From assembly GCA_964362125.1 (NCBI GenBank), contig CAYICS010000002.1, forward strand, positions 9,302 to 73,301: a stretch of 64,000 nucleotides of DNA. Direction: 5' to 3'. Position 1 is the first letter of the stretch. Each line of letters opens with the position of its first letter. Origin of the DNA: an uncultured Candidatus Saccharibacteria bacterium (lineage in GTDB: Bacteria; Patescibacteriota; Minisyncoccia; UBA6257; UBA11618). The translations under genes and the position numbers were made by a program. The notes beneath the pieces were generated by a model, which made no database searches, was not told the DNA's origin, and saw nothing but the letters and a program-made list of their open reading frames with translations. This document shows, piece by piece, positions 1 to 64,000 of this stretch.

Positions 1-2319
1 TTTCCTTTACCTAAAGACGAAACAGCCAATTCCTATTTAGAGAAGTTAGTGGCAGAACGTTTACCGCAAAGATTTACTGAACCAACTTCAGAAGTTAAAG
101 AGCGTTTGAGGCATGAATTATCGGTGATCAAGCAGACTGGTTTTTCTGAGTACTTCCTGATTGTTCAGGATTTTATTAACTGGGCCAAAGAACGGAAGAT
201 TGTCAGTTCCTGCCGGGGTTCTGCCGGCGGCAGTCTGGTGTCTTATGTTTTGGGCGTCACCAACGTTGATCCTCTTAAGTATGGATTAATTTTCGAAAGA
301 TTTTTGAATCCGGATCGGAACGAAATGCCGGATATTGATGTTGATATTACTGATGTCCGCCGTGATGAAGTTCTGGGTTATTTAAAAGAAAAATACGGCG
401 ACGCCCATGTGGCCAATATCATTACTTTCGGTACCATGGCGGCCCGGGCGGCGGTGCGGGATGTGGGGCGGGTCTTGGGAATCACTTACGATTTTTGCGA
501 TCGGTTAGCTAAACTCATTCCTTTTAATCAGGATTTGACCAGCGCCCTCGAGACCATCCCGGAATTAAAAGAGATTTATAAAAGTAATAGCGATGCCCAG
601 CGGCTTTTAGACGCCGCCCGGCGTCTTGAAGGGGTAGCCCGGCACGCCTCTGTCCATGCCTGCGGTGTGGTGATTACCAAAGAACCGCTGATTGAATATT
701 TGCCTTTGCAGTATGCCCCCCAAGACCCCAACACCACTATTACTCAGTTTGAAATGTACAGCGTTGAGGATCTTGGCCTTTTGAAGATAGATATTTTAGG
801 TTTGAAAAACCTGACTATTATTGAAGAAACAGGAAGAATGGTTCAGGAAGGACGCGGCGAAACTATTGATGTGGATTTAGTTCCTCTTGACGATCAAAAA
901 ACTTTTTCCGCCCTTCAACAAGGCGAGACCACAGGCGTATTCCAATTTGAAGGACAGGGTATGAGGCGCTACATGAAGGCCCTTAAGCCAACAGAGCTGG
1001 AGGATTTGGTGGCTTTGGTTTCTCTTTTTCGGCCCGGACCGATGGAATTAATTCCCTCTTATATTCATCGTAAGCACGGCCGGGAATCAATTACCTATCT
1101 TCATCCGAAACTAGAACCAATTATGGCCAGCACTTATGGCGTGGGCATTTATCAGGAGCAGATGATGAGAATTGCGGTTGATCTGGCTGGCTACACTTTG
1201 CCGGAAGCTGATACTTTAAGAAAAGCTATTGGCAAGAAAATTAAAAGCTTACTTAATGAACAACAGGAGAAATTAATCAGCGGCATGATTAAAAACGGCA
1301 TTGATCCCCGGACAGCCAGAGCCATCTGGGAATTATTTCCGCCTTTTGCCCGTTATGGCTTTAATCGCTCGCATGGGGTGGCTTACGCTTTAATCGGTTA
1401 TAAGACGGCTTATCTTAAAACTTATTATCCGGTGGAGTTTATGACGGCTTTACTTAACAGTGATTCCGGCGATATTGATCGGGTGGCTTTTTTAGTGAGC
1501 GAGTGCCGCCGGATGGGGATAGCGGTTCTGCCGCCGGATGTTAATCACAGCGGTGTTAAATTCGTTCCTGATTATTCGGCTAACTCGGGCCGGGCGATTC
1601 GTTTTGGCCTGACCGCCGTGAAAAATGTCGGTGACAATATTGTGGAAGCGATTGTGGCTGAAAGACAGGCCGGCGGCGGATTTAAAGATTTGGCTGATTT
1701 ACTCAACCGGGTTCAGCATAAAGATCTTAATCGGAAATCTCTGGAGAGTTTAATTAAGTGCGGCGCCCTTGATTCTTTAAATATGGAGCGGGCGCAGGCC
1801 TTAGGTAATTTGGATGATATTTTAAGATTCAGTTCGGCCTTGCGGCGGGAGCAGAATAATAATCAGATGGGACTTTTTGTTCATAATGTTTCTAATCATT
1901 CCCTGCGGCTGACTTCGCCAACTGCCGGGCCAGCCAGCTCTGTTCAGAAATTAGCTTGGGAAAAAGAGTTGCTGGGGCTCTATCTTTCTGATCATCCGCT
2001 TAATGGTTATCGAGATAAGTTAGAAAAGATTAAGGCTAAGCCAATTGACAATGTTTTAGCGGCCAGAATTGAAAGTGAGCCGGTGATTGTGGCGGGCTTG
2101 GTGGCTAAAATTCAAAAGATTGTCACGCGCACCGGCAAACCAATGTTGTTTGTGAAACTGGAGGATTTGACTAATGGTTTGGAGGTGGTGGTTTTCCCGG
2201 AGACTTTGGAAAAAACCTCTAACGCCTGGCGGGAAGGCGCGATCGTGGGCGTGGCCGGCAGGATGTCGTTCCGCGATGGCGAGGGGAAGTTGATTTGTAA
2301 TAATGCGAGGGAACTGTAA
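1..2319 (+). CDS. dnaE: DNA polymerase III alpha subunit, C-terminal portion. The 5' end is truncated by the window edge.
   Basis: The frame is open from nt 1 with no upstream stop. The translation carries the DnaE palm/fingers motifs FSEYFLIVQDFINWAK, PDIDVDI and YQEQMMRIA, and a C-terminal OB-fold region. Confidence 0.9.
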   Translation, partial: FPLPKDETANSYLEKLVAERLPQRFTEPTSEVKERLRHELSVIKQTGFSEYFLIVQDFINWAKERKIVSSCRGSAGGSLVSYVLGVTNVDPLKYGLIFERFLNPDRNEMPDIDVDITDVRRDEVLGYLKEKYGDAHVANIITFGTMAARAAVRDVGRVLGITYDFCDRLAKLIPFNQDLTSALETIPELKEIYKSNSDAQRLLDAARRLEGVARHASVHACGVVITKEPLIEYLPLQYAPQDPNTTITQFEMYSVEDLGLLKIDILGLKNLTIIEETGRMVQEGRGETIDVDLVPLDDQKTFSALQQGETTGVFQFEGQGMRRYMKALKPTELEDLVALVSLFRPGPMELIPSYIHRKHGRESITYLHPKLEPIMASTYGVGIYQEQMMRIAVDLAGYTLPEADTLRKAIGKKIKSLLNEQQEKLISGMIKNGIDPRTARAIWELFPPFARYGFNRSHGVAYALIGYKTAYLKTYYPVEFMTALLNSDSGDIDRVAFLVSECRRMGIAVLPPDVNHSGVKFVPDYSANSGRAIRFGLTAVKNVGDNIVEAIVAERQAGGGFKDLADLLNRVQHKDLNRKSLESLIKCGALDSLNMERAQALGNLDDILRFSSALRREQNNNQMGLFVHNVSNHSLRLTSPTAGPASSVQKLAWEKELLGLYLSDHPLNGYRDKLEKIKAKPIDNVLAARIESEPVIVAGLVAKIQKIVTRTGKPMLFVKLEDLTNGLEVVVFPETLEKTSNAWREGAIVGVAGRMSFRDGEGKLICNNAREL

Positions 2320-2320
2320 A

Positions 2321-2403
2321 AATCCTAATACTCGAATGGCATCCGAATGACCCTAATGATCCTAATGTATTCGGGTCATTAGGGTGAATTAGGGTATTAG
2401 GAT
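2321..2403. repeat. Nested imperfect palindrome rich in CCTAAT/ATTAGG motifs between dnaE and thrS. It is likely a terminator or structured element.
   Basis: aatcctaatac at 2321-2331 pairs with gtattaggatt at 2393-2403. Inner ccctaatga pairs with tcattaggg, and ccgaat pairs with attcgg. Confidence 0.4.
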
Positions 2404-2432
2404 TATTTACAGAATTGCTTTATATTTAATTT

Positions 2433-3629
2433 ATGCCCCAGAATCGTGATCATCGGGAGTTAGGGCGACTGCTTGATCTTTTTTCTTTTGAGGAGATTGC
2501 GCCCGGGGCGCCGTTTTGGCTGCCCAGAGGGATGATTGTTTTCCGGGAGTTGGAGAGGGTGGCGCGAATGATTAATGACAGTCATGGCTATGATGAGATT
2601 TCCACTCCAATTTTGGTGAAAAGCGAAGTCTTTAAAAAATCCGGTCACTGGGAGCATTATCGCGATAATATGTTCTATTTCAAAAACCCCAATGACAAAA
2701 ATGAAGAGTTGGTGATTAAACCGATGAATTGTCCGGAGTCCACATATGTTTATAATGCCAAAATCCGCAGCTACCGTGACCTGCCCTTGCGGTTGGCAGA
2801 GATCGGCCGACTGCATCGCAATGAATTATCCGGCGTCTTGGGCGGCCTGCTGCGGGTGCGGCAGATTACCATGGACGACGCTCATATTTATTGCCGGCCG
2901 GATCAGGTAGAAGATGAAATTAAAGAAATTGTAAAAATTTTTGAAAAGTTTTATGGCCTTTTTGGAATGAAACCTATTTATGTTTCAGCTACCCGACCTA
3001 AAGATGCTATGGGCGATAAAGACGACTGGGATCAGGCAGAGAAAGCTTTAGAGAGAGCTCTGGATCAGAGCGGTGTTAAATACAAGGTGGCTAAAGGTGA
3101 AGGCGCCTTTTACGGTCCTAAAGTTGAAATTCATCTTCAGGATTCGCAAGGTCGGGTGTGGCAGATGGGCACAGCTCAATTGGATTTGGTAATGTTGCCC
3201 AAACAATTCACTGTGTCTTACATTGATGAAAAAGGCAAAAAGCAGAGGCCGTGGGTAATTCATCGGGCAATTTTTGGTTCGTTTGAAAGATTTATCGGAA
3301 TGCTTTTAGAGCATACTGACGGTAATCTGCCGGTATGGCTCTCCCCGGTTCAGGCGATTGTTTTGAATATCACTGACGCCCAAGCTGGTTATGCCAAAAA
3401 AATTCATAAAGAATTGGCCAACGTCGGCATTCGCAGCCAGCTCGATCTTGACAACGCCACCATCAGTAAAAAAATCCGCGAGGCCGAAGTTAAAAAAATT
3501 CCTTATATTTTAGTGGTTGGCGCGAAAGAAGAAAATAATAAAACAGTGGCATTGCGTAATAAATCAATGTCTCTTGAGGATTTGCTCAAAAAGATTGCGC
3601 AGGACCTGCGGATTGGCTTTACCTTTTAG
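2433..3629 (+). CDS. thrS: Threonyl-tRNA synthetase, short form with class II catalytic core and anticodon-binding domain only. It has no TGS or editing N-terminal domains.
   Basis: The 398 aa product begins directly at the ThrRS catalytic-domain signature RDHRELGRLLDLFSF. Class II motifs are present: FRELE, RLAEIGRLHRNE and GAFYGPK. The C-terminal anticodon-binding part reads LNITDAQAGYAKKIHKEL. Confidence 0.85.
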   Translation: MPQNRDHRELGRLLDLFSFEEIAPGAPFWLPRGMIVFRELERVARMINDSHGYDEISTPILVKSEVFKKSGHWEHYRDNMFYFKNPNDKNEELVIKPMNCPESTYVYNAKIRSYRDLPLRLAEIGRLHRNELSGVLGGLLRVRQITMDDAHIYCRPDQVEDEIKEIVKIFEKFYGLFGMKPIYVSATRPKDAMGDKDDWDQAEKALERALDQSGVKYKVAKGEGAFYGPKVEIHLQDSQGRVWQMGTAQLDLVMLPKQFTVSYIDEKGKKQRPWVIHRAIFGSFERFIGMLLEHTDGNLPVWLSPVQAIVLNITDAQAGYAKKIHKELANVGIRSQLDLDNATISKKIREAEVKKIPYILVVGAKEENNKTVALRNKSMSLEDLLKKIAQDLRIGFTF

Positions 3630-5024
3630 TTCGCTCATTGCCTTGCCGATCAATGCCTGAATGGCTTGGGCTTTGCCTTTTTTATAATCAGCCGCGGGCT
3701 GGGGGTTTTCTTTAATAATTTTCTCGACAATCTTTTTTAATTCATTTTCATCAGAAATCTGGACCAGTCCTTCGCTTTTCATAATTTCATGGGGGTCGCC
3801 GCCGGTTTGGGACATTTTTAACAGGATGTTCTTGGCGGCGCGGCTGGTGAGTTGACCATCAGAAATTAGTTGTATGAGATGGGCAAATTTTTCTGGTGTA
3901 ATTTTAAGATTGTCCCAAGTGGTTTCTTCTTTGGTCATCAGGCCCCACAAGTCGCTCGTAAAATAGTTATAGAGCGATTTAATACCCAATTTCCAATTTC
4001 CCCGCCTGCCAGTGCCTGAGGCCCAGGCCGATGGCGGGCAGGCAATTTCCAATGACCGTAACTCCGAAGTGGATTTTTCGAAGAAATTGGCGGCGGATCG
4101 GTCTTGGACGAGAATATTCACCTGCTCCGGCGTTAGATTAAATTCTTTGATAAAGCGCCGGCGTTTTTGTTCCGGCAGTTCCGGAATCTCTGTTTTTAAA
4201 CTATTGGGGTCCAACCCCAATAGATTCATTGGGGGAAGGTCTGGTTCGGGAAAATAGCGGTAATCCTGCTCCCCCTCTTTGATTCTTTGGGAAACGGTCG
4301 CTTGTTTATTGTCATCCCAACCGCGGGTTTCCTGAATGACTTTTTTGCCGCTTGCAATTAATTTTTGCTGACGCTGATATTCGTATTCAATCGCCGCCTC
4401 CAGCGCCTTGAAAGAATTGATATTTTTTAATTCCACTTTAGTACCCATATTCAATGAGACATTAGCTTCCAGTCTCATCTGTCCTTTTTCCATATCAGCG
4501 TCAGAAATATCCAGATAGCGCAAAATTAACCGCAACTCCCGGCCGAAGTCAGCCGCCTGTTTGGCGCTGGTAATGTCCGGTTCTGTCACTAATTCCAAAA
4601 GCGGCACGCCCGAGCGGTTGTAATCCACGAGACTATGACCAACGTGAATTAATGTGCCGGTGTCTTCTTCCAGATGAATCCGGCGAAGACGGATGCCCAA
4701 CAGCTCCCCGCCAGTAATCAGCGGTTCATCGTATTCAGAAATTTGATAGCCCTTGGGCAGGTCGGGGTAAAAGTAATTTTTACGGTCGAACTTGGCTTGT
4801 TTAGTAATCTTTCCAGCCAGAGCCAAGCCCAGCTTAATTACCATCTCCACTGCCTTTTTGTTGATTGTGGGCAGGGTGCCGGGATGGCCGACACAAATTG
4901 GACAAACATTAACATTGGGATGGTGTTCCGCCGGGTCATTTAAGCAATCACAAAACATCTTGGTTCTGGTTTTTAACTCGGCATGAATTTCCAAACCAAC
5001 CGTTAGTTTCGGTTCAGAAGACAT
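3564..5024 (-). CDS. gatB: Asp-tRNA(Asn)/Glu-tRNA(Gln) amidotransferase subunit B
   Basis: N-terminus reads MSSEPKLTVGLEIHAELKTRTKMFCDC. The GatB/YqeY C-terminal domain is present, and the gene is 486 aa. Confidence 0.9.
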   Translation of the reverse strand: MSSEPKLTVGLEIHAELKTRTKMFCDCLNDPAEHHPNVNVCPICVGHPGTLPTINKKAVEMVIKLGLALAGKITKQAKFDRKNYFYPDLPKGYQISEYDEPLITGGELLGIRLRRIHLEEDTGTLIHVGHSLVDYNRSGVPLLELVTEPDITSAKQAADFGRELRLILRYLDISDADMEKGQMRLEANVSLNMGTKVELKNINSFKALEAAIEYEYQRQQKLIASGKKVIQETRGWDDNKQATVSQRIKEGEQDYRYFPEPDLPPMNLLGLDPNSLKTEIPELPEQKRRRFIKEFNLTPEQVNILVQDRSAANFFEKSTSELRSLEIACPPSAWASGTGRRGNWKLGIKSLYNYFTSDLWGLMTKEETTWDNLKITPEKFAHLIQLISDGQLTSRAAKNILLKMSQTGGDPHEIMKSEGLVQISDENELKKIVEKIIKENPQPAADYKKGKAQAIQALIGKAMSELKGKANPQVLRNLFEQILKRH

Positions 5025-5040
5025 CTATTAAATTAAAGCA

Positions 5041-6030
5041 CTAGCAGCCAGCGGCTTTCAATGCCTTTCTTGTCGCGGGGCCGACATAGCCGTAGTTGGG
5101 ATCATCAGCGCCGCTGACTATGCCTTTATCGGTTTGGAATTTGCCAGCCGCCGCTTTGGTCTTAGCGCCAAAGTATGTGGATTCGTTACCGGGAGAACCG
5201 GAGCCGCTTTCAGCAACGGGATAGCCGATACTATTGAGACAAATCTGCAGCTTCTTCACACCGTCGTTATCATTCCCTTCTTCCAAGGCGTAGTTAACTA
5301 AACCGACAGCGGCAACTGGGGTGGGCGTCGTTGTTCCGGAAATTTTGGATAATTGCTGTTGGACCGCCGGCGATGCCAATTGCGGGGCTTTTTTCAACAA
5401 GTCTAAAACTTGAGCCAAGAGATTAGCAATTTGCTGTCTTATGGCGGCTATTAAAGCGCTTCGGTCAATAGTTGGAGCTGTTGGTTGTTGAAGGGCTATA
5501 GAGGCCGTGTCGCCAACTCTAATTGATGCTATTGGGGATGTTGCCGTGCCAAAGGCATTATAGGCCTCGACAGTATAATAATGTATAGAACCATTATTCA
5601 GTTTTTTATGAGTAAAATCAGTTCTGGGATAGAATATGGGTCCAGCCAGTCTTACAAAATTATTATTATCTAAACTGTGATTAACATAAAAGCCAGAGGC
5701 ATTTATAGCAAGGGTCCAAGTGACAATGATTGAATTTAAGGTGCTGGTTAGAGAAACCACTGGTATCCCCAATTGATTGGTGCCGCCTTGATTAATTACG
5801 GCGCCCTGGCTTCCTCCGTAGGCTTGGCCTGGACCCCCGCCGCCTCCGCCACCACCGCCGCCGCCTGAACCGCCTGATTGACCAAAGGCGATCTGGTAAG
5901 ACAAAGGCAGGGTTGGGCTATTGAGGAAAATTGAGACTAAAACAAAAACAATAAAAAAGCCAATGCCGACAGCTGATTTAATCGCTTGTCCCCCCTGTTG
6001 GCTCTGTAGTAATTCTATAAAGCGCCTCAT
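5041..6030 (-). CDS. Membrane-anchored secreted protein with a Gly run, a fibronectin-III-like domain and a C-terminal peptidoglycan-binding-like domain
   Basis: There is an N-terminal TM helix and a G13 run. The middle region (YYTVEAYNAFGTATSP) looks FN3-like. The C-terminus carries a GYVGPATRKALK PG_binding_1-like motif. Confidence 0.55.
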   Translation of the reverse strand: MRRFIELLQSQQGGQAIKSAVGIGFFIVFVLVSIFLNSPTLPLSYQIAFGQSGGSGGGGGGGGGGGPGQAYGGSQGAVINQGGTNQLGIPVVSLTSTLNSIIVTWTLAINASGFYVNHSLDNNNFVRLAGPIFYPRTDFTHKKLNNGSIHYYTVEAYNAFGTATSPIASIRVGDTASIALQQPTAPTIDRSALIAAIRQQIANLLAQVLDLLKKAPQLASPAVQQQLSKISGTTTPTPVAAVGLVNYALEEGNDNDGVKKLQICLNSIGYPVAESGSGSPGNESTYFGAKTKAAAGKFQTDKGIVSGADDPNYGYVGPATRKALKAAGC

Positions 6031-7360
6031 TTTTTTCTGATACTTTAATTATCTTATTATTTTGACTCAGTAACAATTCTAACCTGTGGATAACTTTTTC
6101 TTTATCTTTTGTCCGGCGGCCAAGGTAGATATAGGCCGGTATTTTAGCAGATAAACCATTTAATTCGCCGCTGGTAATGACTTTATGGCTGCTGAAACCG
6201 TAAAGAACTGAATAATAAAGGTTATCGCCGGCAACAATCATTGCCTCCGGGTCCAATTTTGCCAGAGATTTAATTTCTGTTAATTCCTGAGAATTTATTA
6301 GGGGTTCTGTTAGCCAGCTTTGGTAGAAGGCGTTGGCTGTGACAATGACTATGACAATGACAACGGCCAGTTTGCCAAGACGGCTCTGCCATAACCAAAG
6401 AACAAAATCTTTTAGTATTGGGCCAGCCAGTATTATAGCGGCCAAATCAAAGAGAATAATAAAGCGGTTGTGGAAAAGAAAATTAGTGAAGATTAGAATT
6501 AGACAAATTAAGAAATAAAGAACCAGTGGCGTGATTTTTTTACTTTGAATCATTCTAGTGACAGCAATGGCGGCAAAAGGGATGTAGAGTAAGCCCAGTA
6601 GGCCGGCGTAGAAATCAAAGTCAACGAATTGACCCGAGAAAAGAAAAGCGGTTTCTGGCGCGCCTCGCAGATATTGCTCTGAATAATAAAGAGCGCTTAA
6701 AAGTTCTTGGCCGCGGGCCAATAAAACCAAAATTAATGCCAGCAGAGCTTTTAAAGGCAGGAAGAAAACAGTGGTGATAAAAAGGGGTAGAAAAGCAGGG
6801 GGATGGACAATGCCGGTTAAAGCAATTGCCCCTGCCGCCAGCCAGGGCTTATCTTTCAAAAAGTAAAAAGCAATCAGGGTGAAGATTGCTCCTAACATCA
6901 TTTTCGGGAGAAAGGCCCAGTAGAAAAGAAATTGAGATAAAGATAGTGAGAAAATTAATAAACTAAAAAAGGCGGCTTCCCGGCCGTAATTCTTTTTCAC
7001 TAAAAAATAGACGGCTGCCGCCAGCAGGAAATTGCTGACAAGATACAGGGAGTAAATAATCAGCGGGGGCAGAAAGTAGTCCTTGAGATAAATGGCGGCG
7101 TCAGCTCCTAGAGGAAAATCTCCCCAATGAAAAAAAGGCAGAAGACGAGAAGTAATTAAGATAGCTAATGGTAAAAGCAGCCACCAACGATTAAATCTTA
7201 AATCATAAATCCTAAATCCTAAATCAGCAGTCAGTATCCAATAAAGAAATAAACTAAATCCCCAAAATACAATTTTCACCGGCCAGCTGGCAGAGAATGG
7301 GGTTGCCAGGACAATTAACAGCAGATAAGCTAAAAACACCAGTTCTTTCTTCATGAACAA
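5978..7360 (-). CDS. Polytopic membrane protein, putatively a glycan polymerase or GT-C-like protein
   Basis: 460 aa with more than 10 predicted TM helices and a C-terminal soluble tail of about 110 aa. It is divergent from a GT2 gene. Confidence 0.55.
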   Translation of the reverse strand: MFMKKELVFLAYLLLIVLATPFSASWPVKIVFWGFSLFLYWILTADLGFRIYDLRFNRWWLLLPLAILITSRLLPFFHWGDFPLGADAAIYLKDYFLPPLIIYSLYLVSNFLLAAAVYFLVKKNYGREAAFFSLLIFSLSLSQFLFYWAFLPKMMLGAIFTLIAFYFLKDKPWLAAGAIALTGIVHPPAFLPLFITTVFFLPLKALLALILVLLARGQELLSALYYSEQYLRGAPETAFLFSGQFVDFDFYAGLLGLLYIPFAAIAVTRMIQSKKITPLVLYFLICLILIFTNFLFHNRFIILFDLAAIILAGPILKDFVLWLWQSRLGKLAVVIVIVIVTANAFYQSWLTEPLINSQELTEIKSLAKLDPEAMIVAGDNLYYSVLYGFSSHKVITSGELNGLSAKIPAYIYLGRRTKDKEKVIHRLELLLSQNNKIIKVSEKNEALYRITTEPTGGTSD

Positions 7361-8015
7361 AACTATTTTAGTGATACCAGCTTATAATGAGGCGGAGCGG
7401 ATCGCAACCGTTATCAGCCAAGCCCTGGCCTTAGTGGATCAGGTGATAGTTATTGATGATGGATCAATTGATGAAACTTTTGTTAAAGCTCAAGCGGCCG
7501 GAGCCTTAACTTTGCGGCATCGGATTAACTTGGGTAAAGGAGCGGCTCTAAAGACCGGCTGTGAGGCGGCGCGGCGGCTGGGAGCAGAGATTATTGTCAC
7601 TATTGATGCTGATGGTCAGCACCCGCCGGAATTCATTCCTCAAGTGGTGGAGTTTTTAAAAAACAATAATTTAGATTTTGTTTTTACCATCAGACGGGGC
7701 GGTGACCAGATGTCTTTAATAAGAAGATTGGGCAGATATGTTTTAAATTTTCAGGCTAGAAAACTTTTTAATTTAAATTTGCAGGATATGTGGTGCGGCT
7801 TTCGGGTTTTCCGGATGGAATGTTTGCCGAAAATTGATTGGAATAAAAGCGACTATTCAGGAGAAATTCAGATGGCGTTGAAGGTTGGGAAAAATGGTTT
7901 GCGTTATGGCGAATATGTTATTCCAACAATCTACAACGATAATTTTAAGGGCGTTCATATCCTTCATGGTTTAAAACTATTGGCGCAGATGTTTGTTTGG
8001 CGTATAATACTCTAA
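7353..8015 (+). CDS. Family 2 glycosyltransferase, Dpm1-like polyprenyl-phosphate sugar synthase type
   Basis: Carries VIPAYNEAERI, VIVIDDGSIDET and TIDADGQHPPE (DxD) motifs. Confidence 0.8.
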   Translation: MNKTILVIPAYNEAERIATVISQALALVDQVIVIDDGSIDETFVKAQAAGALTLRHRINLGKGAALKTGCEAARRLGAEIIVTIDADGQHPPEFIPQVVEFLKNNNLDFVFTIRRGGDQMSLIRRLGRYVLNFQARKLFNLNLQDMWCGFRVFRMECLPKIDWNKSDYSGEIQMALKVGKNGLRYGEYVIPTIYNDNFKGVHILHGLKLLAQMFVWRIIL

Positions 8016-8020
8016 CGTAA

Positions 8021-8350
8021 ATGGCAGTCCAGTTATTAGGTTTAGTAGTAGGTTTAGCGGCAATTCATTTGACCTATCTTTATTACAGGCGAGCTCAATT
8101 CACCAAGCGGGAGTTGGTTTTTTGGCTGATCTTATGGTTAGCTTTTGTTTTTATCGCTCTTTTTCCCAAAAGCGTCAGCCCGGTGATTGGTTATTTAGGT
8201 TTAAATAGAACTATGGATCTGATTATGATCGTGGCTTTTGTTATTTTGTTTGGATTGACTTTTCATAATTATATCATCAATCGCCAGCAGCAGCGAAAAC
8301 TGGAAAGATTAATCCGGGATTTGGCGCTGCAGCAATTGGATAAAAAGTAG
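8021..8350 (+). CDS. Small DUF2304-like membrane protein that commonly partners GT2 genes
   Basis: 109 aa with 3 TM helices and a basic C-terminal tail. It lies immediately downstream of the GT2 gene. Confidence 0.5.
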   Translation: MAVQLLGLVVGLAAIHLTYLYYRRAQFTKRELVFWLILWLAFVFIALFPKSVSPVIGYLGLNRTMDLIMIVAFVILFGLTFHNYIINRQQQRKLERLIRDLALQQLDKK

Positions 8351-8353
8351 CTT

Positions 8354-9484
8354 ATGCGGATTTTAGTTTTTGCTGCTTTCTACTTCCCCTATAAAGGTGG
8401 TTATGTTTTTAGTCTGCATGAAGTATTGAAAGGATTAGTATTAAAGGGTAATGAAGTAACAGTAATTACTTGTAATACCCATCGGGTAGCGGCGGAAGAA
8501 GAAATTAACGGAGTCAAAATTTTCAGAATTCCCTGTTGGAACCCCCGCTGGCTAAACGGCAGTTATCCCCTTCCCAATTTATTTTCCGTTGTTAAATCTT
8601 TTAAAAAAATCGGCAGAGTTGATGTTATTTCTACTCAAACCAGATTTTTCCCCACAACTTGGCTGGGTTTTTTATTGGCGAAAATCAATGGTATTCCCGT
8701 AGTCCATACTGAGCGCGGCAGTCAGCATCCGGCTTCCGGCAATTGGCTGATTGGGATTATCGGAAAAGCCATTGATCACAGTTTTGGTTGGATTGTTTGC
8801 CGATTTTCTGACGCCGTAGTCGGAGTTTCTCAATCTGCCCGCGTCTTTGCCGGGCATCTGGGCGCTAAAAATCCAATGGTTATTTATAACAGTGTTGATG
8901 TTGATTTTTGGGATATAAAATACCAGCATCACTCTGAGGAAGAAATTACTTTTCTGGGGAGATTAGTTGAGGCCAAGGGCGCCCAAGATTTGATAAAAGC
9001 TTTTCATACTTTGAATTTCCCCAATTTTCGATTAAATATAATCGGCGACGGTCCCCATCGGGAAAATCTGGAGCAGTTGGTAAGAGATTTAAATCTCAGG
9101 GGGCGGGTTATTTTTTGGGGGGAATTATCGCTTAATGAAATTCGTCTGATTTTTGCCAGAACCACTGTCTTTGTTAATCCATCTTACTCCGAAGGTTTGC
9201 CGCGATCGGTATTGGAAGCGGCGGCCGCCGGCCTGCCGATAGTAGCCACTGATATCGGCGGCACCAGAGAGATTATTTGCACTCAAGACCACGGTGTTTT
9301 AGTATATGTCAATGATATTGATGGCCTGGTCGGGGGTATAAATCTGTTACTGATTAATATTGATTTAAGAAAAAGAGTTGGTCAAAAAGTCCGGGAGTAT
9401 GTCAAAGAAAGATTTAATAGTGATTTGGCTGTAAATAATTATCATCAACTTTATGTGCGGCATAGCCGGGAAAATATATCTTAA
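8354..9484 (+). CDS. Family 4 glycosyltransferase (GT-B)
   Basis: C-terminal EGLPRSVLEAAAAGLPIVATDIGGTREII signature. Confidence 0.8.
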   Translation: MRILVFAAFYFPYKGGYVFSLHEVLKGLVLKGNEVTVITCNTHRVAAEEEINGVKIFRIPCWNPRWLNGSYPLPNLFSVVKSFKKIGRVDVISTQTRFFPTTWLGFLLAKINGIPVVHTERGSQHPASGNWLIGIIGKAIDHSFGWIVCRFSDAVVGVSQSARVFAGHLGAKNPMVIYNSVDVDFWDIKYQHHSEEEITFLGRLVEAKGAQDLIKAFHTLNFPNFRLNIIGDGPHRENLEQLVRDLNLRGRVIFWGELSLNEIRLIFARTTVFVNPSYSEGLPRSVLEAAAAGLPIVATDIGGTREIICTQDHGVLVYVNDIDGLVGGINLLLINIDLRKRVGQKVREYVKERFNSDLAVNNYHQLYVRHSRENIS

Positions 9485-11147
9485 CGGAAAAAAAGTTAAT
9501 GGGGCTGATTTGAAATCAATGACTGACGCCATCAGTCACCGTGGGCCGGATGGCGAGGGTTTTTATATTAATCCGTCAGGCAATGTTGGTTTAGGCCATC
9601 GCCGCCTGGCGATTATCGATCTTTCTCCGGCCGCCAGCCAGCCGATGACTAATGAAGACGGAACCATCTGGATTGTTTATAACGGTGAAATCTACAATTT
9701 TCAGGAGTTGCGTTCGGATTTGGAAAGACTCGGTCATAAGTTTAAGTCAAAAAGCGACACCGAGGTAATTATCCATCTTTACGAAGAATACGGAATTGAT
9801 TGTTTAAAACATCTCCGGGGAATGTTTGCTTTTGCTGTTTGGGACGAGAAAAATCAGCAGTTATTTTTGGCCCGGGATCGCCTCGGTAAAAAGCCGCTCA
9901 AGTATTATCTGGGGAAAGACGTTTTTATTTTTGCTTCAGAGTTAAAAGCGATTCTGACCCAGCTGGCAGTTAAACCAGAAGTTGATGACGAAGCTCTGCC
10001 GCATTTTTTCGCTTTTAATCATCTGGCCGCTTCGGCCACTGGTTTTAAAGAGATTTATAAACTGCCGCCAGCCCACTACGCAGTTTTAAAAGATAATCAG
10101 CTAACGACTAGAAAGTATTGGGAGATTGATTTCGGCAAAAAAGCCAAATTCGCTTCTTACGAAGAAGCGAAAATTGAATTGAAGCGGTTATTGACTGAAG
10201 CTGTGGAGAAACGCTTGATCGCCGATGTGCCTTTGGGGGCGATGCTTTCCGGCGGCATTGATTCGTCATTGGTGGTTGGTTTAATGAGCCGATTCAGCCG
10301 GCCCAAAACTTTTTCCATTGGTTTTGCTGAGGAGAAACTTGATGAGCGGCTATTTGCCCGGATAGTGGCTGACCACTTTGGCGCTGATCATACTGATCTT
10401 GAAGTAAAGCCGGATACCATTGAAATCCTGCCGAAATTAGTCAGGCAATATGAAGAACCATATGCCGATTCCTCGGCTCTACCCACTTATTATTTAGCCG
10501 AGCTGACACGGCGCTCGGTTAAAGTTGCCCTTAATGGCGACGGCGGCGATGAGGCCTTTGGCGGTTATCGGCGCTATAAATACTGGAATCTGTTTCATTA
10601 CTTTAAAAAAGATATTTATTACGACATCGCTACTCGTCAATATTTTTCTTCACTAAACCCTAAACCCTATACCCTAAACCCTAAATTAAAAAGACTTGAT
10701 GATATCTTTAAACTGGCTTACCAAACATTTCTGCCCAATGATCTTTTAATAAAAATGGATATTGCCACGATGGCTTTTGGGTTGGAGGCGCGGTCGCCTT
10801 TTCTTGATCAGGAATTGGTGGAGTTTGCCGCTTCTCTGCCGTCATTTTGGAAAGTGAGCGGCCTGAAGACAAAAATTATTCTCAAAGACGCTTTTAAAGA
10901 TTTTTTGCCTGAAGAAATTATGAAACGCCGCAAATACGGTTTTGAACTGCCGGTTGATAACTGGTTCCGCGGCCCGCTTTATCAGTGGGCAAGCGATATT
11001 TTTCTCGACAGTTCCACTATCAAGCGCGGCTATTTTGACAAAAAAGAAATAGAAAAGCTGTTAAAAGAACATAAAACAGGCGTCAAAAATCACGGGCAAC
11101 GGATTTGGCTGCTGCTCTGTTTTGAATTTTGGCTTGGGCTAAAATGA
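9453..11147 (+). CDS. asnB: Glutamine-hydrolysing asparagine synthetase homologue. It is probably a glycan amidotransferase.
   Basis: N-terminus MCGIAG provides the Cys2 nucleophile and HRGPDGEG follows. The PP-loop reads SGGIDSS. The C-terminal AsnB domain is present. Confidence 0.85.
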   Translation: MCGIAGKIYLNGKKVNGADLKSMTDAISHRGPDGEGFYINPSGNVGLGHRRLAIIDLSPAASQPMTNEDGTIWIVYNGEIYNFQELRSDLERLGHKFKSKSDTEVIIHLYEEYGIDCLKHLRGMFAFAVWDEKNQQLFLARDRLGKKPLKYYLGKDVFIFASELKAILTQLAVKPEVDDEALPHFFAFNHLAASATGFKEIYKLPPAHYAVLKDNQLTTRKYWEIDFGKKAKFASYEEAKIELKRLLTEAVEKRLIADVPLGAMLSGGIDSSLVVGLMSRFSRPKTFSIGFAEEKLDERLFARIVADHFGADHTDLEVKPDTIEILPKLVRQYEEPYADSSALPTYYLAELTRRSVKVALNGDGGDEAFGGYRRYKYWNLFHYFKKDIYYDIATRQYFSSLNPKPYTLNPKLKRLDDIFKLAYQTFLPNDLLIKMDIATMAFGLEARSPFLDQELVEFAASLPSFWKVSGLKTKIILKDAFKDFLPEEIMKRRKYGFELPVDNWFRGPLYQWASDIFLDSSTIKRGYFDKKEIEKLLKEHKTGVKNHGQRIWLLLCFEFWLGLK

Positions 11148-12094
11148 TTCCCCCGTCTTTTTCTTGTCCGATATGCGACGCCAGTTTAATCGATTCATCT
11201 TTAATTGCTAAAGAAAGTTCTATTGAAGGAGATTTAGGTATTCGTATTTGTTCAAATTGCGATTTTTTATTTACCTGGCCAAGAGCCATTGATCCTCAAA
11301 TAACTTATAATCAGGCGGAGAGGACGTCTTGGGAGAAAAAATATGGAGCAATCGACAGAGGCGAGGTAGAAAATGATCGCCATAAAAATTTTCTGGAAGA
11401 GGTGATTGTAGTTAATAATTATATACCGGAGGGCAAAATTATTGATATTGGTTGTAATGCTGGGTGGTTTTTAGAACAGTTACTCCGACACCCAAATTAT
11501 CAGCCAGAAGGATTGGAATCTAGTCCAGTCCTGGCAGAGATATGTCGTCGTCGGCTTAACATCCCGGTCTATCAGAATTTTAGCCAGCTATCTAATCGTA
11601 AAGATTCTTTTTCCGGCATAACAGTAATCGATGTGATCGAACATGTAAATCCCGAAGATATCAATTCTTTTATTGATAATATTTCGAAAATTATTAAACC
11701 CGGCGGTTATTTATTCATAAAAACTCCCAATGGAAAATTTACCCGTATTAAGGGCTGGCTGGCCGGCCTGTTGACGCCTAAATTAAGGCGGGCTTTATTG
11801 GGAGTTGAGGATGTCTGGGACGCTAAAGAACATGTGATTCATTGGAGCACAGACACGCTTTCCCGAATTCTTTTCAGATATAATTTTAAAACGGTTAAGA
11901 CTTTTGTTCCTTTGCCAGTACAAACAAGGGGTAGTCCGATTACGGCCATCGCCGCCCGCAAATTTATTTACTTGACAGCTTATTTATTGAACGGGCGTAG
12001 AAGAGTTCCTGCTTTTGCCCAGGATATTTTTTTAATTGCCCAGAAAAATATAAATAAAGAGGCAATCAGCATAAACGGCAAAAGAGGGATGTAA
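11129..12094 (+). CDS. Class I SAM-dependent methyltransferase with an N-terminal Zn-ribbon
   Basis: Two Cys pairs form the ribbon: CPICD and CSNCDF. Motif I reads IIDIGCNAGWF, and the acidic loop reads VIDVIEHV. Confidence 0.7.
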   Translation: MAWAKMIPPSFSCPICDASLIDSSLIAKESSIEGDLGIRICSNCDFLFTWPRAIDPQITYNQAERTSWEKKYGAIDRGEVENDRHKNFLEEVIVVNNYIPEGKIIDIGCNAGWFLEQLLRHPNYQPEGLESSPVLAEICRRRLNIPVYQNFSQLSNRKDSFSGITVIDVIEHVNPEDINSFIDNISKIIKPGGYLFIKTPNGKFTRIKGWLAGLLTPKLRRALLGVEDVWDAKEHVIHWSTDTLSRILFRYNFKTVKTFVPLPVQTRGSPITAIAARKFIYLTAYLLNGRRRVPAFAQDIFLIAQKNINKEAISINGKRGM

Positions 12095-13959
12095 TATCTT
12101 TCGCTATTATCGCTGAATATCAGCAGAGTTAAAAGCTGTGACCAGACAAAGCCGCCGATTAACCAATAATCTTTGCTGGTTATAAAAAAGACAGAGCCGA
12201 TCAGGAAGCCCAGAAACGGATAAAGCATCCATAAACCAAAAGGATTATTTTTTAAACCAAGGGCAGTAATAAATTTATTCCCCAACACTTTCAGGTAGTC
12301 AATGGGATTTTCAATAATCCAAATAATACTTGGATCAGCCCTATCATCGAATATTTTATCAGCTAAAGAGAGGATGGTTGGGTGATTATTCTTGGCAGAT
12401 AATTGATAGTCAGGAGGCGCTTGAGTGGCATGGATAAAGTTGGTAGTTGAAATTGAATTAACGAATAATCCGAAATCATCTGCTATCAGCTGGTTGCGCA
12501 GAAGAAAGGGGCTAAAGGCAATCAAGAGGCCGACAGTAAAGGACAATAGGGGTTTTAAAAGCTGTTTTCTATAAGTGAAAATCAGCCAAATAATTATAAA
12601 AGGCAGCCAGCTTAGGAAGTTGTAGCGATTAATAACAGAGAAGGCCAATGAGGCGCCGGCAAGAAAAGAAAGATGATTTTTTTTAAACAGCAAAAGAAGG
12701 ACGGCGGCGACAGCAAAAAAAGCGCCTAGGGGTTGAGGAAAGAGTTTGAAATGTTCGCCAAAAAACGGAGGATAAAAATTAACTAATGGAATAATGGCCA
12801 GTGAAAGCCAATGGTTTTTAAGAAGGCGCGAGCTGATTAAAAAAGCAATAAAAGCTGTAAAAAGGCCAATAAGTGATTGAAAGAAGACAACGCCAAATAA
12901 TCCTTCTCCGGTAATCAAGTGAATTAAGGCAAGGAAATAATAATAGGGCTGATGATAGTACGGCCCATCAATTATTTTCATTGCCCAATCACCTGTTTTA
13001 AGAATATGACGGGCGAAAGTTTCATAAGAGATTGGATCGTGGGCAACGTCCAGATAATTAAAATATTCTGACTGGGCTTTATTTAGTAATTCACTGCCAG
13101 TCAATAAAAGACAGAATAATAAAGTCGCTATCAAAAAAGGACGTTTGGGGAATATACGGGTTATTTTAAAAACAATAATAAGGTTGAGGATAGCCAACAG
13201 TTTTAATATACCGTCAGCAATTCCTAAAAGATCATCGGAAAAAATTAAAGATGGGGCATAGTATTTGGTAAAAAGAGTTTTAACTGTCTGATTACCATAA
13301 TTATCTCCCCAATTAAGATTAATAAAGCGCAGTGGTTTAGATGATGGCCGATAGCTGATTTTAATTGGATAGACGCCGCTGCCTTTAATTTTCAAATCAA
13401 GAGAGGTTTCGCCGTCGCTGGTGAGAGATACAGTTTTATATCCGGGCGGGATGTAGATATGGCCCTGCCAGTTTATTTTTATTGGCCAAAGATAACGTTC
13501 TTGCTGATCTGGGATTGTAAAAAATTTTTCGTCATTTAAATACCAAAGAGGCAATGGGTTGGCATCAGGGGAGTAGCCGACTGATTTAAAATTTATAACC
13601 GGGTCAATTCTTGTTTGGGCTAAGATAGTTTCATTGGGCGGCGGATAATAGTATTGGCCTATCAGACCGCTCTCGAGCGACGCCCCTCCCAGAATCAGCT
13701 TTAAGATAATTAAAGTGAAAGCGAAGATCCCGACAATAAGAAGATTTTTTTGCTTTTTATAATCAGCTTTCGGCGATAAAGAAAAAATTATAATAATCGC
13801 CGCTATAAAGATTATTTCGTGGAATTGGCTTAGTGGGACGCCATCGAACCAGCCGGCGCGCCCCGGAATTATGAAAAAAATAATCGCCAGAAAAATCAGA
13901 AAAAATTGACCCTGATTCACAATGTGCTTATTATAGTGACGTGCTCCAGCAACTATCAA
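11980..13959 (-). CDS. Large polytopic membrane protein with an extracytoplasmic beta-rich domain of about 180 aa. It is possibly a GT-C-type glycosyltransferase.
   Basis: 659 aa with more than 12 TM helices. Its 3' end overlaps the convergent methyltransferase gene by 115 nt. Confidence 0.55.
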   Translation of the reverse strand: MIVAGARHYNKHIVNQGQFFLIFLAIIFFIIPGRAGWFDGVPLSQFHEIIFIAAIIIIFSLSPKADYKKQKNLLIVGIFAFTLIILKLILGGASLESGLIGQYYYPPPNETILAQTRIDPVINFKSVGYSPDANPLPLWYLNDEKFFTIPDQQERYLWPIKINWQGHIYIPPGYKTVSLTSDGETSLDLKIKGSGVYPIKISYRPSSKPLRFINLNWGDNYGNQTVKTLFTKYYAPSLIFSDDLLGIADGILKLLAILNLIIVFKITRIFPKRPFLIATLLFCLLLTGSELLNKAQSEYFNYLDVAHDPISYETFARHILKTGDWAMKIIDGPYYHQPYYYFLALIHLITGEGLFGVVFFQSLIGLFTAFIAFLISSRLLKNHWLSLAIIPLVNFYPPFFGEHFKLFPQPLGAFFAVAAVLLLLFKKNHLSFLAGASLAFSVINRYNFLSWLPFIIIWLIFTYRKQLLKPLLSFTVGLLIAFSPFLLRNQLIADDFGLFVNSISTTNFIHATQAPPDYQLSAKNNHPTILSLADKIFDDRADPSIIWIIENPIDYLKVLGNKFITALGLKNNPFGLWMLYPFLGFLIGSVFFITSKDYWLIGGFVWSQLLTLLIFSDNSERYYIPLLPFMLIASLFIFFWAIKKISWAKAGTLLRPFNK

Positions 13960-14642
13960 GTGTTTCCTTTTTTTGTCCAGCTTACTGTGAGGAAGATAAT
14001 CTGCCGGAATTTATTCCCAAAGTTCATAAATTTTTGTCAGAGAACAGTCGCCAATTTGAAATTGTCATTGTTAATAACGGCAGTCATGATCGGACTGGCG
14101 TCATTGCTGAAGATTTGGCTAAACAATATAAAAATATCAGGGTGATCCATCACCCGCGAAATATGGGTTATGGAGGCGCTTTAAAAACCGGTTTTGCCAG
14201 CGCCCGCGGGGATTATGATTATGTAATGTATCTTGACAGCGACAATCAATATGACATTAACGAATTTAATCCTCATCTTCACCTGCTCGATCAGTTTGAT
14301 ATTTTAAGTCCTTACGCCGCCAAAAAGGCCGTCACTTTTCCCCGGAAAATTCAGTCGTTTGTTTATAATTTTTGTCTTAATAACCTTTTCCCTCTTAAAT
14401 TGCGGGATGTCAATTGCTCAATGAAGATTTATAAACGCGAGGTAATTAAAACGGTTTCTATTAATAGTCAAAGCGCTTTTATTGACGCGGAGGTGTTATT
14501 AAAGGCCAAGCGAGCCGGCTTTAAGATTCATCAATTCCCCATAACTCATTTCCCCCGCAAGAAAGGTGTAGCCACTGGTTCTCACCCTAGTGTTATTTGG
14601 GAGACAATTAAGGAGATGGTGAAATTTAGGCTCTGGAGTTAA
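13941..14642 (+). CDS. Family 2 glycosyltransferase with a GTG start
   Basis: Motifs FFCPAYCEEDN (PAYNEE-like), VIVNNGSHDRT and YLDSDNQYD (DxD). Confidence 0.75.
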   Translation: MLQQLSSVSFFCPAYCEEDNLPEFIPKVHKFLSENSRQFEIVIVNNGSHDRTGVIAEDLAKQYKNIRVIHHPRNMGYGGALKTGFASARGDYDYVMYLDSDNQYDINEFNPHLHLLDQFDILSPYAAKKAVTFPRKIQSFVYNFCLNNLFPLKLRDVNCSMKIYKREVIKTVSINSQSAFIDAEVLLKAKRAGFKIHQFPITHFPRKKGVATGSHPSVIWETIKEMVKFRLWS

Positions 14643-14711
14643 ATCCAAAAACTCTGCTCTTCAAAACAAAGGTAGGTGTCGGTCCGCTATTCTTCTTCTC
14701 GCAACAACCAC

Positions 14712-14946
14712 GGCTAAGCCACCCCCTCCTCCTCGAAACAACCTGTTGGAGTGGAGCTTATAAATTTGTGAGTCCCGAGGAAAGAAATCTAAGAAAAACA
14801 GTTGTTTGAGCCCCAGCTCTGCTGGGGAACCCTTATCTTCCTTAATGTTAACGGCGAGTTCTGTTTTTCCGATAATTTCTGACGAGGGACGAACTGAATT
14901 TATGCGGAACGGAAATGGTTATTGAGAGGAGGAGGGGGTGGCTATA
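14712..14946. repeat. MITE-like palindromic repeat, copy A. Its terminal inverted repeats are GCCACCCCCTCCTCC and GAGGAGGAGGGGGTGGC.
   Basis: The element is about 235 bp with an internal long imperfect palindrome and a central hairpin ccccagc-tct-gctgggg at 14811-14827. It aligns collinearly at roughly 80-85% identity to the reverse complement of 19393-19631. Confidence 0.6.
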
Positions 14947-14982
14947 TATGCCTGATGGTACTGAAAGCGATAGCTTTATTTC

Positions 14983-15012
14983 TTGACTTATAGCTTAAAA
15001 AATGCTTATATT
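14983..15012 (+). promoter_or_regulatory. Candidate sigma70-like promoter: TTGACT, 17 nt spacer, TTATAT
   Basis: TTGACT lies at 14983-14988 and TTATAT at 15006-15011. This suggests the real start of the next gene is the ATG at 15023 (MKLLMISGD). Confidence 0.3.
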
Positions 15013-16150
15013 AAGAGTGCCAATGAAGCTCTTAATGATCAGCGGCGATATTGATTTAGTCCGGGGTATTGATGGCGCTTTTTTTAACACCCTTAGTGGT
15101 TTTCATAAATATTGGGAAAGAATTGATATCATCTGTCCTTATGTTAAAGAAGCCAGACGCCTTTCTCTTTTTGGCAATGTCTTTCTTCATCCTCTGCCTT
15201 GGGGAAGAGTTATCGCCCCGTTTTTTATTTTAAAAAGAGGCATTTCCATAGTTAATCAATCTAAACCTGATTTAATTATTGCCCACGCTTACGGTTTTCA
15301 ATTGATGTCCATAGGCGCCTGGCTTCTGGCCGGCAAAACCGGACTACCTCTTGTTTTAGAGGTTATGCATATGGGCGGACATCCCCGGGCGGCCAGTTTC
15401 CGGGAATGGCTGGAGAAAATAATTTCCAAATTATTTATTAGTTTTATGGCCAGCCGGGCCGATGCTTTTCGGGTAGTTAATAAAGCCGATAGTTATCCCC
15501 TGCTTATTTCTCTGGGAGTGCCGCCGGAGAAAATTAAGCTTATTTACGCTTTTTATATTGATCAAAAGATTTTTAATAACCAAACTAATCAGGACAAAAA
15601 ATTTGATTTGATTTTTGTCGGCCGATTGGCGGCTAATAAAAATTTACCTCTGCTGCTTAATACTTTCCAAAAAGTTGCTGAAGAAATCCCTCAAGTCAGT
15701 TTGGTAATTGTCGGGAGCGGCCCTTTAGAGAATTGGTTAAAGCGGCAAATTATTTTAATAAAAAATGTTAATTATTTTCGGTTTCTCCCGGCACTGAAAG
15801 ATGTCGCCGATTTGTACCGCCAGTCCCGGATTGTGGTTTGTTGTTCAATGGCTGAAGGCGGGCCGAGATTTGTGGTGGAGGCGATGGCTTGCGGTTTGCC
15901 GGCGGTTTCCACCCCAGTGGGATTAATGAAAGAAATTATCAAAGACGGAGAAAATGGATTTCTGGCCGGGAACTGGTCTGAAGAAAATATGGCCAGATCA
16001 ATAATTAATCTTTTAAGATCACCGGAGCTTTATAAGAAATGTTCAGAGAACGCCATCGGGACTGTGGCCGGATTTGAATATCAAAAAACAATTTCTCAAT
16101 ACGCCTTGGCTTACCAGAAATTAATTGAAGAATTAAGAAATAAAAAATGA
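15002..16150 (+). CDS. Family 4 glycosyltransferase. The start is probably at 15023.
   Basis: Carries GGPRFVVEAMACGLPAVSTPVG, a GT4 EX7E-type C-terminal domain. Confidence 0.75.
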   Translation: MLILRVPMKLLMISGDIDLVRGIDGAFFNTLSGFHKYWERIDIICPYVKEARRLSLFGNVFLHPLPWGRVIAPFFILKRGISIVNQSKPDLIIAHAYGFQLMSIGAWLLAGKTGLPLVLEVMHMGGHPRAASFREWLEKIISKLFISFMASRADAFRVVNKADSYPLLISLGVPPEKIKLIYAFYIDQKIFNNQTNQDKKFDLIFVGRLAANKNLPLLLNTFQKVAEEIPQVSLVIVGSGPLENWLKRQIILIKNVNYFRFLPALKDVADLYRQSRIVVCCSMAEGGPRFVVEAMACGLPAVSTPVGLMKEIIKDGENGFLAGNWSEENMARSIINLLRSPELYKKCSENAIGTVAGFEYQKTISQYALAYQKLIEELRNKK

Positions 16151-17178
16151 AAGTTTTAGCCATCATTCAATGTTGGGATAATCAGGATCAGGTGCGGGGA
16201 TTTACGGTTGGCTGGATGGAAAAGCTGGCAGAGAAAGTTGACCAGCTGATTATTTTAACTCTGGAACAGCGCCAGCCGTCTACCAGACCCAATATAATTA
16301 TTTATTCATTGGGTAAAGAAAATTATCAGGGATTGTGGAGGCGTATTTATTATTTATACCAATGGCATCGGCAGGTGAGAAAAATAATTAAAGATTATTC
16401 ACCTCAAATTATTTTTACTCATATGACGCCTATTTATTCGGTATTGGCTTATCCTTACGCGGCTTCCAAGAGAATTCCTATTATTACCTGGTTTCTCCAC
16501 CCCAGAACCCATTTTATTGTTAAGTTAGCCCATTGGCTTTCGGCTAAAGTAGTTTCGGCAACTCCGGACAGCTATCCTTATAAGAAGGATAAGTTAGCGG
16601 CCTTGGGTCATGGGATTGATACGGATTTATTTAGGCCCGGCGGCCAATCAGACAATCCACCGATGATTTTATCAGTCGGCCGGATTTCCCGGGTGAAAAG
16701 TTATGAAACTTTATTGCGGGCGGCCCAAGGATTGCAAGTGACGATAATCGGCAATCCGATTACCGATGACGATAGAGAATATTTTTCTGAAATAAAAAAA
16801 TATCAGGCGGAATTTCTGCCGGCCCTGCCCCGTAAGGAATTAGTAGGCTGGTATCATAAATGTTTTCTCCATGTGAATCCCACCAGTCCCGGCTCTGGCG
16901 ATAAAGTTAATCTGGAAGCAATGGCCTGCGGCCGGCCGGCGCTGATGGCCACCTCCGCTTTTGCCGATACCCTATCCGGTTTTGAAGATAAGCTGATTTT
17001 CAGATATCAGGACGAGAAAGATTTAGCCGATAAAGTTTCTTATTGGCTTTCTCTTTCCGCGGCTGAAAGAGAAAAAATTGGAAATGTTTTGCGCGACCGG
17101 GTTGTTAAAAATCATAGTCTGGATAATTTAATGTCCGGATTGGTTAATCTGTTTTATGAAAATACTTTATCTGGCTAA
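16147..17178 (+). CDS. GT-B glycosyltransferase (GT4-like)
   Basis: Carries GDKVNLEAMACGRPAL. The start overlaps the stop of the upstream gene by 4 nt. Confidence 0.65.
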   Translation: MKVLAIIQCWDNQDQVRGFTVGWMEKLAEKVDQLIILTLEQRQPSTRPNIIIYSLGKENYQGLWRRIYYLYQWHRQVRKIIKDYSPQIIFTHMTPIYSVLAYPYAASKRIPIITWFLHPRTHFIVKLAHWLSAKVVSATPDSYPYKKDKLAALGHGIDTDLFRPGGQSDNPPMILSVGRISRVKSYETLLRAAQGLQVTIIGNPITDDDREYFSEIKKYQAEFLPALPRKELVGWYHKCFLHVNPTSPGSGDKVNLEAMACGRPALMATSAFADTLSGFEDKLIFRYQDEKDLADKVSYWLSLSAAEREKIGNVLRDRVVKNHSLDNLMSGLVNLFYENTLSG

Positions 17179-18319
17179 TATTCGTCTGCCAACGGAAAGG
17201 GCTCATGGCTATCAGATAATGAAAATGTGTCAGGCTCTAAGCAGTGTCGGCGCTGAAGTGTCTCTTTATCATCCTCAAAGACAGCAGTCGCCGCTGGTAA
17301 AAAAATCAGGTAAAGATCCTTTTGATTTTTATAACATCTCCCCTAATTTTAAAATTCACACCCTGCCTAATCTTGATGTAGTGTCTTGGGAAAGATATTT
17401 GCCGGTTTTTACCAGACCCCTTTTGGGCTTTCTTCAAAACTTTTTTTGGGCTTTCTATGCGGTTAATAAAACCAGAAAAATTTTTGCTGATATCTATTAT
17501 ACCCGCGATCTGACCGTCGCCTTTTGGTTAGCTTATTTTCAAAAGAGATTTATTTTTGAGATTCATACTCTTCCCCGGAAACGCTCCTGGTTGATAAGAT
17601 CAGTTCTGGGCAGTGGTGATTTATTGTTAGCGGCGGCCCTGACTAGCTTTATTAAAAATAAATTAGTTAAATGGGGCGCGCCCGAAGATAAAATTATTGT
17701 GGCGCCGGATGCGGTTGACTTATCGGCTTTTAAAAATTTGCCGTCGCCAAAAGAATGCCGGAGAAAATTTAATCTGCCGGAAGATGTCTGGCTGGTTGGT
17801 TATATCGGACGCTTTGAAAGTATAGGCAGAGAGAAGGGCGTGGGTATTTTAGCCGAGGCAGTGAGGCAAATTCCCGAAGTTGACGGCCGAAAAGTGATGC
17901 TATTGGCAGTGGGCGGGCCGTTGCCGATGGTAGAAAAGTATAAAAATCAGCAGACAATTTTTTTTGATCATCAGCCGGCAGAAGATGTGCCTTATTGGAT
18001 CAAGGCCTGCGATGTTGTCACTATTCCCTGGCAGTGGACTGAATTTTCTGCTTATTATACTTCTCCACTTAAGTTATTCGAGTATATGGCGGCTGACGTG
18101 CCGATTATTGCCAGTGACTTACCGGCGTTGCGTGAAGTATTAAATGAAAATAATGCGGTTTTAGTAAAAGCAGGCGACCGGGAGGCTTTAGTCGTTGCTA
18201 TTGAAAAACTTTTGAAAAATCCCGATCTTTCCTCTAAAATAGCCGAACAAGCTAAGGCCGATGTCCAGCAATATACTTGGGAGAAACGGGCGCAAAAAAT
18301 CTTAAAATTAATTAGATGA
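17156..18319 (+). CDS. Family 4 glycosyltransferase
   Basis: C-terminal GT-B domain reads SPLKLFEYMAADVPIIASDLPALREV. Confidence 0.7.
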   Translation: MKILYLANIRLPTERAHGYQIMKMCQALSSVGAEVSLYHPQRQQSPLVKKSGKDPFDFYNISPNFKIHTLPNLDVVSWERYLPVFTRPLLGFLQNFFWAFYAVNKTRKIFADIYYTRDLTVAFWLAYFQKRFIFEIHTLPRKRSWLIRSVLGSGDLLLAAALTSFIKNKLVKWGAPEDKIIVAPDAVDLSAFKNLPSPKECRRKFNLPEDVWLVGYIGRFESIGREKGVGILAEAVRQIPEVDGRKVMLLAVGGPLPMVEKYKNQQTIFFDHQPAEDVPYWIKACDVVTIPWQWTEFSAYYTSPLKLFEYMAADVPIIASDLPALREVLNENNAVLVKAGDREALVVAIEKLLKNPDLSSKIAEQAKADVQQYTWEKRAQKILKLIR

Positions 18320-19362
18320 ATGTTATTTTAATTAGCAACAGCAGTCAGCCGACCAGCGGTTGGGGGACGATGACTCATAATCATTGTCTGGCTTTAGCCC
18401 GGGCCGGCATCCCCTTCGTTTTATTGAAGCCGCCGTTTCTTCCTGATCTGCCTTTGGGTTTTAATTGGCGAAATTTTTGGAGAATCCCCTATCTTTTTCA
18501 AGTGCCTGATTTAAAACCCGGAAAAGACACAGTCATTCATTCGCTCCTTGATTTCCCAACAGCGGTTTTGGGCTGGCGGCTGGCTAAGAAATATAAACTG
18601 CCTTTTGTTTTCACGGCTCACGGCACTTATTCTGTTTTACCCTTCACCCGGTTTTTTGATCGCCGGCTTTTTCTTCCGGTTTATCGCGGGGCCAACCAAA
18701 TAATTGCTGTTAGTAATTTTACCGCCCGGAAGATGCGGGAATTAAGCGGCTGCCAACGCCCGATTGATGTTATCTCTAATCCAGCGGCTCTGCCGGCTGG
18801 TTTTGGTCAGGAGGATTTTTCCATTATGGATAAAATTCCCAAGGGCAAAAAAATTATTTTAGCGGTTGGGCCAAGCAAAGGCCGGAAAGGCATTGATGTT
18901 TTAATTTCCGCCCTGCCCCTGATTACTAAAGAAGTCCCCGCCGCCTATTTGGCAGTAGTCGGCGATCAGGAAAAAGAAGGAGAGAACTTCCGGATGTTTA
19001 AAAACCTGCCGGCCCGGCAATTAGCCGCTCTTTTCGCCAACTGTGCTGTCTTTGCTTTAACCCCCCGTTATCTTAATCATGAATTTGAAGGTTATGGCTT
19101 GGTTTATCTGGAAGCGGGTTTATATAAAAAGCCGGTGGTCGGTTCGCTTTCCGGCGGCGTGCCTGAGGCGGTCATTGATGGAGAAACTGGCTTGCTGGTT
19201 CCGGAAAATGATCACCGGGCCGCGGCCGTCGCCATTATCAAAATTTTAAAAAATTCAGAATTAGCTGAAAGATTAGGCGAGGGCGGTTACCGGCTGGCCA
19301 AAGAAAGGAATTGGGACAGCTATATTGACAAAGTTATAAAGATTTATCATAATCTAGTTTAG
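18316..19362 (+). CDS. Family 4 glycosyltransferase
   Basis: Carries EGYGLVYLEAGLYKKPVVGSLSGGVPEAVIDGETG. Confidence 0.75.
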   Translation: MNVILISNSSQPTSGWGTMTHNHCLALARAGIPFVLLKPPFLPDLPLGFNWRNFWRIPYLFQVPDLKPGKDTVIHSLLDFPTAVLGWRLAKKYKLPFVFTAHGTYSVLPFTRFFDRRLFLPVYRGANQIIAVSNFTARKMRELSGCQRPIDVISNPAALPAGFGQEDFSIMDKIPKGKKIILAVGPSKGRKGIDVLISALPLITKEVPAAYLAVVGDQEKEGENFRMFKNLPARQLAALFANCAVFALTPRYLNHEFEGYGLVYLEAGLYKKPVVGSLSGGVPEAVIDGETGLLVPENDHRAAAVAIIKILKNSELAERLGEGGYRLAKERNWDSYIDKVIKIYHNLV

Positions 19363-19392
19363 TCTTTTTTGTTCGAACTTTGGCAACTTGGA

Positions 19393-19631
19393 TAACCAGC
19401 CACCTCCATATTCCTCTCGCAACCATTCCGTTACAGATAAATTCCTCCTCACCCTAAGTCAGAAATTATCAGAAAAACAGAACTCGCCGTTAACATCAAG
19501 GAATATAAGGGTTCCCCAGCAGAGCTGGGGCTCAAACAGCTGTTTTTCTTAGATTTCTTTGACTTAGGGTTCGGGAATTTATCGACTTCCACTACACAGG
19601 TTGCTGTGAAGAATATGGAGGTGGCTCATTC
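19393..19631. repeat. MITE-like palindromic repeat, copy B, inverted relative to copy A
   Basis: Terminal inverted repeats are AGCCACCTCCATATTC and GAATATGGAGGTGGCT. The central hairpin ccccagc-aga-gctgggg lies at 19514-19530. Its reverse complement aligns with 14712-14946. Confidence 0.6.
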
Positions 19632-19784
19632 TCAGGGCTTGATTAAAGGCCGGCGCCGCGATCTGGTTCCGGGAGAGTTGCAGCGGAACTTTGAGTACTG
19701 CGAGAAAGGAGATTAGATTAGCGCTAAGGATGTTCTGAATTACCTCAACTGGCGGGATGAAGCCGCCAAGAAAGGAGCGGGGCC

Positions 19785-20306
19785 GTGACCGAAACATTGC
19801 CGACATTAACGGACCAAGAAAAGGAGATGCTGGCCGGATTACTGCGGCGGCTCAAGCCGCCCTATGGACCAAAGGTGTTCCCAGCGTGGGTGGAGAATTT
19901 CGTCACCACGCCAGTGGAGATGGCGGTTTTCAACAGTGATCGCCAGATACTCCTGGTTTATAGAGAAGACCCGGAGTACAAGGGCTGGCATAGTCCGGGA
20001 ACGATTCTTCGCGATGAGGAAGATGTGCCAACTGCTCTTGAGCGGCTCATCAATGGTGAGCTGGGTGGGGCAAAAGTAACCAGGCCTGTCCCCTTGGGTT
20101 GGGTGGAAGTTCACAGGGGCAATGGTCTGGGGCAAAACCCAACCCGTCACGAGATCTCTTTACTCCATGCCTGCTTCGTACAAAATCTCTCTTTATCAGG
20201 CAAAGACAGATTATTCTCTATCGATCAACTGCCTGAAAACACCCTCACTCATCACAAAGAGGTAATCATCCCGGAGATCGTGAGACGTCTCTGGGGGCCC
20301 GGATAG
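19785..20306 (+). CDS. Divergent NUDIX-like hydrolase-domain protein from a higher-GC gene
   Basis: A Nudix-box-like stretch reads GTILRDEEDVPTALERLINGELG. The gene is noticeably GC-richer than its neighbours. Confidence 0.4.
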   Translation: MTETLPTLTDQEKEMLAGLLRRLKPPYGPKVFPAWVENFVTTPVEMAVFNSDRQILLVYREDPEYKGWHSPGTILRDEEDVPTALERLINGELGGAKVTRPVPLGWVEVHRGNGLGQNPTRHEISLLHACFVQNLSLSGKDRLFSIDQLPENTLTHHKEVIIPEIVRRLWGPG

Positions 20307-20352
20307 CCGGGCCTTTTTTGTCCCCTAACTTCACGGTCGTGAAGTAGGGGAC
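20297..20352 (+). terminator. Two tandem hairpins with a T-run
   Basis: The first hairpin is gcccgg-atag-ccgggc followed by cttttttg, and the stop codon sits in its loop. The second, at 20320-20352, is gtcccctaacttcacg-gt-cgtgaagtaggggac. Confidence 0.55.
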
Positions 20353-20444
20353 ATTTGACCATTTGTCAATTATATATTATATTATGTATCTAGTCGTACC
20401 TTGGCAAATCTATGGGTCTAAAATACAATAGAAAGGATTTGAAC

Positions 20445-21128
20445 ATGACTGGTTTTAGGGAAAATCAAGAGAATCTTTTTGAGCTGATTCATCGAGTTCT
20501 CGGTGATCATTTGCCGAGCGAGCCCCTGGAAGCGGTTTATCTCTTTGATTTGAGTTCGCCCAACAAGAGTTCAATACTTGAAAGAGCTATTAAACTCTAT
20601 CAGCAGGGCCGTGTTCGAAAGCTGGTTTTGAATAACGAAGGCGATCTCGACGGCTCAATCTCCTATCAGCAGTGTGCTGAAGAGTTGATTGCTAGGGGTG
20701 TCTCAAAAAGCGATCTTCTGGCTTTCAAACCAGCTCCGGAGTTTCGCGGTCCGACAGGGCGTTACAACGCCTCATCTCAAGGCGAGGGTTTTGTTCGGTT
20801 TATCAAGGAAAGCGGTTACCGATCAGTGGGGTGCATCGCCCCGACCTTTCATCTGGTCCGTGCCTTTGTGGCAGTGGTCAGCGGCCTTGCCCATAACAAT
20901 CTCCAAAATACAGTCCGGGCTTATGCCATACCCGGAGAATCACAGTCGTGGGATGAGGAGATTGTTCATTTTCAAGGCGCCATTAAAGGGCCTCGGAAAA
21001 ATCTGCTTAAGGATGAGCTGGCGAGGCTTGCTAGTTACAGCGCCAGAGGAGATCAGGTTTCTGGGGAAGTAGTTCTCAATTATCTCAATCAACGGGAAGG
21101 AGGAAATCGTGCCGACGTTCTGCGATGA
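20445..21128 (+). CDS. DUF218/YdcF-like domain protein, paralogue 1. The ORF track starts it at 20412; the RBS favours the ATG at 20445.
   Basis: An aaagga RBS precedes the ATG at 20445. The protein has a Rossmann-like pattern: VYLFD, KLVLNNEG, and CIAPTFHLVRA, which matches the DUF218 HMxRA motif. Confidence 0.45.
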   Translation: MTGFRENQENLFELIHRVLGDHLPSEPLEAVYLFDLSSPNKSSILERAIKLYQQGRVRKLVLNNEGDLDGSISYQQCAEELIARGVSKSDLLAFKPAPEFRGPTGRYNASSQGEGFVRFIKESGYRSVGCIAPTFHLVRAFVAVVSGLAHNNLQNTVRAYAIPGESQSWDEEIVHFQGAIKGPRKNLLKDELARLASYSARGDQVSGEVVLNYLNQREGGNRADVLR

Positions 21129-21774
21129 CCAGTCAGTTCTCTTTCAGTTGACGCATCGGATTCTCTGTGATTCATTGCCGCCGAGACAGTTGGAAGTTGT
21201 CTATCTTTTCGACGAAACAGCCGAAAGCGCTTCGTCAGTGATAGATCAGGCCTTCTCGCTTTATAAACTGAACGGAGTTAGGAGAATAGCGCTGAATAAC
21301 GAAGGCCATCCTGCCGGATCAATTTCTTACGACAAACGCTGTGAGGAATTGATTACTGGGGGTGTTGTTCCTCAAGATCTGGTGGCCTTCAAGCCCGCCC
21401 CTGAATTTCGCGATCCGAAAACAGGATGTTACAGCACCAACTCTGAAGCCGATGGCTTCGTCCGTTTTATCAAGGAGCAGGGTTATACCTTGATTGGAGG
21501 GATCAGGCAGCCCCTGTTTCAGATTCGTGGCTTTGTCTCTTTAGTCAGCGCTCTCTTCCGCCATGGATTGCAAGAAATGGTTCGTGCCTACAATATTCCC
21601 GGCAGGCGGTTATCTTGGATAGGGAAGGCACTTCACTCTCAAGGTAATGTGGAGGAAGAGCGTTGGCAGCTGCTCGAACGCGAGCGGGATAACATCTTCA
21701 AGTACTGCGAATGGGGGCATCTGGTGACTGCTCCCGAAGTCCTTCAGTATTTGAAATGGCGAGACGGTTTGTAA
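21109..21774 (+). CDS. DUF218/YdcF-like domain protein, paralogue 2, a tandem duplicate
   Basis: It aligns with the upstream gene at roughly 45-50% identity, for example VYLFD, ALNNEG, AFKPAPEFR and DGFVRFIKEQGY. Confidence 0.45.
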   Translation: MPTFCDDQSVLFQLTHRILCDSLPPRQLEVVYLFDETAESASSVIDQAFSLYKLNGVRRIALNNEGHPAGSISYDKRCEELITGGVVPQDLVAFKPAPEFRDPKTGCYSTNSEADGFVRFIKEQGYTLIGGIRQPLFQIRGFVSLVSALFRHGLQEMVRAYNIPGRRLSWIGKALHSQGNVEEERWQLLERERDNIFKYCEWGHLVTAPEVLQYLKWRDGL

Positions 21775-21802
21775 GTTCTTGAGTATCTTTGGTGGTACTC
21801 TT

Positions 21803-21838
21803 GGCTGGTCTGGAGCAGCTCCAGACCAGCCTTTTTTT
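21803..21838 (+). terminator. Rho-independent terminator
   Basis: ggctggtctggag and ctccagaccagcc form a GC-rich stem, followed by ttttttt. Confidence 0.7.
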
Positions 21839-21858
21839 ATTCAAAAACTTATGCTAGA

Positions 21859-22665
21859 TTGGGTGGTGTGAAAAGTGACGTCATCAAAAAATGGGAAATT
21901 CCGGTGGTGATTTTCTGCGGCGGCAAAGGGACGCGGCTGAAAGAAGAAACTGATTTTAAACCCAAGCCGATGGTCACTATCGGCGGCTTGCCCATCCTCT
22001 GGCACATTATGAAAATTTATTCGGCGCGGGGTTTTAATAATTTTATTCTTTGTCTTGGTTATCGCGGCGACACTATCAGAGATTTTTTCTTAAATCACCA
22101 TTTTCATAATCAGGATTGTCTGCTTGATTCCCAAAATAAAAAAATTGAGCATTTAGGGTCAGGGCCAGAGAACTGGAAAATAATTTTTGCCGAGACCGGC
22201 GCCGAGGCCTTAACCGGCGAAAGATTATTCCGGATAACTAAATATCTTAGCGGCGACCGGTTTATGGTCACTTATGGCGACGGCGTCACTGATATGAATA
22301 TCAGCGATCTGCTTGATTATCATTTATCGCAAAAAACCATCGGCACCATTACCGGCGTCCACCCTTATTCCAAGTGGGGGCTGGCGGAAATCGACGGCGC
22401 TAGCCGCATCAAACGTTTCCGGCAGAAACCCTTGCTTGATGAGTATGTCAACGGCGGCTTCATGGTTTTTGAGCGGCCCTTTATTAAATATCTTGAGGAA
22501 GGCATCAGTATCGAGGAGGCCTTCAGCAAGCTGATTAGGAAGAAACAACTTTCTTTGTATAAATACAACGGCTTCTGGCATGCGATGGATACTTATCAGG
22601 ATCACGAAGAGCTTAATCGTCTTTGGCAGAAGAAAAAACCATGGCAAGTCTGGAAAGAATCTTAG
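21859..22665 (+). CDS. rfbF: Glucose-1-phosphate cytidylyltransferase
   Basis: VVIFCGGKGTRLKEETDFKPKPMVTIGGLPILWHIMKIYS aligns with the Salmonella RfbF/DdhA N-terminus. The gene uses a TTG or GTG start. Confidence 0.85.
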   Translation: MGGVKSDVIKKWEIPVVIFCGGKGTRLKEETDFKPKPMVTIGGLPILWHIMKIYSARGFNNFILCLGYRGDTIRDFFLNHHFHNQDCLLDSQNKKIEHLGSGPENWKIIFAETGAEALTGERLFRITKYLSGDRFMVTYGDGVTDMNISDLLDYHLSQKTIGTITGVHPYSKWGLAEIDGASRIKRFRQKPLLDEYVNGGFMVFERPFIKYLEEGISIEEAFSKLIRKKQLSLYKYNGFWHAMDTYQDHEELNRLWQKKKPWQVWKES

Positions 22666-23591
22666 TCACCGGCGCCACCGGCTTTATCGGCAGTCATCTG
22701 GTTGAGGCCTTATTAAAAGACGGCCGGAAGATTGCCATTGTCAAGCGGCCGGATTCTAATCTTTGGCGCATCGCCTCATTTCAGAGCCGCCTGAAAATTT
22801 ATAACAATGATGATGCTTCTTTGAGGCGACTGTTTAAAAAGATTAAGCCGCAATTAGTGATTCATCTGGCCGCTTATTATGTGAAAGAGCATCGGTCAAT
22901 AACTGACGCGGAGGAATTAATTAGAAGCAATGTTCTTTTTCCGGTAAAAATTTTGGAGTTGATGCGTCAGCACCAAGTTAGATATTTTATTAATACCGGC
23001 ACCTGTTTTGAATATGATTTGAGCCGGAAAGAAAAAATAAAAGAGACGTCGCCGCTGGCTCCCCAAAATTTATACGCCGCCACCAAGCTGGCTTTCCAAA
23101 AAATCCTCCGCTATTATGCCGGCGCCTATCAAATGAAAGCAGTTAACTTCCGGCTTTTTCCGCCTTATGGGCCCAAAGATAACGAAAAATTGGTTAACCA
23201 TCTTTTAAATAATTTAACCACCGGCCAGAGGATTTTTCAAAGTCCATCACAACAGCAATGGAATTTTACTTATGTAAAAGACATTGTTACCGCTTATAGA
23301 AAGGCCGTTGTTTATCTTCTCAAGATGAAAAGCGATTACGAAGATTTTAATATCGGTATTGACAAAACTTATTCGGTGAAGCAAATTATTGATGTTTTAG
23401 AACGATTAACCGGGGCGCGTAATCTGGTCAGTTATGACCGGCCTTACCCAGCCAAAGAGATCTTTTATCTTAATTGTAATAATAGTAAAGCTAAAAGGTT
23501 ATTGGGTTGGCGGCCGAAGTATAGTTTAGAGCGGGGTCTAAAAGAAACTTATGAATGGTACTGTCTTCGGCATCAAAGGGCAAAAAATTGA
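22623..23591 (+). CDS. NAD(P)-dependent epimerase/dehydratase-family reductase, probably a CDP-4-keto-3,6-dideoxyhexose reductase (paratose/abequose-synthase-like)
   Basis: Carries VTGATGFIGSHL and the YAATK catalytic pair (YxxxK). It is 322 aa and sits between rfbF and the rfbG-rfbH fusion. Confidence 0.55.
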   Translation: MAEEKTMASLERILVTGATGFIGSHLVEALLKDGRKIAIVKRPDSNLWRIASFQSRLKIYNNDDASLRRLFKKIKPQLVIHLAAYYVKEHRSITDAEELIRSNVLFPVKILELMRQHQVRYFINTGTCFEYDLSRKEKIKETSPLAPQNLYAATKLAFQKILRYYAGAYQMKAVNFRLFPPYGPKDNEKLVNHLLNNLTTGQRIFQSPSQQQWNFTYVKDIVTAYRKAVVYLLKMKSDYEDFNIGIDKTYSVKQIIDVLERLTGARNLVSYDRPYPAKEIFYLNCNNSKAKRLLGWRPKYSLERGLKETYEWYCLRHQRAKN

Positions 23592-24033
23592 CGGAGTAGA
23601 AATCAAGAAACTGAATATCATTCCTGATGAACGGGGAGCGATTTATCATATGCTCCGCCGCGATGATCCCCTTTTTGAACAATTCGGCGAAATTTATTTT
23701 TCCAAGGTTTATCCCGGAGTAATTAAGGGTTGGCATATCCATAAAGAGATGACTTTAAATTACGCCGTCATTTCAGGAATGATTAAGCTGGTTTTGTTTG
23801 ATGATCGGGAAGGCAGTGCCACCCGGGGCAATCTGATGGAGATATTTATGGGCGAAGATAATTATCTTTTGGTGAAAATCCCTAAGCTGATTTGGAACGG
23901 CTTTAAGGGTATTGGCAGTAAGCCAGCTATTGTTGCCAATTGTGCCACTCTACCGCACATTAAAGAAGAAATCGGGCGCCTTGATCCTTTTCACAATCAT
24001 ATTCCTTATAAATGGGATTTAATCAATGAATAA
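23551..24033 (+). CDS. RmlC-like cupin sugar epimerase or ketoisomerase
   Basis: 160 aa with a GWHIHK motif typical of dTDP-4-dehydrorhamnose-3,5-epimerase-like and FdtA-like cupins. Confidence 0.55.
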   Translation: MNGTVFGIKGQKIDGVEIKKLNIIPDERGAIYHMLRRDDPLFEQFGEIYFSKVYPGVIKGWHIHKEMTLNYAVISGMIKLVLFDDREGSATRGNLMEIFMGEDNYLLVKIPKLIWNGFKGIGSKPAIVANCATLPHIKEEIGRLDPFHNHIPYKWDLINE

Positions 24034-26269
24034 TCTTAAAGATTTTTATAAGGGCAAAAAAGTGCTGGTGACTGGTCAGAGCGGTTTTAACGGCGCCTGG
24101 CTGGCTTATGTTCTCTGGCGCTGGGGAGCGCAGGTGACGGCCGTTTCTTTAGCGCCCAAAACCCAACCCAATCTTTTTGATATTTTTGGTTTAAGAGAGA
24201 AAATTACCAACTACTTTATTGATCTCCGCGATTTTCAGCATTTAAAAAATATTATCGCCAATCTTCAACCAGAACTGGTTTTTCATTTAGCCGCCCAAGC
24301 CATTGTTTTAAAAAGCTATGATGAGCCGATGGAAACTTATATCAGCAATACTCTAGGCACAGTCAATATCTTGGAAGCAATCCGGACCGCCGGCTGTGTT
24401 CGCTCGGGAATCATTGTCACCACTGATAAAGTTTATGAAAATAAAGAAGATTCTCACGCTTTCCAGGAACCGGATAAGTTAGGCGGCGACGATCCTTACA
24501 GCGCCAGCAAAGCCGCCGCCGACATTATTGCTAATTCTTATATTCGTTCTTTCCATCTGCCTCTGGCTGTTTGCCGCTCCGGCAATATTTTAGGCGGCGG
24601 CGATTGGGCAGAGTATAGGTTATTGCCGGATATTTTCAGAGCTATTTACAGCGGTAGTAATCCGGTGATTATCCGTAACCCGGAGGCGGTTCGTCCCTGG
24701 CAGTATATTCTAGAGCCGGTCTCCGGATATTTATTTTTAGCTAAAAAAATTTTTGAGGGAGAAAGTAATCTGGCCGGCGCCTGGAATTTCGGGCCGGATC
24801 AGGAAAATTCTGCGGCGGTTGAGCCAGTGGTTCAAAAAACTATTAAGTTGATCGGCACCGGGCAGTATCAAGTGGTGCCAACCGATGATAAACCCGAGAA
24901 GAAATTATTAAGATTGGATAACACCAAGGCCAAAACAGTTTTGGGCTGGAAGCCCCGCTTAAATCTGGATGATACTTTAAAATGGACAGTTGATTGGTAC
25001 CGGCAATATTATACTAATCCTTCAGGTATTATCAGTTTAACTGACGAGCAGATTGATAAATTTTTCGGTGAGAGCGCCAGCCGGCGGGTAACTTACGCTC
25101 TGGCGGTTCATGGTGATGAAGAATTGGCGGCTGTGATTGACGTTCTTAGTCGCCATAAAACCATTATGGGAGAAAAAGTTAAGCTGTTGGAAAATAAAGT
25201 AGCCGGCCTTTTTGCCAAAAAACATGGGATTGCTGTTAATTCCGGTTCCTCAGCCAATTTTTTGGCCTTAGAGATTATTGATTTACCGCCGGGCAGTGAA
25301 GTTATTACCCCCATTATGACTTTTGCCACAACCGTGGCGCCCCTAGTTCAAAAAGGATTGCGGCCGGTTTTTACCGATGTTATTGAAGGTAATTATCAGA
25401 TTGATGTTAATCAGGTAGAGTCACTCATCAGCGATAAAACCCGGGCGCTGATGATCCCTTCTCTTTTAGGCAATATCCCGGATTACCGCCAACTGCGGGA
25501 AATTGCCCGACGTTATAATCTTTTTTTGATTGAAGATTCTTGTGACACTTTGGGAGCAAAATTAGACGGCGCCGCCACTGGTCTTTACTCTGATATTTCC
25601 ACTACCAGTTTCTATGGTTCTCATATTATTACTGCCGCTGGCGGGGGCGGAATGATTTGTGTCAATAATGACGACTGGGCAAGGCAGTGCCGGGTGTTGC
25701 GGGGTTGGGGCCGGTCTTCGGCGGCTGATGAGAGCGAAAGTATTGAAGCGCGCTTTCAGCAAGAACTTGATAATGAGCCCTATGATGCTAAATTTATTTT
25801 TGAACGCCTTGGCTATAATTTCTTGCCCAGTGAAATAGGCGCGGCTTTTGGTTTAGCCCAGTTGGAGAAGTTAGATAGTTTTATCGCCATCCGGCGCCGC
25901 AATTTCCAAGAGCTAAAATTATTTTTCTTAAATTATCAGGATTTATTTATTCTGCCGGAACAAAATTCCCGGGCCGAAACCGCCTGGCTGGCTTTTCCTT
26001 TAACTATTAAAGAAGGGGCGCCTTTCCGACGCAAAGATTTACAGATTTATCTCGAGAGGCGGGGCATCCAGACCAGAACTAATTTTGCCGGCAATCTCTT
26101 GCGTCACCCCGGCTTTAAAGGCATACCCTGCCGCACCCGGGCCGAAGGTTATCCAGCGGCAGATAATATTTTCCGCAATTCTTTTCTGATTGGCTGTCAC
26201 CACGGTCTGACCAGTGAGGACTTGGCTTATCTTAAGCAAAGTTTTACTGATTTCTTTAAATCCATATGA
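24026..26269 (+). CDS. Single-ORF fusion of CDP-glucose 4,6-dehydratase (RfbG/DdhB-like, N-terminal) and PMP-dependent CDP-4-keto-6-deoxyglucose 3-dehydrase (RfbH/DdhC/E1-like, C-terminal)
   Basis: Residues 1 to about 350 read KKVLVTGQSGFNGAWL, YSASK and RPWQYILEP, which are collinear with RfbG. Residues from about 355 to 747 are DegT/DnrJ/EryC1-family (GSSANFLAL, DSCDTLG, TTSFYGSHIITAAGGGGM). The frame is continuous throughout. Confidence 0.8.
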   Translation: MNNLKDFYKGKKVLVTGQSGFNGAWLAYVLWRWGAQVTAVSLAPKTQPNLFDIFGLREKITNYFIDLRDFQHLKNIIANLQPELVFHLAAQAIVLKSYDEPMETYISNTLGTVNILEAIRTAGCVRSGIIVTTDKVYENKEDSHAFQEPDKLGGDDPYSASKAAADIIANSYIRSFHLPLAVCRSGNILGGGDWAEYRLLPDIFRAIYSGSNPVIIRNPEAVRPWQYILEPVSGYLFLAKKIFEGESNLAGAWNFGPDQENSAAVEPVVQKTIKLIGTGQYQVVPTDDKPEKKLLRLDNTKAKTVLGWKPRLNLDDTLKWTVDWYRQYYTNPSGIISLTDEQIDKFFGESASRRVTYALAVHGDEELAAVIDVLSRHKTIMGEKVKLLENKVAGLFAKKHGIAVNSGSSANFLALEIIDLPPGSEVITPIMTFATTVAPLVQKGLRPVFTDVIEGNYQIDVNQVESLISDKTRALMIPSLLGNIPDYRQLREIARRYNLFLIEDSCDTLGAKLDGAATGLYSDISTTSFYGSHIITAAGGGGMICVNNDDWARQCRVLRGWGRSSAADESESIEARFQQELDNEPYDAKFIFERLGYNFLPSEIGAAFGLAQLEKLDSFIAIRRRNFQELKLFFLNYQDLFILPEQNSRAETAWLAFPLTIKEGAPFRRKDLQIYLERRGIQTRTNFAGNLLRHPGFKGIPCRTRAEGYPAADNIFRNSFLIGCHHGLTSEDLAYLKQSFTDFFKSI

Positions 26270-27345
26270 GAGTTTGTTATTTTGGGAAGTTTGATCCCAA
26301 TTACGCCCGCAACCGGGTTTTTATCCGAGGTTTAAAGAAAAACGGCGTTGAGGTGATTGAATGCAACTCGGATCGCCGCGGTTTATTCTCAGTTACCTGG
26401 GATTTAATAAAAAAACATCGTCAATTAAAAGACCAATATGATGTGATGGTTGTTGGTTTTTTGGGCCATACCCCAGCCATCTTAGCCAGCTTTATTACAA
26501 AAAAACCAATTGCTTTTAATGCCTTAATTTCTCTTTATGACAGCACTGTTTTTGATCGCAAGAACGTTTCACCGAGAAGCTGGCGGGCTCTATATTACTG
26601 GTTATTAGACAAACTTTCCTGTCAATTGGTAGATTTGGTTATTTTAGATACAGCCGCTCATATTGATTATTTTGTTAGAACTTTCCGCTTGCCAATTGAT
26701 AAATTCCAACGGGTTTTCGTCGGCTCTGATGAAGAAATTTTTTCCCCTCTGCCGGCGCCGCCGACTGGTAATAAATTTCTGGTGAATTTTCACGGCACTT
26801 TCATTCCTCTCCATGGCGCTGAATATATTGTTGAGGCCGCCAACCTTCTAAAAAAAGAAAACATTCATTTTAATTTGATCGGCCGCGGTCAGACTTATCA
26901 AGAAATCCATCAGTTAATTGTCAACCGTCAATTGTCAAATGTCAGTCTTATTGACTATCTGGGCTATCTCGACTCCCCGCCTTTTCAAAAACTAAAAAAA
27001 TATCTGGCTGAGGCCGATATTTGCCTGGGAATTTTTGGCAATACCCAGAAAGCCCGCAATGTCATTCCTAATAAAGTTTTTGAGATTTTGGCAATGAGGA
27101 AACCTTTATTAACCGGCGATTCTCCGGCTAGCCGGGAAATTCTTACTGACCGGACCAATGTTTTATTTTGTAAAATGGCCGACCCGGCTGATTTGGCTGA
27201 GAAAATCTTAGAGCTAAAAAATAATCAAGGACTGCGGGAGAAAATTGCCGCTAATGGTTATCACCTCTTTCAATCTCAACTCCGTTCTGATATTATAGGA
27301 AAACAGTTAAAAGAGATTCTCAATGAACTCTGCTCTAAAAATTAA
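26266..27345 (+). CDS. GT-B fold glycosyltransferase (GT1/GT4-like)
   Basis: 359 aa with a C-terminal Rossmann half (NKVFEILAMRKPLLTGDSPASREIL). Confidence 0.5.
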   Translation: MRVCYFGKFDPNYARNRVFIRGLKKNGVEVIECNSDRRGLFSVTWDLIKKHRQLKDQYDVMVVGFLGHTPAILASFITKKPIAFNALISLYDSTVFDRKNVSPRSWRALYYWLLDKLSCQLVDLVILDTAAHIDYFVRTFRLPIDKFQRVFVGSDEEIFSPLPAPPTGNKFLVNFHGTFIPLHGAEYIVEAANLLKKENIHFNLIGRGQTYQEIHQLIVNRQLSNVSLIDYLGYLDSPPFQKLKKYLAEADICLGIFGNTQKARNVIPNKVFEILAMRKPLLTGDSPASREILTDRTNVLFCKMADPADLAEKILELKNNQGLREKIAANGYHLFQSQLRSDIIGKQLKEILNELCSKN

Positions 27346-28786
27346 AACAATTTTTATCGCCGCCTTTCATACCCTAGCTTCAAGAAATATTTTGGCGACT
27401 GATGTTTTAAAAAGTTTAAGCGCTGACCCGGAACTGCGGCTGGTGATTTTTGTGCCGCTTTTTAAGACAGATTTTCTGAAAGAACAATACGGCCGGGATA
27501 ATATTATTTTTGTCGGATTCAATGAAAGACAATTAAATAATTATTTTTGGTTTGAAAACCTGACGTCACTGGCCTTCTCTTTTTTATCAACTTACACCGC
27601 TAAATTGCGTAGTCAGGAAAAATTAAGGAAAGAAAAGTCTTTGCGCGCCTTGGTAAAGTATGGCCGCAACCGGTTTGCCGGCGCTTTCCTTTCCCGCTTA
27701 ATGCCGGCCCGTTTTCTCTTGCGTTTTTTTGATCGGTTTTTTTCTCCGATTAAACTGCTTAATCAATATTTTGATCAATACCAGCCGCTGGCTGTTTTTG
27801 CCACTGATGTTTTTTTGGCGGCCGATGTCTTGTTTTTACAGGCAGCTAAAGCCCGAAGGATTCTCTCTATTGGCATGGTGCGTTCCTGGGACAACACTAC
27901 CACCAAAGGTTTAATGCGTTGCCTGCCGGACAAATTGATTGTCAATAATGAAATTATAAAGAAAGAAGCGGTGGAGTTACACGATTTTTCGGCTAAGAAC
28001 ATTTTTGTCAGCGGCTTACCGCAATTTGATATTGGTTTTCTGGGGAAAAGAACGCCGCGCCAGGAATTCTTCGGGAAAATCGGTCTTAATCCAAAAAAGA
28101 GAATGATTTTATTCGCCCCGGCGGGCCAGTTTCTTTCTGACACTGATTGGCAGATTTGCGAAATTTTAAAAAACGGCCTTGATCAAAAGAAAATTCCTTC
28201 TGATCTGCAATTTCTTGTCAGAAGCCACCCCATGGATCCGGCGCCTCTTTCCCAATTTCAGCCGGATGAACGGTTCGTTATTGAACGTCCCGGGACTTAT
28301 TTCAAAGTTGAGACAAGAAATTTGGGGGTGGTTTCAGGTCGACGGGTGGTGGCCGGCGATCCGGTTGACTTGGGTCAGCTGAACGCCAAATTAACGGAAA
28401 TGTCGCTTGATGATCTTAACCATCTTTTTGATTCTCTTTATCACTCGGAAATGCTGATTCAGGTTAACTCCACTATTGGTATTGATTCTTTAATTTTTGA
28501 TAAACCCGATATTATGATCGAATTCGACGGCTGGGAAAAGAAAAATTATCTAGACAGTGTTGAACGTTATCATCATGAGGATCATATGCAAAAATTTCTC
28601 AAAACTGGTGCGATTCGGATTGTTCGCAGTCAGGAAGAATTATTTGAGTGGATTAACAAATATCTGGAAGGGCCTGAACTAGATAGCGGAAAAAGAAAAA
28701 TCGGCGCCGGTCAACAGATTAAATTCCTTGATGGTCAATCAGGAAAAAGAGCGGCAGAATTTATTTTAAAAAGCATCAATGACTGA
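27323..28786 (+). CDS. TagB/TagF-like CDP-alcohol phosphotransferase family protein (Glyphos_transf-like)
   Basis: The C-terminal motif [25 protein letters not shown] resembles the TagF LITDYSSV...DKP block. Confidence 0.4.
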
Positions 28787-29789
28787 TAAAAAAATTGCTT
28801 TAGTGACTGGCATCACTGGTCAGGACGGCAGTTATCTGGCGGAATTGCTTTTAAGCAAAGGATATGAAGTGCACGGCATTATCCGGCGGGCCAGCACCTT
28901 TAATACCGGGCGGATTGACCATATTTATCAATCCATCCATCAAGAGGAGCGGCAGCTATTTTTGCACCACGGCGATCTGGCCGATGCCAACACGGTTCGG
29001 AAACTGATTCACCAGATAGAACCGGAGGAAATCTATAATCTGGGAGCGCAGAGCCATGTCCGGGTTAGTTTTGATATTCCGGAATATACAGCTAATATTA
29101 CCGGTATGGGAACTTTAAGGATTTTGGAAGCGATTAAGGATTATCAGCAAAACGGCGGGAAAAAGAAAATAAAATTTTATCAGGCCAGCTCCAGCGAAAT
29201 GTTTGGTGATTCTCCCCCGCCCCAAAATGAAAAAACGCCCTTCCGGCCCCGCAGTCCTTATGGCTGTGCCAAAGTTTTTGCTTACCACACCGCCGTTAAT
29301 TATCGCGAGGCCTATGGAATTTTTGCCTGCAACGGCATTTTATTTAATCATGAGTCGCCGCGGCGCGGTGAAACTTTCGTCACCAGAAAAATCACCCGCG
29401 GTTTGGCCCGGATTGTCATTGGTCAGATACAAAAAATCTATTTGGGGAATCTGGAAGCGCGGCGCGATTGGGGTTACGCGCCGGAGTATATGGAAGCGGC
29501 CCAGCTGATGCTCCAGCAGTTAGAGCCGGACGATTATGTGATCGGCACGGGTGAAAATCATTCAGTCAAAGAATTTGTTGAGGCGGTGTTTAAGCACGTG
29601 GGTATTAACAACTGGCAGGATTATGTGGAAATTGACCCCCGTTATTTCCGGCCGACAGAGGTGGAGAATCTGATTGCCGATGCTGGTAAAGCCAAAGAAA
29701 AATTGGATTGGCAGGCAAAGACAAAATTTGATGATTTGGTTAAAATAATGACAGAGTTTGATTTAAAAAATGTCCAAAGAAGTTTTTAA
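28779..29789 (+). CDS. gmd: GDP-mannose 4,6-dehydratase
   Basis: Carries [29 protein letters not shown] (YxxxK) and [18 protein letters not shown]. Confidence 0.9.
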
Positions 29790-30324
29790 ATTAATAATGA
29801 TTTATGGGCCGCCGGCCGTGGGTAAATTGACAGTGGCGCAGGAATTAGAAAAGGTTACTGGTTATAAATTGCTTCATAACCACCGTATTGCCGATGCCTA
29901 TGGCCCGATTTTTGGTTATGGCACAGATATTGGCCGAAGATTAAATGTAACTTTTCGCGGAGAGATTTATGAGGCAGCGGCTAAGAGCGGTTTGCCTGGA
30001 TTAATCTCCACATTTACTTATTATGGCGATCAGAAAAATGATGATTTTATGAAAGAACTGATAGAGAGACTTAAGCCTTATAATGGCGCCATTTATTTTG
30101 TGCGTCTTATCTGTTCTGAAGAAGAATTGAGGCGGCGGGTAATTGATGAATCGCGAAAGAAATCTTTTAAAATAACTAGTATCGAGAAGCTTCAAGAAAT
30201 TTTAACTACAACCAATGTTCAAGCAGTCATTCCTGAAGTTATTGCGCAAACATTGACTATTAATAACACTAATCTTTCGCCGCAAGAGACAGCAGTGATA
30301 ATTAAGGAATTTTATAAACTTTGA
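29770..30324 (+). CDS. P-loop NTPase/kinase-fold protein (AAA_33-like)
   Basis: A Walker A motif [11 protein letters not shown] sits at the N-terminus. The gene is 184 aa and overlaps the gmd stop. Confidence 0.5.
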
Positions 30325-30389
30325 CAAAATTAGACTGATTGTCTAGAATATCAATCAGGTTTTAGCACCTTGTTTTTTAGAGAAAGGAA

Positions 30390-31073
30390 TTGACGATGGC
30401 TGAACCAATTTTAGTTCGCGGAAATGTCGCGGATGCAGTGAGAGAGTTGCTGGCCCGGCGGGATCTCCAGTACTGGCCGTTACTGGCCAGTGAACAGGGG
30501 CCGGAGATCCCATACTTTGGCCATGTCCAAATCGAAACTCGAGAAACGAGAAAGGGACCAGATCAATTCTACATGCTGGCGAGGCGCTTTGGCTGGGCAG
30601 TGGCTTTGGTGATTACTAATCAAAATCAGGTACTACTCAATATCCAACCCAAGCCCGGACTGGTCTCGGCCAGTTTGGAAATGCCAGCCGGCGGCATTGG
30701 CAAAGATCCCAAGCGGACGCAAGACGACATCATTCGTCTCACCTGCGAACAGACGCTCCGGGAAACAGGCTATGGAGATGGCAGAGCTTGTTATCTAGGC
30801 TTTTCCATTATCGAGACCGGAAAAATGTATGATCCGGCAGTGGAAGAGCCGTATGAGCCCGGCGTTGGCAGAGGGCTGAAAGCTCATTGCGTACTGATTA
30901 AAGGAGCGCGCAAAGTAGCTGATCCTCAACCTTTAGCCACTGACAAAATTCAATCATTCCTCGTTAGCATTCCTGACTTACTAACGTTGGTTCGTGAGAA
31001 TGTGCTTGTTGAAACAAGCGCTGTCAACTGCGTAGCCCTTGCTTTGCTTCAAGGATACATTACTCCAAATTAG
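30390..31073 (+). CDS. Hypothetical protein from a higher-GC gene, with a possible degenerate NUDIX-like fold
   Basis: A weak Nudix-box-like stretch reads AGGIGKDPKRTQDDIIRLTCEQTLRETG. Its GC content is distinctly higher than that of its neighbours. Confidence 0.3.
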   Translation: MTMAEPILVRGNVADAVRELLARRDLQYWPLLASEQGPEIPYFGHVQIETRETRKGPDQFYMLARRFGWAVALVITNQNQVLLNIQPKPGLVSASLEMPAGGIGKDPKRTQDDIIRLTCEQTLRETGYGDGRACYLGFSIIETGKMYDPAVEEPYEPGVGRGLKAHCVLIKGARKVADPQPLATDKIQSFLVSIPDLLTLVRENVLVETSAVNCVALALLQGYITPN

Positions 31074-31080
31074 CCAATTG

Positions 31081-32864
<1,784 letters not shown>

Positions 32865-32880
32865 AATTTACCCTATTATA

Positions 32881-33996
32881 ATGACTAAAATCGCTTTTGT
32901 CGATTTAAAACGCGGTTATCGGCAGGTTAAAAGTCAGGCGTTAAAAAATATCAAAAGTCTGCTGGAGCGGCAGGATTTTATTTTTGGCGAAGAAGTCACC
33001 AAATTTGAAAAAGATTTTGCTAAGTATTTGGGAGTAAAACATTGTATTGGGGTTAATTCCGGCAGTGATGCTCTTTATTTTATTGTTAGGGCTTTAGGGA
33101 TAGGACAAGGCGATGAAGTTATAGTTCCTTCTCATACTTTTCCTTCAACCATTGACGCCATTATTCTCAATGGCGCCCGGCCGATTCTGGCTGATATTGA
33201 TGCTGATACTTATAATATTAATCCCGAAAAAATTGAGAAAAAAATTAATAAGAGAACCAAAGCGATTTTACCCGTTCATCTTTATGGTCAGCCCTGCGAG
33301 ATGACTAAAATTATGAAGCTGGCCAGTCGTTATAAACTAAAAGTTATTGAAGATGCTTGCCAAGCTCATGGCGCTGCCTATAAAAGGAAAAGGGTGGGGA
33401 GTATCGGCACTGCCGGAGCTTTTAGTTTTTATCCAGCTAAAAATTTGGGCTGTTTTGGCGATGGCGGAGTGGTTTCCACTAATAATGATGAAGTTAATAA
33501 AAAAATCAGGATGCTGAGGGATTTTGGCCGGCCCGATAAGTATCATCATCAGTTTATTGGTAAAAACAGTCGTCTTGATACTCTTCAAGCGGCGGTTTTA
33601 AATGCCAAGTTAAAATACCTGAATCAGTGGAATCAGAAGCGGAGAAGTTTTGCCGCCCTCTATACCAAGTTACTTAGAGGCGCGTCGGGGATAATTCTGC
33701 CTAAAGAAATCCCGGGAGTTTACGCTGTTTATCATCAGTATGTCATCAGAACAAAAAAAAGAGATCAGCTTCGGGATTACTTAAAAAAGTTTGACATTCC
33801 CACTATTATCTATTATCCTATCCCTACTCACCTTCATCAGGCTTATCAGAGTCTTGGTTATAAAAAAGGTGGTCTGCCTGTAACGGAAAAGTCTGCTCAA
33901 GAGATCTTATCGTTGCCAATGCATCCTTGGTTAAAGGTCAGTGAAATTAAAAAAATTTGTCAGTTAATCAAAAAATGGACTCAATTGGTTTACTAG
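32881..33996 (+). CDS. DegT/DnrJ/EryC1/StrS-family PLP-dependent sugar aminotransferase
   Basis: Carries GVNSGSDAL, DACQAHGA and FSFYPAKNLGCFGDGG, including the Lys-containing block. Confidence 0.85.
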   Translation: MTKIAFVDLKRGYRQVKSQALKNIKSLLERQDFIFGEEVTKFEKDFAKYLGVKHCIGVNSGSDALYFIVRALGIGQGDEVIVPSHTFPSTIDAIILNGARPILADIDADTYNINPEKIEKKINKRTKAILPVHLYGQPCEMTKIMKLASRYKLKVIEDACQAHGAAYKRKRVGSIGTAGAFSFYPAKNLGCFGDGGVVSTNNDEVNKKIRMLRDFGRPDKYHHQFIGKNSRLDTLQAAVLNAKLKYLNQWNQKRRSFAALYTKLLRGASGIILPKEIPGVYAVYHQYVIRTKKRDQLRDYLKKFDIPTIIYYPIPTHLHQAYQSLGYKKGGLPVTEKSAQEILSLPMHPWLKVSEIKKICQLIKKWTQLVY

Positions 33997-34895
33997 CTTA
34001 TGGCGAGATGGGCTTGCCGGCCCTTAAAGGGCTTAAGAAAAAATTTGATGTTTTATGGATAGTAACTCCGCCAAAAGATGATGGCGCATCTTCTTTGTTG
34101 CCGGTTGAAATTTTCTCCCGCAAAAACGGCATAAAAATTTATCAAACCAACAATAATAAAGAAATTAATGATGTTGTTAAAAAAAGTAAACCAAAAGCGG
34201 TAATAATTGCCACTTACAATAAGACAATTCCAGCGGAGACCTTAAAACTTAGCAAGTTTATCAATATTCATCACGGCGATTTGCCGCGCTGGCGGGGCCG
34301 AGCTAATATCAACTGGGCAATAATACTCGGCAGGAAAGAAATAGGACTGGCCATTCATCAAGCCGTTGCTCAATTTGATGACGGGCCGGTTTATAAAATG
34401 CATCTCATTCCTATTACGGAAAAAGATACTGTGGCGACTGTTTATAATAAAGTTAATAAGATCCTTGAAAATCAGCTGGGTGGAACTGTTAAGAAAATTT
34501 TATCCGGAGAACTTAAGGGAGTAAAACAAATTGGTCAAGCCACTTATTGCTGTACCCGCTTGCCTCAAGACGGTTTAATTGATTGGCAAAAGACCAGTTT
34601 GGAAATTGATCGGCTGATCAGAGCTGTAACCAAGCCCTATCCCGGCGCCTTTACGTTTTTCGAAGGTAAAAGAATGATAGTCTGGACCGGAAAAATTCCT
34701 AAAAATCCCAGAATTTTCGAGGGCAGAATTCCCGGCCGGGTGGTGGGGCTTTATCCTGATGGCGTCGAAGTTTTAAGCGGCGACAGCTCAATAATTATCA
34801 AAAACATCAATTATGAAAATCAAGAAAAAAACGCCCGCGATGTTATTAAGTCAGTTAAAAAAACATTAGACTTCCCGTGGCGGCACTGGGATTAA
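33957..34895 (+). CDS. Sugar N-formyltransferase (Fmt/ArnA-FT-like)
   Basis: Carries the NIHHGDLPRWRGRANINWAIILG formyl_trans_N signature, with a C-terminal Fmt-like domain. Confidence 0.65.
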   Translation: MSVNQKMDSIGLLAYGEMGLPALKGLKKKFDVLWIVTPPKDDGASSLLPVEIFSRKNGIKIYQTNNNKEINDVVKKSKPKAVIIATYNKTIPAETLKLSKFINIHHGDLPRWRGRANINWAIILGRKEIGLAIHQAVAQFDDGPVYKMHLIPITEKDTVATVYNKVNKILENQLGGTVKKILSGELKGVKQIGQATYCCTRLPQDGLIDWQKTSLEIDRLIRAVTKPYPGAFTFFEGKRMIVWTGKIPKNPRIFEGRIPGRVVGLYPDGVEVLSGDSSIIIKNINYENQEKNARDVIKSVKKTLDFPWRHWD

Positions 34896-36050
34896 ATAAC
34901 GATATTTATTGCCGGTTTTTTCTTTGATACTATCGAGATACTCGTGGGCAAATACCACCAGCACAGCCGGCGCTGAATTTTCCAAAAAACTTTTGGAGAC
35001 AATGGGGATATGCGTTCCCGGGCTGAATTTATTTTGTTTCAAATGGCTGTCATCAACAATAAACTCGATCAAATCCGAGTCAATATTGCCGTAATTACAA
35101 ATAGTAGCCACCCGCGCCGGCGCCCCGTAGCCGGCAACTTTGATCTTATCTTTTTTATATTCAAGAAGTTTGTTTCTAAAGGCGGCAATCTGGGTCTTCA
35201 CTTGTTCTTTAAATTTTTTAAATCGCGTCGGATTTAGATTTGTTTTTTCTTCCTCGAGCAGCTGCTGAACCGGCGCCGCTGTTATTTGGTTTTGACCGAG
35301 ACGGGCCGTTACCCGCAGTGATCCGCCATGGGGCTCTATAATTTCCGCCTCGGCGATATGCATACCGTGCCTTGCTAAAAGCGACTGAAGCGATGTCAGA
35401 GAATAGTAAAATATTCTATCCAAATAAAATCGCTCAAATTGGACATCTTTTAGAATATTACCGATATATTCCACTTCAATAATGAATCGGCCGTCATCGG
35501 TCATTAGATTTTTTACAGCTCCGATGAATTGATGGGGGTCCTCAAGGTGAGTAAAGACACTGCTGGCAATAATCAGATCTGATTTTTGATATCGTGCCTT
35601 AATCATTTCTGCGGTTTCGGTATTGAAAAAAGCGGTAATCGTTTCTAAGCCGGCATCATTGGCAATTTTAGAGACATTAATCGAAGGATCAACGCCGATA
35701 GCCCTAATTCCCAGTTCTTTAAGCGGTTTCAGCAATACGCCGTCGTTAGAGCCGATATCAACCACAAAATTGGCGCCCCGAACAGCAATTTCCTTGCCAA
35801 ATTGCTCAAAATGGCGCAGTAATCCCGGATTGACCGAGGATAAATAGTAATAGTCCTCAAACATTATCTCCCGTGAGATCAAAGTTCCCAACTGGACGTT
35901 GCGGCAGTTATTGCAGAAAAAAACAGTTAGTGGAAAAAATTTCTCTGTTTTAAAGTCCGCCTCTCCCCGCGGATATTTATTAGCAAGTGGCTGGTTGCCA
36001 AGATTAAGAAATTCAATTAAGTTTTTTTTACGGCAGAGAAAACAAACCAT
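34866..36050 (-). CDS. Sugar C-methyltransferase (TylC3/NovU-type: Zn-binding N-terminus, class I MTase, C-terminal MTase_14 domain)
   Basis: N-terminal cysteine pairs CFLC and CNNCRN form the Zn site. Motif I reads VVDIGSNDG, and a C-methyltransferase-like tail follows. Confidence 0.6.
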   Translation of the reverse strand: MVCFLCRKKNLIEFLNLGNQPLANKYPRGEADFKTEKFFPLTVFFCNNCRNVQLGTLISREIMFEDYYYLSSVNPGLLRHFEQFGKEIAVRGANFVVDIGSNDGVLLKPLKELGIRAIGVDPSINVSKIANDAGLETITAFFNTETAEMIKARYQKSDLIIASSVFTHLEDPHQFIGAVKNLMTDDGRFIIEVEYIGNILKDVQFERFYLDRIFYYSLTSLQSLLARHGMHIAEAEIIEPHGGSLRVTARLGQNQITAAPVQQLLEEEKTNLNPTRFKKFKEQVKTQIAAFRNKLLEYKKDKIKVAGYGAPARVATICNYGNIDSDLIEFIVDDSHLKQNKFSPGTHIPIVSKSFLENSAPAVLVVFAHEYLDSIKEKTGNKYRYLIPVPPREV

Positions 36051-36136
36051 TTATATATGAAGAAAACTATGCTGTTTCTGTAAATCAAATTCCCGGCAGG
36101 CCTTCTATCTTAATCCTTCAGCTTGATTATTTTCAA

Positions 36137-37210
36137 TTGGATAATATAATAATTAGAGTTATGAATCAAGTTATTGCCAAAGATCTTGAAACAATAGTAA
36201 AAAGGATTAAAAAAGAAGCGCCGGCCTTATCAGGCCGGACCTTGCTGATTTCCGGCGGCGCCGGCTTTCTTGGTTCTTATATTATTGGGACAATCCATAC
36301 TCTTAATAAACAATTTTTAAAAAAGCCCTGCCGGGTTTTATGTATTGATAATCATATTACCGGTTCCAAAAACAGTTTTATTCACCAATTAAAAGACCCA
36401 TCGCTGAAGTTTATCAAAGCCGATGTCGCCAGACCATTGACAGTTAAAAGCAAAGTTGACTACATCATTCACGCCGCCGGCGTGGCCTCGCCGTTTTATT
36501 TCAAAAAATTTCCTATGGAAACAATCGAGGCGGCGGTTTTAGGAGTGAAAAATCTTCTCGAATTGTCACGAAAACAGAAAATTAAAGGATTCTTATTTTT
36601 TAGCTCCAGCGAGATTTACGGCAATCCTGATCCCAAATTTATCCCCACCCCGGAAACTTATAAAGGTAATGTTTCTTCTATCGGCCCCCGGGCCTGCTAT
36701 GACGAATCAAAGCGACTGGCGGAAACAATTTGTATTACTTATCACCAGCTATATAATGTTCCCATCAAAATTGTCCGGCCTTTTAATGTTTACGGACCGG
36801 GAATGAAACTGACTGATTATCGGGTTATCCCTACTTTTTTCGCTAAAGCTCTGGCTGGTGATTCTCTGCCGGTTCATGGCGGGGGTCGGCAGACCAGAAC
36901 TTTTTGTTATGTGGCAGACGCAGTGGTGGGCTTTTTAAAAGTTTTGCTTAAGGGTCGGGTAGGAGAGATTTATAATGTCGGGACTAACCAGCCGGAAATG
37001 ACAATGGTGGAATTAGGCGAAGTGATTAGTAAATTATTTGATAATTCTATCAAGGTCCAACTAATCCCCTATCCCAAAACCTATCCTCAAGATGAGCCGG
37101 CCCGGCGCTGTCCTGATTTAACTAAAATCAATAGTCAGCTGGGATATAAAACGATTTTTAATCTGGAAAAAGGCCTGAAACAGACTTTGGATTGGTATCG
37201 GTCTCAGTAA
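36137..37210 (+). CDS. UDP-glucuronate decarboxylase / UDP-xylose-synthase-like SDR
   Basis: Carries ISGGAGFLGS and the UXS block SSSEIYGNPDPKFIPTPETYKGNVSSIGPRACYDESKRLAE. Confidence 0.8.
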   Translation: MDNIIIRVMNQVIAKDLETIVKRIKKEAPALSGRTLLISGGAGFLGSYIIGTIHTLNKQFLKKPCRVLCIDNHITGSKNSFIHQLKDPSLKFIKADVARPLTVKSKVDYIIHAAGVASPFYFKKFPMETIEAAVLGVKNLLELSRKQKIKGFLFFSSSEIYGNPDPKFIPTPETYKGNVSSIGPRACYDESKRLAETICITYHQLYNVPIKIVRPFNVYGPGMKLTDYRVIPTFFAKALAGDSLPVHGGGRQTRTFCYVADAVVGFLKVLLKGRVGEIYNVGTNQPEMTMVELGEVISKLFDNSIKVQLIPYPKTYPQDEPARRCPDLTKINSQLGYKTIFNLEKGLKQTLDWYRSQ

Positions 37211-37384
37211 TGCGGTTTTAAATAATTTTCAATGTTCAATGATCAATTTTCAATTAATGACTCAATGATTCAATTTTCAAACCCGTTGGTTTGTTTCATT
37301 GCTTCATTGAAAATTAAATGAAAATTGTCCGCCAAAGGCGGATCCGCCTCTGGTGGAAAAATTGGTAATTGAAAATTTATAAAT
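37211..37384. repeat. AT-rich intergenic region with reiterated TTCAATG / CAATTTTCAA motifs and a ccgccaaaggcgg hairpin
   Basis: Direct and inverted copies of ttcaatg and caattttca(a) occur. rc(ttgaaaattaaatgaaaattg) resembles the upstream arm. Confidence 0.35.
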
Positions 37385-38350
37385 ATGAAGATTTTATATC
37401 TTTCTCATCCAACGCCGTTTAATTTTGATCTGATAGCCGGCTTAAAAAAACTGGGAGTAGAGATTTTTTATTTTAATGATGAATCAGGTTGGTTTATAAA
37501 TTCATTAAGGAGTCGTTTTTCTTTTGTCAGGCAGCTTAATAAAAAATTGCTGAACAAAAGATTAATCAAGACCTGCCGCCAATGGCAGCCCGATGTTTTC
37601 TTTACCACCAAAGGGATTACTATTAACCCGGAAACTCTGGCTCAAATCAAATCTTTAGGAATTAAGACCGTCAACTGGAATCTGGAGAATATTTATCACA
37701 AAGACTATTATCAGTGGTTTTTAAAAACAGCTGCTGCTTATAATCTGTTTATCAAGATGGATTCTTCCCGGGCAGATTCGATCAAGACCGGTTATCTGGC
37801 AGTGGCCATTAAACCAGAAAGATACCAGACACCGGATTTAACCGAGGATGAAAAAAGAAAATATCAATGTGATATTTTTTTCGCCGGCAGTTTTGATAAA
37901 GACCGGGAAGAATTGCTGTTATCAATAAAAGATTACGATTTGAAAGTTTTTGGTGATAAAAAATGGCAGGAGTCGCCATTAAAAGATTTTTATCACGGCG
38001 GCCCCCTGCCGTTAGAAGAATTTATTAAGGCCTGCTCCTGCGCTAAAATTTGTATCAATATTCAGCTTAAACCTGATACCTGCCGCGGGCTTAATCTTCG
38101 CGATTTTGAAGTGCCGGCCACCAGTAGTTTTTTACTCTCCCATTATCGGCCGGATATGGAAGAATTATTTGTTATTGGTAAAGAAATTGAAGTTTTTCGA
38201 AATGAGCAGGAGTTAAAAGAAAAAATTAAATTTTATCTGACAAATGACGATTTAAGAAAAAAAATAGCCGCCGCCGGCCAAGAACGGGTTTTGCGGAATC
38301 ACACTCTGGAGCGGCGGGCTAAGGAGCTTTTAACTTTGATAAATTCTTAA
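37385..38350 (+). CDS. CgeB-like / Glyco_trans_1_2 family protein
   Basis: 321 aa. The C-terminal LRKKIAAAGQERVLRNHTLERRAKEL block is typical of CgeB-family glycosyltransferase-like proteins. Confidence 0.4.
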   Translation: MKILYLSHPTPFNFDLIAGLKKLGVEIFYFNDESGWFINSLRSRFSFVRQLNKKLLNKRLIKTCRQWQPDVFFTTKGITINPETLAQIKSLGIKTVNWNLENIYHKDYYQWFLKTAAAYNLFIKMDSSRADSIKTGYLAVAIKPERYQTPDLTEDEKRKYQCDIFFAGSFDKDREELLLSIKDYDLKVFGDKKWQESPLKDFYHGGPLPLEEFIKACSCAKICINIQLKPDTCRGLNLRDFEVPATSSFLLSHYRPDMEELFVIGKEIEVFRNEQELKEKIKFYLTNDDLRKKIAAAGQERVLRNHTLERRAKELLTLINS

Positions 38351-39044
38351 AGCGGATTTCCGCCAATTGCCATTCTTCCGGGGTATTGATGTCAACTTCG
38401 TAAATAGGATTAGTGACATAAAGCTCAACTTTTTGGCCGTAGAGGCGGGAGGGTTTTTCGTAAAGATTTTTTGGTTTGAGAAGATAGATTATTTCATTGC
38501 GGGCATAGCATTTTTCCGGAAAGTCCTGTCGGCGGTTAATGATTTTTTTTAGAGGGATTCCGCCGAATAACGACACCTTTCCTTTTTTGTCTTGTGTAAG
38601 AGTCCAATAGGGCGTGTGATTAGCCGGGGTTTCGTTGACAGCCACCACCGAATCGCATCCTGTTTTCTTCATAATTTTAATGGCTTCATCAATATGCCAG
38701 CTTTGACGCAGGGGGTTGGTGCAGAAAAGCAGGGCTAGGGCGTCGGCAGAGTAGCTTTCTTTAGCTTTTAACCATTCGTAGACGTGTTTCATTACCGGCT
38801 CGATACCTATGGTAGCGGTGGCCAGCTCCGGAGGTCTTAAAAACGGCACTTCAGCGCCATAGCGCCGGGCAATTTTGGCAATTTCCGAACTATCAGTAGA
38901 AACAATCACCCGGTCCAGTTTTTTGCTTTTTAGGGCGGATAAAATTGTCCAAGCGATTAGGGGCCTGCCGCAGAAAATCTTGGTGTTCTTTTTTTTCGTT
39001 CGCTCGGAATTCCCCCGAGCTGGAATAACGCCAACTATTTTCAT
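38319..39044 (-). CDS. Acylneuraminate (nonulosonate) cytidylyltransferase, i.e. CMP-NulO synthetase (NeuA/PseF/LegF family)
   Basis: IPARGNSERTKKKNTKIFCGRPLIAWTI gives the CTP_transf_3 signature. The gene is 241 aa. Confidence 0.75.
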   Translation of the reverse strand: MKIVGVIPARGNSERTKKKNTKIFCGRPLIAWTILSALKSKKLDRVIVSTDSSEIAKIARRYGAEVPFLRPPELATATIGIEPVMKHVYEWLKAKESYSADALALLFCTNPLRQSWHIDEAIKIMKKTGCDSVVAVNETPANHTPYWTLTQDKKGKVSLFGGIPLKKIINRRQDFPEKCYARNEIIYLLKPKNLYEKPSRLYGQKVELYVTNPIYEVDINTPEEWQLAEIRFKNLSKLKAP

Positions 39045-39316
39045 TGTTTTTTAGACTTAATTTTCACTAGTGTCACTGTATAAATAGTGACAGCAACAAG
39101 AAAAATACTTTGACCAATAATCAAATAAATATCCTGAACTAATAACATTTTTATCCATAAAATAAAAGTAGCTGCCAATCGGATGATTACTTCCCGCAAA
39201 ACGATATCTTTGGCGGATTTTGTGATGTAGATATGCCACCACTGGGCTAATACACCATAACTTAAAAAGGCCAAAGTGCCCACAGAGAGATAATCAAACA
39301 CTTTCAAGAAATCCAT
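39041..39316 (-). CDS. Small membrane protein with a lipid-A-disaccharide-synthase N-terminal-like (LAB_N) domain
   Basis: 91 aa with 3 TM helices. The QWWHIYITKSAKDI...IIGQSIFLVAV pattern resembles LAB_N. Confidence 0.45.
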   Translation of the reverse strand: MDFLKVFDYLSVGTLAFLSYGVLAQWWHIYITKSAKDIVLREVIIRLAATFILWIKMLLVQDIYLIIGQSIFLVAVTIYTVTLVKIKSKKQ

Positions 39317-39371
39317 TTAATTTGATTAAATATTAACAGAGTTTTTAGCTATTGTCAAAAAAAAATCGACC

Positions 39372-39500
39372 CTACCTTGTGGGCAGGGTCGTGGGGTCAA
39401 TGCCCCGGGCTTCGAGGACCAGGTTGGCAAAGTCGCGCAGGGCGCCGTTGCCGCCGGGTCGGGGTGTCACCCAATGTGCCATTCGTTTGACCACTTCCTC
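39372..39500 (-). pseudogene. Remnant of the C-terminal ~40 codons of a KdsC-family phosphatase
   Basis: The minus strand translates to EEVVKRMAHWVTPRPGGNGALRDFANLVLEARGIDPTTLPTR*, bounded by an in-frame TAA upstream. This is homologous to the C-terminus (SGGNGAFRDFANFILTAWGINPLTLPPQ*) of the 45974-46633 gene. Nucleotide similarity extends into that gene's terminator hairpin. Confidence 0.5.
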
Positions 39501-39636
39501 TTAGTCCGCTGGGAATTACCCTTGGCCGGGATGACGCCGATTACCTTCATTTCAAAAATTATATAACCTTTTTTTTGATAAAGCAATAAATCTAGACAGA
39601 ATTACGATAGTTTGTTAAAGTTATTAGATATTATAA

Positions 39637-40749
39637 ATGATAGAAAATTTTGAGAAATTAAAGAAAATTAAATTACTGGCCCTTGATTTTGATGGAGTGT
39701 TAACGCCGGCCAAGGTTATTGTTAGCGCCAACGGTGAAGAATCGGTGGTCTGTAGTCATCGCGACGGACAGGGCATAGAGTCAATTCGTAAGGCAGGGGT
39801 GCCGGTGGTTGTTATATCCGGTCAGCGCAGTCTATATGTTGAGAAGCGCTGTAATAAAATGGGCATAGATTTTTTTCAAAATATAAAAGACAAGCCAGCT
39901 TGTTTATTGGCATATCTAAAAGAAAAACATCCGTCCGTTGCCATTGAAGATGTTTGTTTTGTTGGCGATGACGCCAGCGACTTGGCTGTTATGAATATTG
40001 TCGGGGCGCCCATAGCAGTCGCTGATGGGACAGAAGAAGTAAAACAGCGGGCTTTGTTGGTTACTAATCGTAATGGCGGAGAAGGAGCGGTGCGGGAGGT
40101 GTGCGATATTATTATTAAGGCCAAAAGCAGTGATATTGATAATCACGCCTTTCTTAAAATTCTTATTACCGGCACCGGCGAAAGAGCAACAGAGGAAGTG
40201 CGGATGATAGCAAAAAATATTGCCGCTGTCTTTGGAAGAAATGGTGATATTATTTTAACTAACGGCGGCCCCAATGGGGTTCCAGAGGCGGCGGCGACCG
40301 GAGCTAATGAGGCCGGCGGCCATTCAGTCGCCTACACTTTTATGCCCGGCCGAACGACCGAATACACAAAAACCAAAGAAATTAAATCTTTCCCGGATTA
40401 TGAACAACGCAATGCCTATCTTTGTTCAGATTCGGATGTAGCTATTTTTTTCCAGGGGGGCTTGGGCACCGCCACTAAATTTTTTACACTCCTCCATCGT
40501 CTGGTCCATATTAATGGCGAATTGATGAAAAAGGGCTTCCCCTCGCTCCAAAGGCCCAAACTAATGATCGTTCATTCCAGTTTTGCTCCCAATGATTTAA
40601 TAAAATGCCAGGAGTTATTTGGACGCAATTTTAAACCAGAACACTTTGCGGCTGTACATTTCGCCGATACGGCGGAGGAAATTATTAAGATAGTTGATGG
40701 CTGGCGGGGAAAAGACAAAACCTTGACACCGGAGGATTTTTTATTATAG
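39637..40749 (+). CDS. Fusion of a KdsC-family HAD phosphatase (N-terminal) and a LOG/TIGR00730-like Rossmann domain (C-terminal)
   Basis: The N-terminal ~165 aa read LALDFDGVLT, RDGQG and VGDDASDL. The C-terminal ~200 aa read TNGGPNGVPEAAATGANEAGGHSVA and FFQGGLGTATKF, which resemble the LOG GGGxGT(L)EE motif. Confidence 0.6.
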   Translation: MIENFEKLKKIKLLALDFDGVLTPAKVIVSANGEESVVCSHRDGQGIESIRKAGVPVVVISGQRSLYVEKRCNKMGIDFFQNIKDKPACLLAYLKEKHPSVAIEDVCFVGDDASDLAVMNIVGAPIAVADGTEEVKQRALLVTNRNGGEGAVREVCDIIIKAKSSDIDNHAFLKILITGTGERATEEVRMIAKNIAAVFGRNGDIILTNGGPNGVPEAAATGANEAGGHSVAYTFMPGRTTEYTKTKEIKSFPDYEQRNAYLCSDSDVAIFFQGGLGTATKFFTLLHRLVHINGELMKKGFPSLQRPKLMIVHSSFAPNDLIKCQELFGRNFKPEHFAAVHFADTAEEIIKIVDGWRGKDKTLTPEDFLL

Positions 40750-40821
40750 TATCCCGGCTATTGCCGAAGATGTTCTTCGGCGCACTTTGACAAACACAAT
40801 TGATAAAAATAGGAAATTTCT

Positions 40822-41823
40822 ATGGATGTAATCGCAGTATCTCTTTCCCTGACGGGTGTTTTGTTCATTGCCAGTCACAATATCGTTAAACGAATATCTC
40901 TTCGTGACGGTCAGTTAACTCCCAGCGAGTTTCTGGCTGTATCTCAAGGAATTGCTGTTCTTTTCCTGGCGGCGATGATTTTATGGGAAGGATTTGACGC
41001 GCCATCCCATTTTAATTCAAGAATTTTCTGGATGGCGGTTTTTATCACCGCCGTCATTAACATCTTGATTCAGTATGCCAATGCTCGGGCGGCCCAACTT
41101 GCCGAGGCCTCGCTGATTGCTCCCATTCAGGCGCTCACTCCGGGATTAGTTACCATCACTGCTTTGACTTTAGGAGAGCAACCTACCCTACAGGGAATTG
41201 CCGGAATTGGTTTGATCGCCTTGGGTACTTATATCCATGGCCGCGAGAACGCCACTACTCTGCGGGAGTATCTTTATCCTTTTGCCTTTCTCAGGCTTCC
41301 GGCTAATTTCAAAGAGTTGCCATTAATAGCCCAGCGACAGGCATTAAGTAACCGGACCGCGCTTCGTTTCGCTTATGGTTCGGCAGTGGCCGGCTCTGTG
41401 GCTTTGGTTTTTGACGGTTTGTTAGCTCGTAATGGCAATGTAGCCTTAGGTATGATGGTTAAGTGGCTGATCTTAACTCTATTTTTCGGCTCGGCGGCGA
41501 TAGCGGGGTTATTCCGGAATGACGTCTATTCTCAAAAAAGAAAAATCTTCGGAAAATGGCGCTTGCTTCTTGGAGCGGGAATTTTTTTGGGTCTTAATGA
41601 GGTGTTGATAGGAACAGCTTTTCGGGTGGCGCCCATAGCCTACATCGGCAGTCTCAAACGTCTAAGCATCATCTTTATTACTCTTCTCTCTTGGTGGATT
41701 TTAAGAGAGGCAAAGGCCAAGCGTCGCCTTTTCCCGGCTTTATTGGTAACAGGCGGCGCAATCCTCTTGGCAACAGACGGCAGTATGGCCCGCCTTGTGA
41801 ATTATCTTGATTTTGTGTTATAG
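40822..41823 (+). CDS. EamA/DMT-superfamily membrane transporter
   Basis: 333 aa, with about 10 TM helices arranged as two repeated halves. Confidence 0.5.
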   Translation: MDVIAVSLSLTGVLFIASHNIVKRISLRDGQLTPSEFLAVSQGIAVLFLAAMILWEGFDAPSHFNSRIFWMAVFITAVINILIQYANARAAQLAEASLIAPIQALTPGLVTITALTLGEQPTLQGIAGIGLIALGTYIHGRENATTLREYLYPFAFLRLPANFKELPLIAQRQALSNRTALRFAYGSAVAGSVALVFDGLLARNGNVALGMMVKWLILTLFFGSAAIAGLFRNDVYSQKRKIFGKWRLLLGAGIFLGLNEVLIGTAFRVAPIAYIGSLKRLSIIFITLLSWWILREAKAKRRLFPALLVTGGAILLATDGSMARLVNYLDFVL

Positions 41824-41875
41824 TAAGCCCAGCAGCTCTTCTTAATCTAAAACTCTCAGGAAAGGAGCAGTTTCT

Positions 41876-42325
41876 ATGTCTCAACAGACAGTGCGCCGTC
41901 AGTGTCAGGTGGTGGATAAAGAGAAAATACAAAGTATGTGCGATTGGCCCAACCAGACAGGGTGTTTGGTGGTAGAACCATCACAGGAGTTGTACAAACT
42001 TGGTTTCCCGGTAAGGGTGGTTCATGATTGTGATGCTATCCTTCCCATGGCCGAAGCGCATCCTCATCAAGATGATCTCTGGCTTTGTGTTTCTGGCAGG
42101 GCTTTATTTTGTATCGGCGGCAAGCTCGACGGCGAACGAAAAATGGGTGATGATGGCAAAACAGTGCTGGCCCCGGGTATTGTTGGCGGCCGAGACATTG
42201 TTTTGGAGCCCGGCCATTGGCTGCACATCCCGGCTGGGCAGCCCCATCGGCATGGCGCTCAAGGATTGGCCTGTCTTCTCATCATCAAGATTCCGCCGCC
42301 AGAGGGAGAAGTCTCTATTGAATAA
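41876..42325 (+). CDS. Cupin-domain protein
   Basis: Carries GHWLHIPAGQPHRH, a cupin motif. Confidence 0.5.
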   Translation: MSQQTVRRQCQVVDKEKIQSMCDWPNQTGCLVVEPSQELYKLGFPVRVVHDCDAILPMAEAHPHQDDLWLCVSGRALFCIGGKLDGERKMGDDGKTVLAPGIVGGRDIVLEPGHWLHIPAGQPHRHGAQGLACLLIIKIPPPEGEVSIE

Positions 42326-42385
42326 CTTGGGTGTAGAATCCAAACGGAGGCGTATCAGCCGCTGATACGCCTTCTTTATTAAAAT

Positions 42386-43186
42386 ATGAAAACATTGGAG
42401 AAATACTTAAAAAGAAAAAAAATAATTATTAGAAATCGGTTAATTACTGTGAATTATTTTTATCGTCCTGGCAGCGCAGGATTAATTATTTTTATCCCCG
42501 GATTAGGATGCTTAAAAGAAGAATACAGTGGGGCATTCCAATCAGGATTATTGAAGCGATTCGCTTTATTGGTTTTTGATTGGCCGCAGGAACAGCTTAA
42601 TCTAAGAGATATTGCTTATATTACTCATCAAATTGCCGGGGGTTATGCCAAGAAATATATAATTGTTAGTCATAGCGCCGGAGGCGCCGCGGGATTACTT
42701 TGTATTAAAGAAAAACCGCAAAATGTGGTTGGCTTCGTAAATATTGAAGGCAGTTTAATTGCCGATAATGCCAGATGGTCCCGTAAAATAGTGAAGATGG
42801 GGATTAAATCGCTTCGTGAAAAAAACTTCGGTTCGCTGGTGCGATCTTTACAAACTTCAAAAAACCCCGGTTTCCGGAATTACGGCAAAGAGCTCGCAGG
42901 TATTTCAATAAAATCTTATTTTAGTTACAGCCGTTCTCATGCTCGTTATGTTCAGGGAGAGCGATTGCTTAATCAATATATTAAACTTAATATACCTAAA
43001 ATTTTTATCTATGGCATTCAAAATAAAAGCTGGAAAAATACAATTAAGAAACTTAAAGAGGGGAAATGCGCCGTTGCCAATATTCCCAAAAGTCATCACT
43101 TTCCGCACATAGATAATCCCCGATATTTTTATAATTTTATATATAAGTTTGCCCGGAAAATTTTTATTTCTTCCACTGGTGTTTAA
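42386..43186 (+). CDS. Alpha/beta-hydrolase-fold protein
   Basis: Carries a VSHSAGGAAG nucleophile-elbow-like motif. The gene is 266 aa. Confidence 0.45.
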   Translation: MKTLEKYLKRKKIIIRNRLITVNYFYRPGSAGLIIFIPGLGCLKEEYSGAFQSGLLKRFALLVFDWPQEQLNLRDIAYITHQIAGGYAKKYIIVSHSAGGAAGLLCIKEKPQNVVGFVNIEGSLIADNARWSRKIVKMGIKSLREKNFGSLVRSLQTSKNPGFRNYGKELAGISIKSYFSYSRSHARYVQGERLLNQYIKLNIPKIFIYGIQNKSWKNTIKKLKEGKCAVANIPKSHHFPHIDNPRYFYNFIYKFARKIFISSTGV

Positions 43187-43212
43187 CGTTAAGATGCTGT
43201 TGGGATTTTACT

Positions 43213-43250
43213 AAACTAACTCGACGATCGTCAAGTTAGTTTAGTGGATA
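43213..43250. promoter_or_regulatory. 17-bp inverted repeat (actaaactaactcgacg / cgtcaagttagtttagt), an operator-like or terminator hairpin
   Basis: Near-perfect palindrome with 1 mismatch, centred on gatcg. It lies downstream of the hydrolase gene and upstream of a TTGACT...TATATC promoter-like region. Confidence 0.35.
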
Positions 43251-43382
43251 AAAAATTCATCAAATCACAAAGTTACAATATTGACTTTTATCACTTTTTA
43301 AAATATTATCGTTATATCGTTATCAAGATTAGCTATGGGCTAGTCCTTGATGTTCTTTGGTAAACTTTTAGGAGAACCAGTA

Positions 43383-44477
43383 ATGTCCATGAATGCCGGC
43401 GAGAAACAGCATGCTCACGACCCACAGGGGACACTTTTTGAAGGTCTGTTTCCAGTAATGTATGCAATGGAGGGCTTGGTTAAAGGCGGCTATCTGCGTC
43501 AATCGAGGTACACTGCTTTACTGGCAGATACCCACAGCGGCGGCTTGATAGGGAAAAACGTTCTTGACCTTGGCTGTGGATATGGCACAACCACTTTTGC
43601 AGCGGCCGGGTTTTATCCGGCGTCGATTACTGCCACAGACCGTTCTCAAGCAATGATTGAGATGATGCGGCTGGTATTGTTAAGCTCCGGAAGTATCGAG
43701 GACTGGTTATTAGCGCTTGGCGCTGATCAGCTATTAAAAGAGAAACTAAGTGATTTAACCAAATTCTTGGGACAGATGCGTCAGTGTTTCCATTTAAGCA
43801 GTTTTTGGAAACATCATCATCCGCTCGAGATACTCAATTATGGACTCTTTGAGTTCCCCACCCCAACAGATCTTTTTGATGTGGTAGTAGCTAATAATGT
43901 TCTGCATTGGCCCATCAATCAACTTAAGGCCGATTTAGAGAAAACCGGTCAGCAGACAACAGTTGATCGTTGTACTGCCGAGGTCTTGAATCAAGCGCGG
44001 CGTTTGATAAAACCAAAGGGTATTTTGGTGATAATGGAACCCAAGGCCCTGACTGTCTTTGATACTCACCCGCTTCTGGAAGCGAGTTTTTCGGAGTTGA
44101 ACGACGGTAATCACCCGGTTTTTATCAAACTCAATAACTTAATCAACCAGATTCTCCAGCGAGATTATAACATTACCCGGAATACACCTAGAAATCCGGA
44201 TATGTTTAGAGTTAGTCAGATGGATGGATTAGCTGTTGACGCCGGATTTAGGTTGATTAAGACGACGGCAGTGGAAGAACTCACAATGATGCCGGCGATT
44301 GAATTTTTCCCTATCAATGTGCCGATCAACTTAGGCGCCATCAACCTACCTCTTCTGGAAAAAATGAAAGTAGTCCAAGAGGCAACGGTTGGGCTGGAAC
44401 CCCTACTGTCGGAAGAAGAAAGGACGATGCCGATGCGGGGGCAATCGTTTTATTTTACTTTCCAGGCAGTTGATTAA
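43383..44477 (+). CDS. Class I SAM-dependent methyltransferase. The ORF track starts it at 43347; the RBS supports 43383.
   Basis: AGGAG lies 7 nt before ATG 43383. Motif I reads VLDLGCGYGTTT, and NNVLHW follows. Confidence 0.6.
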   Translation: MSMNAGEKQHAHDPQGTLFEGLFPVMYAMEGLVKGGYLRQSRYTALLADTHSGGLIGKNVLDLGCGYGTTTFAAAGFYPASITATDRSQAMIEMMRLVLLSSGSIEDWLLALGADQLLKEKLSDLTKFLGQMRQCFHLSSFWKHHHPLEILNYGLFEFPTPTDLFDVVVANNVLHWPINQLKADLEKTGQQTTVDRCTAEVLNQARRLIKPKGILVIMEPKALTVFDTHPLLEASFSELNDGNHPVFIKLNNLINQILQRDYNITRNTPRNPDMFRVSQMDGLAVDAGFRLIKTTAVEELTMMPAIEFFPINVPINLGAINLPLLEKMKVVQEATVGLEPLLSEEERTMPMRGQSFYFTFQAVD

Positions 44478-44506
44478 AACGGCTGGCTTTAAAACCAGTC
44501 CTCAGA

Positions 44507-44536
44507 AACCCGCTTCGAAGGAGGCGGGGTTTTTTA
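44507..44536 (+). terminator. Rho-independent terminator
   Basis: aacccgc-ttcgaaggag-gcggggtt followed by tttttat. Confidence 0.6.
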
Positions 44537-44580
44537 TAATAGACAAAAATCAGATAAGCGTGCTAATCTAATGATTAATA

Positions 44581-45084
44581 ATGATTTCAAAAAAATTAAG
44601 CTTAAAATTAAAGAAAATTAAATTACTAGCCCTTGATTTTGACGGCGTTTTTACCGATGGCAAGGTTTATCTTAATCAAGACGGCATTGAGACTGTGGTT
44701 TGCAGTCGTCGTGACAGTTTGGGCTTGAATCGATTAAAGAAATTAGGCATTAAATTGGCGGTGATCTCCATGGAGCCCAATCCGATTGTGGCTAAAAGAT
44801 GTGAAAAACTTAAAATTGAAATGCTTTATAGTCCTGAAGGAAAAGGCGAGTTGCTTAAGCAATTGGTAAATAGAGAAAAGCTTTCACCTAACGAAGTTGG
44901 TTATATGGGAGACGATCTTAATGATCTTGATTGTTTAAAGTACGCGGGGGCGGCTTTCACTGTGGCTGATGGAGCTTTTCCTTGCTTAAAAACAGCTGAT
45001 TATGTTACCAAAAGAAAATCAGGAGATCATGCCCTTCGTGAAGTATGCGATCTGATTTTAAGAGCTTATGGACAAGAAACATAA
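44581..45084 (+). CDS. KdsC-family (HAD-IIIA) sugar-acid phosphate phosphatase
   Basis: Carries LALDFDGVFTDG, RRDSLG and MGDDLNDL. The first ~45 nt of the coding sequence are near-identical to the 5' end of the 39637 gene. Confidence 0.75.
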   Translation: MISKKLSLKLKKIKLLALDFDGVFTDGKVYLNQDGIETVVCSRRDSLGLNRLKKLGIKLAVISMEPNPIVAKRCEKLKIEMLYSPEGKGELLKQLVNREKLSPNEVGYMGDDLNDLDCLKYAGAAFTVADGAFPCLKTADYVTKRKSGDHALREVCDLILRAYGQET

Positions 45085-45892
45085 AATTGGAAGAAAAACC
45101 GCCTTATTAACCGGAGCATCTGGTTTTTTCGGCAGACAATTCACTGAGGCCTTATTAAACACCGGATTAAAAGTGATCGCTATTGATCAAAATAAAAATG
45201 GACTGGAGTCGATGAGAAAAGAATTAAACGGGAGATTTGGTCATAAACTTTTCACTTATCAAGTTGATCTTTATAATCGTAATCAAACCAAAGAATTATA
45301 CAGAAAAATTATCAAAGAGCATAAAAAGATTGATATTTTAGTCAATAACGCTTTTGATTTTAGCAGTAAAACCGGTTTTAACACGCCAGAAGGCAAGATT
45401 GAAAAAGCCACCCACGATCAATTTTTAGCTTGTTTTGAAGCTGGTGTTTATTGGGCTTTTGAAACCACTCAAGTTTTTGGTTTAGCTATGAAAGGCAATG
45501 GCGGCGGCTTAATTGTCAATATCGGAACAATGTACGCCCAATTTGTGCCTAACCCGTCTCTTTATGAAGGAACGCCGCAATTTAATCCATGGGGTTACAG
45601 CGCCAGCAAGGGAGCTTTATTGCAGTTCACCCGCTATGCGGCGGCTTGGTTGGCTCCGGAAGTACGGGTAAATATGATTTCCCCCGGCGTTTTTCCTCAT
45701 CCGCCGAAAGGAACCAAGAATCCGCCCAGTTCGGCGGTGTTAGATCGCCTGCAAAAAAAAATTCTTTTGCGGCGGGTGGGCAAACCGGAAGATTTAGTCG
45801 GGGCGCTGTTGTTTCTGATTTCTGATGCTTCCAGTTATATCACTGGCCAAAATTTTTGTATTGACGGCGGGATTACCGTGACTGTGACTTAA
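45068..45892 (+). CDS. Short-chain dehydrogenase/reductase, paralogue 1
   Basis: Carries TGASGFFG, NNAF, YSASKGAL and DGGITVTV. Confidence 0.75.
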   Translation: MDKKHKIGRKTALLTGASGFFGRQFTEALLNTGLKVIAIDQNKNGLESMRKELNGRFGHKLFTYQVDLYNRNQTKELYRKIIKEHKKIDILVNNAFDFSSKTGFNTPEGKIEKATHDQFLACFEAGVYWAFETTQVFGLAMKGNGGGLIVNIGTMYAQFVPNPSLYEGTPQFNPWGYSASKGALLQFTRYAAAWLAPEVRVNMISPGVFPHPPKGTKNPPSSAVLDRLQKKILLRRVGKPEDLVGALLFLISDASSYITGQNFCIDGGITVTVT

Positions 45893-45973
45893 CCGAGACT
45901 TAAATAAAATCAACCCCACCTTATGAGATGGGGTTGTGGTTGTGATGGGTTTCATAGTCCCTGCAAACCAGCC

Positions 45974-46633
45974 CTATTGAGGCGGCAGGGTTAAGGGATT
46001 AATCCCCCAGGCTGTCAGGATGAAATTGGCAAAATCGCGGAAGGCGCCGTTGCCGCCGGAACGTTGCGAGACAAAGTCAACGATGCTTCTGATGGCAATA
46101 TCGGCGTTGGCTGGGGCGGCTCTTAAAAGCACCTTTCGTAGAATTTCCACATCTACTAAATCGTCGCCCATATAGGCGCAATCACTAAAAGTCAGGCCAA
46201 CTTCTTTAAGCCACTCCTCGGCTTTGGCAACTTTGCCGCCGCCGTAACTGCCTTCGTAAAGCCGGACAAGCTCCCAGCCGCCATCACCCGGGGCCTTGGA
46301 AGTAGAAGATAATTTGTTCCACTTCTCAACCACATCCCTGATATGCCGGCTGGCCTCGTTTTTTTCAGAGGTGATCAGGCAAACACGGACACCGATGGCT
46401 CGGAGTAAAGAGACGCCTTGGCCATCGTAGTAACTGCGCCTTTTGGATGGACTAAGTGGATCAACGGTATTATCAGTAAAGACCCCATCCACGTCCGAGA
46501 TGACAGCCCGAATGATTCCGGCTTTATTCCAGACCGCCTCAGAAGATTCGCCTGTCACCATATCTATGAAATGGTCTCTCGGTATGATCATTTTATTCTC
46601 CTTATTCTCCTCTTCAACAGTTTCGTTTGTCAA
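45974..46633 (-). CDS. KdsC-family phosphatase with an N-terminal extension
   Basis: Carries VISDVDGVFTD, YDGQG, MGDDLVD and GGNGAFRDF. Confidence 0.7.
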   Translation of the reverse strand: MTNETVEEENKENKMIIPRDHFIDMVTGESSEAVWNKAGIIRAVISDVDGVFTDNTVDPLSPSKRRSYYDGQGVSLLRAIGVRVCLITSEKNEASRHIRDVVEKWNKLSSTSKAPGDGGWELVRLYEGSYGGGKVAKAEEWLKEVGLTFSDCAYMGDDLVDVEILRKVLLRAAPANADIAIRSIVDFVSQRSGGNGAFRDFANFILTAWGINPLTLPPQ

Positions 46634-46717
46634 AGTGCGCCGAAGAACATCTTCGGCAATAGCCGGGATATTATCATAAAAAATCCCCCGGTGTCAAGGA
46701 CACCGAGGGGGGGTTGG

Positions 46718-48472
46718 TTAGCCGGTCAGATCAAGAATCTCGAGAGTCCGGCCGCTGTCAACCAGTTCCCGAGCCCGCAGGAAAACATCCATTGGCATGT
46801 CGCTGTAGTTGAGCGGGTCACCGGTCTTGGGATTATGCAAGAGTTTGGTGGCGTCGTCTAACTCCAGAACATACTGCTCGAAATTCTCATCGCAGATCGG
46901 CTGGTCGAACTGATCAAACTGGATGCCAAACACTTCCCAAAGCATCTGGCGAACCTTGGGATGGTTGCCCATGCTTGTTCCCGGATACCAGGTGGCAGTG
47001 AACATCCGTTTGTTGACTGTCTCCGGCCCCTTACCGCATTGGGCATAGAACTGCTCTTGCCAGCGCATAAAGGCCACACTCTGCTTGAGGTTAGCCAAGG
47101 TCTCGGTGGGGTAGGCCATGATCCAGGTGCAGTTGGCATGGATTCCGGCATACTCACAGTTCTCTGTGCCCTCCACCATACTGCGGGGGAACTCCATTTC
47201 CCGGCCATCAACTTTGACAGTTACCATCCCGTTACTCAGGATAAAACCGCCTTTGTGCATGGCCTCCAGGACTGGCGGTGAAGCGCTCTCGGCTCCAAAG
47301 CCGATGTAGACACAGCCAGCTTTAGCCATTGAATCAATGCGCTTGGGATCTTCCACTAGCCCTGTTTTGGGATGGCGGCCGGCGGCCTCATCCATCCGGG
47401 TATGAGTCCCCCAACGCATCTTCAGGGGCGCCAGCCACGGCTCTATATCCTGAACAATCCGTTTCTGGGTAACGGCGAAGTTGTCATCAGGCATGCCGAT
47501 GAAATCCACCCCATACTTATCGATATGGGACAGGAAAATCCTCGCCAATCTTTTACCAGAAAACACACCATAAGTACGTTCGCCTTGCGCTCCCCTAAAG
47601 CAGAAATCGCAGGCATGGGGACAACCGCGGCTGGAAACAAAAGTAGTACTGCGGCTCATGGCGAAGGAAGTGGCCGAGCTGTTATTGGCAGAAACTCCCC
47701 AGTTGGCATTGCCGATGTAACACTCCAACAGTCGGTTGCCGTTGACATCTTCCCGCAGTAGTTCCAGATCGGCAATGGCTAGACTATCCAGATCTTTGGG
47801 TCGGCCGCCATCATAAAGAAAGCGGTGCCGGCCATTGATGAAGCCGCGGTAGTAGGGTTGGACTTCGCCCCAATTGACAGCGCTTGTCCGGCCTCGATCT
47901 CTAATTGCCTTGGCATCATAGGCAATTTTGAGAATCACCTCGTCGCCTTCAGAATGAGCCACGCCATCCAGTTCAGGAATGTAGTTGAACAAACCTAAGC
48001 GCAGTTCAGTAGCCAAGCCATTGCCGCTGACCAGAAACACATCCGGCAAAAGCCGCCGGATGAGCTTGGCTACTGCTTTCTGCCACGGGAGAGTGGTGAT
48101 GATGCCGGAAAAGGCGACTAGATTCGGTTCGCCGTGAAAAAGAATGTGTTTTTTAATCAACTCCTCGGCTTCAGCCAGTGTCAGATGCCGGCCATTAGGC
48201 AGGCCGCGCTCCTGAGCCAGCTGGTCTTTGATCCGGTAGGCATTAAGGTCAATAATACTGGCCTCAACGCCGTAGTTGTCCCGGAGATTGGTGGCCAGCA
48301 TCAATGGCCCTTCCGGCGTGGTGTTGGGCACCGCGCTCTCCCGTAAAGGCATATTGATGAAAACCACCCGCAGACCAGCCAAATCTCTGTGGCTGATAGA
48401 ACTAACCACCGGGCCCGGGTCAACATACTGTCCCAGCTCCAAGCTGGTTACCGGCAACAGAACTGTGCTCAT
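46718..48472 (-). CDS. B12-binding-domain radical SAM protein (class-B-like)
   Basis: A CPHACDFC (Cx3Cx2C) cluster lies after an N-terminal Rossmann/B12-binding-like domain (VVFINMP...LVAFSG). The gene is 584 aa and relatively GC-rich. Confidence 0.6.
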   Translation of the reverse strand: MSTVLLPVTSLELGQYVDPGPVVSSISHRDLAGLRVVFINMPLRESAVPNTTPEGPLMLATNLRDNYGVEASIIDLNAYRIKDQLAQERGLPNGRHLTLAEAEELIKKHILFHGEPNLVAFSGIITTLPWQKAVAKLIRRLLPDVFLVSGNGLATELRLGLFNYIPELDGVAHSEGDEVILKIAYDAKAIRDRGRTSAVNWGEVQPYYRGFINGRHRFLYDGGRPKDLDSLAIADLELLREDVNGNRLLECYIGNANWGVSANNSSATSFAMSRSTTFVSSRGCPHACDFCFRGAQGERTYGVFSGKRLARIFLSHIDKYGVDFIGMPDDNFAVTQKRIVQDIEPWLAPLKMRWGTHTRMDEAAGRHPKTGLVEDPKRIDSMAKAGCVYIGFGAESASPPVLEAMHKGGFILSNGMVTVKVDGREMEFPRSMVEGTENCEYAGIHANCTWIMAYPTETLANLKQSVAFMRWQEQFYAQCGKGPETVNKRMFTATWYPGTSMGNHPKVRQMLWEVFGIQFDQFDQPICDENFEQYVLELDDATKLLHNPKTGDPLNYSDMPMDVFLRARELVDSGRTLEILDLTG

Positions 48473-48617
48473 CTTGCTATCCTCCAGTTTTGATTGATTA
48501 GATTGTAAAGGTGCTTTCTATTAATAATATACCACTTGCTAAAAAAATTGCTATATGCTAGTTTAGATAGTCTTTTGGCACCTCGGCAACCTGATAACCG
48601 AAAGAAGGGATAGAACG

Positions 48618-49448
48618 ATGACTGGATTGTTTTCTTTGACAGGCAAACTGGCAGTGCTGACTGGGGCGGCTGGCTTCTTTGGCCGGCCTTTTACCAAAGC
48701 CCTGCTTGAGGCCGACGCCACTGTCTTACTGCTTGACCGAAAAAGCGGCCAGCTCAACCAGTTGATTGAAGAACTGGTTCCGGGCTACGGCCGGGCACGA
48801 GCTATTTCTTATGCAGCTGATCTTTATCAGCCCCAAGAACGTGATCAGGTCTTTAAGCGGGTTTTGGAGGAGTGGGGCCCTCCTGACATTCTCATCAATA
48901 ACGCTTTTGACTTCACTGGCAGGACCGGTTTCAACATTGAAGCCGGCCGGCCGGAAAATACCACCTATGAACAACTGGAGGCCTGCTTCCAGTCAGCTTT
49001 CTACTGGGCCTTCTTCGCTACCCAAGCTCTGGGACCGAAGATGAAAGAACGCGGCCGCGGCTCGATCATCAACATCGGCACGATGTATGCTGACAGCGTC
49101 CCTAACATCAACAAGCTATATGCCGGCACCAATCAGTTCAATCCGCCCGGCTATAGCGCTGGCAAGGGCGCCTTACTGCAATTCACCAAGTACAGCGCTG
49201 CTTGGTTGGCGCCAAAGGTCCGAGTGAATATGATCTCTCCCGGCGCCTTTCCCCATCCGCCTGAAGGAACGCCCAACCCCGCCACTGAACTGGTATTGAG
49301 TCGGCTGCAGCAGAAGATTCTGCTGGAGCGAATGGGTAAGCCGGAGGATCTGATCGGCACCCTGATCTTTCTCGCTTCTGACGTTTCCAGCTACATCACC
49401 GGCGAGAACATTGGAGTCGATGGCGGCATCACAGTCACAGTCACGTAA
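48618..49448 (+). CDS. Short-chain dehydrogenase/reductase, paralogue 2
   Basis: About 60% identical to the 45068-45892 product, with the same TGAAGFFG, YSAGKGAL and DGGITVTVT blocks. Confidence 0.75.
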   Translation: MTGLFSLTGKLAVLTGAAGFFGRPFTKALLEADATVLLLDRKSGQLNQLIEELVPGYGRARAISYAADLYQPQERDQVFKRVLEEWGPPDILINNAFDFTGRTGFNIEAGRPENTTYEQLEACFQSAFYWAFFATQALGPKMKERGRGSIINIGTMYADSVPNINKLYAGTNQFNPPGYSAGKGALLQFTKYSAAWLAPKVRVNMISPGAFPHPPEGTPNPATELVLSRLQQKILLERMGKPEDLIGTLIFLASDVSSYITGENIGVDGGITVTVT

Positions 49449-49482
49449 TTAATCGGAGAAAAACGATCCACAATGGGGGCGG

Positions 49483-50541
49483 TTGACACCGCTCCTTTTT
49501 TTGTTCATATTAAAAGCTATTATGCCGCGGCGCTTTTTCCCCCAAAAATTTTTATCCCGCTTGGTCAGGTTTATTAAGAATCAGCCGCCTCTTGCCACAA
49601 AGGATGTTTTTATTGGCGGCCTGCCTGTTGGCCGGGGCCGCCCCTGCTTTTTTGCGGCAGAAATCGGGATTAACCACAATGGCAGTTTGGAAATTGCCAA
49701 GAAGCTTATTGATGCCGCCGCCTTTGCCGGCGCCCAAGCTGTTAAATTTCAAAAACGGACCGTTGCTAAAGTTTACTCTCCTGAAGAACTGGCCAAGCCG
49801 CGGGTTGTGGATAGGGCGGTTTTGGAAAATGCCGTTAAGCGCGGCGTCCTTTCCCGGGAAGCGGTTGAGCGGCTTCAACGCTCTGACTTTAAAGACAGCA
49901 CCAATGGCGATCTAAAATGGGCTTTGGAATTCACTGAATCTGAATATCGGGAATTATTTGCTTACGCTAAAGAGAGGGGCCTGCTTTGTTTTGCTTCGCC
50001 GTGGGATTTAGACAGTATTGATTTTTTGGAAAAACTTAATCCGCCCTGCCATAAGGTTGCTTCAGCTATGATTACTAATCATTCTCTTTTACGGAAAATC
50101 AGGACTACTGGCCGGCCCATCGTTCTTTCCACTGGTATGAGCACAATGGATGAAATAAAAGCGGCTATTAATATCGCTGGTCTGGATAATCTGATTATTC
50201 TTCATACTGTTTCCACTTATCCTTCAAAAGAAGAAGAGCTTAATTTGCAGTTAATTACCCATTTGCGCGGGCTTTTCCCAACTGTGCCTATTGGCTACAG
50301 CGGCCATGAAAAAACTCTTGCGCCATCATTAATGGCAGTCAGCTTAGGGGCGCACTTGATTGAACGTCATTTGACACTGGACAAAACAATGTTCGGCACT
50401 GATCAGTCGGCTAGCTTGGAGCCGCAGGAATTTGCCCAACTTATTCACGATGTGCGGCTGATAGAACAGGCGGCCGGCGGCCGGGTGAAGCAAGTGATGT
50501 CTTCAGAGGTGCCGATTAGAGAAAAACTACGGAAAGTTTAA
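49483..50541 (+). CDS. NeuB/PseI/LegI-family nonulosonate (or nonulosonate-9-phosphate) synthase
   Basis: Carries PCFFAAEIGINHNGSLEIAKKLIDAAAFAGAQAVKFQKR, the NeuB signature. The C-terminus looks short for a full SAF domain. The start could be 49483 or the ATG at 49522. Confidence 0.7.
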   Translation: MTPLLFLFILKAIMPRRFFPQKFLSRLVRFIKNQPPLATKDVFIGGLPVGRGRPCFFAAEIGINHNGSLEIAKKLIDAAAFAGAQAVKFQKRTVAKVYSPEELAKPRVVDRAVLENAVKRGVLSREAVERLQRSDFKDSTNGDLKWALEFTESEYRELFAYAKERGLLCFASPWDLDSIDFLEKLNPPCHKVASAMITNHSLLRKIRTTGRPIVLSTGMSTMDEIKAAINIAGLDNLIILHTVSTYPSKEEELNLQLITHLRGLFPTVPIGYSGHEKTLAPSLMAVSLGAHLIERHLTLDKTMFGTDQSASLEPQEFAQLIHDVRLIEQAAGGRVKQVMSSEVPIREKLRKV

Positions 50542-50703
50542 GAAGAATCTGTTAGTTAAAAATATTAACAACTTATGGTGCGGTCGTTATAAATTTGTTA
50601 ATATTTTCAACAAGTTTATTGGCAGTACCGCGCGGCAATAAAAGCTTGCCAAGATCTCGGGTTTATTATAATATATAGCCGGTTCTCAATAATCCAATAT
50701 AGA

Positions 50704-50743
50704 AATTTGTGTTGACGGCGGGATCACAGTCACTGTTACCTGA
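50704..50743 (+). pseudogene. Remnant of the 3' end of an SDR paralogue
   Basis: aatttgtgttgacggcgggatcacagtcactgttacctga encodes ..CVDGGITVTVT*, which matches the 3' ends of the genes at 45068 and 48618. No upstream homology remains. Confidence 0.4.
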
Positions 50744-50757
50744 AATGGAGGTGGATA

Positions 50758-51906
50758 GTGTCCAGCAAGCTGTTCGTGTTTGTGGTGGGAGATATCGGCG
50801 GCGCCAAAATGATACTGCCGGTGATTCCCCTGTTCAAGAAAGCAGGAGTGGATGTGGAGGTGATGGCCGACAGTGAAGGCGAGGGCTATAAAGTTCTCAA
50901 TGAGGCCGGCGTCAAGACTTACAACATCACTGAAGCTGATGTTGGCGGGACAAGAGGGGTGCCGTTGGAAGAGGCGAATCTTCTTTTCATCGGCACCTGC
51001 GGCACAGCCAATAAGTTAGAGAGAGGAGCAGCTGCTCAGTATTTCAGTCAGAAGCCAATAGTGTTAGGGGCTGATGGCTTCTTCAATCACAACCGGTTGG
51101 ATTGGCGCGAGGCCAAAGCTGATTACTGGTTTGCCATTACTGAAGAACACACCATTGATATCCGGAGGCGCCGGCCCAATCTGGCGCCGGATAAAGTACT
51201 GGTCGTCGGCAATCCGGCTTTTGATAATTTGCCGACGCTCTACAAGCGCAAAGGCGAGGTGCGACAGCAAAGACGGCAGGAACTGGGGCTGACTGATAAC
51301 CAAATCCTGGCTATCTGGTGGTCGCAAGGCACAGAGTGCGTCTTGAGAGAAGATGTCGCCTATACCTTTGAATCAATTCAATGTCTCTCTTGTCTTGGCC
51401 GACCAGTGATGTTTGCGGCAATGGTTCATCCCAAAGTGGAGAGAATTAGGGCTGGCTACATCGCCGAGATCTATAAGCAAATAGAGACGACGGCGATTCA
51501 GTGCCGCGTTGATGTTCTTCCAGAGAGCGCCGTTAAAGGCAAAATGCCTTTTGAGGAGTTTTGTCTGGCGGCTGATGTCATCTTTGACATCACCAGCACT
51601 GAGGGCATCAAAAGCAATATTCTTGGCGGCCCGCCGCTGATTCACTTCGCTGGCGTTGAAACCAGACGCTGGTTTGAGCAAGATCTGGGATTGGAACCGC
51701 CAGACTATCTGCCAGACGTGCGCACTGGCCAATCGTTTACTGCCAATGATTTTATACAGCTGGCTGAAACGATTAGAGCGGCCGTTAGAGGTAATTCTCC
51801 TCTGCCTCGGGAAGAATATCTAAAACAATGCAGTTGGCAGCCGCCAACCATCCACAATGCCGCCGAAAGAATCGCCGAGGCGCTGTTGGAGATAGGCGGT
51901 GTGTAA
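50758..51906 (+). CDS. UDP-GlcNAc 2-epimerase-like (NeuC/WecB-fold) protein with a GTG start
   Basis: N-terminus LFVFVVGDIGGAKMILPVI resembles the Epimerase_2 N-terminus, and VVGNPAFDNL follows. A GGAGGTGG RBS lies upstream. The gene is GC-richer than its neighbours. Confidence 0.4.
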   Translation: MSSKLFVFVVGDIGGAKMILPVIPLFKKAGVDVEVMADSEGEGYKVLNEAGVKTYNITEADVGGTRGVPLEEANLLFIGTCGTANKLERGAAAQYFSQKPIVLGADGFFNHNRLDWREAKADYWFAITEEHTIDIRRRRPNLAPDKVLVVGNPAFDNLPTLYKRKGEVRQQRRQELGLTDNQILAIWWSQGTECVLREDVAYTFESIQCLSCLGRPVMFAAMVHPKVERIRAGYIAEIYKQIETTAIQCRVDVLPESAVKGKMPFEEFCLAADVIFDITSTEGIKSNILGGPPLIHFAGVETRRWFEQDLGLEPPDYLPDVRTGQSFTANDFIQLAETIRAAVRGNSPLPREEYLKQCSWQPPTIHNAAERIAEALLEIGGV

Positions 51907-51941
51907 GCCACAGTTTTAAGCTATAAGGCATAAGCGGGCGG

Positions 51942-52934
51942 TTGGGGAGGGAGCTTCCCAACCGCCTATTTTTGTTGTATAATTTTGTAACCATGAAAAT
52001 TCTTCACTGGAAAATCAACCCGGTTTTACAAAAAACAACAGAAGCTGACTATCGAAATCAACTGGCGGCAAAACTACAAGACCACGACGCCCTGACAATT
52101 CTTCGAGATCTAAGTTTAGACGGAGTGGCGCCGAATATAACTTTTCAGGATTTGGAAAATCTGATTAAGTTTACTGAAAAAAAATTCCTGGAGAGAAAAT
52201 TATCCGGAGTGGGCTTGGAATTGGGTTCGGGGCCGGCGCCTTTTAGTGCTGTTTTAGCCAAACGACCCGAGATACAAAAGATGTATGCGGTCGAGCTTTG
52301 CCGGCCGATTGTGGAGATTCTTCTGCCGAAAATGGCTGAGGCGGCGGCCGGCCCGGCGGCTGGCAAAATTGTTGGCTGTGTCGGAGAATTTGATAATTTG
52401 GAACTGCCGGATAATTATCTTGATTTTATGATTGATTTTTTTTCTTTGCATCACTCCCCTGACCCGATTAAAACTTTGAAAGAATGCCGGCGCGTCTTAA
52501 AATCAGGCGGGGTTATTATTTGTTTTGACAAAGCCCGGCCCGATGACCTGACAACCGCTGATCTTGATCGTCTGCTGGATAAAGAATACGAAGATGATTT
52601 TAAAAAGCGAATGGGCATTCCCTTAACCCAAAAACTCACCCGCCGCCAGAACGGCGAACACGAATACCGTTTGAAGGATTGGCAAAATTATTTTAATCAG
52701 TCTGGTTTCTCCGAATTTTATCATTTTCGCCTTGACCAGTGCCGCAGTGGACTTTTTCCAATAAAGATGATAAAATATATACTGTCAATTTTACCCGTAA
52801 AAATGGAGACAATGATCACCCAATTTTTACCTCAATCACTAGATCAATATCAGCTGGCTTGGGATAATCGCCTTTTCACGCCGATCATTAACAATTTCCG
52901 CAAGGAGATGTCATTGATGATTGCTTCCCAGTAA
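51942..52934 (+). CDS. Class I SAM-dependent methyltransferase. The start may be the ATG at 51993.
   Basis: Motif I reads GLELGSGPAPFS, followed by VIICFDKARPDD. Confidence 0.55.
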   Translation: MGRELPNRLFLLYNFVTMKILHWKINPVLQKTTEADYRNQLAAKLQDHDALTILRDLSLDGVAPNITFQDLENLIKFTEKKFLERKLSGVGLELGSGPAPFSAVLAKRPEIQKMYAVELCRPIVEILLPKMAEAAAGPAAGKIVGCVGEFDNLELPDNYLDFMIDFFSLHHSPDPIKTLKECRRVLKSGGVIICFDKARPDDLTTADLDRLLDKEYEDDFKKRMGIPLTQKLTRRQNGEHEYRLKDWQNYFNQSGFSEFYHFRLDQCRSGLFPIKMIKYILSILPVKMETMITQFLPQSLDQYQLAWDNRLFTPIINNFRKEMSLMIASQ

Positions 52935-54215
52935 ACGGCTTTTCTCAATTTCCCAAATAAAAATATTAATAATAATATTAATAATCCGGCTTATTATGTA
53001 AGCGGTCACCATGCCAGCGATGCCCATAGTCAGACCTAAAGTTATATAAAGGATCAGTCTTACGATAGTTCCAAGAATGGTGGATGTATAAATTCCTCTA
53101 ATAAGTTTTTGTGAGAAAAAGACCGCCCCGATAAAGCCGGCGCTCAAACCCAAAGCCATATCAATGGCCAGCATCCGGGAATAGATAACCGCATCGGGAT
53201 ATTTGGGAAAGATTATTTGAAAAAGAGTAGAAGCAATCAGGGCGTAGACTATGCCAACCGCCGCTCCGATTATAAATGTCTGAAATAATCTTCTATAAAA
53301 TATCCTGCTTACTTCCGCTGAATTTTTTTCTGAAAGTTTAGGAAGAAAAGTGCCTGACAGCGACTTTAAAAAAGTATAGATGTTGTTAGGGAATGTTTGG
53401 GCAATGGCGTACAAGGCCAAGGTTTCCGGCCCCTTCATTCCGAAAAGAATAATACTGTCTAATTGTCTGGCGATAACATTAAAAATTTCTACAATAGTGA
53501 GGTGCCGGGCATAATTTTTAAATCCTTCATCGCTGACGGAGGTTAAAGGTTTTGATTGGTATTTTTTCTTTGTTGCCAGATAGAAAAGAAAACTTTGGAT
53601 TGCTTCCACAAAAGCAAATACCGCTATCAAAAAAATAACATTGTTGAAAATTAGTAAAGCAGCCACCGTTAAAATGGCGGTAGTCAATTCCTCCACCGAG
53701 ACATAGATAGCCGATTGTTTAAAATCCTTCTTGCCGGCAAGATAAGAACGATAGAGCCGAAAGGCGGTTATTAAAGGAGTGAATATGCCTAAAATTAATA
53801 AGGAGATGCCGATAACTAGCGAGTCCTTCATCAAGTAGTAAGAAGCAACGATAAAACAAGCCAAAACGTAGATAAACCCCCATCTTATTTGGTAAGCAAC
53901 TCCTTTATCAAGAGCGTTGTTATCGCTTTTAGCCACCGCTTGCACAATGGCTGTGCCTAAACCGCGAATGGTAAAAATCATCAATGTCCCGATTAATGAG
54001 AAAATAAATTTATAGGTGCCGTAGTCAGCCTTATCAAAAATGTTGGCCAGAGCAATTCCGGAAATAAGAGAGGCGGCCATCGCCGAAACATTTTCCAGCC
54101 CTATCCAGAAGCCGCCTTTAACAAAATAACGAACATCTGTCCGCGTCTTTTTTTCCAAAAATAAAAGTGTCTTTTTTAACATTGACGGGTTTTTATTATT
54201 GTGTAATAATAACAC
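52911..54215 (-). CDS. Wzx-like polysaccharide flippase (MOP superfamily, Polysacc_synt)
   Basis: 434 aa with about 12 TM helices. The N-terminus VKGGFWIGLENVSAMAASLISGIALANIF is typical of Wzx. Confidence 0.65.
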   Translation of the reverse strand: MLLLHNNKNPSMLKKTLLFLEKKTRTDVRYFVKGGFWIGLENVSAMAASLISGIALANIFDKADYGTYKFIFSLIGTLMIFTIRGLGTAIVQAVAKSDNNALDKGVAYQIRWGFIYVLACFIVASYYLMKDSLVIGISLLILGIFTPLITAFRLYRSYLAGKKDFKQSAIYVSVEELTTAILTVAALLIFNNVIFLIAVFAFVEAIQSFLFYLATKKKYQSKPLTSVSDEGFKNYARHLTIVEIFNVIARQLDSIILFGMKGPETLALYAIAQTFPNNIYTFLKSLSGTFLPKLSEKNSAEVSRIFYRRLFQTFIIGAAVGIVYALIASTLFQIIFPKYPDAVIYSRMLAIDMALGLSAGFIGAVFFSQKLIRGIYTSTILGTIVRLILYITLGLTMGIAGMVTAYIISRIINIIINIFIWEIEKSRLLGSNHQ

Positions 54216-54235
54216 ATTAATAAACTACTGCCAAT

Positions 54236-55273
54236 ATGAGGAAAATAAATGAAAGATGTTTTAAAGTTAGGGCATTTTTGAGGAAACTAAAACTAAGAAC
54301 GATTACTCTTGATGAAAGCATCCCTCTAAATCATCAGGAAGACTGTCCTGCCTGCGGCTCCCGGCTTATTTTACTCTGTTCGCTTTTTAACTCTGATAAT
54401 TCTCTGAAATTAAGGATTGGCTTTTGTGATGGCTGCGGTTACAGCGGCTATCAAGACCGGCCCGCCGAACAATGGCTGGAAAAATTTTATGCCTCAAAAT
54501 GGGATAGGGCCCGCCAGCCATTTTTAAATCTGTCCCAAAGCCATTTTCGGGCTTTGGAGTTAATAGAAAAACTGGCCGTTAATAAAAATCGGGGCGTTTT
54601 GGAAATTGGCTGCGGCTACGGCGCCGCTCTTGATTATTTTAAGAAACAAAATTTTAGCAGAGTGGTCGGCTTTGAGCCGTCGCTCCATCGGGCCGAAGCG
54701 GCCATCGAACACTTTGGCGCCGTTATTATTAATGACTTAAACCAAGCCAGCCGGCCCTTTGGTTTAATTTTTAGTCATCATGTTATTGAACATGTTTATA
54801 ATCCTAATCAATTTATCAAAACAGCCGCTTCGCTTCAGGAAGATGGCGACTTTTTAATTTTATCCCTGCCCAATGTCGTTGGCGAACATAGCGGTTATAA
54901 CATCTTTTACCTCCCCCATCTCCATGCTTTTTCTAAACAAGCTGTGGAAGCTCTTTTAAATAAAAACGGCTATGAGATTTTAATTGATCATTCGCCCAGC
55001 GATCTTAATACTATTATCGGGGCGGTTAAAAGAAAAAATCCAAAAAGTATTTTCCGGAAAGACACTGAATACCAAAAATTTTATATTGAGAAATTTCAGA
55101 AAGAGCTGGCTTTAAACCGGTTAATCGGGGGCTTTTATTTATGGCGTTGGGATCCGCGGGACAAAAAGGGCGGCGGCGCCTATATTTTTATAGTAAAATC
55201 GCTTAAAAGAAGATTTTCTGATTCTCCTTTTGAAATTCAATTCACCGGGGAAATTAAATTGCTGGTAAAATAA
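54236..55273 (+). CDS. Zn-ribbon plus class I SAM-dependent methyltransferase
   Basis: Two Cys pairs form the ribbon: CPACGS and CDGCGY. Motif I reads VLEIGCGYGAA. Confidence 0.6.
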   Translation: MRKINERCFKVRAFLRKLKLRTITLDESIPLNHQEDCPACGSRLILLCSLFNSDNSLKLRIGFCDGCGYSGYQDRPAEQWLEKFYASKWDRARQPFLNLSQSHFRALELIEKLAVNKNRGVLEIGCGYGAALDYFKKQNFSRVVGFEPSLHRAEAAIEHFGAVIINDLNQASRPFGLIFSHHVIEHVYNPNQFIKTAASLQEDGDFLILSLPNVVGEHSGYNIFYLPHLHAFSKQAVEALLNKNGYEILIDHSPSDLNTIIGAVKRKNPKSIFRKDTEYQKFYIEKFQKELALNRLIGGFYLWRWDPRDKKGGGAYIFIVKSLKRRFSDSPFEIQFTGEIKLLVK

Positions 55274-55277
55274 AAAG

Positions 55278-56837
55278 ATGCTGGAGTTTTTTGATGAAAA
55301 AGCTATTGGAGAATTAAAAAATAAAAAGCAGACGGCGCCGTCAGGTTTTCATTATGGTTTTACTGAAAATATTTTTAAAGAAGATGTTTATCAGAAATTA
55401 ACTAACACTTTTCCTGATATCAAGAGCTTTAAGCTGGTTGATAAAATGTCCGGCGGCGGCCACAAACGTTTTTATGTCGGGCCGGATTACTATAGCGGCA
55501 AGGACTGGGGCTGTATTTGTCATATGAAAAACCTGCCGGAAATCTGGCAGAAAGTTCTTTTAGAATCAGCCGCGCCGGAATTTATTGAAATGTTGAGTAC
55601 AGCCACCGGCATAAAATTTAATTCTCTTTGCAACTTTGGTTTTGCCTATGGCAATGAGGGTTGTGTTCAGGAGCCGCATATTGATGGCGCCGCCCGGCCG
55701 GATGACCCATCGCCAGTCCATTCAACCATCGCCTGCCTGCTTTATCTAAACCAAAAGCCCGACGGTTTTACCGGCACTTGTATCTATGCTCCAGACCGGA
55801 AAACAATTATCTTCCAAGTGCCCAATCTGCGTAACTCTATGTCATTTTTTAAACAACACCCTTCTGCCTGGCATGGTTTTCCTCAAGTGCCAAAAGGCGA
55901 AAGTCGACGAATAATCAGTTTATCTTACAGTCAGGAAGCCGCCCCAATTGCCTTAAAAACATTTAAAGAACATAATCCTTTGCCTTATCTTGGTGACCGC
56001 CGGATACTTCAATGCGGCAGCTGCGGCATTGTTTTTTTATCACCCGAAATATCTATGAAAGATTCGGAGAGTTATTACCGTGAAGGCGATTATTGGCGGG
56101 ATAAATTAAACGATCCTCTGCAAAGAGAAATGTTGAGTCGTAACGCCCGGGCGATGCTTTCTTTAATTACCTTACATAAAAAACCTGATAAATCTGTTAA
56201 GTTACTGGACATCGGCTCTCACGAAGGAACTTTTGTGGAAGAAGCCCTTAAATTTGGTTATCAAGCCCAAGGCATTGAGCCTAATAAGAGAATCGCCGCC
56301 GAGGCCCGGGCCAGAGGCCTGCCCATTACTGAAGGCGCTATTGAAAGTTTAGCCGGTGAAGAAAAATTTGATATTATCACCCTCTTTCACGTTCTGGAAC
56401 ATCTGCCCGATCCCCAATTGGCTCTTGAAAAAATAAAAAATCACTTGAAGACAGACGGGATTTTAGCGCTGGAGATTCCCAATATCGAAAGTTATTTGGC
56501 TAAGCGCCACGGACTTTCCTGGAAATTTATTGCTCTGGAACATCTTTGGTATTTTTCGCCGCTGACCTTAAAGCATCTTTTAAAAGAAGCGGGATTTGAA
56601 ATAACTTTTTCCTTAAAAAGAAACGGTGAAATTCCTTACTTGAGCTTGGGGGATATCCGGCAGTATTTCCGGCCTAATCCCAATTATTATAAAGACCGCT
56701 TTAAGATGAAAGTTTCTGCTCCGGCCGCCGGGCTGTTAAAAATAAGATTTAAATTATTAAAAAGATTTTTAGCTGCTATTATTTATATCTTAGGCCGGGC
56801 TGATCATTTTTTTGTAATCGCTAAAAAAATATTGTGA
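55278..56837 (+). CDS. Fusion of a 2OG-Fe(II)-oxygenase-like domain (N-terminal) and a Zn-ribbon class I SAM methyltransferase (C-terminal)
   Basis: The N-terminal ~230 aa read EPHIDGA (HxD) and SAWHGF (distal His). The C-terminal part reads CGSCG, LLDIGSHEGTF and LFHVLEHLPDP. Confidence 0.55.
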   Translation: MLEFFDEKAIGELKNKKQTAPSGFHYGFTENIFKEDVYQKLTNTFPDIKSFKLVDKMSGGGHKRFYVGPDYYSGKDWGCICHMKNLPEIWQKVLLESAAPEFIEMLSTATGIKFNSLCNFGFAYGNEGCVQEPHIDGAARPDDPSPVHSTIACLLYLNQKPDGFTGTCIYAPDRKTIIFQVPNLRNSMSFFKQHPSAWHGFPQVPKGESRRIISLSYSQEAAPIALKTFKEHNPLPYLGDRRILQCGSCGIVFLSPEISMKDSESYYREGDYWRDKLNDPLQREMLSRNARAMLSLITLHKKPDKSVKLLDIGSHEGTFVEEALKFGYQAQGIEPNKRIAAEARARGLPITEGAIESLAGEEKFDIITLFHVLEHLPDPQLALEKIKNHLKTDGILALEIPNIESYLAKRHGLSWKFIALEHLWYFSPLTLKHLLKEAGFEITFSLKRNGEIPYLSLGDIRQYFRPNPNYYKDRFKMKVSAPAAGLLKIRFKLLKRFLAAIIYILGRADHFFVIAKKIL

Positions 56838-56877
56838 TTATACTCAAAAGTTGCACGTGCAACTTTTGAGTATAATC
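56836..56877. terminator. Perfect 42-bp palindrome between convergent genes, a bidirectional terminator
   Basis: gattatactcaaaagttgcac | gtgcaacttttgagtataatc. The arms are 21 nt and match perfectly. Confidence 0.6.
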
Positions 56878-56892
56878 GAAAAATACTAAATT

Positions 56893-58146
56893 TTAATTTT
56901 TCTCAACTACAGCAATAGAACCGTAGCCGAAATTTCTAATAATTGGTTTGGCTTTGAATTGATCCAGCCATTTAATCAGCGTCAGGAACCGATTAAAGTA
57001 GGGCAGGCAAAGCGACGAGGCCTCAAAATGAATAATCTTAAAGCCGGCCTGTCTCAGTTGACTGCGCATTACCCAGGGATAACGCCAAAGATGAGGCAAA
57101 ACCGGGTTGCCGCTGTAGGCCTCGTCAACCCCGGCGCCCCCCAAATTCAGAATAATCCTCACCAAACCGACGAACCAGGCAAAAAGCGACCAGCGGGAAA
57201 CAGCCCAAAAATTATCTCCGCCCAAAATCACGGCGGCGCAAGGATTAAAGCAGGTAGGCATAGCAATGATGGCCCTTTTTCTGGTTACGCGGTGAATTTC
57301 TTTTAATCCTTTCCTGAAATCAGGCAGGTGTTCCAAAACATGCGAACTAACCACCAGATCAAAAGAATTATCCGGGAAAGGCAGGTTCTCGGCGTCAGCT
57401 GTCAGAAATTCTATTTTTCCAGCCAATCCTTCTTTCTCCGCGTATTCCCGGGCGCGCGCGATATTAGGCGCAGAGATGTCGCAGGTGGTTAATTTTATTC
57501 CCTTGCCAGCCAACATTATAGCCAGAGCGCCGTCACCACAACCATTATCCAACACTGTTTCTTCCGGGTTAATGAAAAAAATTATTGATTCAAACTCTGT
57601 TTGATGGGCATAGTGGCGAAGCGGAAATTTTTGAGAAAGCCGGCCTTCTTTTACCGATTCTTCTTTAGTTTGATAAATAATTTTAATTTTTTCTGAAGCC
57701 ACAACTAATTCTTCTTTTTTAAAAACCGCCAGCATCAAAAAAAAGAAGGTGGCCAAAATCAAAAGATAAGAAAGGGCCTGTGATAAACCAGCGCCGTTTA
57801 ACAAAGAAATTATACCTAAAGTCGGCTGATACCAGATGGTGACAAAGATAATCAATAAACTGCCGGCGCCGACAAAAAATAATTGTCTAAAGCGTGAGAA
57901 AAAAACATTCTCAATGCGGCTGACGGTCTTTTTTAATCCTCTATATTTAATCTGGTAATAAACTTCAATAAGAATGATGGCCAAAAGATAATAAATAATA
58001 CTCCGGCCGGGGAGGCCGGCTTGGCTTAAAGATCGTTCGCTTAGCCAGTCAATAATCAGGATGGTAACAATTAAACCGACGTTCCACTTAAAACTGGCGT
58101 TATTTATTTCCAAAAGCAGCCGCTCCATTTTATTGGTAAACAGCAA
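56893..58146 (-). CDS. Membrane-anchored SAM methyltransferase, with N-terminal TM helices and a C-terminal Methyltransf_11 domain
   Basis: Four to five TM helices precede VLDNGCGDGALA and LVVSSHVLEHLPD. Confidence 0.6.
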   Translation of the reverse strand: MLFTNKMERLLLEINNASFKWNVGLIVTILIIDWLSERSLSQAGLPGRSIIYYLLAIILIEVYYQIKYRGLKKTVSRIENVFFSRFRQLFFVGAGSLLIIFVTIWYQPTLGIISLLNGAGLSQALSYLLILATFFFLMLAVFKKEELVVASEKIKIIYQTKEESVKEGRLSQKFPLRHYAHQTEFESIIFFINPEETVLDNGCGDGALAIMLAGKGIKLTTCDISAPNIARAREYAEKEGLAGKIEFLTADAENLPFPDNSFDLVVSSHVLEHLPDFRKGLKEIHRVTRKRAIIAMPTCFNPCAAVILGGDNFWAVSRWSLFAWFVGLVRIILNLGGAGVDEAYSGNPVLPHLWRYPWVMRSQLRQAGFKIIHFEASSLCLPYFNRFLTLIKWLDQFKAKPIIRNFGYGSIAVVEKN

Positions 58147-59917
58147 AACTGCCCAATTCTTTTCTCACCGAAAATTTATCGTATAACACTTCTTTTTCCA
58201 CTAAAGATCCTTCGGCTATTTCCCCCACTATCGCCAGCTCCGACTGAAGATTGAAGAAATCATAACTTTTAGGCAGGAGAGGTTCCTGTAAAACGCAGGA
58301 ACGTCGGCTGCATTCTTTATAATTAAGCAAAACTGTCCGGGGAGAAAAAATCCACTGCAGATAAGGTAAATCAAATGGCGCCGAAAAATTCAGCACGGGG
58401 TTATCTCTGTTTTTCGGTAAACTTTTATTGAAGGCGAGCAGGTTTTCTAAATTTTTCCTTTTCTCCAAGTTAATTACACCTTCATCCCGGCCTTTAATCA
58501 TATCAAGGAAAATAAATGATTGCTGGCGGTGGGCCTCAGTTAAAAAGACCGGCGTTAGAATAATCATAACAATAAAGATTATAGCTATTCCCAGTTCTTC
58601 GGAAATAAATTTTTTTATTAATAAAAATACGGCGGAGATGGAAAAAAGAGCCAAAATCGCTATCGCCGGATACATAATCAGGAAATAACGAAAGGGCTGC
58701 CAGCTGGCGTAGAAAGCGTGATAAGCAATAATTGACGATGTCAGATAAAGCCATGGCATTAACAAAGCAAAGGCCAGCGGCAATGCTGCTGGAGATAATT
58801 TTTTATAAAAAACTGATCCCAAAACCGCCAGAAAACTGCCGACAATACCTGACCAAATAATCATATTTTGTTTAAACCCGATATACGGCTGGCTCCAAAG
58901 ATTCCAGTTTTTTGAATAATCCTCATAATAACTGATGAGATTGGGATTGTAGAATTCCAAAAAATTAAATAGGTAAAGAACATACAAAATTGCCACTATT
59001 ACCGCCGGCAGAAAAGAAACTTTTTCGAAATTATGCCAAGACTCCTTCTTTCTTGTAATCAGGGCAATCGCTTCTTTAAAAATTTTACTGCTGCCGACGA
59101 TTAAAACAAACATTGTTAAAGTCGCCAGATGAACTAAATAAAAAATAATCAGATAAAGAGCGGTGAAGGCCGGCGTGGTTTTCTCATTGAGAAAAATAAA
59201 TCCCGCCATAAAAAGAAATAATCCTAAATTCTGCGGCACGACAGCAGTGGAAAGCAGATAATAGTTAAACCAATGAAGCGAAAAAACAGCCACCGGCGCC
59301 AAAATAGCCAATGATCTAACCGGCAGAATAATCAGCGCCAGCCGGCCAATAGTCAAGGATAAAATAAAATAATTGAAGAAAATCCAAAAAAGAATAAAAT
59401 TCTGATAGGCGTCCAGATTCTTAGGAAGAAGATTAGTATAGTGGGAAATGATTAGAAAAAAAGATCCCCGATCAATACTGGCGGTTGTCAGGAAATGAAG
59501 CGCCAGCCGGGAATCGTGCGCCGACCTTTCTCCGTAAGCTAGCCAATAATACTGGTCGGTGGCCGGATTAAAATAATCAATACCTAATTGGCGCAGATGA
59601 TTGTTGATGAAAAAAAGCAGAATGATTGAAATGAAAATAATAGCCCAGTCGTAAACAGAAAACTTAATCTTAACCAAGTTTATTTTACTCCTTAAAAGAA
59701 AAATAACGACGGCTAAAGAAAAAATCAGGCCGGGCAGAATTGAGTCGCCGATAAACGGCAATAAAAAAGCGGAAATAATAGCGAAAGCAATTCCGAAAAT
59801 AACCGAATGAATCAGAAAAAAAAGCAGATCAATTTCTTCTTTTTTAATAAAAACCAAAGATAAAAGGAGGCCGGGGATAACAAGGGTTGATAGAAACGGT
59901 AAAATAATAGCCGCCAT
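58130..59917 (-). CDS. Large polytopic membrane protein, putatively a glycan polymerase or GT-C-like protein
   Basis: 595 aa with more than 12 TM helices and a C-terminal soluble domain of about 100 aa. Confidence 0.5.
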   Translation of the reverse strand: MAAIILPFLSTLVIPGLLLSLVFIKKEEIDLLFFLIHSVIFGIAFAIISAFLLPFIGDSILPGLIFSLAVVIFLLRSKINLVKIKFSVYDWAIIFISIILLFFINNHLRQLGIDYFNPATDQYYWLAYGERSAHDSRLALHFLTTASIDRGSFFLIISHYTNLLPKNLDAYQNFILFWIFFNYFILSLTIGRLALIILPVRSLAILAPVAVFSLHWFNYYLLSTAVVPQNLGLFLFMAGFIFLNEKTTPAFTALYLIIFYLVHLATLTMFVLIVGSSKIFKEAIALITRKKESWHNFEKVSFLPAVIVAILYVLYLFNFLEFYNPNLISYYEDYSKNWNLWSQPYIGFKQNMIIWSGIVGSFLAVLGSVFYKKLSPAALPLAFALLMPWLYLTSSIIAYHAFYASWQPFRYFLIMYPAIAILALFSISAVFLLIKKFISEELGIAIIFIVMIILTPVFLTEAHRQQSFIFLDMIKGRDEGVINLEKRKNLENLLAFNKSLPKNRDNPVLNFSAPFDLPYLQWIFSPRTVLLNYKECSRRSCVLQEPLLPKSYDFFNLQSELAIVGEIAEGSLVEKEVLYDKFSVRKELGSFAVYQ

Positions 59918-59919
59918 TA

Positions 59920-60498
59920 TTAAATAGGCCGGGCAACAATCTCTAATTCATGGACGCCAATCCAATCCTTTTCTGATTCAGCCCTCAAGCGCAGGCCCCG
60001 GGCAGGAAAAATTTTATTAATGATGGTTTCCGGAGTTGCGGGAAACCCGCCGCCAGCCACTTCTTTCCAAACAACTCCATCAGTGGTCGATTCCAAAATC
60101 CATTTCTTAATGTAATAATCGTTTTGTCCGTAATCACCCCAAGTAATAATCACCTGCTTCACCTCCTGATCAGCGGTAAAATTAATAATGTAATCTATTT
60201 TATTAGAAGCCGGGCTAGCTGCAGTATTTTTAATACCATCCATCAACTTATCAGCTCCCCGACCCTGATCTAAACTGTGCTCTTTCGACTCGGTAATATT
60301 ACTGGTGACAAAAATATCGGCGCTGGTTAATCTTTTATAAACGGACTGGCCGGCTGACAGATTGCGGCCGCAAATAAGAGAACTTATGGATAATCGGGCT
60401 GATTGCTGGATATTAAAACAAATTCTTACTGTCGCCAGCGACAAAACATAAGATATAACCACTGCCGTCAAAATGACGTAATAATAATTCTTTTTCAT
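59920..60498 (-). CDS. Membrane-anchored discoidin (F5/8 type C)-like carbohydrate-binding protein
   Basis: There is an N-terminal TM helix. The C-terminus reads WILESTTDGVVWKEV...ARGLRLRAESEKDWIGVHELEI, a discoidin-like pattern. Confidence 0.45.
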   Translation of the reverse strand: MKKNYYYVILTAVVISYVLSLATVRICFNIQQSARLSISSLICGRNLSAGQSVYKRLTSADIFVTSNITESKEHSLDQGRGADKLMDGIKNTAASPASNKIDYIINFTADQEVKQVIITWGDYGQNDYYIKKWILESTTDGVVWKEVAGGGFPATPETIINKIFPARGLRLRAESEKDWIGVHELEIVARPI

Positions 60499-62132
60499 TG
60501 TTTATGAGTATAACTTTTATAAACGTCCCAGTCAATTTTGAAGACTTGAATCCGCCATTGCGGATTAGGACGGCGATTAGAATAAACTTCCTGAAAATAA
60601 GAAGGGATTTCTTCGCCGGAATAAACCAAAAGATTAATCCTTCGCCAAGCAGTTTCATTAAGAAAATTATCATCAACCGCCAGATGAGTTACCCCGTTCT
60701 TTTTAAGCCATTTCATAGCTGAATCCAAATTCGGGATTAATCCGGGATAAATAATGCTCAATCCGGAAAGCGGCGCCGCCAACTCAAACATCCCCCGACC
60801 GCCGACAGCCGTATCGGGAAAATTCATCATAATTAAATCCGCGCCCGTGCCAATAGCCAATTTACCGCGGATTTTTTGAGAAATCTCCCGAGCCCACTGA
60901 AAATTATCCCGAAATAATTTTCTTTGGTTAAAAATATTAAAGAGATCATAATTTAAATAATAATAAGTCCCCACCACCGCCTCCCCGAGAAAAACCAATA
61001 AAATCAACCATAATAATATTTTCCTGCCGGTTATTTTTAAAAAATCAATAATGCCGGCTGTTGCTAAAATAATAACCACCGGCAAAGTATGATAAAGATA
61101 GCGATAAGTGCCAAGAACGGCGAAAACCGGAATAAAAATTATCAGCCAGATTAATAAAAACCAGGAAAGAAAAACAGCCGGCCAATCACGATTTCTTAAA
61201 ACGCCCCAGAAGAAAAACAATAAAAGCACCGGGGAGATGATAAAAAGGATATAAAAGGCCAAAATTTGCAAAAGACCGTAGAAGAAAAATTTATTAAAAA
61301 ACTTCTGGAAAAAACCGCTGGAAAAAAAATCAGTTAAGGTTGGCGAAAGGAACATTTTACCCCAAAGCTGTTCGTAATTATCAACGAGGAATTTATCGTT
61401 TTCTCCATAACTAAAGGCCGATCCGAAATAAATATATCTTTGATAAAGAAAAGGGGCGGCAATTAAAAAAAACAATAAAATAATATAAACAAGATAGCGC
61501 CAACTTAGCGGCGGCCGCATTTTTTTCAAAAAGAAAAATCCCAGAAGGACGATTATCAGACTAACCAGCCCTTGTGGTTTTACCCAATAAGAAAGACCGG
61601 CAAAGGTTGCCGCCAGCAGAATATAATTAGGATTCTCCTTTGCTTTAAAAATAAAACAAATGGAAATTAACAAAAATAAAGTAAAAAGCGGCTCGGCGAA
61701 TCCCAGCCAAGGCAATTTAAAAAAGGCGTCGCTGATTATAAAAAGAAAAAGTGACAGCAGCCAACTTTTTTCGCCGGGCAGAGTCTTCTGACTAAGATAG
61801 GCCAAGGGGAAAATAACCAGACCGGCGGTAAAAATATAAAGGAAGGTAACCCAGAGCATATTTTCGTAAATAGAAGGACTGGCGAAAAAATAAAAAAATG
61901 GTGCCAGAAAAATCGGCCAGCCAATAGCATGAGTTTTAATAGGCGCCCAATCCCCCTTGGTTATTTCTAAAGCTTTTAATAGGTAAATGTAACCATCGTA
62001 TCTTATAACAAAGCCGTTGCTTTCATTGAAATAAACCATTCCCCACTTCAAAACCAGAAAAACCAGAAATAAAATCAGCAGAACCAGCAGACGACGTTTA
62101 TCCAAGATTTCTGAAAAAGCGGCTAATGACAT
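60495..62132 (-). CDS. GT-C-fold glycosyltransferase (ArnT/PMT-like, GT39/GT83 type)
   Basis: 545 aa with an N-terminal multi-TM region carrying a DGY(I)Y motif in the first loop. A C-terminal extracytoplasmic domain follows. Confidence 0.5.
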   Translation of the reverse strand: MSLAAFSEILDKRRLLVLLILFLVFLVLKWGMVYFNESNGFVIRYDGYIYLLKALEITKGDWAPIKTHAIGWPIFLAPFFYFFASPSIYENMLWVTFLYIFTAGLVIFPLAYLSQKTLPGEKSWLLSLFLFIISDAFFKLPWLGFAEPLFTLFLLISICFIFKAKENPNYILLAATFAGLSYWVKPQGLVSLIIVLLGFFFLKKMRPPLSWRYLVYIILLFFLIAAPFLYQRYIYFGSAFSYGENDKFLVDNYEQLWGKMFLSPTLTDFFSSGFFQKFFNKFFFYGLLQILAFYILFIISPVLLLFFFWGVLRNRDWPAVFLSWFLLIWLIIFIPVFAVLGTYRYLYHTLPVVIILATAGIIDFLKITGRKILLWLILLVFLGEAVVGTYYYLNYDLFNIFNQRKLFRDNFQWAREISQKIRGKLAIGTGADLIMMNFPDTAVGGRGMFELAAPLSGLSIIYPGLIPNLDSAMKWLKKNGVTHLAVDDNFLNETAWRRINLLVYSGEEIPSYFQEVYSNRRPNPQWRIQVFKIDWDVYKSYTHKQ

Positions 62133-62911
62133 ATAATGTCTTTATGAAAATAGAAGAAATCAGTCAATTTGTGAAGGGGGTAGACGGCTGGTTGACTGAT
62201 AAAGAAGGGCGATTGCTCTACCATTTGGCCAAAAACTGCCGCGGCCATGGAGTGATCGTGGAAATCGGTTCCTGGAAAGGCAAGTCAACGATTTGGCTGG
62301 CGGCCGGCGCCAAAGCCGGCAAGAAAATCCCCGTCTATGCCATTGACCATCATAAGGGCTCGCCTGAACACTATCAATGGTATGGCGCCAAAGACATTTG
62401 GACTTTTGATGAATTTCAAAAAAATCTGGCGCTGGCCGGAGTGGCTGACATAGTGATACCGGTGGTGAAAACCTCGGCGGCGGCCGCTAAAGATTTTAAT
62501 CAGCCGGTGGAATTAATATTTATAGACGGCGCCCATCAATATGAGCTGGTTAAACTGGATTTTGAACTTTGGTTTCCCAAACTAATTGAAGGGGGGGTAA
62601 TGGTTGTTCACGATACGGCCGGCTGGGCACCCTGGCCCGGCCCTATAAAAATGGTCAAAGAAAAAATTTACCACTCGCTTTATTTTAAGGATATTGGTTT
62701 GGTTCACTCCATCACTTTTGCCAAAAAAGTCAAAATCAATAGCCCCCAAGACCGCTGGAAAAATCAATTAATGTCTTTTATCAGATTTCCTTCGGAAATA
62801 ATCGGCAAATTAAATTTAAAAATTATTCTCTTGATTAAATCAATTAAGATGAAGAAGAAAGGATTGGACGCTCCAGCCGCAACGATAGAAAGACACAGCC
62901 AGCCATTGTGA
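62126..62911 (+). CDS. Class I SAM methyltransferase, Methyltransf_24 / TylF-like O-methyltransferase
   Basis: Carries VIVEIGSWKGKST and IFIDGAHQYE. Confidence 0.55.
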   Translation: MTYNVFMKIEEISQFVKGVDGWLTDKEGRLLYHLAKNCRGHGVIVEIGSWKGKSTIWLAAGAKAGKKIPVYAIDHHKGSPEHYQWYGAKDIWTFDEFQKNLALAGVADIVIPVVKTSAAAAKDFNQPVELIFIDGAHQYELVKLDFELWFPKLIEGGVMVVHDTAGWAPWPGPIKMVKEKIYHSLYFKDIGLVHSITFAKKVKINSPQDRWKNQLMSFIRFPSEIIGKLNLKIILLIKSIKMKKKGLDAPAATIERHSQPL

Positions 62912-62948
62912 GTTTTGGCTTAGCCATTCATAGAATCATGGCCCCTGA

Positions 62949-64000
62949 TCATTTAATCCAGGCGAAAGTCGCGTGTTTATGACCCCAAAAGCTCCACCAC
63001 ATTACTATAAAAACTGAAGCTGCTTTGGCTAAAAGATAATGCCAACCGGCAGTCTCCACGAGAAAATAAAGAATTAACTGGTTAATCCCTAAACCAATGA
63101 CGGCGACGCCGGCAAAAATGCCAAATTGAGAGAAAACGCGGCGGCTTTGATTGTTAAAATTAAACCACTTATTGAGAGAAAAATTGATAACCATTCCGGC
63201 AAGATAAGAAACGACGGCAGAGAGAAAATACCAGATTTTAAAAATATCGGTCAGTACGAACAAAATCAGAAAGTCGACGATGGTGGCGATGCCGGCAAAT
63301 ACTATGTAAAGAGAGAATCGAATATCCACTTTAGGCAATTCGCCCTTAATATGCCCCCTTTCTTGATATTCTTCTTCGGCGCCGATCTCATTCAGATCGT
63401 ATCTTCGACCATCAACAATTGACCGGGCCGCCATAAAACCCATTTCCAAAGAATGATCCTGATTGTTATAACGAAATCTTCCCGGCCGACCGATATAAAA
63501 AAGATTCTCAAATTGATCCAGATAATTCTTGACCAAACCGATGTATTCTTTATAGTTTAAATCGTAAATCGGATAAACTTTTTTCTGTTTAATCAGATAG
63601 CTGTTTCTCACTTCCGATCTTTGGATAAAACCCAGCGGTTCCAAATAACTGACAACCAATTCCAGCAATTCTTCTTTGCTTTTATTCCAAATCTCATCGC
63701 CTTCAAAACAAAAAAATTCCACAAAGAGCGATGTCTTGCCGTGAGGGCTCATTTTTTGGCTGAAGTTTTTCATCTCGCTGATGCGGCCGATGGGAATGTG
63801 AATTTCCGGAAAATAAATCCACTGGTCGCCAGTAACATAATCTTTATCCAAAGTCATAAAAAGATAAACCTGATCGCGGTAGTTTATCTTTTTTTGGGCT
63901 GCCAATATTTCTTTTGGCGGCGAGGGATCCAGTAAATCTAAAAATTCCTTGATGGGAATAGATTCAACTAAATACCTCGGGGAAGCAAACAATTGTTGTC
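62949..64000 (-). CDS. Partial gene with its N-terminus beyond the window. The C-terminal part of a FAD/NAD-binding oxidoreductase (UDP-galactopyranose-mutase or amine-oxidase-like) is fused to a GtrA-like 4-TM domain.
   Basis: The frame is open through nt 64000. YIGRPGRFRYNNQDHSLEMGFMAARSI resembles the C-terminus of an FAD oxidoreductase. The last ~120 aa are GtrA-like (NFSLNKWFNFNN). Confidence 0.5.
   Translation of the reverse strand, partial: QQLFASPRYLVESIPIKEFLDLLDPSPPKEILAAQKKINYRDQVYLFMTLDKDYVTGDQWIYFPEIHIPIGRISEMKNFSQKMSPHGKTSLFVEFFCFEGDEIWNKSKEELLELVVSYLEPLGFIQRSEVRNSYLIKQKKVYPIYDLNYKEYIGLVKNYLDQFENLFYIGRPGRFRYNNQDHSLEMGFMAARSIVDGRRYDLNEIGAEEEYQERGHIKGELPKVDIRFSLYIVFAGIATIVDFLILFVLTDIFKIWYFLSAVVSYLAGMVINFSLNKWFNFNNQSRRVFSQFGIFAGVAVIGLGINQLILYFLVETAGWHYLLAKAASVFIVMWWSFWGHKHATFAWIK

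Follow-up and report, generated by a model that had tools for sequence, protein, structure and literature searches.

Results

Organization and distribution of the fusion gene

The window, that is, the whole 64,000-nucleotide stretch of DNA that we analyzed, contains a gene at 39637..40749 (plus strand) whose product combines two domains. The ORF list and the sequence show one continuous open reading frame at 39637-40749, with an ATG start codon and encoding 370 amino acids plus the stop. Residues 5-164 (39649..40128, plus strand) were assigned to a KdsC/YrbI-type HAD phosphatase domain on the basis of TIGR01670, fold and motifs, and residues 174-357 (40156..40707, plus strand) to an SLOG-superfamily Rossmann domain on the basis of PF18306, the structural model and Foldseek. 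Between them lies a linker (residues 164-173, 40126..40155, plus strand) that sits where stand-alone KdsC has a flexible C-terminal tail. AlphaFold modeled the full-length protein as two confident domains (pLDDT 88.7 overall), without confident packing between the KdsC and SLOG domains (pTM 0.57) and with a linker of about 10 residues that is predicted to be disordered (pLDDT < 50 at residues 166-170). KdsC-type phosphatases and LOG/SLOG domains are each well studied. Our literature search returned no paper that names both, and among solved structures none covers both domain types.

Independent samples yielded homologues of the fusion in 12 protein clusters, with 43-100% identity and lengths of 354-394 amino acids; one of them (P0001) is an identical protein encoded on other contigs from the same kind of sample as the window gene. 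The linker is always 9-13 residues long across the 12 clusters and variable in sequence. Two named MAGs carry the fusion, both of them Patescibacteria. The fusion gene is very rare, and its source is groundwater ultra-small (CPR) bacteria. The KdsC halves of the fusions group in a single clade, and across the family divergence in the KdsC half correlates with that in the SLOG half (r = 0.63). Because of the 12 clusters, the constrained linker length, the single KdsC clade and the correlated divergence, we conclude from sequence comparison that the fusion is real and ancient. The original prediction had allowed for a missed stop or a frameshift separating two genes. No stop or frameshift interrupts the 39637-40749 frame between the KdsC and SLOG halves, and the same in-frame fusion recurs in the 12 clusters and the two MAGs, so that an artefact of this kind, or of assembly, was rejected.

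The original prediction had further described the architecture as non-standard, which agrees with what we found: the other KdsC fusions that we saw carry CTP_transf_3 (annotated as N-acylneuraminate cytidylyltransferase) or SIS. These proteins likewise join KdsC to a Rossmann-like domain in the same sugar-acid pathway, and their KdsC halves are 46-48% identical to that of the window fusion. However, they combine a known enzyme of the pathway with a C-terminal KdsC (residues about 232-390), whereas in the window fusion KdsC is N-terminal, the partner is SLOG and the cytidylyltransferase is encoded by a separate gene.

The N-terminal phosphatase domain

TIGR01670 matched the fusion protein with 127.8 bits (E 3e-37), above its cutoff of 106.95, in an alignment that runs from residue 11 to residue 163 and covers profile positions 1-152 of 154. 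The domain retains all of HAD motifs I-IV (D17, D19, S61, K86 and G110-D111-D112-x-x-D115), including the nucleophile motif DFDG at D17/D19 (39685-39693) and GDDxxD at 110-115. These residues are invariant in the 12 homologues, except S61, which is kept in at least 90%. The domain is 38% identical to solved KdsC structures, with an rmsd of 1.2 Å over 163 residues, and has the capless (type C0) fold, with target-normalized TM-scores of 0.88-0.93 to 4um5, 2r8x, 3hyc and 2p9j. By sequence and model, then, the N-terminal domain is a KdsC/YrbI-type HAD phosphatase with intact catalytic motifs and, as originally predicted, a complete one. The match to the KdsC equivalog (Kdo-8-P phosphatase, NF007019) was 132 bits, below the cutoff of 208, and that to the KDN-9-P phosphatase equivalog (NF058599) was 80 bits, below the cutoff of 180. 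Both scores fall short of a substrate-level assignment for this domain.

KdsC/YrbI enzymes, phosphatases that act on ulosonate phosphates, are described as homotetramers in which a neighboring subunit completes the active site. E. coli KdsC aligns to fusion residues 6-163 and then continues for about 11 more residues. This mobile C-terminal tail is described as contacting the neighboring subunit and aiding product release (as cited in PMC12184663); PDB entry 3i6b is a tail-deleted YrbI. Compared with KdsC/YrbI (E. coli 2r8e/3hyc; TIGR01670), the fusion has the fold and catalytic motifs in common. In contrast, it falls below the KdsC equivalog cutoff, has the linker and a 185-amino-acid domain in place of the free C-terminal tail, and belongs to a cluster of the NeuB type, not of the KdsA type. 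The two also differ at position 63, immediately after motif II, which we considered as a possible marker of specificity and record here as an observation. This residue is an invariant Gln in the fusion clade and Glu in the cluster's other KdsC paralogues, and it is Arg in both solved KdsC-type sequences that we aligned (7t35 and 2p9j).

Family placement of the C-terminal domain

The C-terminal domain matched PF18306 ('SLOG cluster 4') with 50.4-51.9 bits against a gathering threshold of 26.3 (E 2e-13, residues 174-283), in an alignment limited to profile positions 3-110 of 151. PF03641 (LOG, 'Lysine_decarbox') scored 26.8 bits on the whole protein and 28.5 on the domain alone, around its cutoff of 27. 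TIGR00725 scored 41.8-42.5 bits, below its cutoff of 106.9, and TIGR00730 26.7-28.5 bits, well below its cutoff of 96.35. AlphaFold modeled the domain alone with high confidence (pLDDT 93.7, pTM 0.90), and Foldseek returned 101 PDB chains at E <= 0.001, of which the top 50 were listed. All 50 are SLOG-fold proteins: Moco carrier proteins (MCP), LOG, PpnN and DprA. The best matches were MCP 6y01 (36.8 bits, E 3e-10, target-normalized TM-score 0.80, over sequence-profile and fold searches), LOGs and 1rcu; DprA appeared at rank 48 or lower. With MCP and LOG leading the fold search and SIS absent among the matches listed, an unrelated Rossmann fold of the DprA or SIS kind, raised as an alternative in the original prediction, was rejected.

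The LOG-family-like motifs noted originally, TNGGPNGVPEAAATGANEAGG and QGGLGT, are both present, and the glycine-rich loops ITGTG, TNGGxNG and GGxG[T/S] are invariant in the fusion family. A LOG-like Rossmann domain was correctly recognized, as the fold search led by Moco carrier proteins and LOG enzymes of the SLOG superfamily indicates. The more specific comparison with TIGR00730 did not hold, as the best matches are PF18306, TIGR00725, 6y01 and TM1055 (1rcu). The domain is LOG-like in fold and nearer to the Moco-carrier/TIGR00725/'SLOG cluster 4' branch than to the TIGR00730 LOG enzymes.

An exhaustive profile search of 1.84 billion representative proteins yielded four representatives with at least 240 bits, all of them fusions or a fusion fragment, and the next match scored 61 bits; no stand-alone relative of the subfamily was present among these representatives. 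A word-indexed search for the stand-alone domain returned only one 172-amino-acid fragment of another fusion. Weak matches of 369-406 amino acids were considered as further KdsC-SLOG fusions and rejected; they are tandem LOG, SIR2-SLOG or Ribul_P_3_epim-LOG proteins. Mean pairwise identity in the family is 50% for the C-terminal domain and 54% for the phosphatase, with 30 and 32 invariant positions, respectively. As judged by these searches, the C-terminal domain is a small, sharply separated new SLOG subfamily that is found only fused to KdsC.

The altered LOG active site

Active-site residues were mapped by profile alignment to LOG 5zbj, MCP 6y01 and 1rcu. LOG phosphoribohydrolases (PF03641/TIGR00730; 5zbl, 2a33) have the same fold as the C-terminal domain (query-normalized TM-score 0.65-0.70), and the roles of their Arg and Glu residues, as well as phosphate binding by the GxGT loop, have been described (PMC4979012). 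The fusion keeps the glycine-rich phosphate loops, the GGxGT motif and the catalytic/ribose-binding Arg. The corresponding block (40402..40479, plus strand) reads E256-x-R258-N259 followed by Q273-G-G-L-G-T-A-T-K281. R258 (codon 40408-40410) aligns with the catalytic/ribose-binding Arg of LOG (MHxRK) and is invariant in 12 of 12 family members. In contrast, the LOG motif PGGxGTxxE reads QGGLGTATK, with Pro replaced by Gln and the catalytic Glu by Lys (K281, codon 40477-40479). K281 is also present in all 12 members, as are E256, N259 and the remaining positions of the Q273-K281 block. Across 148 related domains this position is Glu in 131 and Lys in 2, and the Glu is retained in MCP 6y01 and TM1055 (1rcu). 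Thus, of the catalytic Arg/Glu pair whose conservation had been left to be checked, the Arg is conserved and the Glu is not.

The invariant E256 falls at the LOG His position, and the invariant basic and polar set of the domain comprises E256, N259, K281, R288, H291, N293, K308 and H336. The positions that form the adenine/prenyl pocket of LOG are E256, N259 and R288 in the fusion, so that its pocket is predicted to be polar or charged, whereas that of LOG is hydrophobic (alignment and PMC4979012). Moco carrier proteins (Rippkaea 6y01, Chlamydomonas 2iz5) and TM1055 (1rcu) have a similar GxG loop after strand 1, and MCP is a non-enzymatic ligand holder that binds anions at the place corresponding to the pocket of the C-terminal domain (PMC7470044). 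MCP and TM1055 keep the Glu and stand alone, whereas the fusion domain has Lys and is always fused.

Since the Arg is kept but the Glu is an invariant Lys and the Pro a Gln, LOG-type N-glycosidic hydrolysis by the C-terminal domain appears unlikely, as judged from the alignment and by analogy with characterized relatives, and a bona fide LOG hydrolase was rejected on motif grounds. Conversely, E256, R258 and K281 could constitute an alternative catalytic set.

Gene neighborhood of the fusion

The genes around the fusion are glycan biosynthesis genes. Its divergent neighbor (38319..39044, minus strand) encodes a CMP-sugar-type cytidylyltransferase (CTP_transf_3, PF02348, 74 bits) that is PseF-like (146.6 bits, below the equivalog cutoff). 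This gene co-occurs with the fusion in L003, L006 and L014, as identified by similarity to the window gene, and in L001, as identified by Pfam annotation. Directly downstream of the fusion, after a 72-bp gap, lies a gene for an EamA/DMT-family membrane transporter (PF00892; 40822..41823, plus strand); homologues adjoin the fusion in L003 and L014, and L006 likewise has an EamA gene.

The window encodes two further KdsC paralogues with intact motifs. One is a plain KdsC of 167 amino acids (44581..45084, plus strand; TIGR01670, 116.7 bits) that falls in a separate KdsC lineage. The other is divergent and about 219 amino acids long (45974..46633, minus strand); it matched the KDN-9-P phosphatase model with 87.7 bits and TIGR01670 with 66.5 bits, both below cutoff, and has a 66% identical homologue in L006. 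A NeuB-family ulosonic acid synthase (PF03102, 239 bits) is encoded at 49483..50541 (plus strand), with both the NeuB and PseI equivalog models below their cutoffs. The nonulosonate setting assumed in the original prediction is supported, as a NeuB-type ulosonic acid cluster.

The best-conserved gene of the cassette encodes a B12-binding radical SAM enzyme (PF04055 and PF02310; 46718..48472, minus strand) that has more than 778 relatives. It directly adjoins the fusion in L004, L014 and L015, lies one or two genes away in L001 and L003 and is 6 kb away in the window; no radical SAM gene was found near the fusion in L005 or L006. Genes for NeuB, CTP_transf_3, the B12/radical SAM enzyme and SDRs were found across the window and seven other fusion loci. 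Radical SAM identity was 49-51% in the fusion loci and 56-71% in cassettes that lack the fusion. The KdsC of the three fusion-less cassettes that we inspected is plain, and these cassettes lack a SLOG domain. Since these cassettes manage with the plain form, the SLOG domain is an add-on: the cassette usually carries a plain KdsC, and the SLOG domain is accessory rather than a core catalytic step.

Discussion

With moderate confidence, we favor a model in which the fusion is an active ulosonate-phosphate phosphatase whose C-terminal module is non-hydrolytic, binds a phosphorylated ligand and acts as a cap-like specificity or regulatory unit; this model draws on sequence, structure prediction and analogy. 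The fusion would be a two-domain protein of a surface-glycan pathway of Patescibacteria (CPR). From gene context, the KdsC domain would dephosphorylate an 8/9-carbon ulosonic acid phosphate from the NeuB-type synthase, or a close intermediate, and the cluster's CMP-type cytidylyltransferase would then activate the dephosphorylated product. Two more KdsC paralogues with intact motifs are encoded in the cluster, so that the actual substrate of the fusion may be a phosphorylated intermediate other than the one assumed here.

The C-terminal domain would not hydrolyze N-glycosidic bonds; with the LOG catalytic Glu lost, it most likely binds a ligand rather than cuts nucleotides, to judge by the motif and by its relatives. 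This ligand would be phosphorylated, polar or anionic, and the phospho-ulosonate itself, CMP/CTP and the CMP-sugar product are candidates. A tether of about 10 residues attaches the domain at the very position of the KdsC tail, so that the domain would serve the phosphatase as an integral module for specificity (cap-like) or regulation. The original prediction had proposed that dephosphorylation is coupled to a nucleotide-processing or regulatory step. K281 speaks against processing of the LOG type, and the regulatory half would be the better option. A comparable arrangement is described for ThsA of Thoeris, in which SLOG binds 3'cADPR as a ligand sensor controlling a fused catalytic domain (PMC6459960). 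Unlike ThsA, the fusion belongs to glycan biosynthesis, has a sugar-metabolism phosphatase as the fused enzyme and has no PADLOC match.

A possible but doubtful alternative is that the C-terminal domain works as an enzyme through a re-wired LOG site (E256/R258/K281 together with R288/H291), coupling a nucleotide or nucleotide-sugar step to dephosphorylation, for example release of a sugar phosphate from a nucleotide or hydrolysis of CMP or a CMP-sugar. An unusually rich set of invariant polar residues does surround the canonical pocket in a domain with 30 invariant positions, and E256 stands where LOG has His, as though the acid and the base had changed sides. In addition, LOG-fold enzymes cleave nucleotides (PMC4979012), and PpnN is among the fold matches. 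However, the residue that is Glu in 131 of 148 related domains is Lys in every fusion, and the top-ranking matches, in sequence as in fold, are Moco carriers, which are not enzymes. Moreover, cassettes that share the core genes manage without the SLOG domain, and no pathway enzyme is obviously missing. We regard as unlikely a more elaborate version in which SLOG is an enzyme or substrate-capturing module, with Glu256/Arg258/Lys281 as its re-wired site, that links nucleotide metabolism to ulosonic acid synthesis in these metabolically reduced CPR bacteria. It would draw on scavenged nucleotides as a source of sugar phosphate, or act on a CMP-activated sugar, and pass the product to the fused KdsC, and the EamA/DMT transporter would import or export nucleotide-linked species. 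If this version were true, it would represent a previously unknown LOG-fold reaction, and nonulosonate-type glycans would have a new entry route.

That the domain is only a structural or oligomerization scaffold, a degenerate LOG fold without a ligand, seems improbable. A parallel would be animal CMP-sialic acid synthetase, whose KdsC-like domain has a role in assembly, and KdsC enzymes themselves are described as tetramers. Loss of the catalytic Glu would also fit, as would the obligate dimeric or tetrameric state of the MCP and LOG relatives (PMC7470044). On the other hand, the pocket residues of a domain serving purely as a scaffold should have drifted, yet at 43-50% identity no variation is seen in the Arg, in all three phosphate-binding glycine loops or in many polar residues of the pocket.

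We give little credence to a Moco-carrier-like holder that would supply a phosphorylated cofactor, or part of one, to the B12-dependent radical SAM enzyme. The closest structure and the best profile match are indeed the Moco carrier protein, and the fusion adjoins the radical SAM gene or lies within one or two genes of it in five loci (L001, L003, L004, L014 and L015). Yet the radical SAM enzyme has its more than 778 relatives and the three inspected cassettes lack the SLOG domain, the two genes are 6 kb apart in the window, L005 and L006 have no such gene nearby, and this proposal gives no reason for the obligatory fusion to KdsC. A scan of roughly 40 neighboring genes found no molybdoenzyme.

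Finally, a frameshift or assembly join, or an anti-phage defense sensor of the kind in which SLOG domains are common (PMC6459960), is highly improbable, given an in-frame fusion in 12 independent clusters and two named MAGs, a C-terminal domain that never occurs alone, no PADLOC match at E <= 0.01 and neighbors that are all glycan biosynthesis genes; a defense-system SLOG was rejected on the last two grounds.

If the C-terminal domain serves as a cap or senses a ligand, as our favored model of a ligand-binding module proposes, it would provide the first example of a sugar-phosphate phosphatase under the control of a SLOG module, and the principle of SLOG as the sensor of a fused enzyme would extend from immunity (Thoeris ThsA) to glycan biosynthesis. 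The practical significance of the fusion is limited pending a ligand or product. The setting is an undescribed, widespread surface-sugar cassette of Patescibacteria with NeuB, up to three KdsC paralogues, the B12/radical SAM enzyme and a CMP-transferase, and its product may matter for surface decoration by these episymbionts. Leaving the window aside, we also observed an AKR plus aminotransferase module in all six informative fusion loci and in none of the three fusion-less loci.

Identification of the KdsC-SLOG fusion

The original prediction described the gene at 39637-40749 (+) as a KdsC phosphatase joined to a LOG/TIGR00730-like domain. We found a single open reading frame of 370 codons with an ATG start and no internal stops, so that no missed stop or frameshift separates the two halves. 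The two-part organization was confirmed by database models: residues 11-163 matched the KdsC/YrbI subfamily (NCBIfam TIGR01670, 127.8 bits vs. a cutoff of 106.95) and residues 174-282 matched PF18306, 'SLOG cluster 4' (Pfam, 50.4 bits, cutoff 26.3). The match to the LOG family PF03641 was marginal (26.8 and 28.5 bits, cutoff 27), and the predicted LOG-like motifs were present in the C-domain. A Patescibacteria homologue is named just 'HAD-IIIA family hydrolase' by NCBI. The gene is 3′ of a 320-bp divergent intergenic region, with promoter-like hexamers just upstream. This region also contains a strong terminator-like hairpin (39367-39391, minus strand; 10 bp stem, 7 GC pairs, T9 tail) that precedes the minus-strand genes instead of following one of them.

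An AlphaFold2 model of the whole protein, generated with a 12-sequence alignment, had a pLDDT of 88.7 and a disordered linker at residues 166-170. Because its pTM was 0.57, the relative orientation of the two domains is undefined in the model. The C-domain modelled by itself reached a pLDDT of 93.7 and a pTM of 0.90, and the N-domain model superimposed on solved KdsC structures with TM scores of 0.88-0.93 and an rmsd of 1.2 Å. No PDB chain covering both domains was recovered in the fold search. The top C-domain matches were the Moco carrier protein (MCP) of Rippkaea (6y01, E 3e-10), many LOG enzymes, TM1055 (1rcu), the Chlamydomonas MCP and PpnN, with DprA appearing only from rank 48. A DprA- or SIS-like Rossmann fold, named beforehand as an outcome contradicting the prediction, was rejected on this MCP- and LOG-led ranking, with SIS absent from the matches listed.

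Distribution and conservation of the fusion

Recurrence in homologues, proposed as a check on the prediction, was observed: searching 5.8 billion protein clusters recovered 12 with the HAD plus PF18306 architecture (354-394 aa; 43-100% identical). In the alignment of these 12, 32 of 160 positions were invariant in the KdsC half (mean pairwise identity 54%) and 30 of 183 in the SLOG half (50%), joined in every case by a linker of 9-13 residues that varied in sequence. An exhaustive HMMER profile search of 1.84 billion representatives with the C-domain alone gave four strong matches (240-284 bits), comprising three KdsC fusions and one fragment of a fusion; the best match beyond these was an ordinary LOG protein at 61 bits. 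Since all strong matches were fusions or a fusion fragment, this C-domain subfamily exists only as a KdsC fusion. Carriers were found in 2 of 185,579 species genomes, Candidatus Yanofskybacteria and one Patescibacteria MAG. The protein encoded in the window was also present on contigs of a sample that, to judge by its record name, is from Hainich groundwater (0.1-µm fraction), a source that fits a CPR origin. The fusion is virtually certain to be real, and is recurrent but rare.

The two domains come from known superfamilies; the novelty lies in how they are combined and ordered, and in a SLOG subfamily with Lys in place of Glu. We found no paper combining KdsC with LOG or SLOG, nor a description of this CPR cassette. 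The fusion is a clean, well-delimited finding of narrow scope, with a putative function.

The linker of the fusion occupies the position of the KdsC tail

In the common CTP_transf_3-KdsC and SIS-KdsC fusions the phosphatase is C-terminal (residues ~232-390), whereas in the SLOG fusion it is N-terminal. E. coli KdsC aligned to fusion residues 6-163, leaving ~11 KdsC residues beyond, and the linker corresponds in length and position to this stand-alone tail. The flexible KdsC tail reportedly touches adjacent monomers and aids product release (Biswas 2009, cited in PMC12184663). A tail-deleted YrbI structure (3i6b) was among the fold matches. With the linker at the tail position, the SLOG domain would lie near the subunit interface that completes the KdsC active sites, a placement that motivates the hypothesis of a cap-like or regulatory role.

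The C-domain lacks the LOG catalytic glutamate

In LOG enzymes, the GxGT loop binds the phosphate together with the residue that follows strand 1; Arg99 contacts the hydroxyls of the ribose and is proposed to form the catalytic pair with Glu122, with which the PGGxGTxxE motif ends (PMC4979012). Profile alignment to LOG 5zbj, MCP 6y01 and 1rcu placed R258 at the Arg position and K281 at the Glu position, where MCP and TM1055 retain Glu. R258 and K281 are both invariant in 12/12 fusions, as are E256, N259, G274, G275 and G277. In the 139 closest relatives outside the family (148 domains), 131 domains have Glu at the site of K281 and 2 have Lys; the substitution of Lys for Glu is therefore fixed in the fusion family and specific to it. 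Thus, of the catalytic pair whose conservation the original prediction had proposed testing, the arginine is retained and the glutamate is not. The LOG adenine/prenyl-pocket residues His97, Lys100 and Trp129 align with E256, N259 and R288, which together with H291, N293, K308 and H336 would form a polar, mostly basic surface. We conclude that the C-domain is unlikely to catalyze LOG-type hydrolysis and likely to bind a ligand that is phosphorylated, polar or anionic.

In the model we favor, the N-domain would be a KdsC-type phosphatase that is active in a NeuB/CMP-sugar pathway, and the place of its tail would be taken by a SLOG module that binds a phosphorylated ligand and is non-hydrolytic. 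The phosphatase role is probable; a ligand-binding, regulatory role for the SLOG domain is tentative, falling just short of an even chance, and the complete chain stands at about even. The C-domain could instead be a re-wired enzyme, which is possible but unlikely. A pure scaffold is improbable. Less probable still is an MCP-like cofactor holder serving the radical SAM enzyme of the cluster. The chance of an artefact or a defence system is negligible.

Gene neighborhood and related cassettes

The fusion gene is located in a glycan gene cluster. A CMP-type cytidylyltransferase gene (38319-39044) is divergent from it and an EamA transporter gene (40822-41823) is directly downstream. The cluster also encodes a cupin, methyltransferases, two SDRs, a B12-binding radical SAM enzyme (46718-48472, minus strand), a NeuB-family synthase (49483-50541) and two further KdsC paralogues with intact catalytic motifs (44581-45084; 45974-46633, minus strand). 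A 91-aa hydrophobic ORF with ~3 predicted membrane helices (39041-39316, minus strand) overlaps the cytidylyltransferase gene start by 4 bp. It matched no Pfam model, homologues of it were absent from the other loci, and its size and shape recall SemiSWEET/PQ-loop sugar transporters.

Seven other fusion-bearing loci share this neighborhood, usually with added genes for AP_endonuc_2, an aldo-keto reductase (AKR) and a class-III or DegT aminotransferase. AKR and aminotransferase genes were present in all six informative loci besides the window (L001, L003, L005, L006, L014 and L015) and absent from all three fusion-less cassettes (L011-L013); AP_endonuc_2 was non-discriminating, as L011, which lacks the fusion, has it too. 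Among fusion loci the window alone departs from the pattern, with no AKR, AP_endonuc_2 or class-III aminotransferase gene within 64 kb. A DUF386/YhcH-family gene lies inside the L014 cassette (13846-14316, minus strand). This family is linked to sialic-acid metabolism, and its presence would support sialic-acid-like chemistry of the cassette product.

The radical SAM enzyme is far more widespread than the fusion: >778 relatives occur across Patescibacteria and in a single Nanoarchaeota MAG, lying in a recurring NeuB, KdsC, SDR and CTP_transf_3 cassette. The best 120 of them span 54-71% identity, and the Nanoarchaeota homologue has 57%. Each of the three fusion-less cassettes inspected, from Azambacteria, Parcubacteria and Nanoarchaeota, encoded NeuB, SDR, CTP_transf_3 and a plain KdsC of 169-191 aa, and none had the SLOG domain. 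The core pathway therefore does not require the SLOG domain, which marks a sub-variant. The cassette appears to encode a previously undescribed, modified pathway for ulosonic acid, and its transfer between CPR and DPANN is possible. Two radical SAM homologues (P0358 and P0378, 913-919 aa) contain PF14528, a LAGLIDADG-type homing endonuclease, suggesting an inserted intein.

In a rough neighbor-joining tree, all fusion KdsC domains formed one clade, their nearest plain relative being the Azambacteria cassette KdsC (47% identity), and the window's three catalytically intact KdsC genes fell in three different lineages. The Yanofskybacteria locus (L006, 10140-13351) has the fusion and three more KdsC-type ORFs. 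Multiple KdsC genes per cluster suggest that several intermediates are phosphorylated, or that the KdsC fold has uses outside the canonical one. At the position following HAD motif II (window 39685-39830; residues 41-64), the fusion clade and its Azambacteria sister have an invariant Gln. The other KdsC paralogues of the cluster and the CTP_transf_3/SIS fusions have Glu, and 7t35 and 2p9j, the two solved KdsC-type sequences in the alignment, have Arg. The position may be a marker of substrate specificity.

Two other ORFs in the window have composite architectures. A 519-aa ORF (55278-56837, plus strand) has a C-terminal class-I methyltransferase domain and an N-terminal weak 2OG-Fe(II) oxygenase match under the Pfam cutoff, and a single 747-aa ORF (24026-26269, plus strand) joins an NAD-dependent sugar dehydratase/epimerase domain to a DegT-type aminotransferase domain.

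Follow-up and report, generated by a model that had tools for sequence, protein, structure and literature searches.

The window analysed here, 64,000 nucleotides of DNA from an uncultured Candidatus Saccharibacteria bacterium, carries an intact open reading frame with an ATG start that encodes a radical SAM (rSAM) protein within a group of genes for sugar synthesis, activation and export (Table 1). Because the protein aligns over its full length with homologues of 560–600 aa, the frame is neither a pseudogene nor a chance open reading frame. A previous sequence-only reading of this DNA had described a 584-aa protein with a CPHACDFC motif and had placed KdsC phosphatases, SDRs and a NeuB-like synthase around its gene, and all of these were found.

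The window holds orthologues of all genes of the cassette described below, as judged by matches to the cassette profiles. KdsC-b scored 146.9 bits against the cassette KdsC profile and shares only 25% identity with KdsC-a. The top NCBIfam models of SDR-b, all below their cut-offs, are sugar-acid dehydrogenases (glucose 1-dehydrogenase, gluconate 5-dehydrogenase, mannonate oxidoreductase and KduD), and in other genomes the cassette typically carries two SDR genes in tandem. The NeuB-like synthase scored 236 bits with NeuB_NnaB and 207 bits with PseI, below the respective cut-offs of 400 and 340; no SAF domain was matched in it by Pfam, and its top PDB match, 6ncs, is a SAF-less protein of 290 aa. 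Similarly, the cytidylyltransferase reached 146.6 bits with the PseF model, below the cut-off of 205.7.

Orthologues of the MT10 methyltransferase adjoin the rSAM gene in 10 related loci at a median distance of 46 bp, and an orthologue of the TagF-like transferase comes after the rSAM–cytidylyltransferase pair in 19. The 382-aa protein matched nothing in Pfam, NCBIfam or the PDB. Scanning the window for Rfam families and tRNAs gave no hits, and hence no riboswitch, cobalamin riboswitches included.

Table 1. Position of the rSAM gene, its domains and the neighbouring genes in the window.
Feature	Coordinates	Strand	Evidence
rSAM gene, class B-type, 584 aa	46718..48472	-	ORF; Pfam PF04055; weak PF02310; AlphaFold2 model; Foldseek
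N-terminal Rossmann (B12-binding-like) domain, residues 33-195	47888..48376	-	DSSP; TokK alignment; invariant residues
Radical SAM barrel, residues about 275-470	47063..47650	-	Pfam PF04055 match
CxxxCxxC [4Fe-4S] cluster motif CPHACDFC (C284, C288, C291)	47600..47623	-	Translation; residues 284-291
Family-specific C-terminal domain, residues about 471-584, probable substrate cap	46721..47062	-	Conserved through the family
Terminator-like hairpin straight after the rSAM stop codon	46685..46709	-	11-bp stem, 8 GC pairs, then T-run; pattern match only
KdsC-b, KdsC/KDN-9-P-phosphatase-like HAD phosphatase, downstream of rSAM	45974..46633	-	KDN-9-P phosphatase 87.7 bits, KdsC 67 bits, both below cut-off
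SDR-a, paralogue of SDR-b	45068..45892	+	57% identity to SDR-b
KdsC-a, KdsC-family phosphatase, low GC	44581..45084	+	TIGR01670, 116.7 bits, above cut-off 106.95
KdsC-like phosphatase fused to SLOG/LOG-like domain	39637..40749	+	TIGR01670, 127.8 bits; Pfam LDcluster4
CMP-ulosonate cytidylyltransferase, CTP_transf_3, PseF-like	38319..39044	-	Pfam; cassette CTP profile, 336.6 bits
TagF-like (Glyphos_transf) transferase	27323..28786	+	Pfam PF04464; cassette TagF profile, 583.7 bits
SDR-b, divergent from rSAM gene	48618..49448	+	Pfam adh_short_C2, 9.8e-36
NeuB-family PEP-condensing ulosonate synthase without SAF domain	49483..50541	+	Pfam NeuB, 5e-71
Unknown 382-aa protein, same GC-rich block	50758..51906	+	Homologues in 5 related loci
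Class I SAM methyltransferase	51942..52934	+	Pfam Methyltransf_11; cluster MT10, 420.9 bits
Wzx-type flippase (Polysacc_synt)	52911..54215	-	Pfam; cassette flippase profile, 404.9 bits

Fold and cofactor contacts of the rSAM protein

In the AlphaFold2 model of the protein (pLDDT 88.7, pTM 0.88), an N-terminal Rossmann domain is followed by a radical SAM barrel and then by a C-terminal domain peculiar to the family. In the DSSP assignment of the model, the N-domain shows five strands (residues 35–40, 70–75, 118–122, 146–150 and 170–173) alternating with five helices over residues 35–193. Class B enzymes of the N-terminal-domain type likewise have a Rossmann domain, built from five strands and five helices, ahead of the radical SAM domain (PMC12931638). 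Foldseek gave a probability of 1.00 to several radical SAM structures, with TsrM, TokK, AprD4, QCMT and CysS as the best solved-structure matches (E 1e-10 to 1e-13). In Pfam, Radical_SAM (PF04055) matched residues 280–466 at 36.8 bits (cut-off 29.5), and the B12-binding domain (PF02310) matched residues 55–178 at 19.6 bits, under its cut-off of 32.1 (E 8.5e-4). PF02310 was matched at E ≤ 0.01 by all 22 family and sister-clade members tested (best 2.9e-18); the sister-clade protein L055 scored 56.2 bits. The cluster-motif cysteines are invariant in alignments of 31 and of 22 relatives. The C-terminal domain had no Pfam match, and no sequence-based PDB alignment of the protein extends beyond about residue 413.

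These data bear out the class B architecture proposed in the sequence-only reading, through the HMM matches, the Foldseek matches to TsrM, TokK, QCMT and CysS, and the structure prediction, in which the anticipated B12-binding-like fold was found N-terminal to the barrel. As for the suggested HMM assignment, PF04055 held for this protein and PF02310 gave a match below its cut-off. A coproporphyrinogen-oxidase-like placement, named there as the contrary outcome, did not emerge, since HemN models were found neither among the Pfam and NCBIfam matches of the protein nor in its top 50 Foldseek matches.

The protein also fell under the cut-off of every named NCBIfam family. The class B families compared were BchE, ApyD, KedN5, PhpK, HpnJ, HpnR, the RiPP C-methylases and the MCR Gln methylase; BchE scored highest (48.5 bits against 481), and the other models gave 10–43 bits against cut-offs of 251–750. 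Judged from sequence, the protein is outside all named families and is a member of a tight, uncharacterised family.

The cobalamin contacts were evaluated with the motifs defined for TokK, TsrM and OxsB (PMC9204698), mapped via the TokK and family alignments. These motifs comprise the downstream cobalamin-binding motif, G/A-x-S/T-x, on the β3–α3 loop and Gly-Gly on β4, together with Gly-Glu at the start of α5, a long His-less β1–α1 loop and a basic Cys-loop residue contacting DMB (PMC9204698). The top PDB sequence match of the family profile was TokK (45.8 bits), with the cobalamin domain included, and residues 115–180 align to TokK residues 65–130 within that domain. A120-F-S122-G123 aligns to TokK A70-L-S72-C73 on the β3–α3 loop, and G150-N-G152 to TokK G100-G101-P on β4. 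Before α5, S174-E175-G176-D177 stands against G-E-G-E in TokK, so that only E175 and G176 are kept, whereas the sister clade keeps the canonical GEGE. The β1–α1 loop (residues 41–53) has 13 residues and no His. R282 is the counterpart of TokK R204, a residue in contact with the DMB tail; in AprD4 this position is taken by Phe. No variation was seen in the family at S122, G123, G150, G152, E175 and G176.

Because the enzyme has most of the contact motifs of TokK, TsrM and OxsB, in invariant form, it would probably bind cobalamin. In the residue check that the sequence-only reading had called for, counterparts of the Ser and the Gly-Gly motif were present; of the three further features, the His-less loop and the basic residue (R282) were seen, and the GE motif was kept only in part. 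In addition, D329-D330-N331 falls opposite TokK D250-A251-N252, which is the 'GGE' motif for SAM binding (PMC9204698), and on this alignment the SAM ligation of the [4Fe-4S] cluster looks canonical. A TsrM-like fourth cluster ligand was not apparent in the protein.

In its overall layout, the protein resembles TokK, ThnK and CysS, which are cobalamin-dependent radical SAM sequential C-methylases with a radical SAM barrel between an N-terminal Rossmann cobalamin domain and a C-terminal cap. With TokK it shares x-S-x on β3, G-x-G on β4, EG before α5, RGC before the cluster and D-x-N-F at the GGE motif. However, identity is about 15%, its C-terminal domain is unrelated to theirs, and the lower-axial Trp76 and stacking Trp215 of TokK are replaced by Thr126 and Arg293. 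The settings also differ, as the rSAM gene lies in a CMP-sugar cassette and the three methylases belong to carbapenem or polyketide pathways.

A conserved CMP-ulosonic-acid cassette

Gene neighbourhoods were counted in 37 rSAM-family loci of at least 12 kb and, as controls, in 24 loci of other class B enzymes. A CMP-sugar cytidylyltransferase (CTP_transf_3) was present in 34 of the 37 family loci, within 200 bp in 17 of them, compared with 1 of the 24 controls. The corresponding counts were 32/37 and 2/24 for the NeuB-like synthase, 23/37 and 0/24 for the KdsC-like phosphatase, and 20/37 and 3/24 for the SDR. From this difference between family and control loci, it follows that the rSAM enzyme belongs to the core of a CMP-ulosonic-acid cassette. 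The tie to a NeuB/KdsC sugar cluster, seen previously from this locus, is thus strengthened by a linkage conserved across dozens of genomes.

The recurrent gene order is Flip <NeuB <APendo <SDR <SDR <KdsC >rSAM >CTP <TagF, and four individually checked loci have the same neighbours as the cassette. In one locus, CTP_transf_3, NeuB, SAF and AP_endonuc_2 are fused in a single protein that adjoins the rSAM gene. The sister-clade locus L055 has a housekeeping setting in which the gene adjoins an FAD oxidoreductase, and it offers no clue to the substrate.

In the window itself, the glycan locus spans over 50 kb and includes numerous unrelated tailoring genes, and proximity here is weak evidence when taken alone; the rSAM enzyme might then be merely co-located with glycan genes, its target being the completed polymer, a protein or a lipid carrier instead of the ulosonate monomer. 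We consider this very improbable, since the linkage to the cytidylyltransferase and the NeuB-like synthase persists across phyla with very different surroundings. The cytidylyltransferase, at a median of 95 bp from the rSAM gene in related loci, is its most tightly linked gene elsewhere. The linkage also holds in a compact Roseibium cassette that sits between unrelated genes and comprises NeuB, KdsC, a class I methyltransferase, an unknown protein, rSAM and CTP, with no SDR. The ulosonate or its CMP ester is likely to be the substrate class.

We infer that the cassette product is a CMP-activated 3-deoxy-2-ulosonic acid, a sialic-acid- or Kdo-like sugar. The nonulosonate named in the sequence-only reading stands insofar as a SAF-less NeuB homologue points to a 3-deoxy-2-ulosonic acid, but nine carbons do not necessarily follow. 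The cassette shares its scheme, in which PEP condensation is followed by dephosphorylation and CMP activation, with the canonical nonulosonic-acid (NulO) and Kdo pathways (NeuB/NeuA, PseI/PseF, LegI/LegF, KDN-9-P synthase with its phosphatase, and KdsA/KdsC/KdsB), together with homologous NeuB, KdsC and CTP_transf_3 proteins. It departs from them in its synthase, which is SAF-less and below the NeuB and PseI model cut-offs. To our knowledge, no radical SAM enzyme takes part in the canonical pathways, and the routes known for such sugars do without radical chemistry. In literature searches, no paper was found that connects radical SAM enzymes to nonulosonic or ulosonic acids, to NeuB or to flagellin glycosylation, and those on CPR with NulO found nothing relevant.

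Candidate chemistry of the rSAM step

In the proposed pathway, the SAF-less NeuB homologue would condense PEP with a phosphorylated aldose, and the KdsC-like phosphatase would take off the phosphate. The SDRs, elsewhere joined by an AP_endonuc_2-fold enzyme and a SIS isomerase, would tune stereochemistry or oxidation state. The CTP_transf_3 enzyme would then form the CMP-sugar, and TagF-like or glycosyl transferases and the flippase would deliver the sugar onto a surface polymer. The rSAM enzyme would reductively cleave SAM at its CxxxCxxC [4Fe-4S] cluster to give the 5'-deoxyadenosyl radical, which would remove a hydrogen at an unactivated carbon, either of the ulosonate or of its CMP ester. 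Methylcobalamin in the N-terminal Rossmann domain may then donate a methyl group, resulting in a C-methyl-branched ulosonic acid; this is the outcome judged most likely for the step.

The rSAM enzyme probably adds an unusual modification to a sialic-acid-like sugar. The best explanation, which we advance tentatively, is a class B enzyme of the CMP-ulosonate cassette that would most likely C-methylate the ulosonate from methylcobalamin. C-methylation as such is a guess rather than an assignment, and so is epimerisation, the other example given in the sequence-only reading. GenK, GenD1 and MoeK5 are class B enzymes that C-methylate sugars, and Fom3 is a class B methylase of a CMP-linked phosphonate. 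This precedent, both for methylation at unactivated sugar carbons and for recognition of a cytidylylated substrate, fits the tight rSAM–cytidylyltransferase gene pair. The related NCBIfam models (PhpK, KedN5, HpnR and others) gave 11–29 bits against cut-offs of 600–700. All four enzymes come from secondary-metabolite clusters and not from surface-glycan CMP-sugar pathways.

As the Roseibium cassette has no SDR, the rSAM step there can do without a dedicated reductase, which fits methyl transfer. Class I methyltransferases often adjoin the rSAM gene in related loci, and methyl groups on the sugar could therefore stem from these. Two residues also speak against methylation, namely the polar T126 at the lower-axial position and an Arg after the cluster motif, as in OxsB.

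The same residues are part of the case for a class B enzyme that does not methylate and instead catalyses ring contraction or carbocycle formation (as OxsB, HpnJ and BchE do), oxidation or epimerisation, with cobalamin serving as an electron sink or remaining unused. The cobalamin surroundings resemble those of non-methylases: T126 is invariant and hydrophilic, and R293, two residues past the cluster motif, matches OxsB R323. The lower-axial residue is Trp or Leu in characterised radical methylases and is replaced by polar groups in the non-methylases TsrM and OxsB (PMC12931638). However, the authors of the TokK paper state that their own Trp is not conserved among methylases, so that these residue arguments are thin, and the lower-axial residue was dropped as too weak a discriminator between methylases and non-methylases. 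The family profile scored 23.5 bits with the OxsB rSAM domain and 15.8 bits with that of TokK, a gap within noise.

OxsB otherwise resembles the rSAM protein in its cobalamin and radical SAM domains and, on the present reading, in a nucleoside or sugar substrate; it differs in its CX4CX2C motif and an extra N-terminal domain. C387, invariant in the family, and the nearly invariant C448 could act as hydrogen donors by analogy with radical epimerases; we know of no class B epimerase. Methylation is the activity of most class B enzymes that have been characterised (PMC12931638, PMC9204698), and a non-methylating class B reaction appears somewhat unlikely overall.

The structural matches also bring in AprD4 (6fd2), which was among the top Foldseek matches (E 2e-12) with the best target-normalised TM of 0.65–0.66, the same overall fold and about equal to the methylases as a match. 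AprD4 acts on a sugar, has a cobalamin-free Rossmann-like N-domain and works with an NADPH reductase partner (PMC12931638, PMC5461906). By analogy, the rSAM enzyme could be a cobalamin-independent 1,2-diol dehydratase, in which the radical would abstract a carbinol hydrogen and the neighbouring hydroxyl would leave; the adjacent SDR, in the role of AprD3, would then reduce the keto-deoxy ulosonate to an extra-deoxy ulosonic acid. SDR-b is a possible oxidoreductase partner next door, 145 bp from the divergent rSAM gene, and one of its nearest models, KduD, acts on a 2-keto-3-deoxy acid. Moreover, the sister clade finds AprD4 as its top PDB sequence match, with 84.8 bits across the rSAM core.

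For the family itself, however, the relation to AprD4 is confined to that core (residues 273–359, 22.7 bits), and the N-domain alone aligns to the TokK cobalamin domain and does not find AprD4. A search for the full AprD4 sequence with an 89-aa fragment returned nothing, and its N-domain was judged by the missing alignments instead. AprD4, a protein of 457 aa, lacks the insertions and the C-terminal domain of the family. It binds no cobalamin (PMC12931638) and has no Arg before its cluster motif, whereas the family keeps its cobalamin-contact residues invariant and has the DMB-contacting Arg in common with TokK. An SDR occurs in just over half of the family loci and in none of the compact Roseibium cassettes and, where present, lies in the opposite operon with AP_endonuc_2 and NeuB. 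An AprD4-like dehydration is therefore considered unlikely, and C-methylation remains the preferred reading.

Hosts, implications and base composition

The family hosts are mostly Patescibacteria (CPR) and Nanoarchaeota, and the cultured genus Roseibium is also among them. The family is widespread, with ultra-small groundwater bacteria as its main hosts. As most hosts belong to the CPR and DPANN and have minimal metabolism, cobalamin would need to be salvaged, which is a point against the methylation reading. A Hainich study found cobalamin to be among the few vitamin pathways that were not missing (PMC8672522). If the rSAM enzyme depends on cobalamin, it would also suggest a cobalamin requirement in very reduced genomes.

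Sugars resembling sialic acid, among them Neu, Leg, Pse, Kdn and Kdo, shape the recognition of microbial surfaces, and the cell-surface chemistry of the CPR and DPANN is almost unknown. The fixed association of the rSAM gene with the synthase and the cytidylyltransferase, seen in hundreds of genomes, implies an undescribed envelope sugar in these organisms, and likewise a class of substrate new to class B radical SAM enzymology. With more reserve, the family may represent a hitherto unrecognised, radical-SAM-dependent branch of sialic-acid-like sugar biosynthesis, possibly the main CMP-ulosonate pathway of the CPR and DPANN and present in some Proteobacteria as well. Its product would be a new class of ulosonic acid, C-alkylated, extra-deoxygenated or skeletally rearranged, which a SAF-less NeuB would make from a phosphorylated aldose; we consider this broader view less likely than not. 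Since cultured Roseibium strains, R. hamelinense ATCC BAA-252 among them, have the same cassette, direct testing is possible.

The rSAM gene has a GC content of 0.542, compared with 0.433 for the window, and a GC3 of 0.627, and belongs to a GC-rich block at 45974–51906. A recently transferred island was rejected as the sole explanation of this block, because the family is rich in GC and GC3 relative to its neighbours in almost every genome. The gene is indeed richer in GC than its locus, as had been remarked from the sequence, but this is not special to the locus, as family members exceed their surroundings in 36 of 39 loci. The high GC content is a trait of the family as a whole rather than a mark of recent transfer.

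Conserved genomic context of the family

This analysis showed that the family of the radical SAM (rSAM) protein, comprising this protein and its close homologues, is linked to a conserved CMP-ulosonate cassette, and this conserved genomic context is the strongest result obtained. For the neighbor counts, 80 loci were taken from species-representative genomes, their ORFs were scored with profiles derived from proteins of the window, and 37 family loci with a length of 12 kb or more were compared with 24 control loci holding other class B enzymes; neighboring ORFs were also clustered de novo. The cytidylyltransferase was the tightest partner gene.

Neighbors of the rSAM gene across related loci
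Partner	Family loci	Control loci	De novo clustering
CTP_transf_3 cytidylyltransferase	34/37 (29 within 2 kb, 17 within 200 bp)	1/24	
NeuB-like synthase	32/37	2/24	
KdsC-like phosphatase	23/37	0/24	
SDR	20/37	3/24	
TagF-like transferase			19 loci
Flippase			16 loci
AP_endonuc_2-fold protein			15 loci
SIS_2 isomerase			11 loci, median 119 bp from rSAM gene
Class I methyltransferase			10 loci, median 46 bp from rSAM gene

The usual gene order in CPR genomes was Flip <NeuB <AP_endonuc_2 <SDR <SDR <KdsC >rSAM >CTP <TagF, and four loci looked up singly showed the same partners along with additional genes, for example one for a transketolase or for another B12-type rSAM. In a Paceibacterota genome, a 932-aa CTP_transf_3-NeuB-SAF-AP_endonuc_2 fusion lies divergently beside the rSAM gene, indicating that the fused steps belong to one pathway. 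Given this context, it is unlikely that the enzyme acts on anything but the sugar monomer. Second radical SAM genes were also observed adjoining family members, namely a 267-aa rSAM-SPASM protein in two loci and a 669-aa B12-type rSAM in Nanoarchaeota.

The glycan locus of the window

The sequence-only reading had described a radical SAM ORF with a CPHACDFC motif, flanked by KdsC phosphatases, SDRs, and a NeuB-like synthase and richer in GC than the locus average, and all of these were found. As homologues of ~560–600 aa align along the entire ORF, the gene is intact. Its GC content was 0.542 (GC3 0.627) versus 0.433 for the window. The gene exceeded its own locus in GC in 36 of 39 related loci, and its GC3 was above that of neighboring non-cassette genes in 36/38 loci (mean +0.086; loci L004-L058 from other genomes), a trend common to the NeuB-like gene only and not to the other cassette genes. 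Since the gene is GC-rich in almost all related loci, high GC is a property of the family; with this recurrence, it is no evidence of recent import into the window.

Features of the window and of related loci
Feature	Position	Strand	Remark
rSAM ORF	46718-48472	-	584 aa, ATG start
CPHACDFC cluster motif	47600-47623	-	residues 284-291
Terminator-like hairpin with overlapping promoter-like site	46670-46709	-	hairpin directly 3' of rSAM stop codon
GC-rich block	45974-51906		
KdsC-like HAD phosphatase KdsC-a	44581-45084	+	Pfam/NCBIfam
KdsC-like HAD phosphatase KdsC-b	45974-46633	-	Pfam/NCBIfam
SDR-a	45068-45892	+	Pfam/NCBIfam
SDR-b	48618-49448	+	Pfam/NCBIfam
NeuB-family synthase	49483-50541		Pfam/NCBIfam
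382-aa protein	50758-51906	+	in GC-rich block
KdsC-family phosphatase fused to SLOG/LOG-like (LDcluster4) domain	39637-40749	+	one of three KdsC-like genes
NDP-sugar 4,6-dehydratase/epimerase + DegT-type aminotransferase fusion	24026-26269	+	747 aa
Weak 2OG-Fe(II) oxygenase match + class I methyltransferase domain	55278-56837	+	519 aa
932-aa fusion	L010:7214-10012	-	Paceibacterota
rSAM-SPASM protein	L040:8965-9768; L042:9055-9861		267 aa
B12-type rSAM	L008:9722-11731		669 aa, Nanoarchaeota
Sister-clade protein	L055:3030-4391		Deltaproteobacteria
Roseibium cassette	L030:5227-14404		Roseibium sp.; also L032, L037, L050, L051

The hairpin overlaps a promoter-like, near-consensus site (TTGACA-16-GATAAT) preceding KdsC-b; both are pattern matches only, and these predicted elements suggest separate transcription of the rSAM gene and KdsC-b.

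The window as a whole forms a single long glycan locus: besides glycosyltransferases it encodes 4,6-dehydratases and aminotransferases, together with a formyltransferase, a sugar C-methyltransferase, a TagF-like enzyme, a cytidylyltransferase, and a flippase. Of the ~57 ORFs of at least 150 aa, ~40 were scanned, and nearly all of the genes thus annotated have a relation to glycan biosynthesis. The 64-kb window contained no tRNA genes and no Rfam families at gathering score. Identical contigs occur in 0.1-µm filtrates from Hainich groundwater well H51, which suggests that the host belongs to the Patescibacteria (CPR). Orthologues of every core cassette partner are present, scattered over 27–54 kb, and the cassette-profile search found no AP_endonuc_2 or SIS gene in the window. 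SDR-a and SDR-b share 57% identity and seem to be the customary tandem pair, here separated; they resemble sugar-acid dehydrogenases, KduD among them. The closest model of KdsC-b was KDN-9-P phosphatase; by implication, the aldose substrate is phosphorylated, as it is on the routes to Kdo, KDN, and animal Neu5Ac. The synthase has no SAF domain and scores under the equivalog cut-offs for NeuB and PseI. Among solved structures, its best relative is a protein of 290 aa that likewise has no SAF domain; NeuB homologues of this kind are known solely as an environmental group, which is uncharacterised (PMC8208679). The 382-aa protein, with no Pfam, NCBIfam, or PDB match, recurs near the NeuB-like gene in five related loci.

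Fold, family, and cobalamin binding

The analysis demonstrated the fold and the cluster motif of the rSAM protein. The AlphaFold2 model, with an alignment of 31 homologues as input (pLDDT 88.7, pTM 0.88), has five strands and five helices alternating over residues 35-193, in agreement with the proposed N-terminal B12-binding-like Rossmann domain, followed by a radical SAM barrel and a C-terminal domain. The best Foldseek matches in the PDB (E 1e-10 to 1e-13, ~15% identity) included the cobalamin-dependent class B enzymes TsrM, TokK, QCMT/MgmA, and CysS. The HemN/coproporphyrinogen-oxidase-like placement considered in the sequence-only reading was not recovered, as no HemN-like protein was among these matches. 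AprD4, a sugar 1,2-diol dehydratase with no cobalamin bound (PMC12931638), was also matched and has the same layout.

No named family fits the protein, the best NCBIfam models (BchE, ApyD, KedN5, PhpK, and HpnJ) scoring 26–48 bits against cut-offs of 480–750. Of the 1.8 billion representatives in the library searched, only 45 proteins reached E<1e-30. Full-length members score mostly well above 300 bits, versus ~120–220 for the sister clade of shorter relatives and below ~100 for other class B enzymes; these gaps indicate a compact and distinct family, whose alignment has a mean column identity of 61%. The hosts are mostly Patescibacteria and Nanoarchaeota, with further members in Roseibium (including cultured R. 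hamelinense ATCC BAA-252), Polyangiaceae, Planctomycetota, Opitutia, Nitrospirae, and Sphingomonadales. Two homologues, P0097 and P0116 (~913–919 aa), each contain an intein that includes a LAGLIDADG domain (PF14528). In the aligned member P0097, it splits the CxxxCxxC motif (counterpart of residues 284-292 of the window's protein) between an N-extein ending in SRGCPFSCAF and a C-extein starting with CYRGAQGE, the intein itself running from CLPETP to ATHN; its position makes the third cluster-ligating Cys the +1 splicing nucleophile. The sister clade (~430–480 aa, 29–39% identity) is exemplified by a protein with an above-threshold Pfam B12-binding score (56 bits), its gene adjoined by an FAD oxidoreductase and surrounded by housekeeping genes.

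The profile assignment was divided: Pfam Radical_SAM exceeded its threshold (36.8 vs. 29.5 bits, residues 280-466), and B12-binding (PF02310) remained below it in the window's protein (19.6 vs. 32.1 bits, residues 55-178). PF02310 was matched by 22/22 family and sister sequences, and a search with the N-domain alone found the cobalamin domain of TokK and not that of AprD4. Class B cobalamin contacts, as defined in PMC9204698, were mapped via HMMER alignment to TokK and the family alignments. The downstream motif A120-x-S122 (Ser invariant) and the β4 motif G150-x-G152 (both Gly invariant) are kept, as is R282, the equivalent of TokK R204, a residue in contact with the DMB tail (PMC9204698), this position being Phe in AprD4. 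The Gly-Glu motif before α5 is only partly retained as S-E175-G176-D, with the canonical GEGE in the sister clade, and the β1-α1 loop is long (13 residues) and contains no His. D329-D330-N331 aligns with the SAM-binding D-A-N of TokK. Against a cobalamin or methylase reading stand an invariant Thr at the position of the lower-axial Trp76 of TokK, an Arg at the second position past the cluster motif, shared with the non-methylase OxsB, and the best PDB sequence match of the sister clade, which is the cobalamin-independent AprD4 (84.8 bits, rSAM core only). On balance, the N-domain probably binds cobalamin.

Possible chemistry and the Roseibium cassette

The enzyme would generate a 5'-deoxyadenosyl radical and may use it on an unactivated carbon, either in the ulosonate or in its CMP ester; Fom3 is a precedent for a class B enzyme with a CMP-linked substrate. 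Our tentative first choice is C-methylation via methylcobalamin, since the cobalamin motifs are kept, the characterised class B enzymes are mostly methylases, and the class includes sugar C-methylases (GenK, GenD1, and MoeK5). A radical reaction of another kind (for example a ring contraction, a cyclisation, an oxidation, or an epimerisation) is less likely; the OxsB-like Arg would fit it. The AprD4 matches bear on a serious rival, a deoxygenation of the AprD4/AprD3 type together with the adjacent SDR, which we regard as unlikely.

The SDR-less Roseibium cassette also favors C-methylation, since the rSAM step there needs no dedicated reductase. No literature was found linking radical SAM enzymes with nonulosonic/ulosonic acids, NeuB, or flagellin glycosylation, nor was anything relevant found on NulO in CPR or in a CMP-sugar survey preprint. 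Therefore, while the enzyme class is already known, the family and the fixed part it plays in a CMP-ulosonate pathway appear to be undescribed, and the finding suggests that CPR and DPANN surfaces carry a sugar not yet known.

The Roseibium cassette is compact, with genes for an FNR-like oxidoreductase, NeuB-like and KdsC-like proteins, a class I methyltransferase, a 248-aa protein, rSAM, and CTP_transf_3, and is flanked by unrelated genes. It is followed by a convergent gene for a 632-aa protein whose N-terminal region contains TPR repeats and whose C-terminal part spans ~400 aa, possibly a FlmG-like protein glycosyltransferase. An ATP-grasp gene is also present in this locus.

Follow-up and report, generated by a model that had tools for sequence, protein, structure and literature searches.

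The window, the whole stretch of 64,000 nucleotides analysed here, derives from a groundwater Patescibacteria-type bacterium, and the gene under study lies within a 64-kb surface-sugar cluster. Pfam and NCBIfam analysis identified glycan genes across the window, in agreement with the glycan-locus setting proposed in an earlier note on this DNA, and these include the genes of an ulosonic-acid pathway (Table 1). The locus contains many methyltransferases, among them a B12-radical SAM C-methylase-like enzyme. No tRNA genes were found in the window. The open reading frame of interest is intact and has exactly the boundaries given in Table 1.

The upstream neighbour, ZnMTase345, is co-oriented with the fusion gene and ends 4 nt before its start. 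It and the fused methyltransferase are distant paralogues (26% identity, E 1e-6). The promoter-like sites that lie back to back between this two-gene unit and the divergent flippase gene gave 10/12 matches each, with a TG extension, and are a pattern match only. The palindrome at the other end is likely a bidirectional terminator that marks the 3' end of the unit. The 417-aa membrane methyltransferase is syntenic with the fused type of methyltransferase in a related contig (L001) and in a further locus (L002), and the Wzx-type flippase has an equivalent position in L001. The TagF-like gene is 27 kb off in the window; elsewhere, its homologues are directly upstream of the ZnMTase-oxygenase pair (L003, L005-L009, L012).

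Table 1. Coordinates of the features discussed, in positions of the window, with the evidence on which each row is based.
Feature	Position	Strand	Basis or remark
Fusion open reading frame, 519 aa	55278..56837	+	ORF list; ATG start, stop codon included
Predicted Fe(II)/2-oxoglutarate oxygenase domain, aa 1-232	55278..55973	+	Alignment A1, AF2, Foldseek, family profile
Subfamily motif SGGGHKRFY, aa 58-66 of the oxygenase domain, with the invariant loop residues G59-G61 and K63			
Predicted Fe ligand H134	55677-55679	+	Invariant in A1
Predicted Fe ligand D136	55683-55685	+	Invariant in A1
Predicted Fe ligand H199	55872-55874	+	Invariant in A1
Predicted 2OG-binding Arg R210	55905-55907	+	Invariant in A1; 11 residues past the distal His
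Deletion junction relative to the split locus	~55964/55965	within fusion gene	A3 DNA alignment
Junction/linker and putative remnant half zinc ribbon, aa 233-275	55974..56102	+	A2 alignment, pLDDT, A3 gap
Single CxxC, C246 and C249	56013-56015; 56022-56024	+	
Predicted class I SAM-dependent methyltransferase domain plus C-terminal extension specific to the family, aa 276-519	56103..56834	+	Pfam, A2, pLDDT
Methyltransferase motif I LLDIGSHEG, aa 309-317			Conserved in A2
ZnMTase345, upstream methyltransferase, 345 aa	54236..55273	+	Pfam Methyltransf_23; Zn ribbon CPAC...CDGC
Back-to-back promoter-like sites, Wzx gene / methyltransferase-fusion unit	54182..54234	.	Consensus scan
19-bp perfect palindrome, fusion gene / convergent membrane methyltransferase gene	56836..56877	.	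Terminator scan
Membrane-anchored Methyltransf_11 protein, 417 aa, convergent neighbour	56893..58146	-	Pfam, synteny
Wzx-type flippase (Polysacc_synt), divergent neighbour	52911..54215	-	Pfam E 4e-21
Ulosonic-acid pathway genes	38319..50541	.	Pfam and NCBIfam
PseF/KdsB-like cytidylyltransferase	38319-39044	-	
KdsC-like phosphatases	39637-40749; 44581-45084; 45974-46633		
SDRs	45068-45892; 48618-49448		
B12-radical SAM enzyme	46718-48472	-	
NeuB-like synthase	49483-50541		
TagF-like (Glyphos_transf) transferase	27323..28786	+	PF04464 E 1.6e-8

The N-terminal ~230 aa had been described as carrying an HxD…H triad pattern. The alignment of 46 homologues (A1) showed that H134-x-D136, H199 and R210 are invariant; the segment EPHIDGA holds H134 and D136, and AWHGF holds H199. 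The comparison of the family profile with the PDB identified PolD (9blq, E 1e-6). The three putative ligands align with THVDG and WH of iron-bound PolD, and R210 (H199+11) aligns with an arginine of PolD, the structure of which is iron/succinate-bound. The AF2 model of the domain, with a pLDDT of 95.7 and a pTM of 0.92, and its Foldseek matches indicate a double-stranded beta-helix (jelly-roll) core, the fold of the superfamily. The best Foldseek matches were PolD and PasI (E 2.7e-12 to 1.5e-11), followed by OGFOD1, Tpa1 and PHD2, and bacterial P4H was also among the strong matches. The best 50 of 243 matches (E <= 0.001) were all Fe/2OG oxygenases or a putative oxygenase, with a probability of 1.00 each. 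A non-oxygenase cupin or jelly-roll protein lacking a metal triad is ruled out by these fold matches and by the invariant HxD...H...R.

The Pfam profile PF13640 (2OG-FeII_Oxy_3) scored 23.7 bits for the full protein and 25.6 bits for the domain alone, below the gathering score of 27. The assignment as an oxygenase is accordingly based on the fold and the family alignment instead of Pfam. The profile was matched by 45 of the 46 family members at E<0.1, and its gathering score was passed by P0163 (29.4 bits) and P0166 (30.3 bits). The family thus lies at the edge of the PF13640 model. Based on the conserved residues and the modelled fold, residues 1-232 are predicted to be a genuine Fe(II)/2-oxoglutarate oxygenase.

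The C-terminal half is a class I SAM methyltransferase by sequence and modelled fold, as the earlier note had proposed for the last ~280 aa. It matched Methyltransf_23 in Pfam with an E-value of 1.1e-25 (90.7 bits, cut-off 27), and the SAM motifs are conserved in alignment A2, with G313 and G317 of motif I invariant, E334 nearly invariant and HVLEH (aa 371-375) conserved. The domain was modelled as alternating beta/alpha, with pLDDT mostly above 90, and Foldseek returned SAM methyltransferases. The relatives in the PDB include 3cc8, 1vlm, TcaB9, KijD1 and MtmC. The closest characterised relatives are sugar C-methyltransferases, of weak similarity: TcaB9, KijD1 and MtmC are NDP-sugar C3-methyltransferases (E 1e-8 to 1e-5) that combine a Methyltransf_13 zinc domain with a class I methyltransferase. 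The ancestral form of the window's methyltransferase family likewise has a pair of zinc knuckles (4-Cys) on the N-terminal side of its Rossmann fold. The window protein differs from these enzymes in having neither the first CxxC nor the Methyltransf_14 sugar-binding C-terminal domain; it has a different C-terminal extension of ~75 aa, and only the SAM-binding core is similar. At 34866..36050 (-), the window also encodes a true member of the Methyltransf_13-type sugar C-methyltransferase family.

The CxxC ribbon that had been ascribed to this half was retained in part only. One CxxC is present (C246/C249); the other is missing, and with it two of the four zinc ligands of a two-knuckle ribbon. 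In alignment A2, the stand-alone relatives P0004-P0017 have an extra N-terminal CxxC, two in all, and this first CxxC is absent from the window protein, P0002 and P0003. The segment 232-275 has a pLDDT of <50 in the full-length AF2 model, which is not that of a confidently folded ribbon, and no Methyltransf_13 Pfam match was found in the window fusion protein. An intact zinc ribbon was therefore rejected; no zinc ribbon can be demonstrated in aa 232-275, which are best described as a linker or the putative remnant of half a ribbon. As the linker pLDDT is <50 and the full-length pTM is 0.59, the model has no fixed inter-domain interface; it showed no interface or channel between the domains and is neutral on channelling.

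The window protein (P0001) was recovered in identical form on three independently assembled contigs. A second full-length fused copy, P0002, is 76% identical to it. These two were the only full-length fusions among the matches in a search of 5.8 billion clusters, and one independent oxygenase-methyltransferase fusion, P0163, was found among 1.84 billion representatives. The architecture, which had been called uncommon, was thus recovered from other sources but rarely. The two halves were also encountered as neighbouring genes, a further check that the earlier note had suggested: in L001 they are separate, overlapping genes. In the DNA alignment of the two loci (A3), 52 nt of the split locus (=1 mod 3) are missing from the window. 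The fusion appears from this alignment to have been born by a 52-nt deletion that merged two overlapping genes, still separate in L001. The deletion would have taken away the C-terminal tail and stop codon of the oxygenase gene, as well as the start of the methyltransferase gene that follows and overlaps it, after which purifying selection would have kept the fused gene. The conserved H...C in the tail of the stand-alone oxygenases, which might be imagined to complete the half-ribbon of the methyltransferase, is kept in only about half of the family.

Comparison of P0001 with P0002 gave dN/dS values of 0.117/2.47 (N-terminal half) and 0.182/1.86 (C-terminal half). The ratio of about 0.05-0.10 between these two diverged fused sequences is indicative of purifying selection on both halves, and the fusion has been maintained across saturated synonymous divergence. 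The nearest relative of each half is a separate gene, as would be expected if a sequencing or assembly frameshift had merged two genes. Such an artefact is nevertheless so improbable that we reject it. The same 519-aa ORF is present on three contigs from different assemblies, P0002 comes from an unrelated run and shares the junction, the split locus differs by a clean 52-nt deletion and not by a 1-nt indel, and both halves are under purifying selection.

The oxygenase family is small and unnamed, was recovered only from Patescibacteria MAGs, and belongs to a prolyl-hydroxylase-like (PF13640) branch. Its members are normally stand-alone genes of ~250 aa inside ulosonic-acid loci. In L003, L005-L010 and L012, the stand-alone oxygenase lies among homologues of the pathway genes, and NeuB-like, KdsC-like, cytidylyltransferase, B12-radical SAM or SDR genes were present in 8/8 loci with enough flank. 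A class I methyltransferase directly adjoins the oxygenase in 8/10 loci. In seven of the ten (L003, L004, L005, L008, L009, L011, L012), a methyltransferase of the ZnMTase345 type is directly upstream, often with a 4-nt overlap of the stop and start codons. Judged by gene order, the widely conserved partner of the oxygenase is this upstream type, and not the fused methyltransferase. The fused type occurs in L002 without any oxygenase and is otherwise syntenic with the membrane methyltransferase/memb595 module; the fused activities therefore need not share one atom. No ZnMTase345 homologue was found on the 7-kb locus L001, where the oxygenase is paired with the fused-type methyltransferase only.

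The independent fusion P0163 (490 aa, metagenomic, loci L014/L015) shares with the window protein an oxygenase of the same family (41% identity, with the triad kept), a C-terminal class I methyltransferase and a surface-glycopolymer locus. It differs in that its methyltransferase is an unrelated Methyltransf_11 without CxxC, the linker is long and basic, and the GGG-K motif is absent. The surrounding locus is of a TagF/teichoic-acid-like kind and has no NeuB within a distance of 8 kb, so the substrates of the family are not uniform. The methyltransferase half of P0163 gave E >= 0.004 against the window ORFs, and its best match in the related loci was 6e-6 over ~47 residues. It was therefore rejected as a counterpart of the downstream Methyltransf_11 of L007 or of any window methyltransferase, as the matches were at the level of the SAM motifs alone.

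PolD, of the polyoxin pathway of Streptomyces cacaoi (PDB 9blq), and PasI of Photorhabdus asymbiotica (PDB 9ei6/9ei7) gave the best matches, with E 1e-6 for the profile, about 1e-12 in Foldseek and TM-scores of 0.65-0.77. They correspond to the N-terminal domain in size (~210-235 aa) and in HxD...H...R, and their own substrate is a PEP-derived high-carbon sugar acid. However, their identity to the window domain is ~20%, they are stand-alone proteins of antibiotic clusters in Actinobacteria/Gammaproteobacteria with no methyltransferase fusion, their own substrate is a nucleoside 2'-phosphate, and they do not have the GGG-K motif of the window's family. PolD has a proposed role in the C6'-C7' cleavage of octosyl acid (PMC5365060). 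The crystal structure of PasI holds 5-amino-6-hydroxy-octanosyl acid 2-phosphate.

The best functional analogy for an oxygenase inside a NeuB/KdsC/CMP-transferase locus is KdoO, an Fe2+/2OG/O2-dependent Kdo-3-hydroxylase of Burkholderia and Yersinia LPS, which is likewise a 2OG oxygenase and, in glycan assembly, adds a hydroxyl group to an ulosonic acid at its 3-deoxy carbon (PMC8533242). KdoO differs in its sequence family, in its own substrate (lipid-A-linked Kdo) and in its occurrence in Gram-negative bacteria. We know of no methylation coupled to KdoO. Membership of the KdoO family was rejected, as no Pfam match to Kdo_hydroxy (PF11004) was found at E<0.1 in the 46 family members. The eukaryotic tRNA-modifying enzyme ALKBH8 (RRM - AlkB oxygenase - methyltransferase) performs both activities consecutively on one substrate, its AlkB domain hydroxylating the product of its fused methyltransferase. 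It resembles the window protein in that one polypeptide carries a 2OG/Fe(II) oxygenase and, C-terminal to it, a class I SAM methyltransferase. It differs in its AlkB-type oxygenase (not P4H/PolD-type), its Trm9-like methyltransferase, its tRNA wobble uridine substrate and its eukaryotic host, and the two fusions are unrelated in origin. No AlkB-type enzyme was found among the best 50 of the 243 Foldseek matches (E <= 0.001); with no tRNA genes in the window and a glycan context, an ALKBH8-type enzyme was rejected. No literature linking nonulosonic acids with Patescibacteria was found, and the O-antigen literature yielded nothing specific on oxygenase-methyltransferase fusions.

The protein is probably a bifunctional, soluble, cytoplasmic glycan-tailoring enzyme of the ulosonic-acid pathway, with oxidation and methylation as its putative chemistry. 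The pathway would build a CMP-activated 3-deoxy-ulosonic sugar (Kdo/Kdn/nonulosonic-type) and a heavily methylated surface glycan. The N-terminal domain, predicted to be an active Fe(II)/2-oxoglutarate/O2-dependent oxygenase and joined by a flexible linker of ~45 residues (the putative zinc-ribbon remnant of the methyltransferase) to the class I SAM methyltransferase, would add a hydroxyl group to an unactivated carbon, either in the sugar or in a substituent that it bears. By analogy with KdoO, the obvious candidate is the 3-deoxy CH2. The neighbouring or the fused methyltransferase would then methylate the oxygenase product, and Wzx-mediated export would follow. The order from hydroxylation to O-methylation is plausible; against simple hydroxylation, the closest characterised oxygenases, PolD and PasI, are linked to C-C cleavage of an 8-carbon sugar acid, and against O-methylation, the closest characterised methyltransferase structures are C-methyltransferases.

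The alternative with the best claim, possible although clearly less probable, is that both domains are active in the same glycan pathway at different positions or steps, and that the fusion merely ensures co-expression. ZnMTase345 would then methylate any hydroxyl made by the oxygenase, while the fused methyltransferase performs an unrelated methylation. The location of the ZnMTase345 type directly upstream of the oxygenase in seven of ten loci would fit, as would the fused type in L002, without an oxygenase and syntenic with the membrane methyltransferase module, the mechanistically trivial origin through a 52-nt deletion between overlapping genes, and a model without a confident inter-domain interface. 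However, L001 pairs the oxygenase with the fused type only, the fusion has been retained over saturated synonymous divergence, and the second, independent fusion in P0163 argues for a direct functional link of the oxygenase family to methyl transfer in general. The recurrent adjacency and the two independent fusions are equally consistent with a reversed order, in which methylation precedes oxidation and the oxygenase works on the methylated product, by hydroxylating it at or near the methyl or by demethylating it oxidatively. The N-terminal position of the oxygenase in ALKBH8 and the many methyltransferases of the locus, the B12-radical SAM C-methylase-like enzyme included, point the same way. 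We consider this order unlikely, as the oxygenase has PolD/PasI and the prolyl hydroxylases as its nearest folds and does not resemble AlkB, and removing methyl groups by oxidation would be a waste in a locus devoted to biosynthesis.

A similarly low probability is given to C-C cleavage of the PolD/PasI type, or another non-hydroxylating remodelling of the sugar acid, with the methyltransferase capping the new group. PolD and PasI are the best matches in both sequence and structure; the ligand crystallised with PasI and the cleavage proposed for PolD (PMC5365060) are of this kind, and both substrates are PEP-derived high-carbon sugar acids, like NeuB products. Yet the identity is ~20% at TM-scores of 0.65-0.77, with the prolyl hydroxylases close behind, and PolD lacks the GGG-K motif that marks the subfamily. 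The fold of the P4H-like branch, with OGFOD1, Tpa1, PHD2 and bacterial P4H as strong Foldseek matches, might also suit a protein-modifying enzyme, a prolyl/lysyl-type hydroxylase plus protein methyltransferase whose target would be a ribosomal or surface protein. This is highly improbable, as all loci examined are for glycan or teichoic-acid-type biosynthesis, PolD and PasI, the best two matches, have sugar nucleosides as substrates, and no candidate substrate-protein gene is conserved beside the oxygenase.

The oxygenase-methyltransferase fusion is a rare architecture and a chemically ordinary sugar-tailoring enzyme; as 2OG oxygenases and SAM methyltransferases are both textbook chemistry, it is of value for the discovery of a pathway rather than of a new mechanism. 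More than 60 kb of the locus is devoted to a heavily methylated ulosonic-acid glycan, and the locus also delineates an O2-dependent oxygenase family, small and unnamed, whose members are closely tied to methyltransferases. The split, fused and independently fused forms constitute a clean 'Rosetta-stone' case that predicts coupled oxidation and methylation, and the fusion is a compact, single-polypeptide target for biochemical reconstitution. We raise only tentatively, as something we doubt, that the family performs a previously undescribed oxidation of a CMP-activated ulosonic sugar, by 3-hydroxylation or by PolD-like remodelling of the carbon skeleton, obligatorily coupled to methylation and giving new methylated, oxidised ulosonic acids. 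If so, the two independent fusions would mark a dedicated oxygenase-methyltransferase tailoring module. Patescibacteria (CPR) are ultra-small, rely on surface contact with their hosts and are usually seen as fermentative, and to our knowledge their cell-surface glycans are essentially uncharacterised. An enzyme predicted to require O2 and 2OG would be a small physiological clue for such supposedly fermentative organisms.

The earlier note had described a gene coding for an oxygenase fused to a methyltransferase, and this finding proved to be real and mostly read correctly. An identical fusion protein was present on three independently assembled contigs, and a second full-length copy (P0002; 76% identity) originated from an unrelated sequencing run. 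The fusion gene and the Zn-ribbon methyltransferase gene upstream of it look like a two-gene operon, since the pair is flanked by opposite-strand genes, a palindrome lies at the 3' side, and the top promoter-like matches of a consensus scan fall in the divergent gap (54182-54234). The fusion and membrane methyltransferase genes converge, and their stop codons exactly bracket the 19-bp perfect palindrome (GATTATACTCAAAAGTTGCACGTGCAACTTTTGAGTATAATC; 56836-56877), which is probably a bidirectional terminator. The divergent Wzx and Zn-ribbon methyltransferase genes have called starts just ~20 nt apart (54215-54236). Since the coding ends are overlapped by the promoter-like sites, Wzx probably starts further downstream than the called GTG. 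No Pfam match was obtained for three sizeable open reading frames near the fusion (50758-51906, +, 382 aa; 58130-59917, -, 595 aa; 60495-62132, -, 545 aa). The 595-aa frame appears polytopic-membrane from its sequence, and its homologue adjoins a methyltransferase gene of the fused type in a related locus (L002).

Coordinates of the fusion gene, its neighbours and related features
Feature	Location	Strand	Remarks
Fusion gene (P0001)	55278..56837	+	Uninterrupted, 519 aa; ORF list
Upstream Zn-ribbon methyltransferase gene	54236..55273	+	345 aa, co-oriented, ends 4 nt before the fusion start; ORF list
Wzx-type flippase	52911..54215	-	Opposite-strand flank
Membrane methyltransferase	56893..58146	-	417 aa, opposite-strand flank
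KdsC/Kdn-9-phosphate-phosphatase-like HAD paralogue	39637-40749	+	
KdsC/Kdn-9-phosphate-phosphatase-like HAD paralogue	44581-45084	+	
KdsC/Kdn-9-phosphate-phosphatase-like HAD paralogue	45974-46633	-	
P0163 (other oxygenase-methyltransferase fusion)	L014 8001-9473 / L015 8001-9473		Teichoic-acid-like locus

The N-terminal half (residues 1-232) belongs to the 2OG/Fe(II) oxygenase superfamily by fold, triad and arginine, with the Pfam threshold narrowly missed (2OG-FeII_Oxy_3, 23.7 bits for the full protein and 25.6 bits for the domain alone; cut-off 27). A search with these residues recovered 60 stand-alone proteins of ~245-254 aa with 47-70% identity, nearly all hypothetical or unnamed; the named ones were from Paceibacterota/Pacebacteria MAGs. 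In an alignment of 46 of these proteins, H134, D136, H199 and R210 were invariant, as were G59-G61, K63, Q131 and W198. The first three are predicted to form the HxD...H facial triad that the earlier note had proposed, and R210, 11 residues after the distal histidine, to be the 2-oxoglutarate-binding arginine. The AlphaFold model built from this alignment had a pLDDT of 95.7 and a pTM of 0.92. In a Foldseek search against the PDB, the best 50 of 243 matches (E <= 0.001) were all Fe/2OG oxygenases or a putative oxygenase, led by PolD (9blq, with iron and succinate bound; E 2.7e-12) and PasI (~1e-11; 9ei6/9ei7, with 2OG, or succinate and 5-amino-6-hydroxy-octanosyl acid 2-phosphate), followed by OGFOD1, Tpa1, PHD2 and bacterial P4H. 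Sequence comparison with the family profile was enough to find PolD (E 1e-6), and the ligand residues of the two aligned. The half is thus not a non-oxygenase cupin devoid of a metal triad, the reading against which the earlier note had set its own. Membership of the KdoO family was rejected, with no Kdo_hydroxy Pfam match in the 46 members. In the motif SGGG[HR]K[RK]FY at residues 58-66 (55449-55475), G59-G61 and K63 never vary. The motif is specific to the subfamily in NeuB-type loci, being absent from P0163, another oxygenase relative (P0166) and PolD; this loop may bind a phosphate or carboxylate of the substrate.

The C-terminal half is a class I methyltransferase, as had been claimed. 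Pfam Methyltransf_23 matched residues 291-442 (E 1.1e-25, 90.7 bits, cut-off 27), and alignment with 14 relatives showed conservation of motif I (LLDIGSHEG, with G313 and G317 invariant), E334 after strand 2 and an HVLEH motif. The pLDDT of this domain in the full-length model was mostly >90. The nearest solved relatives by sequence and fold were uncharacterised structural-genomics methyltransferases, followed by the NDP-sugar C3-methyltransferases TcaB9, KijD1 and MtmC (E 1e-8 to 1e-5). As the likeness to these is confined to the SAM-binding core, it does not reveal which type of atom is methylated.

The CxxC zinc ribbon assigned to this half was only partly borne out. The stand-alone relatives (P0004-P0017) carry a CxxC at the start and a second ~20 residues on, the classical four-cysteine knuckle pair, and the upstream methyltransferase has the same arrangement (CPAC...CDGC). 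The second CxxC alone is kept in the fusion (C246, C249), P0002 and P0003, a further relative. With the first CxxC missing and residues 232-275 modelled at pLDDT <50, an intact zinc-ribbon protein was ruled out; this segment behaves as a linker, the remains of a ribbon that has decayed. The fused and upstream methyltransferase types are distant paralogues (26% identity).

The two halves were found as separate neighbouring genes on a related contig (L001), where a 252-aa oxygenase (4259..5017) and a 292-aa methyltransferase (5001..5879) overlap by 17 nt and have the Wzx and membrane methyltransferase neighbours in common with the window. In the DNA alignment, the window is short of 52 nt (1 mod 3), which in L001 comprise the oxygenase C-terminal tail, the stop codon and the methyltransferase start; the deletion brings both frames into register. 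Because the lost tail (consensus LKxSxxHxxxCxxxxK) occurs in the stand-alone oxygenase family, the direction of change was from split to fused. This tail is basic (alignment columns ~235-260; L001 4940-5017), and about half of the family keeps its His and Cys. The junction recurs in P0002, shortened there by two residues. The two fused copies differ with a dN/dS of 0.117/2.47 (oxygenase half) and 0.182/1.86 (methyltransferase half), which indicates that the fusion is old and that both halves are under purifying selection.

The architecture is as uncommon as had been suggested. A word-indexed search of 5.8 billion clusters returned only P0001 and P0002 as full-length fusions. Exhaustive phmmer analysis of the N-terminal domain against 1.84 billion representatives gave just 27 proteins at E<=1e-3 (8 below 1e-30), and the oxygenase family is therefore small. 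These representatives included P0163 (490 aa, 41% identity, triad intact), likewise a fusion, whose partner is a Methyltransf_11 domain without a CxxC. As this partner showed no meaningful similarity to the window's fused methyltransferase or to any neighbouring methyltransferase, members of the family must have joined with a class I methyltransferase on at least two independent occasions. The P0163 locus encodes several TagF-type glycerophosphotransferases, an ABC exporter, further methyltransferases and carrier-protein acylation genes (AMP-binding, carrier-protein and phosphopantetheinyl-transferase).

The entire window is a glycan super-locus, in agreement with the setting originally described. 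It encodes GT4 glycosyltransferases, NDP-sugar dehydratases and epimerases, DegT aminotransferases, a formyltransferase, a TylCIII-type C-methyltransferase, a TagF-like transferase, a PseF/KdsB-like cytidylyltransferase, a NeuB-like synthase, the three HADs, two SDRs, a B12-radical SAM enzyme, Wzx, GtrA and at least six further methyltransferases. The HAD paralogue at 39637-40749 has a SLOG/LOG-like (Lysine_decarbox) domain fused to it, and another fusion (24026-26269, +, 747 aa) joins NDP-sugar 4,6-dehydratase/epimerase and DegT/DnrJ/EryC1 aminotransferase domains. The G+C content is 0.52-0.53 at 46000-50000 (B12-radical SAM, SDR276 and NeuB-like genes) versus ~0.38-0.45 in the flanks, which may point to a distinct codon usage or to foreign ancestry of the core ulosonic-acid genes.

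In a genome scan, 10 species-level genomes were found to contain the stand-alone oxygenase. All of them are MAGs of Patescibacteria type and bear the labels Taylorbacteria, Zambryskibacteria, Kaiserbacteria, Paceibacterota or 'Saccharibacteria'. Cytidylyltransferase, B12-radical SAM, KdsC-like, SDR and/or NeuB-like homologues were present in every locus with enough flanking sequence. The recurring core order is TagF-like (~470 aa), Zn-ribbon methyltransferase (~395 aa), then oxygenase (among L003-L012, e.g., L005 4450-7747 and L009 4378-7738), the latter two genes often overlapping by 4 nt. The Zn-ribbon methyltransferase occurs in 7/10 loci and is homologous to the product of the gene upstream of the fusion; in L007 a Methyltransf_11 gene directly 3' of the oxygenase takes its place. 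The window's TagF-like homologue (27323-28786) is 27 kb distant from the Zn-ribbon methyltransferase and oxygenase. Elsewhere, the fused-type methyltransferase accompanies the membrane methyltransferase and the 595-aa membrane protein, in L002 without any oxygenase. A xylose-isomerase-like TIM-barrel gene (AP_endonuc_2) adjoins the SDR and NeuB-like genes in three loci (L006 9748-10566, L009 11349-12164 and L012 12207-13046); the annotated part of the window showed none.

One polypeptide thus combines a 2OG oxygenase whose active site is complete with a SAM methyltransferase, joined by a flexible decayed-ribbon linker, in the setting of an ulosonic-acid/glycan pathway. The protein is likely cytoplasmic, since no transmembrane segments were noted on inspection of the sequence or model and its cofactors are cytosolic; its substrate would be a nucleotide-activated or lipid-linked sugar, acted on before flipping. 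ALKBH8 also carries an oxygenase and a methyltransferase on one chain; the fusion resembles it in tailoring-didomain logic, with domains unrelated in origin.

That the oxygenase gene so often adjoins a methyltransferase gene, and has twice been fused independently to one, argues for a functional coupling between the family's oxidation reaction and methylation. In the simplest chemistry, the oxygenase would hydroxylate an unactivated carbon, for which the 3-deoxy CH2 of an ulosonic acid is the obvious candidate, and the product would then be O-methylated. KdoO provides a precedent for 3-deoxy-carbon hydroxylation of an ulosonic acid (PMC8533242). Confidence in hydroxylation followed by O-methylation is moderate, as the conserved partner is the upstream methyltransferase and not the fused one, the closest oxygenases with a characterised role have been linked to cleavage of a C-C bond in an 8-carbon sugar acid (PMC5365060), and no result constrains the order of the two reactions. 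The full-length model (pTM 0.59) has no confident inter-domain geometry, and so favours neither the presence nor the absence of channelling.

Built from textbook enzyme classes, this rare fusion has been maintained by selection. Its oxygenase family is uncharacterised and was recovered from Patescibacteria MAGs only, and the fusion is a useful pointer to an ulosonic-acid glycan whose oxidation and methylation are coupled.
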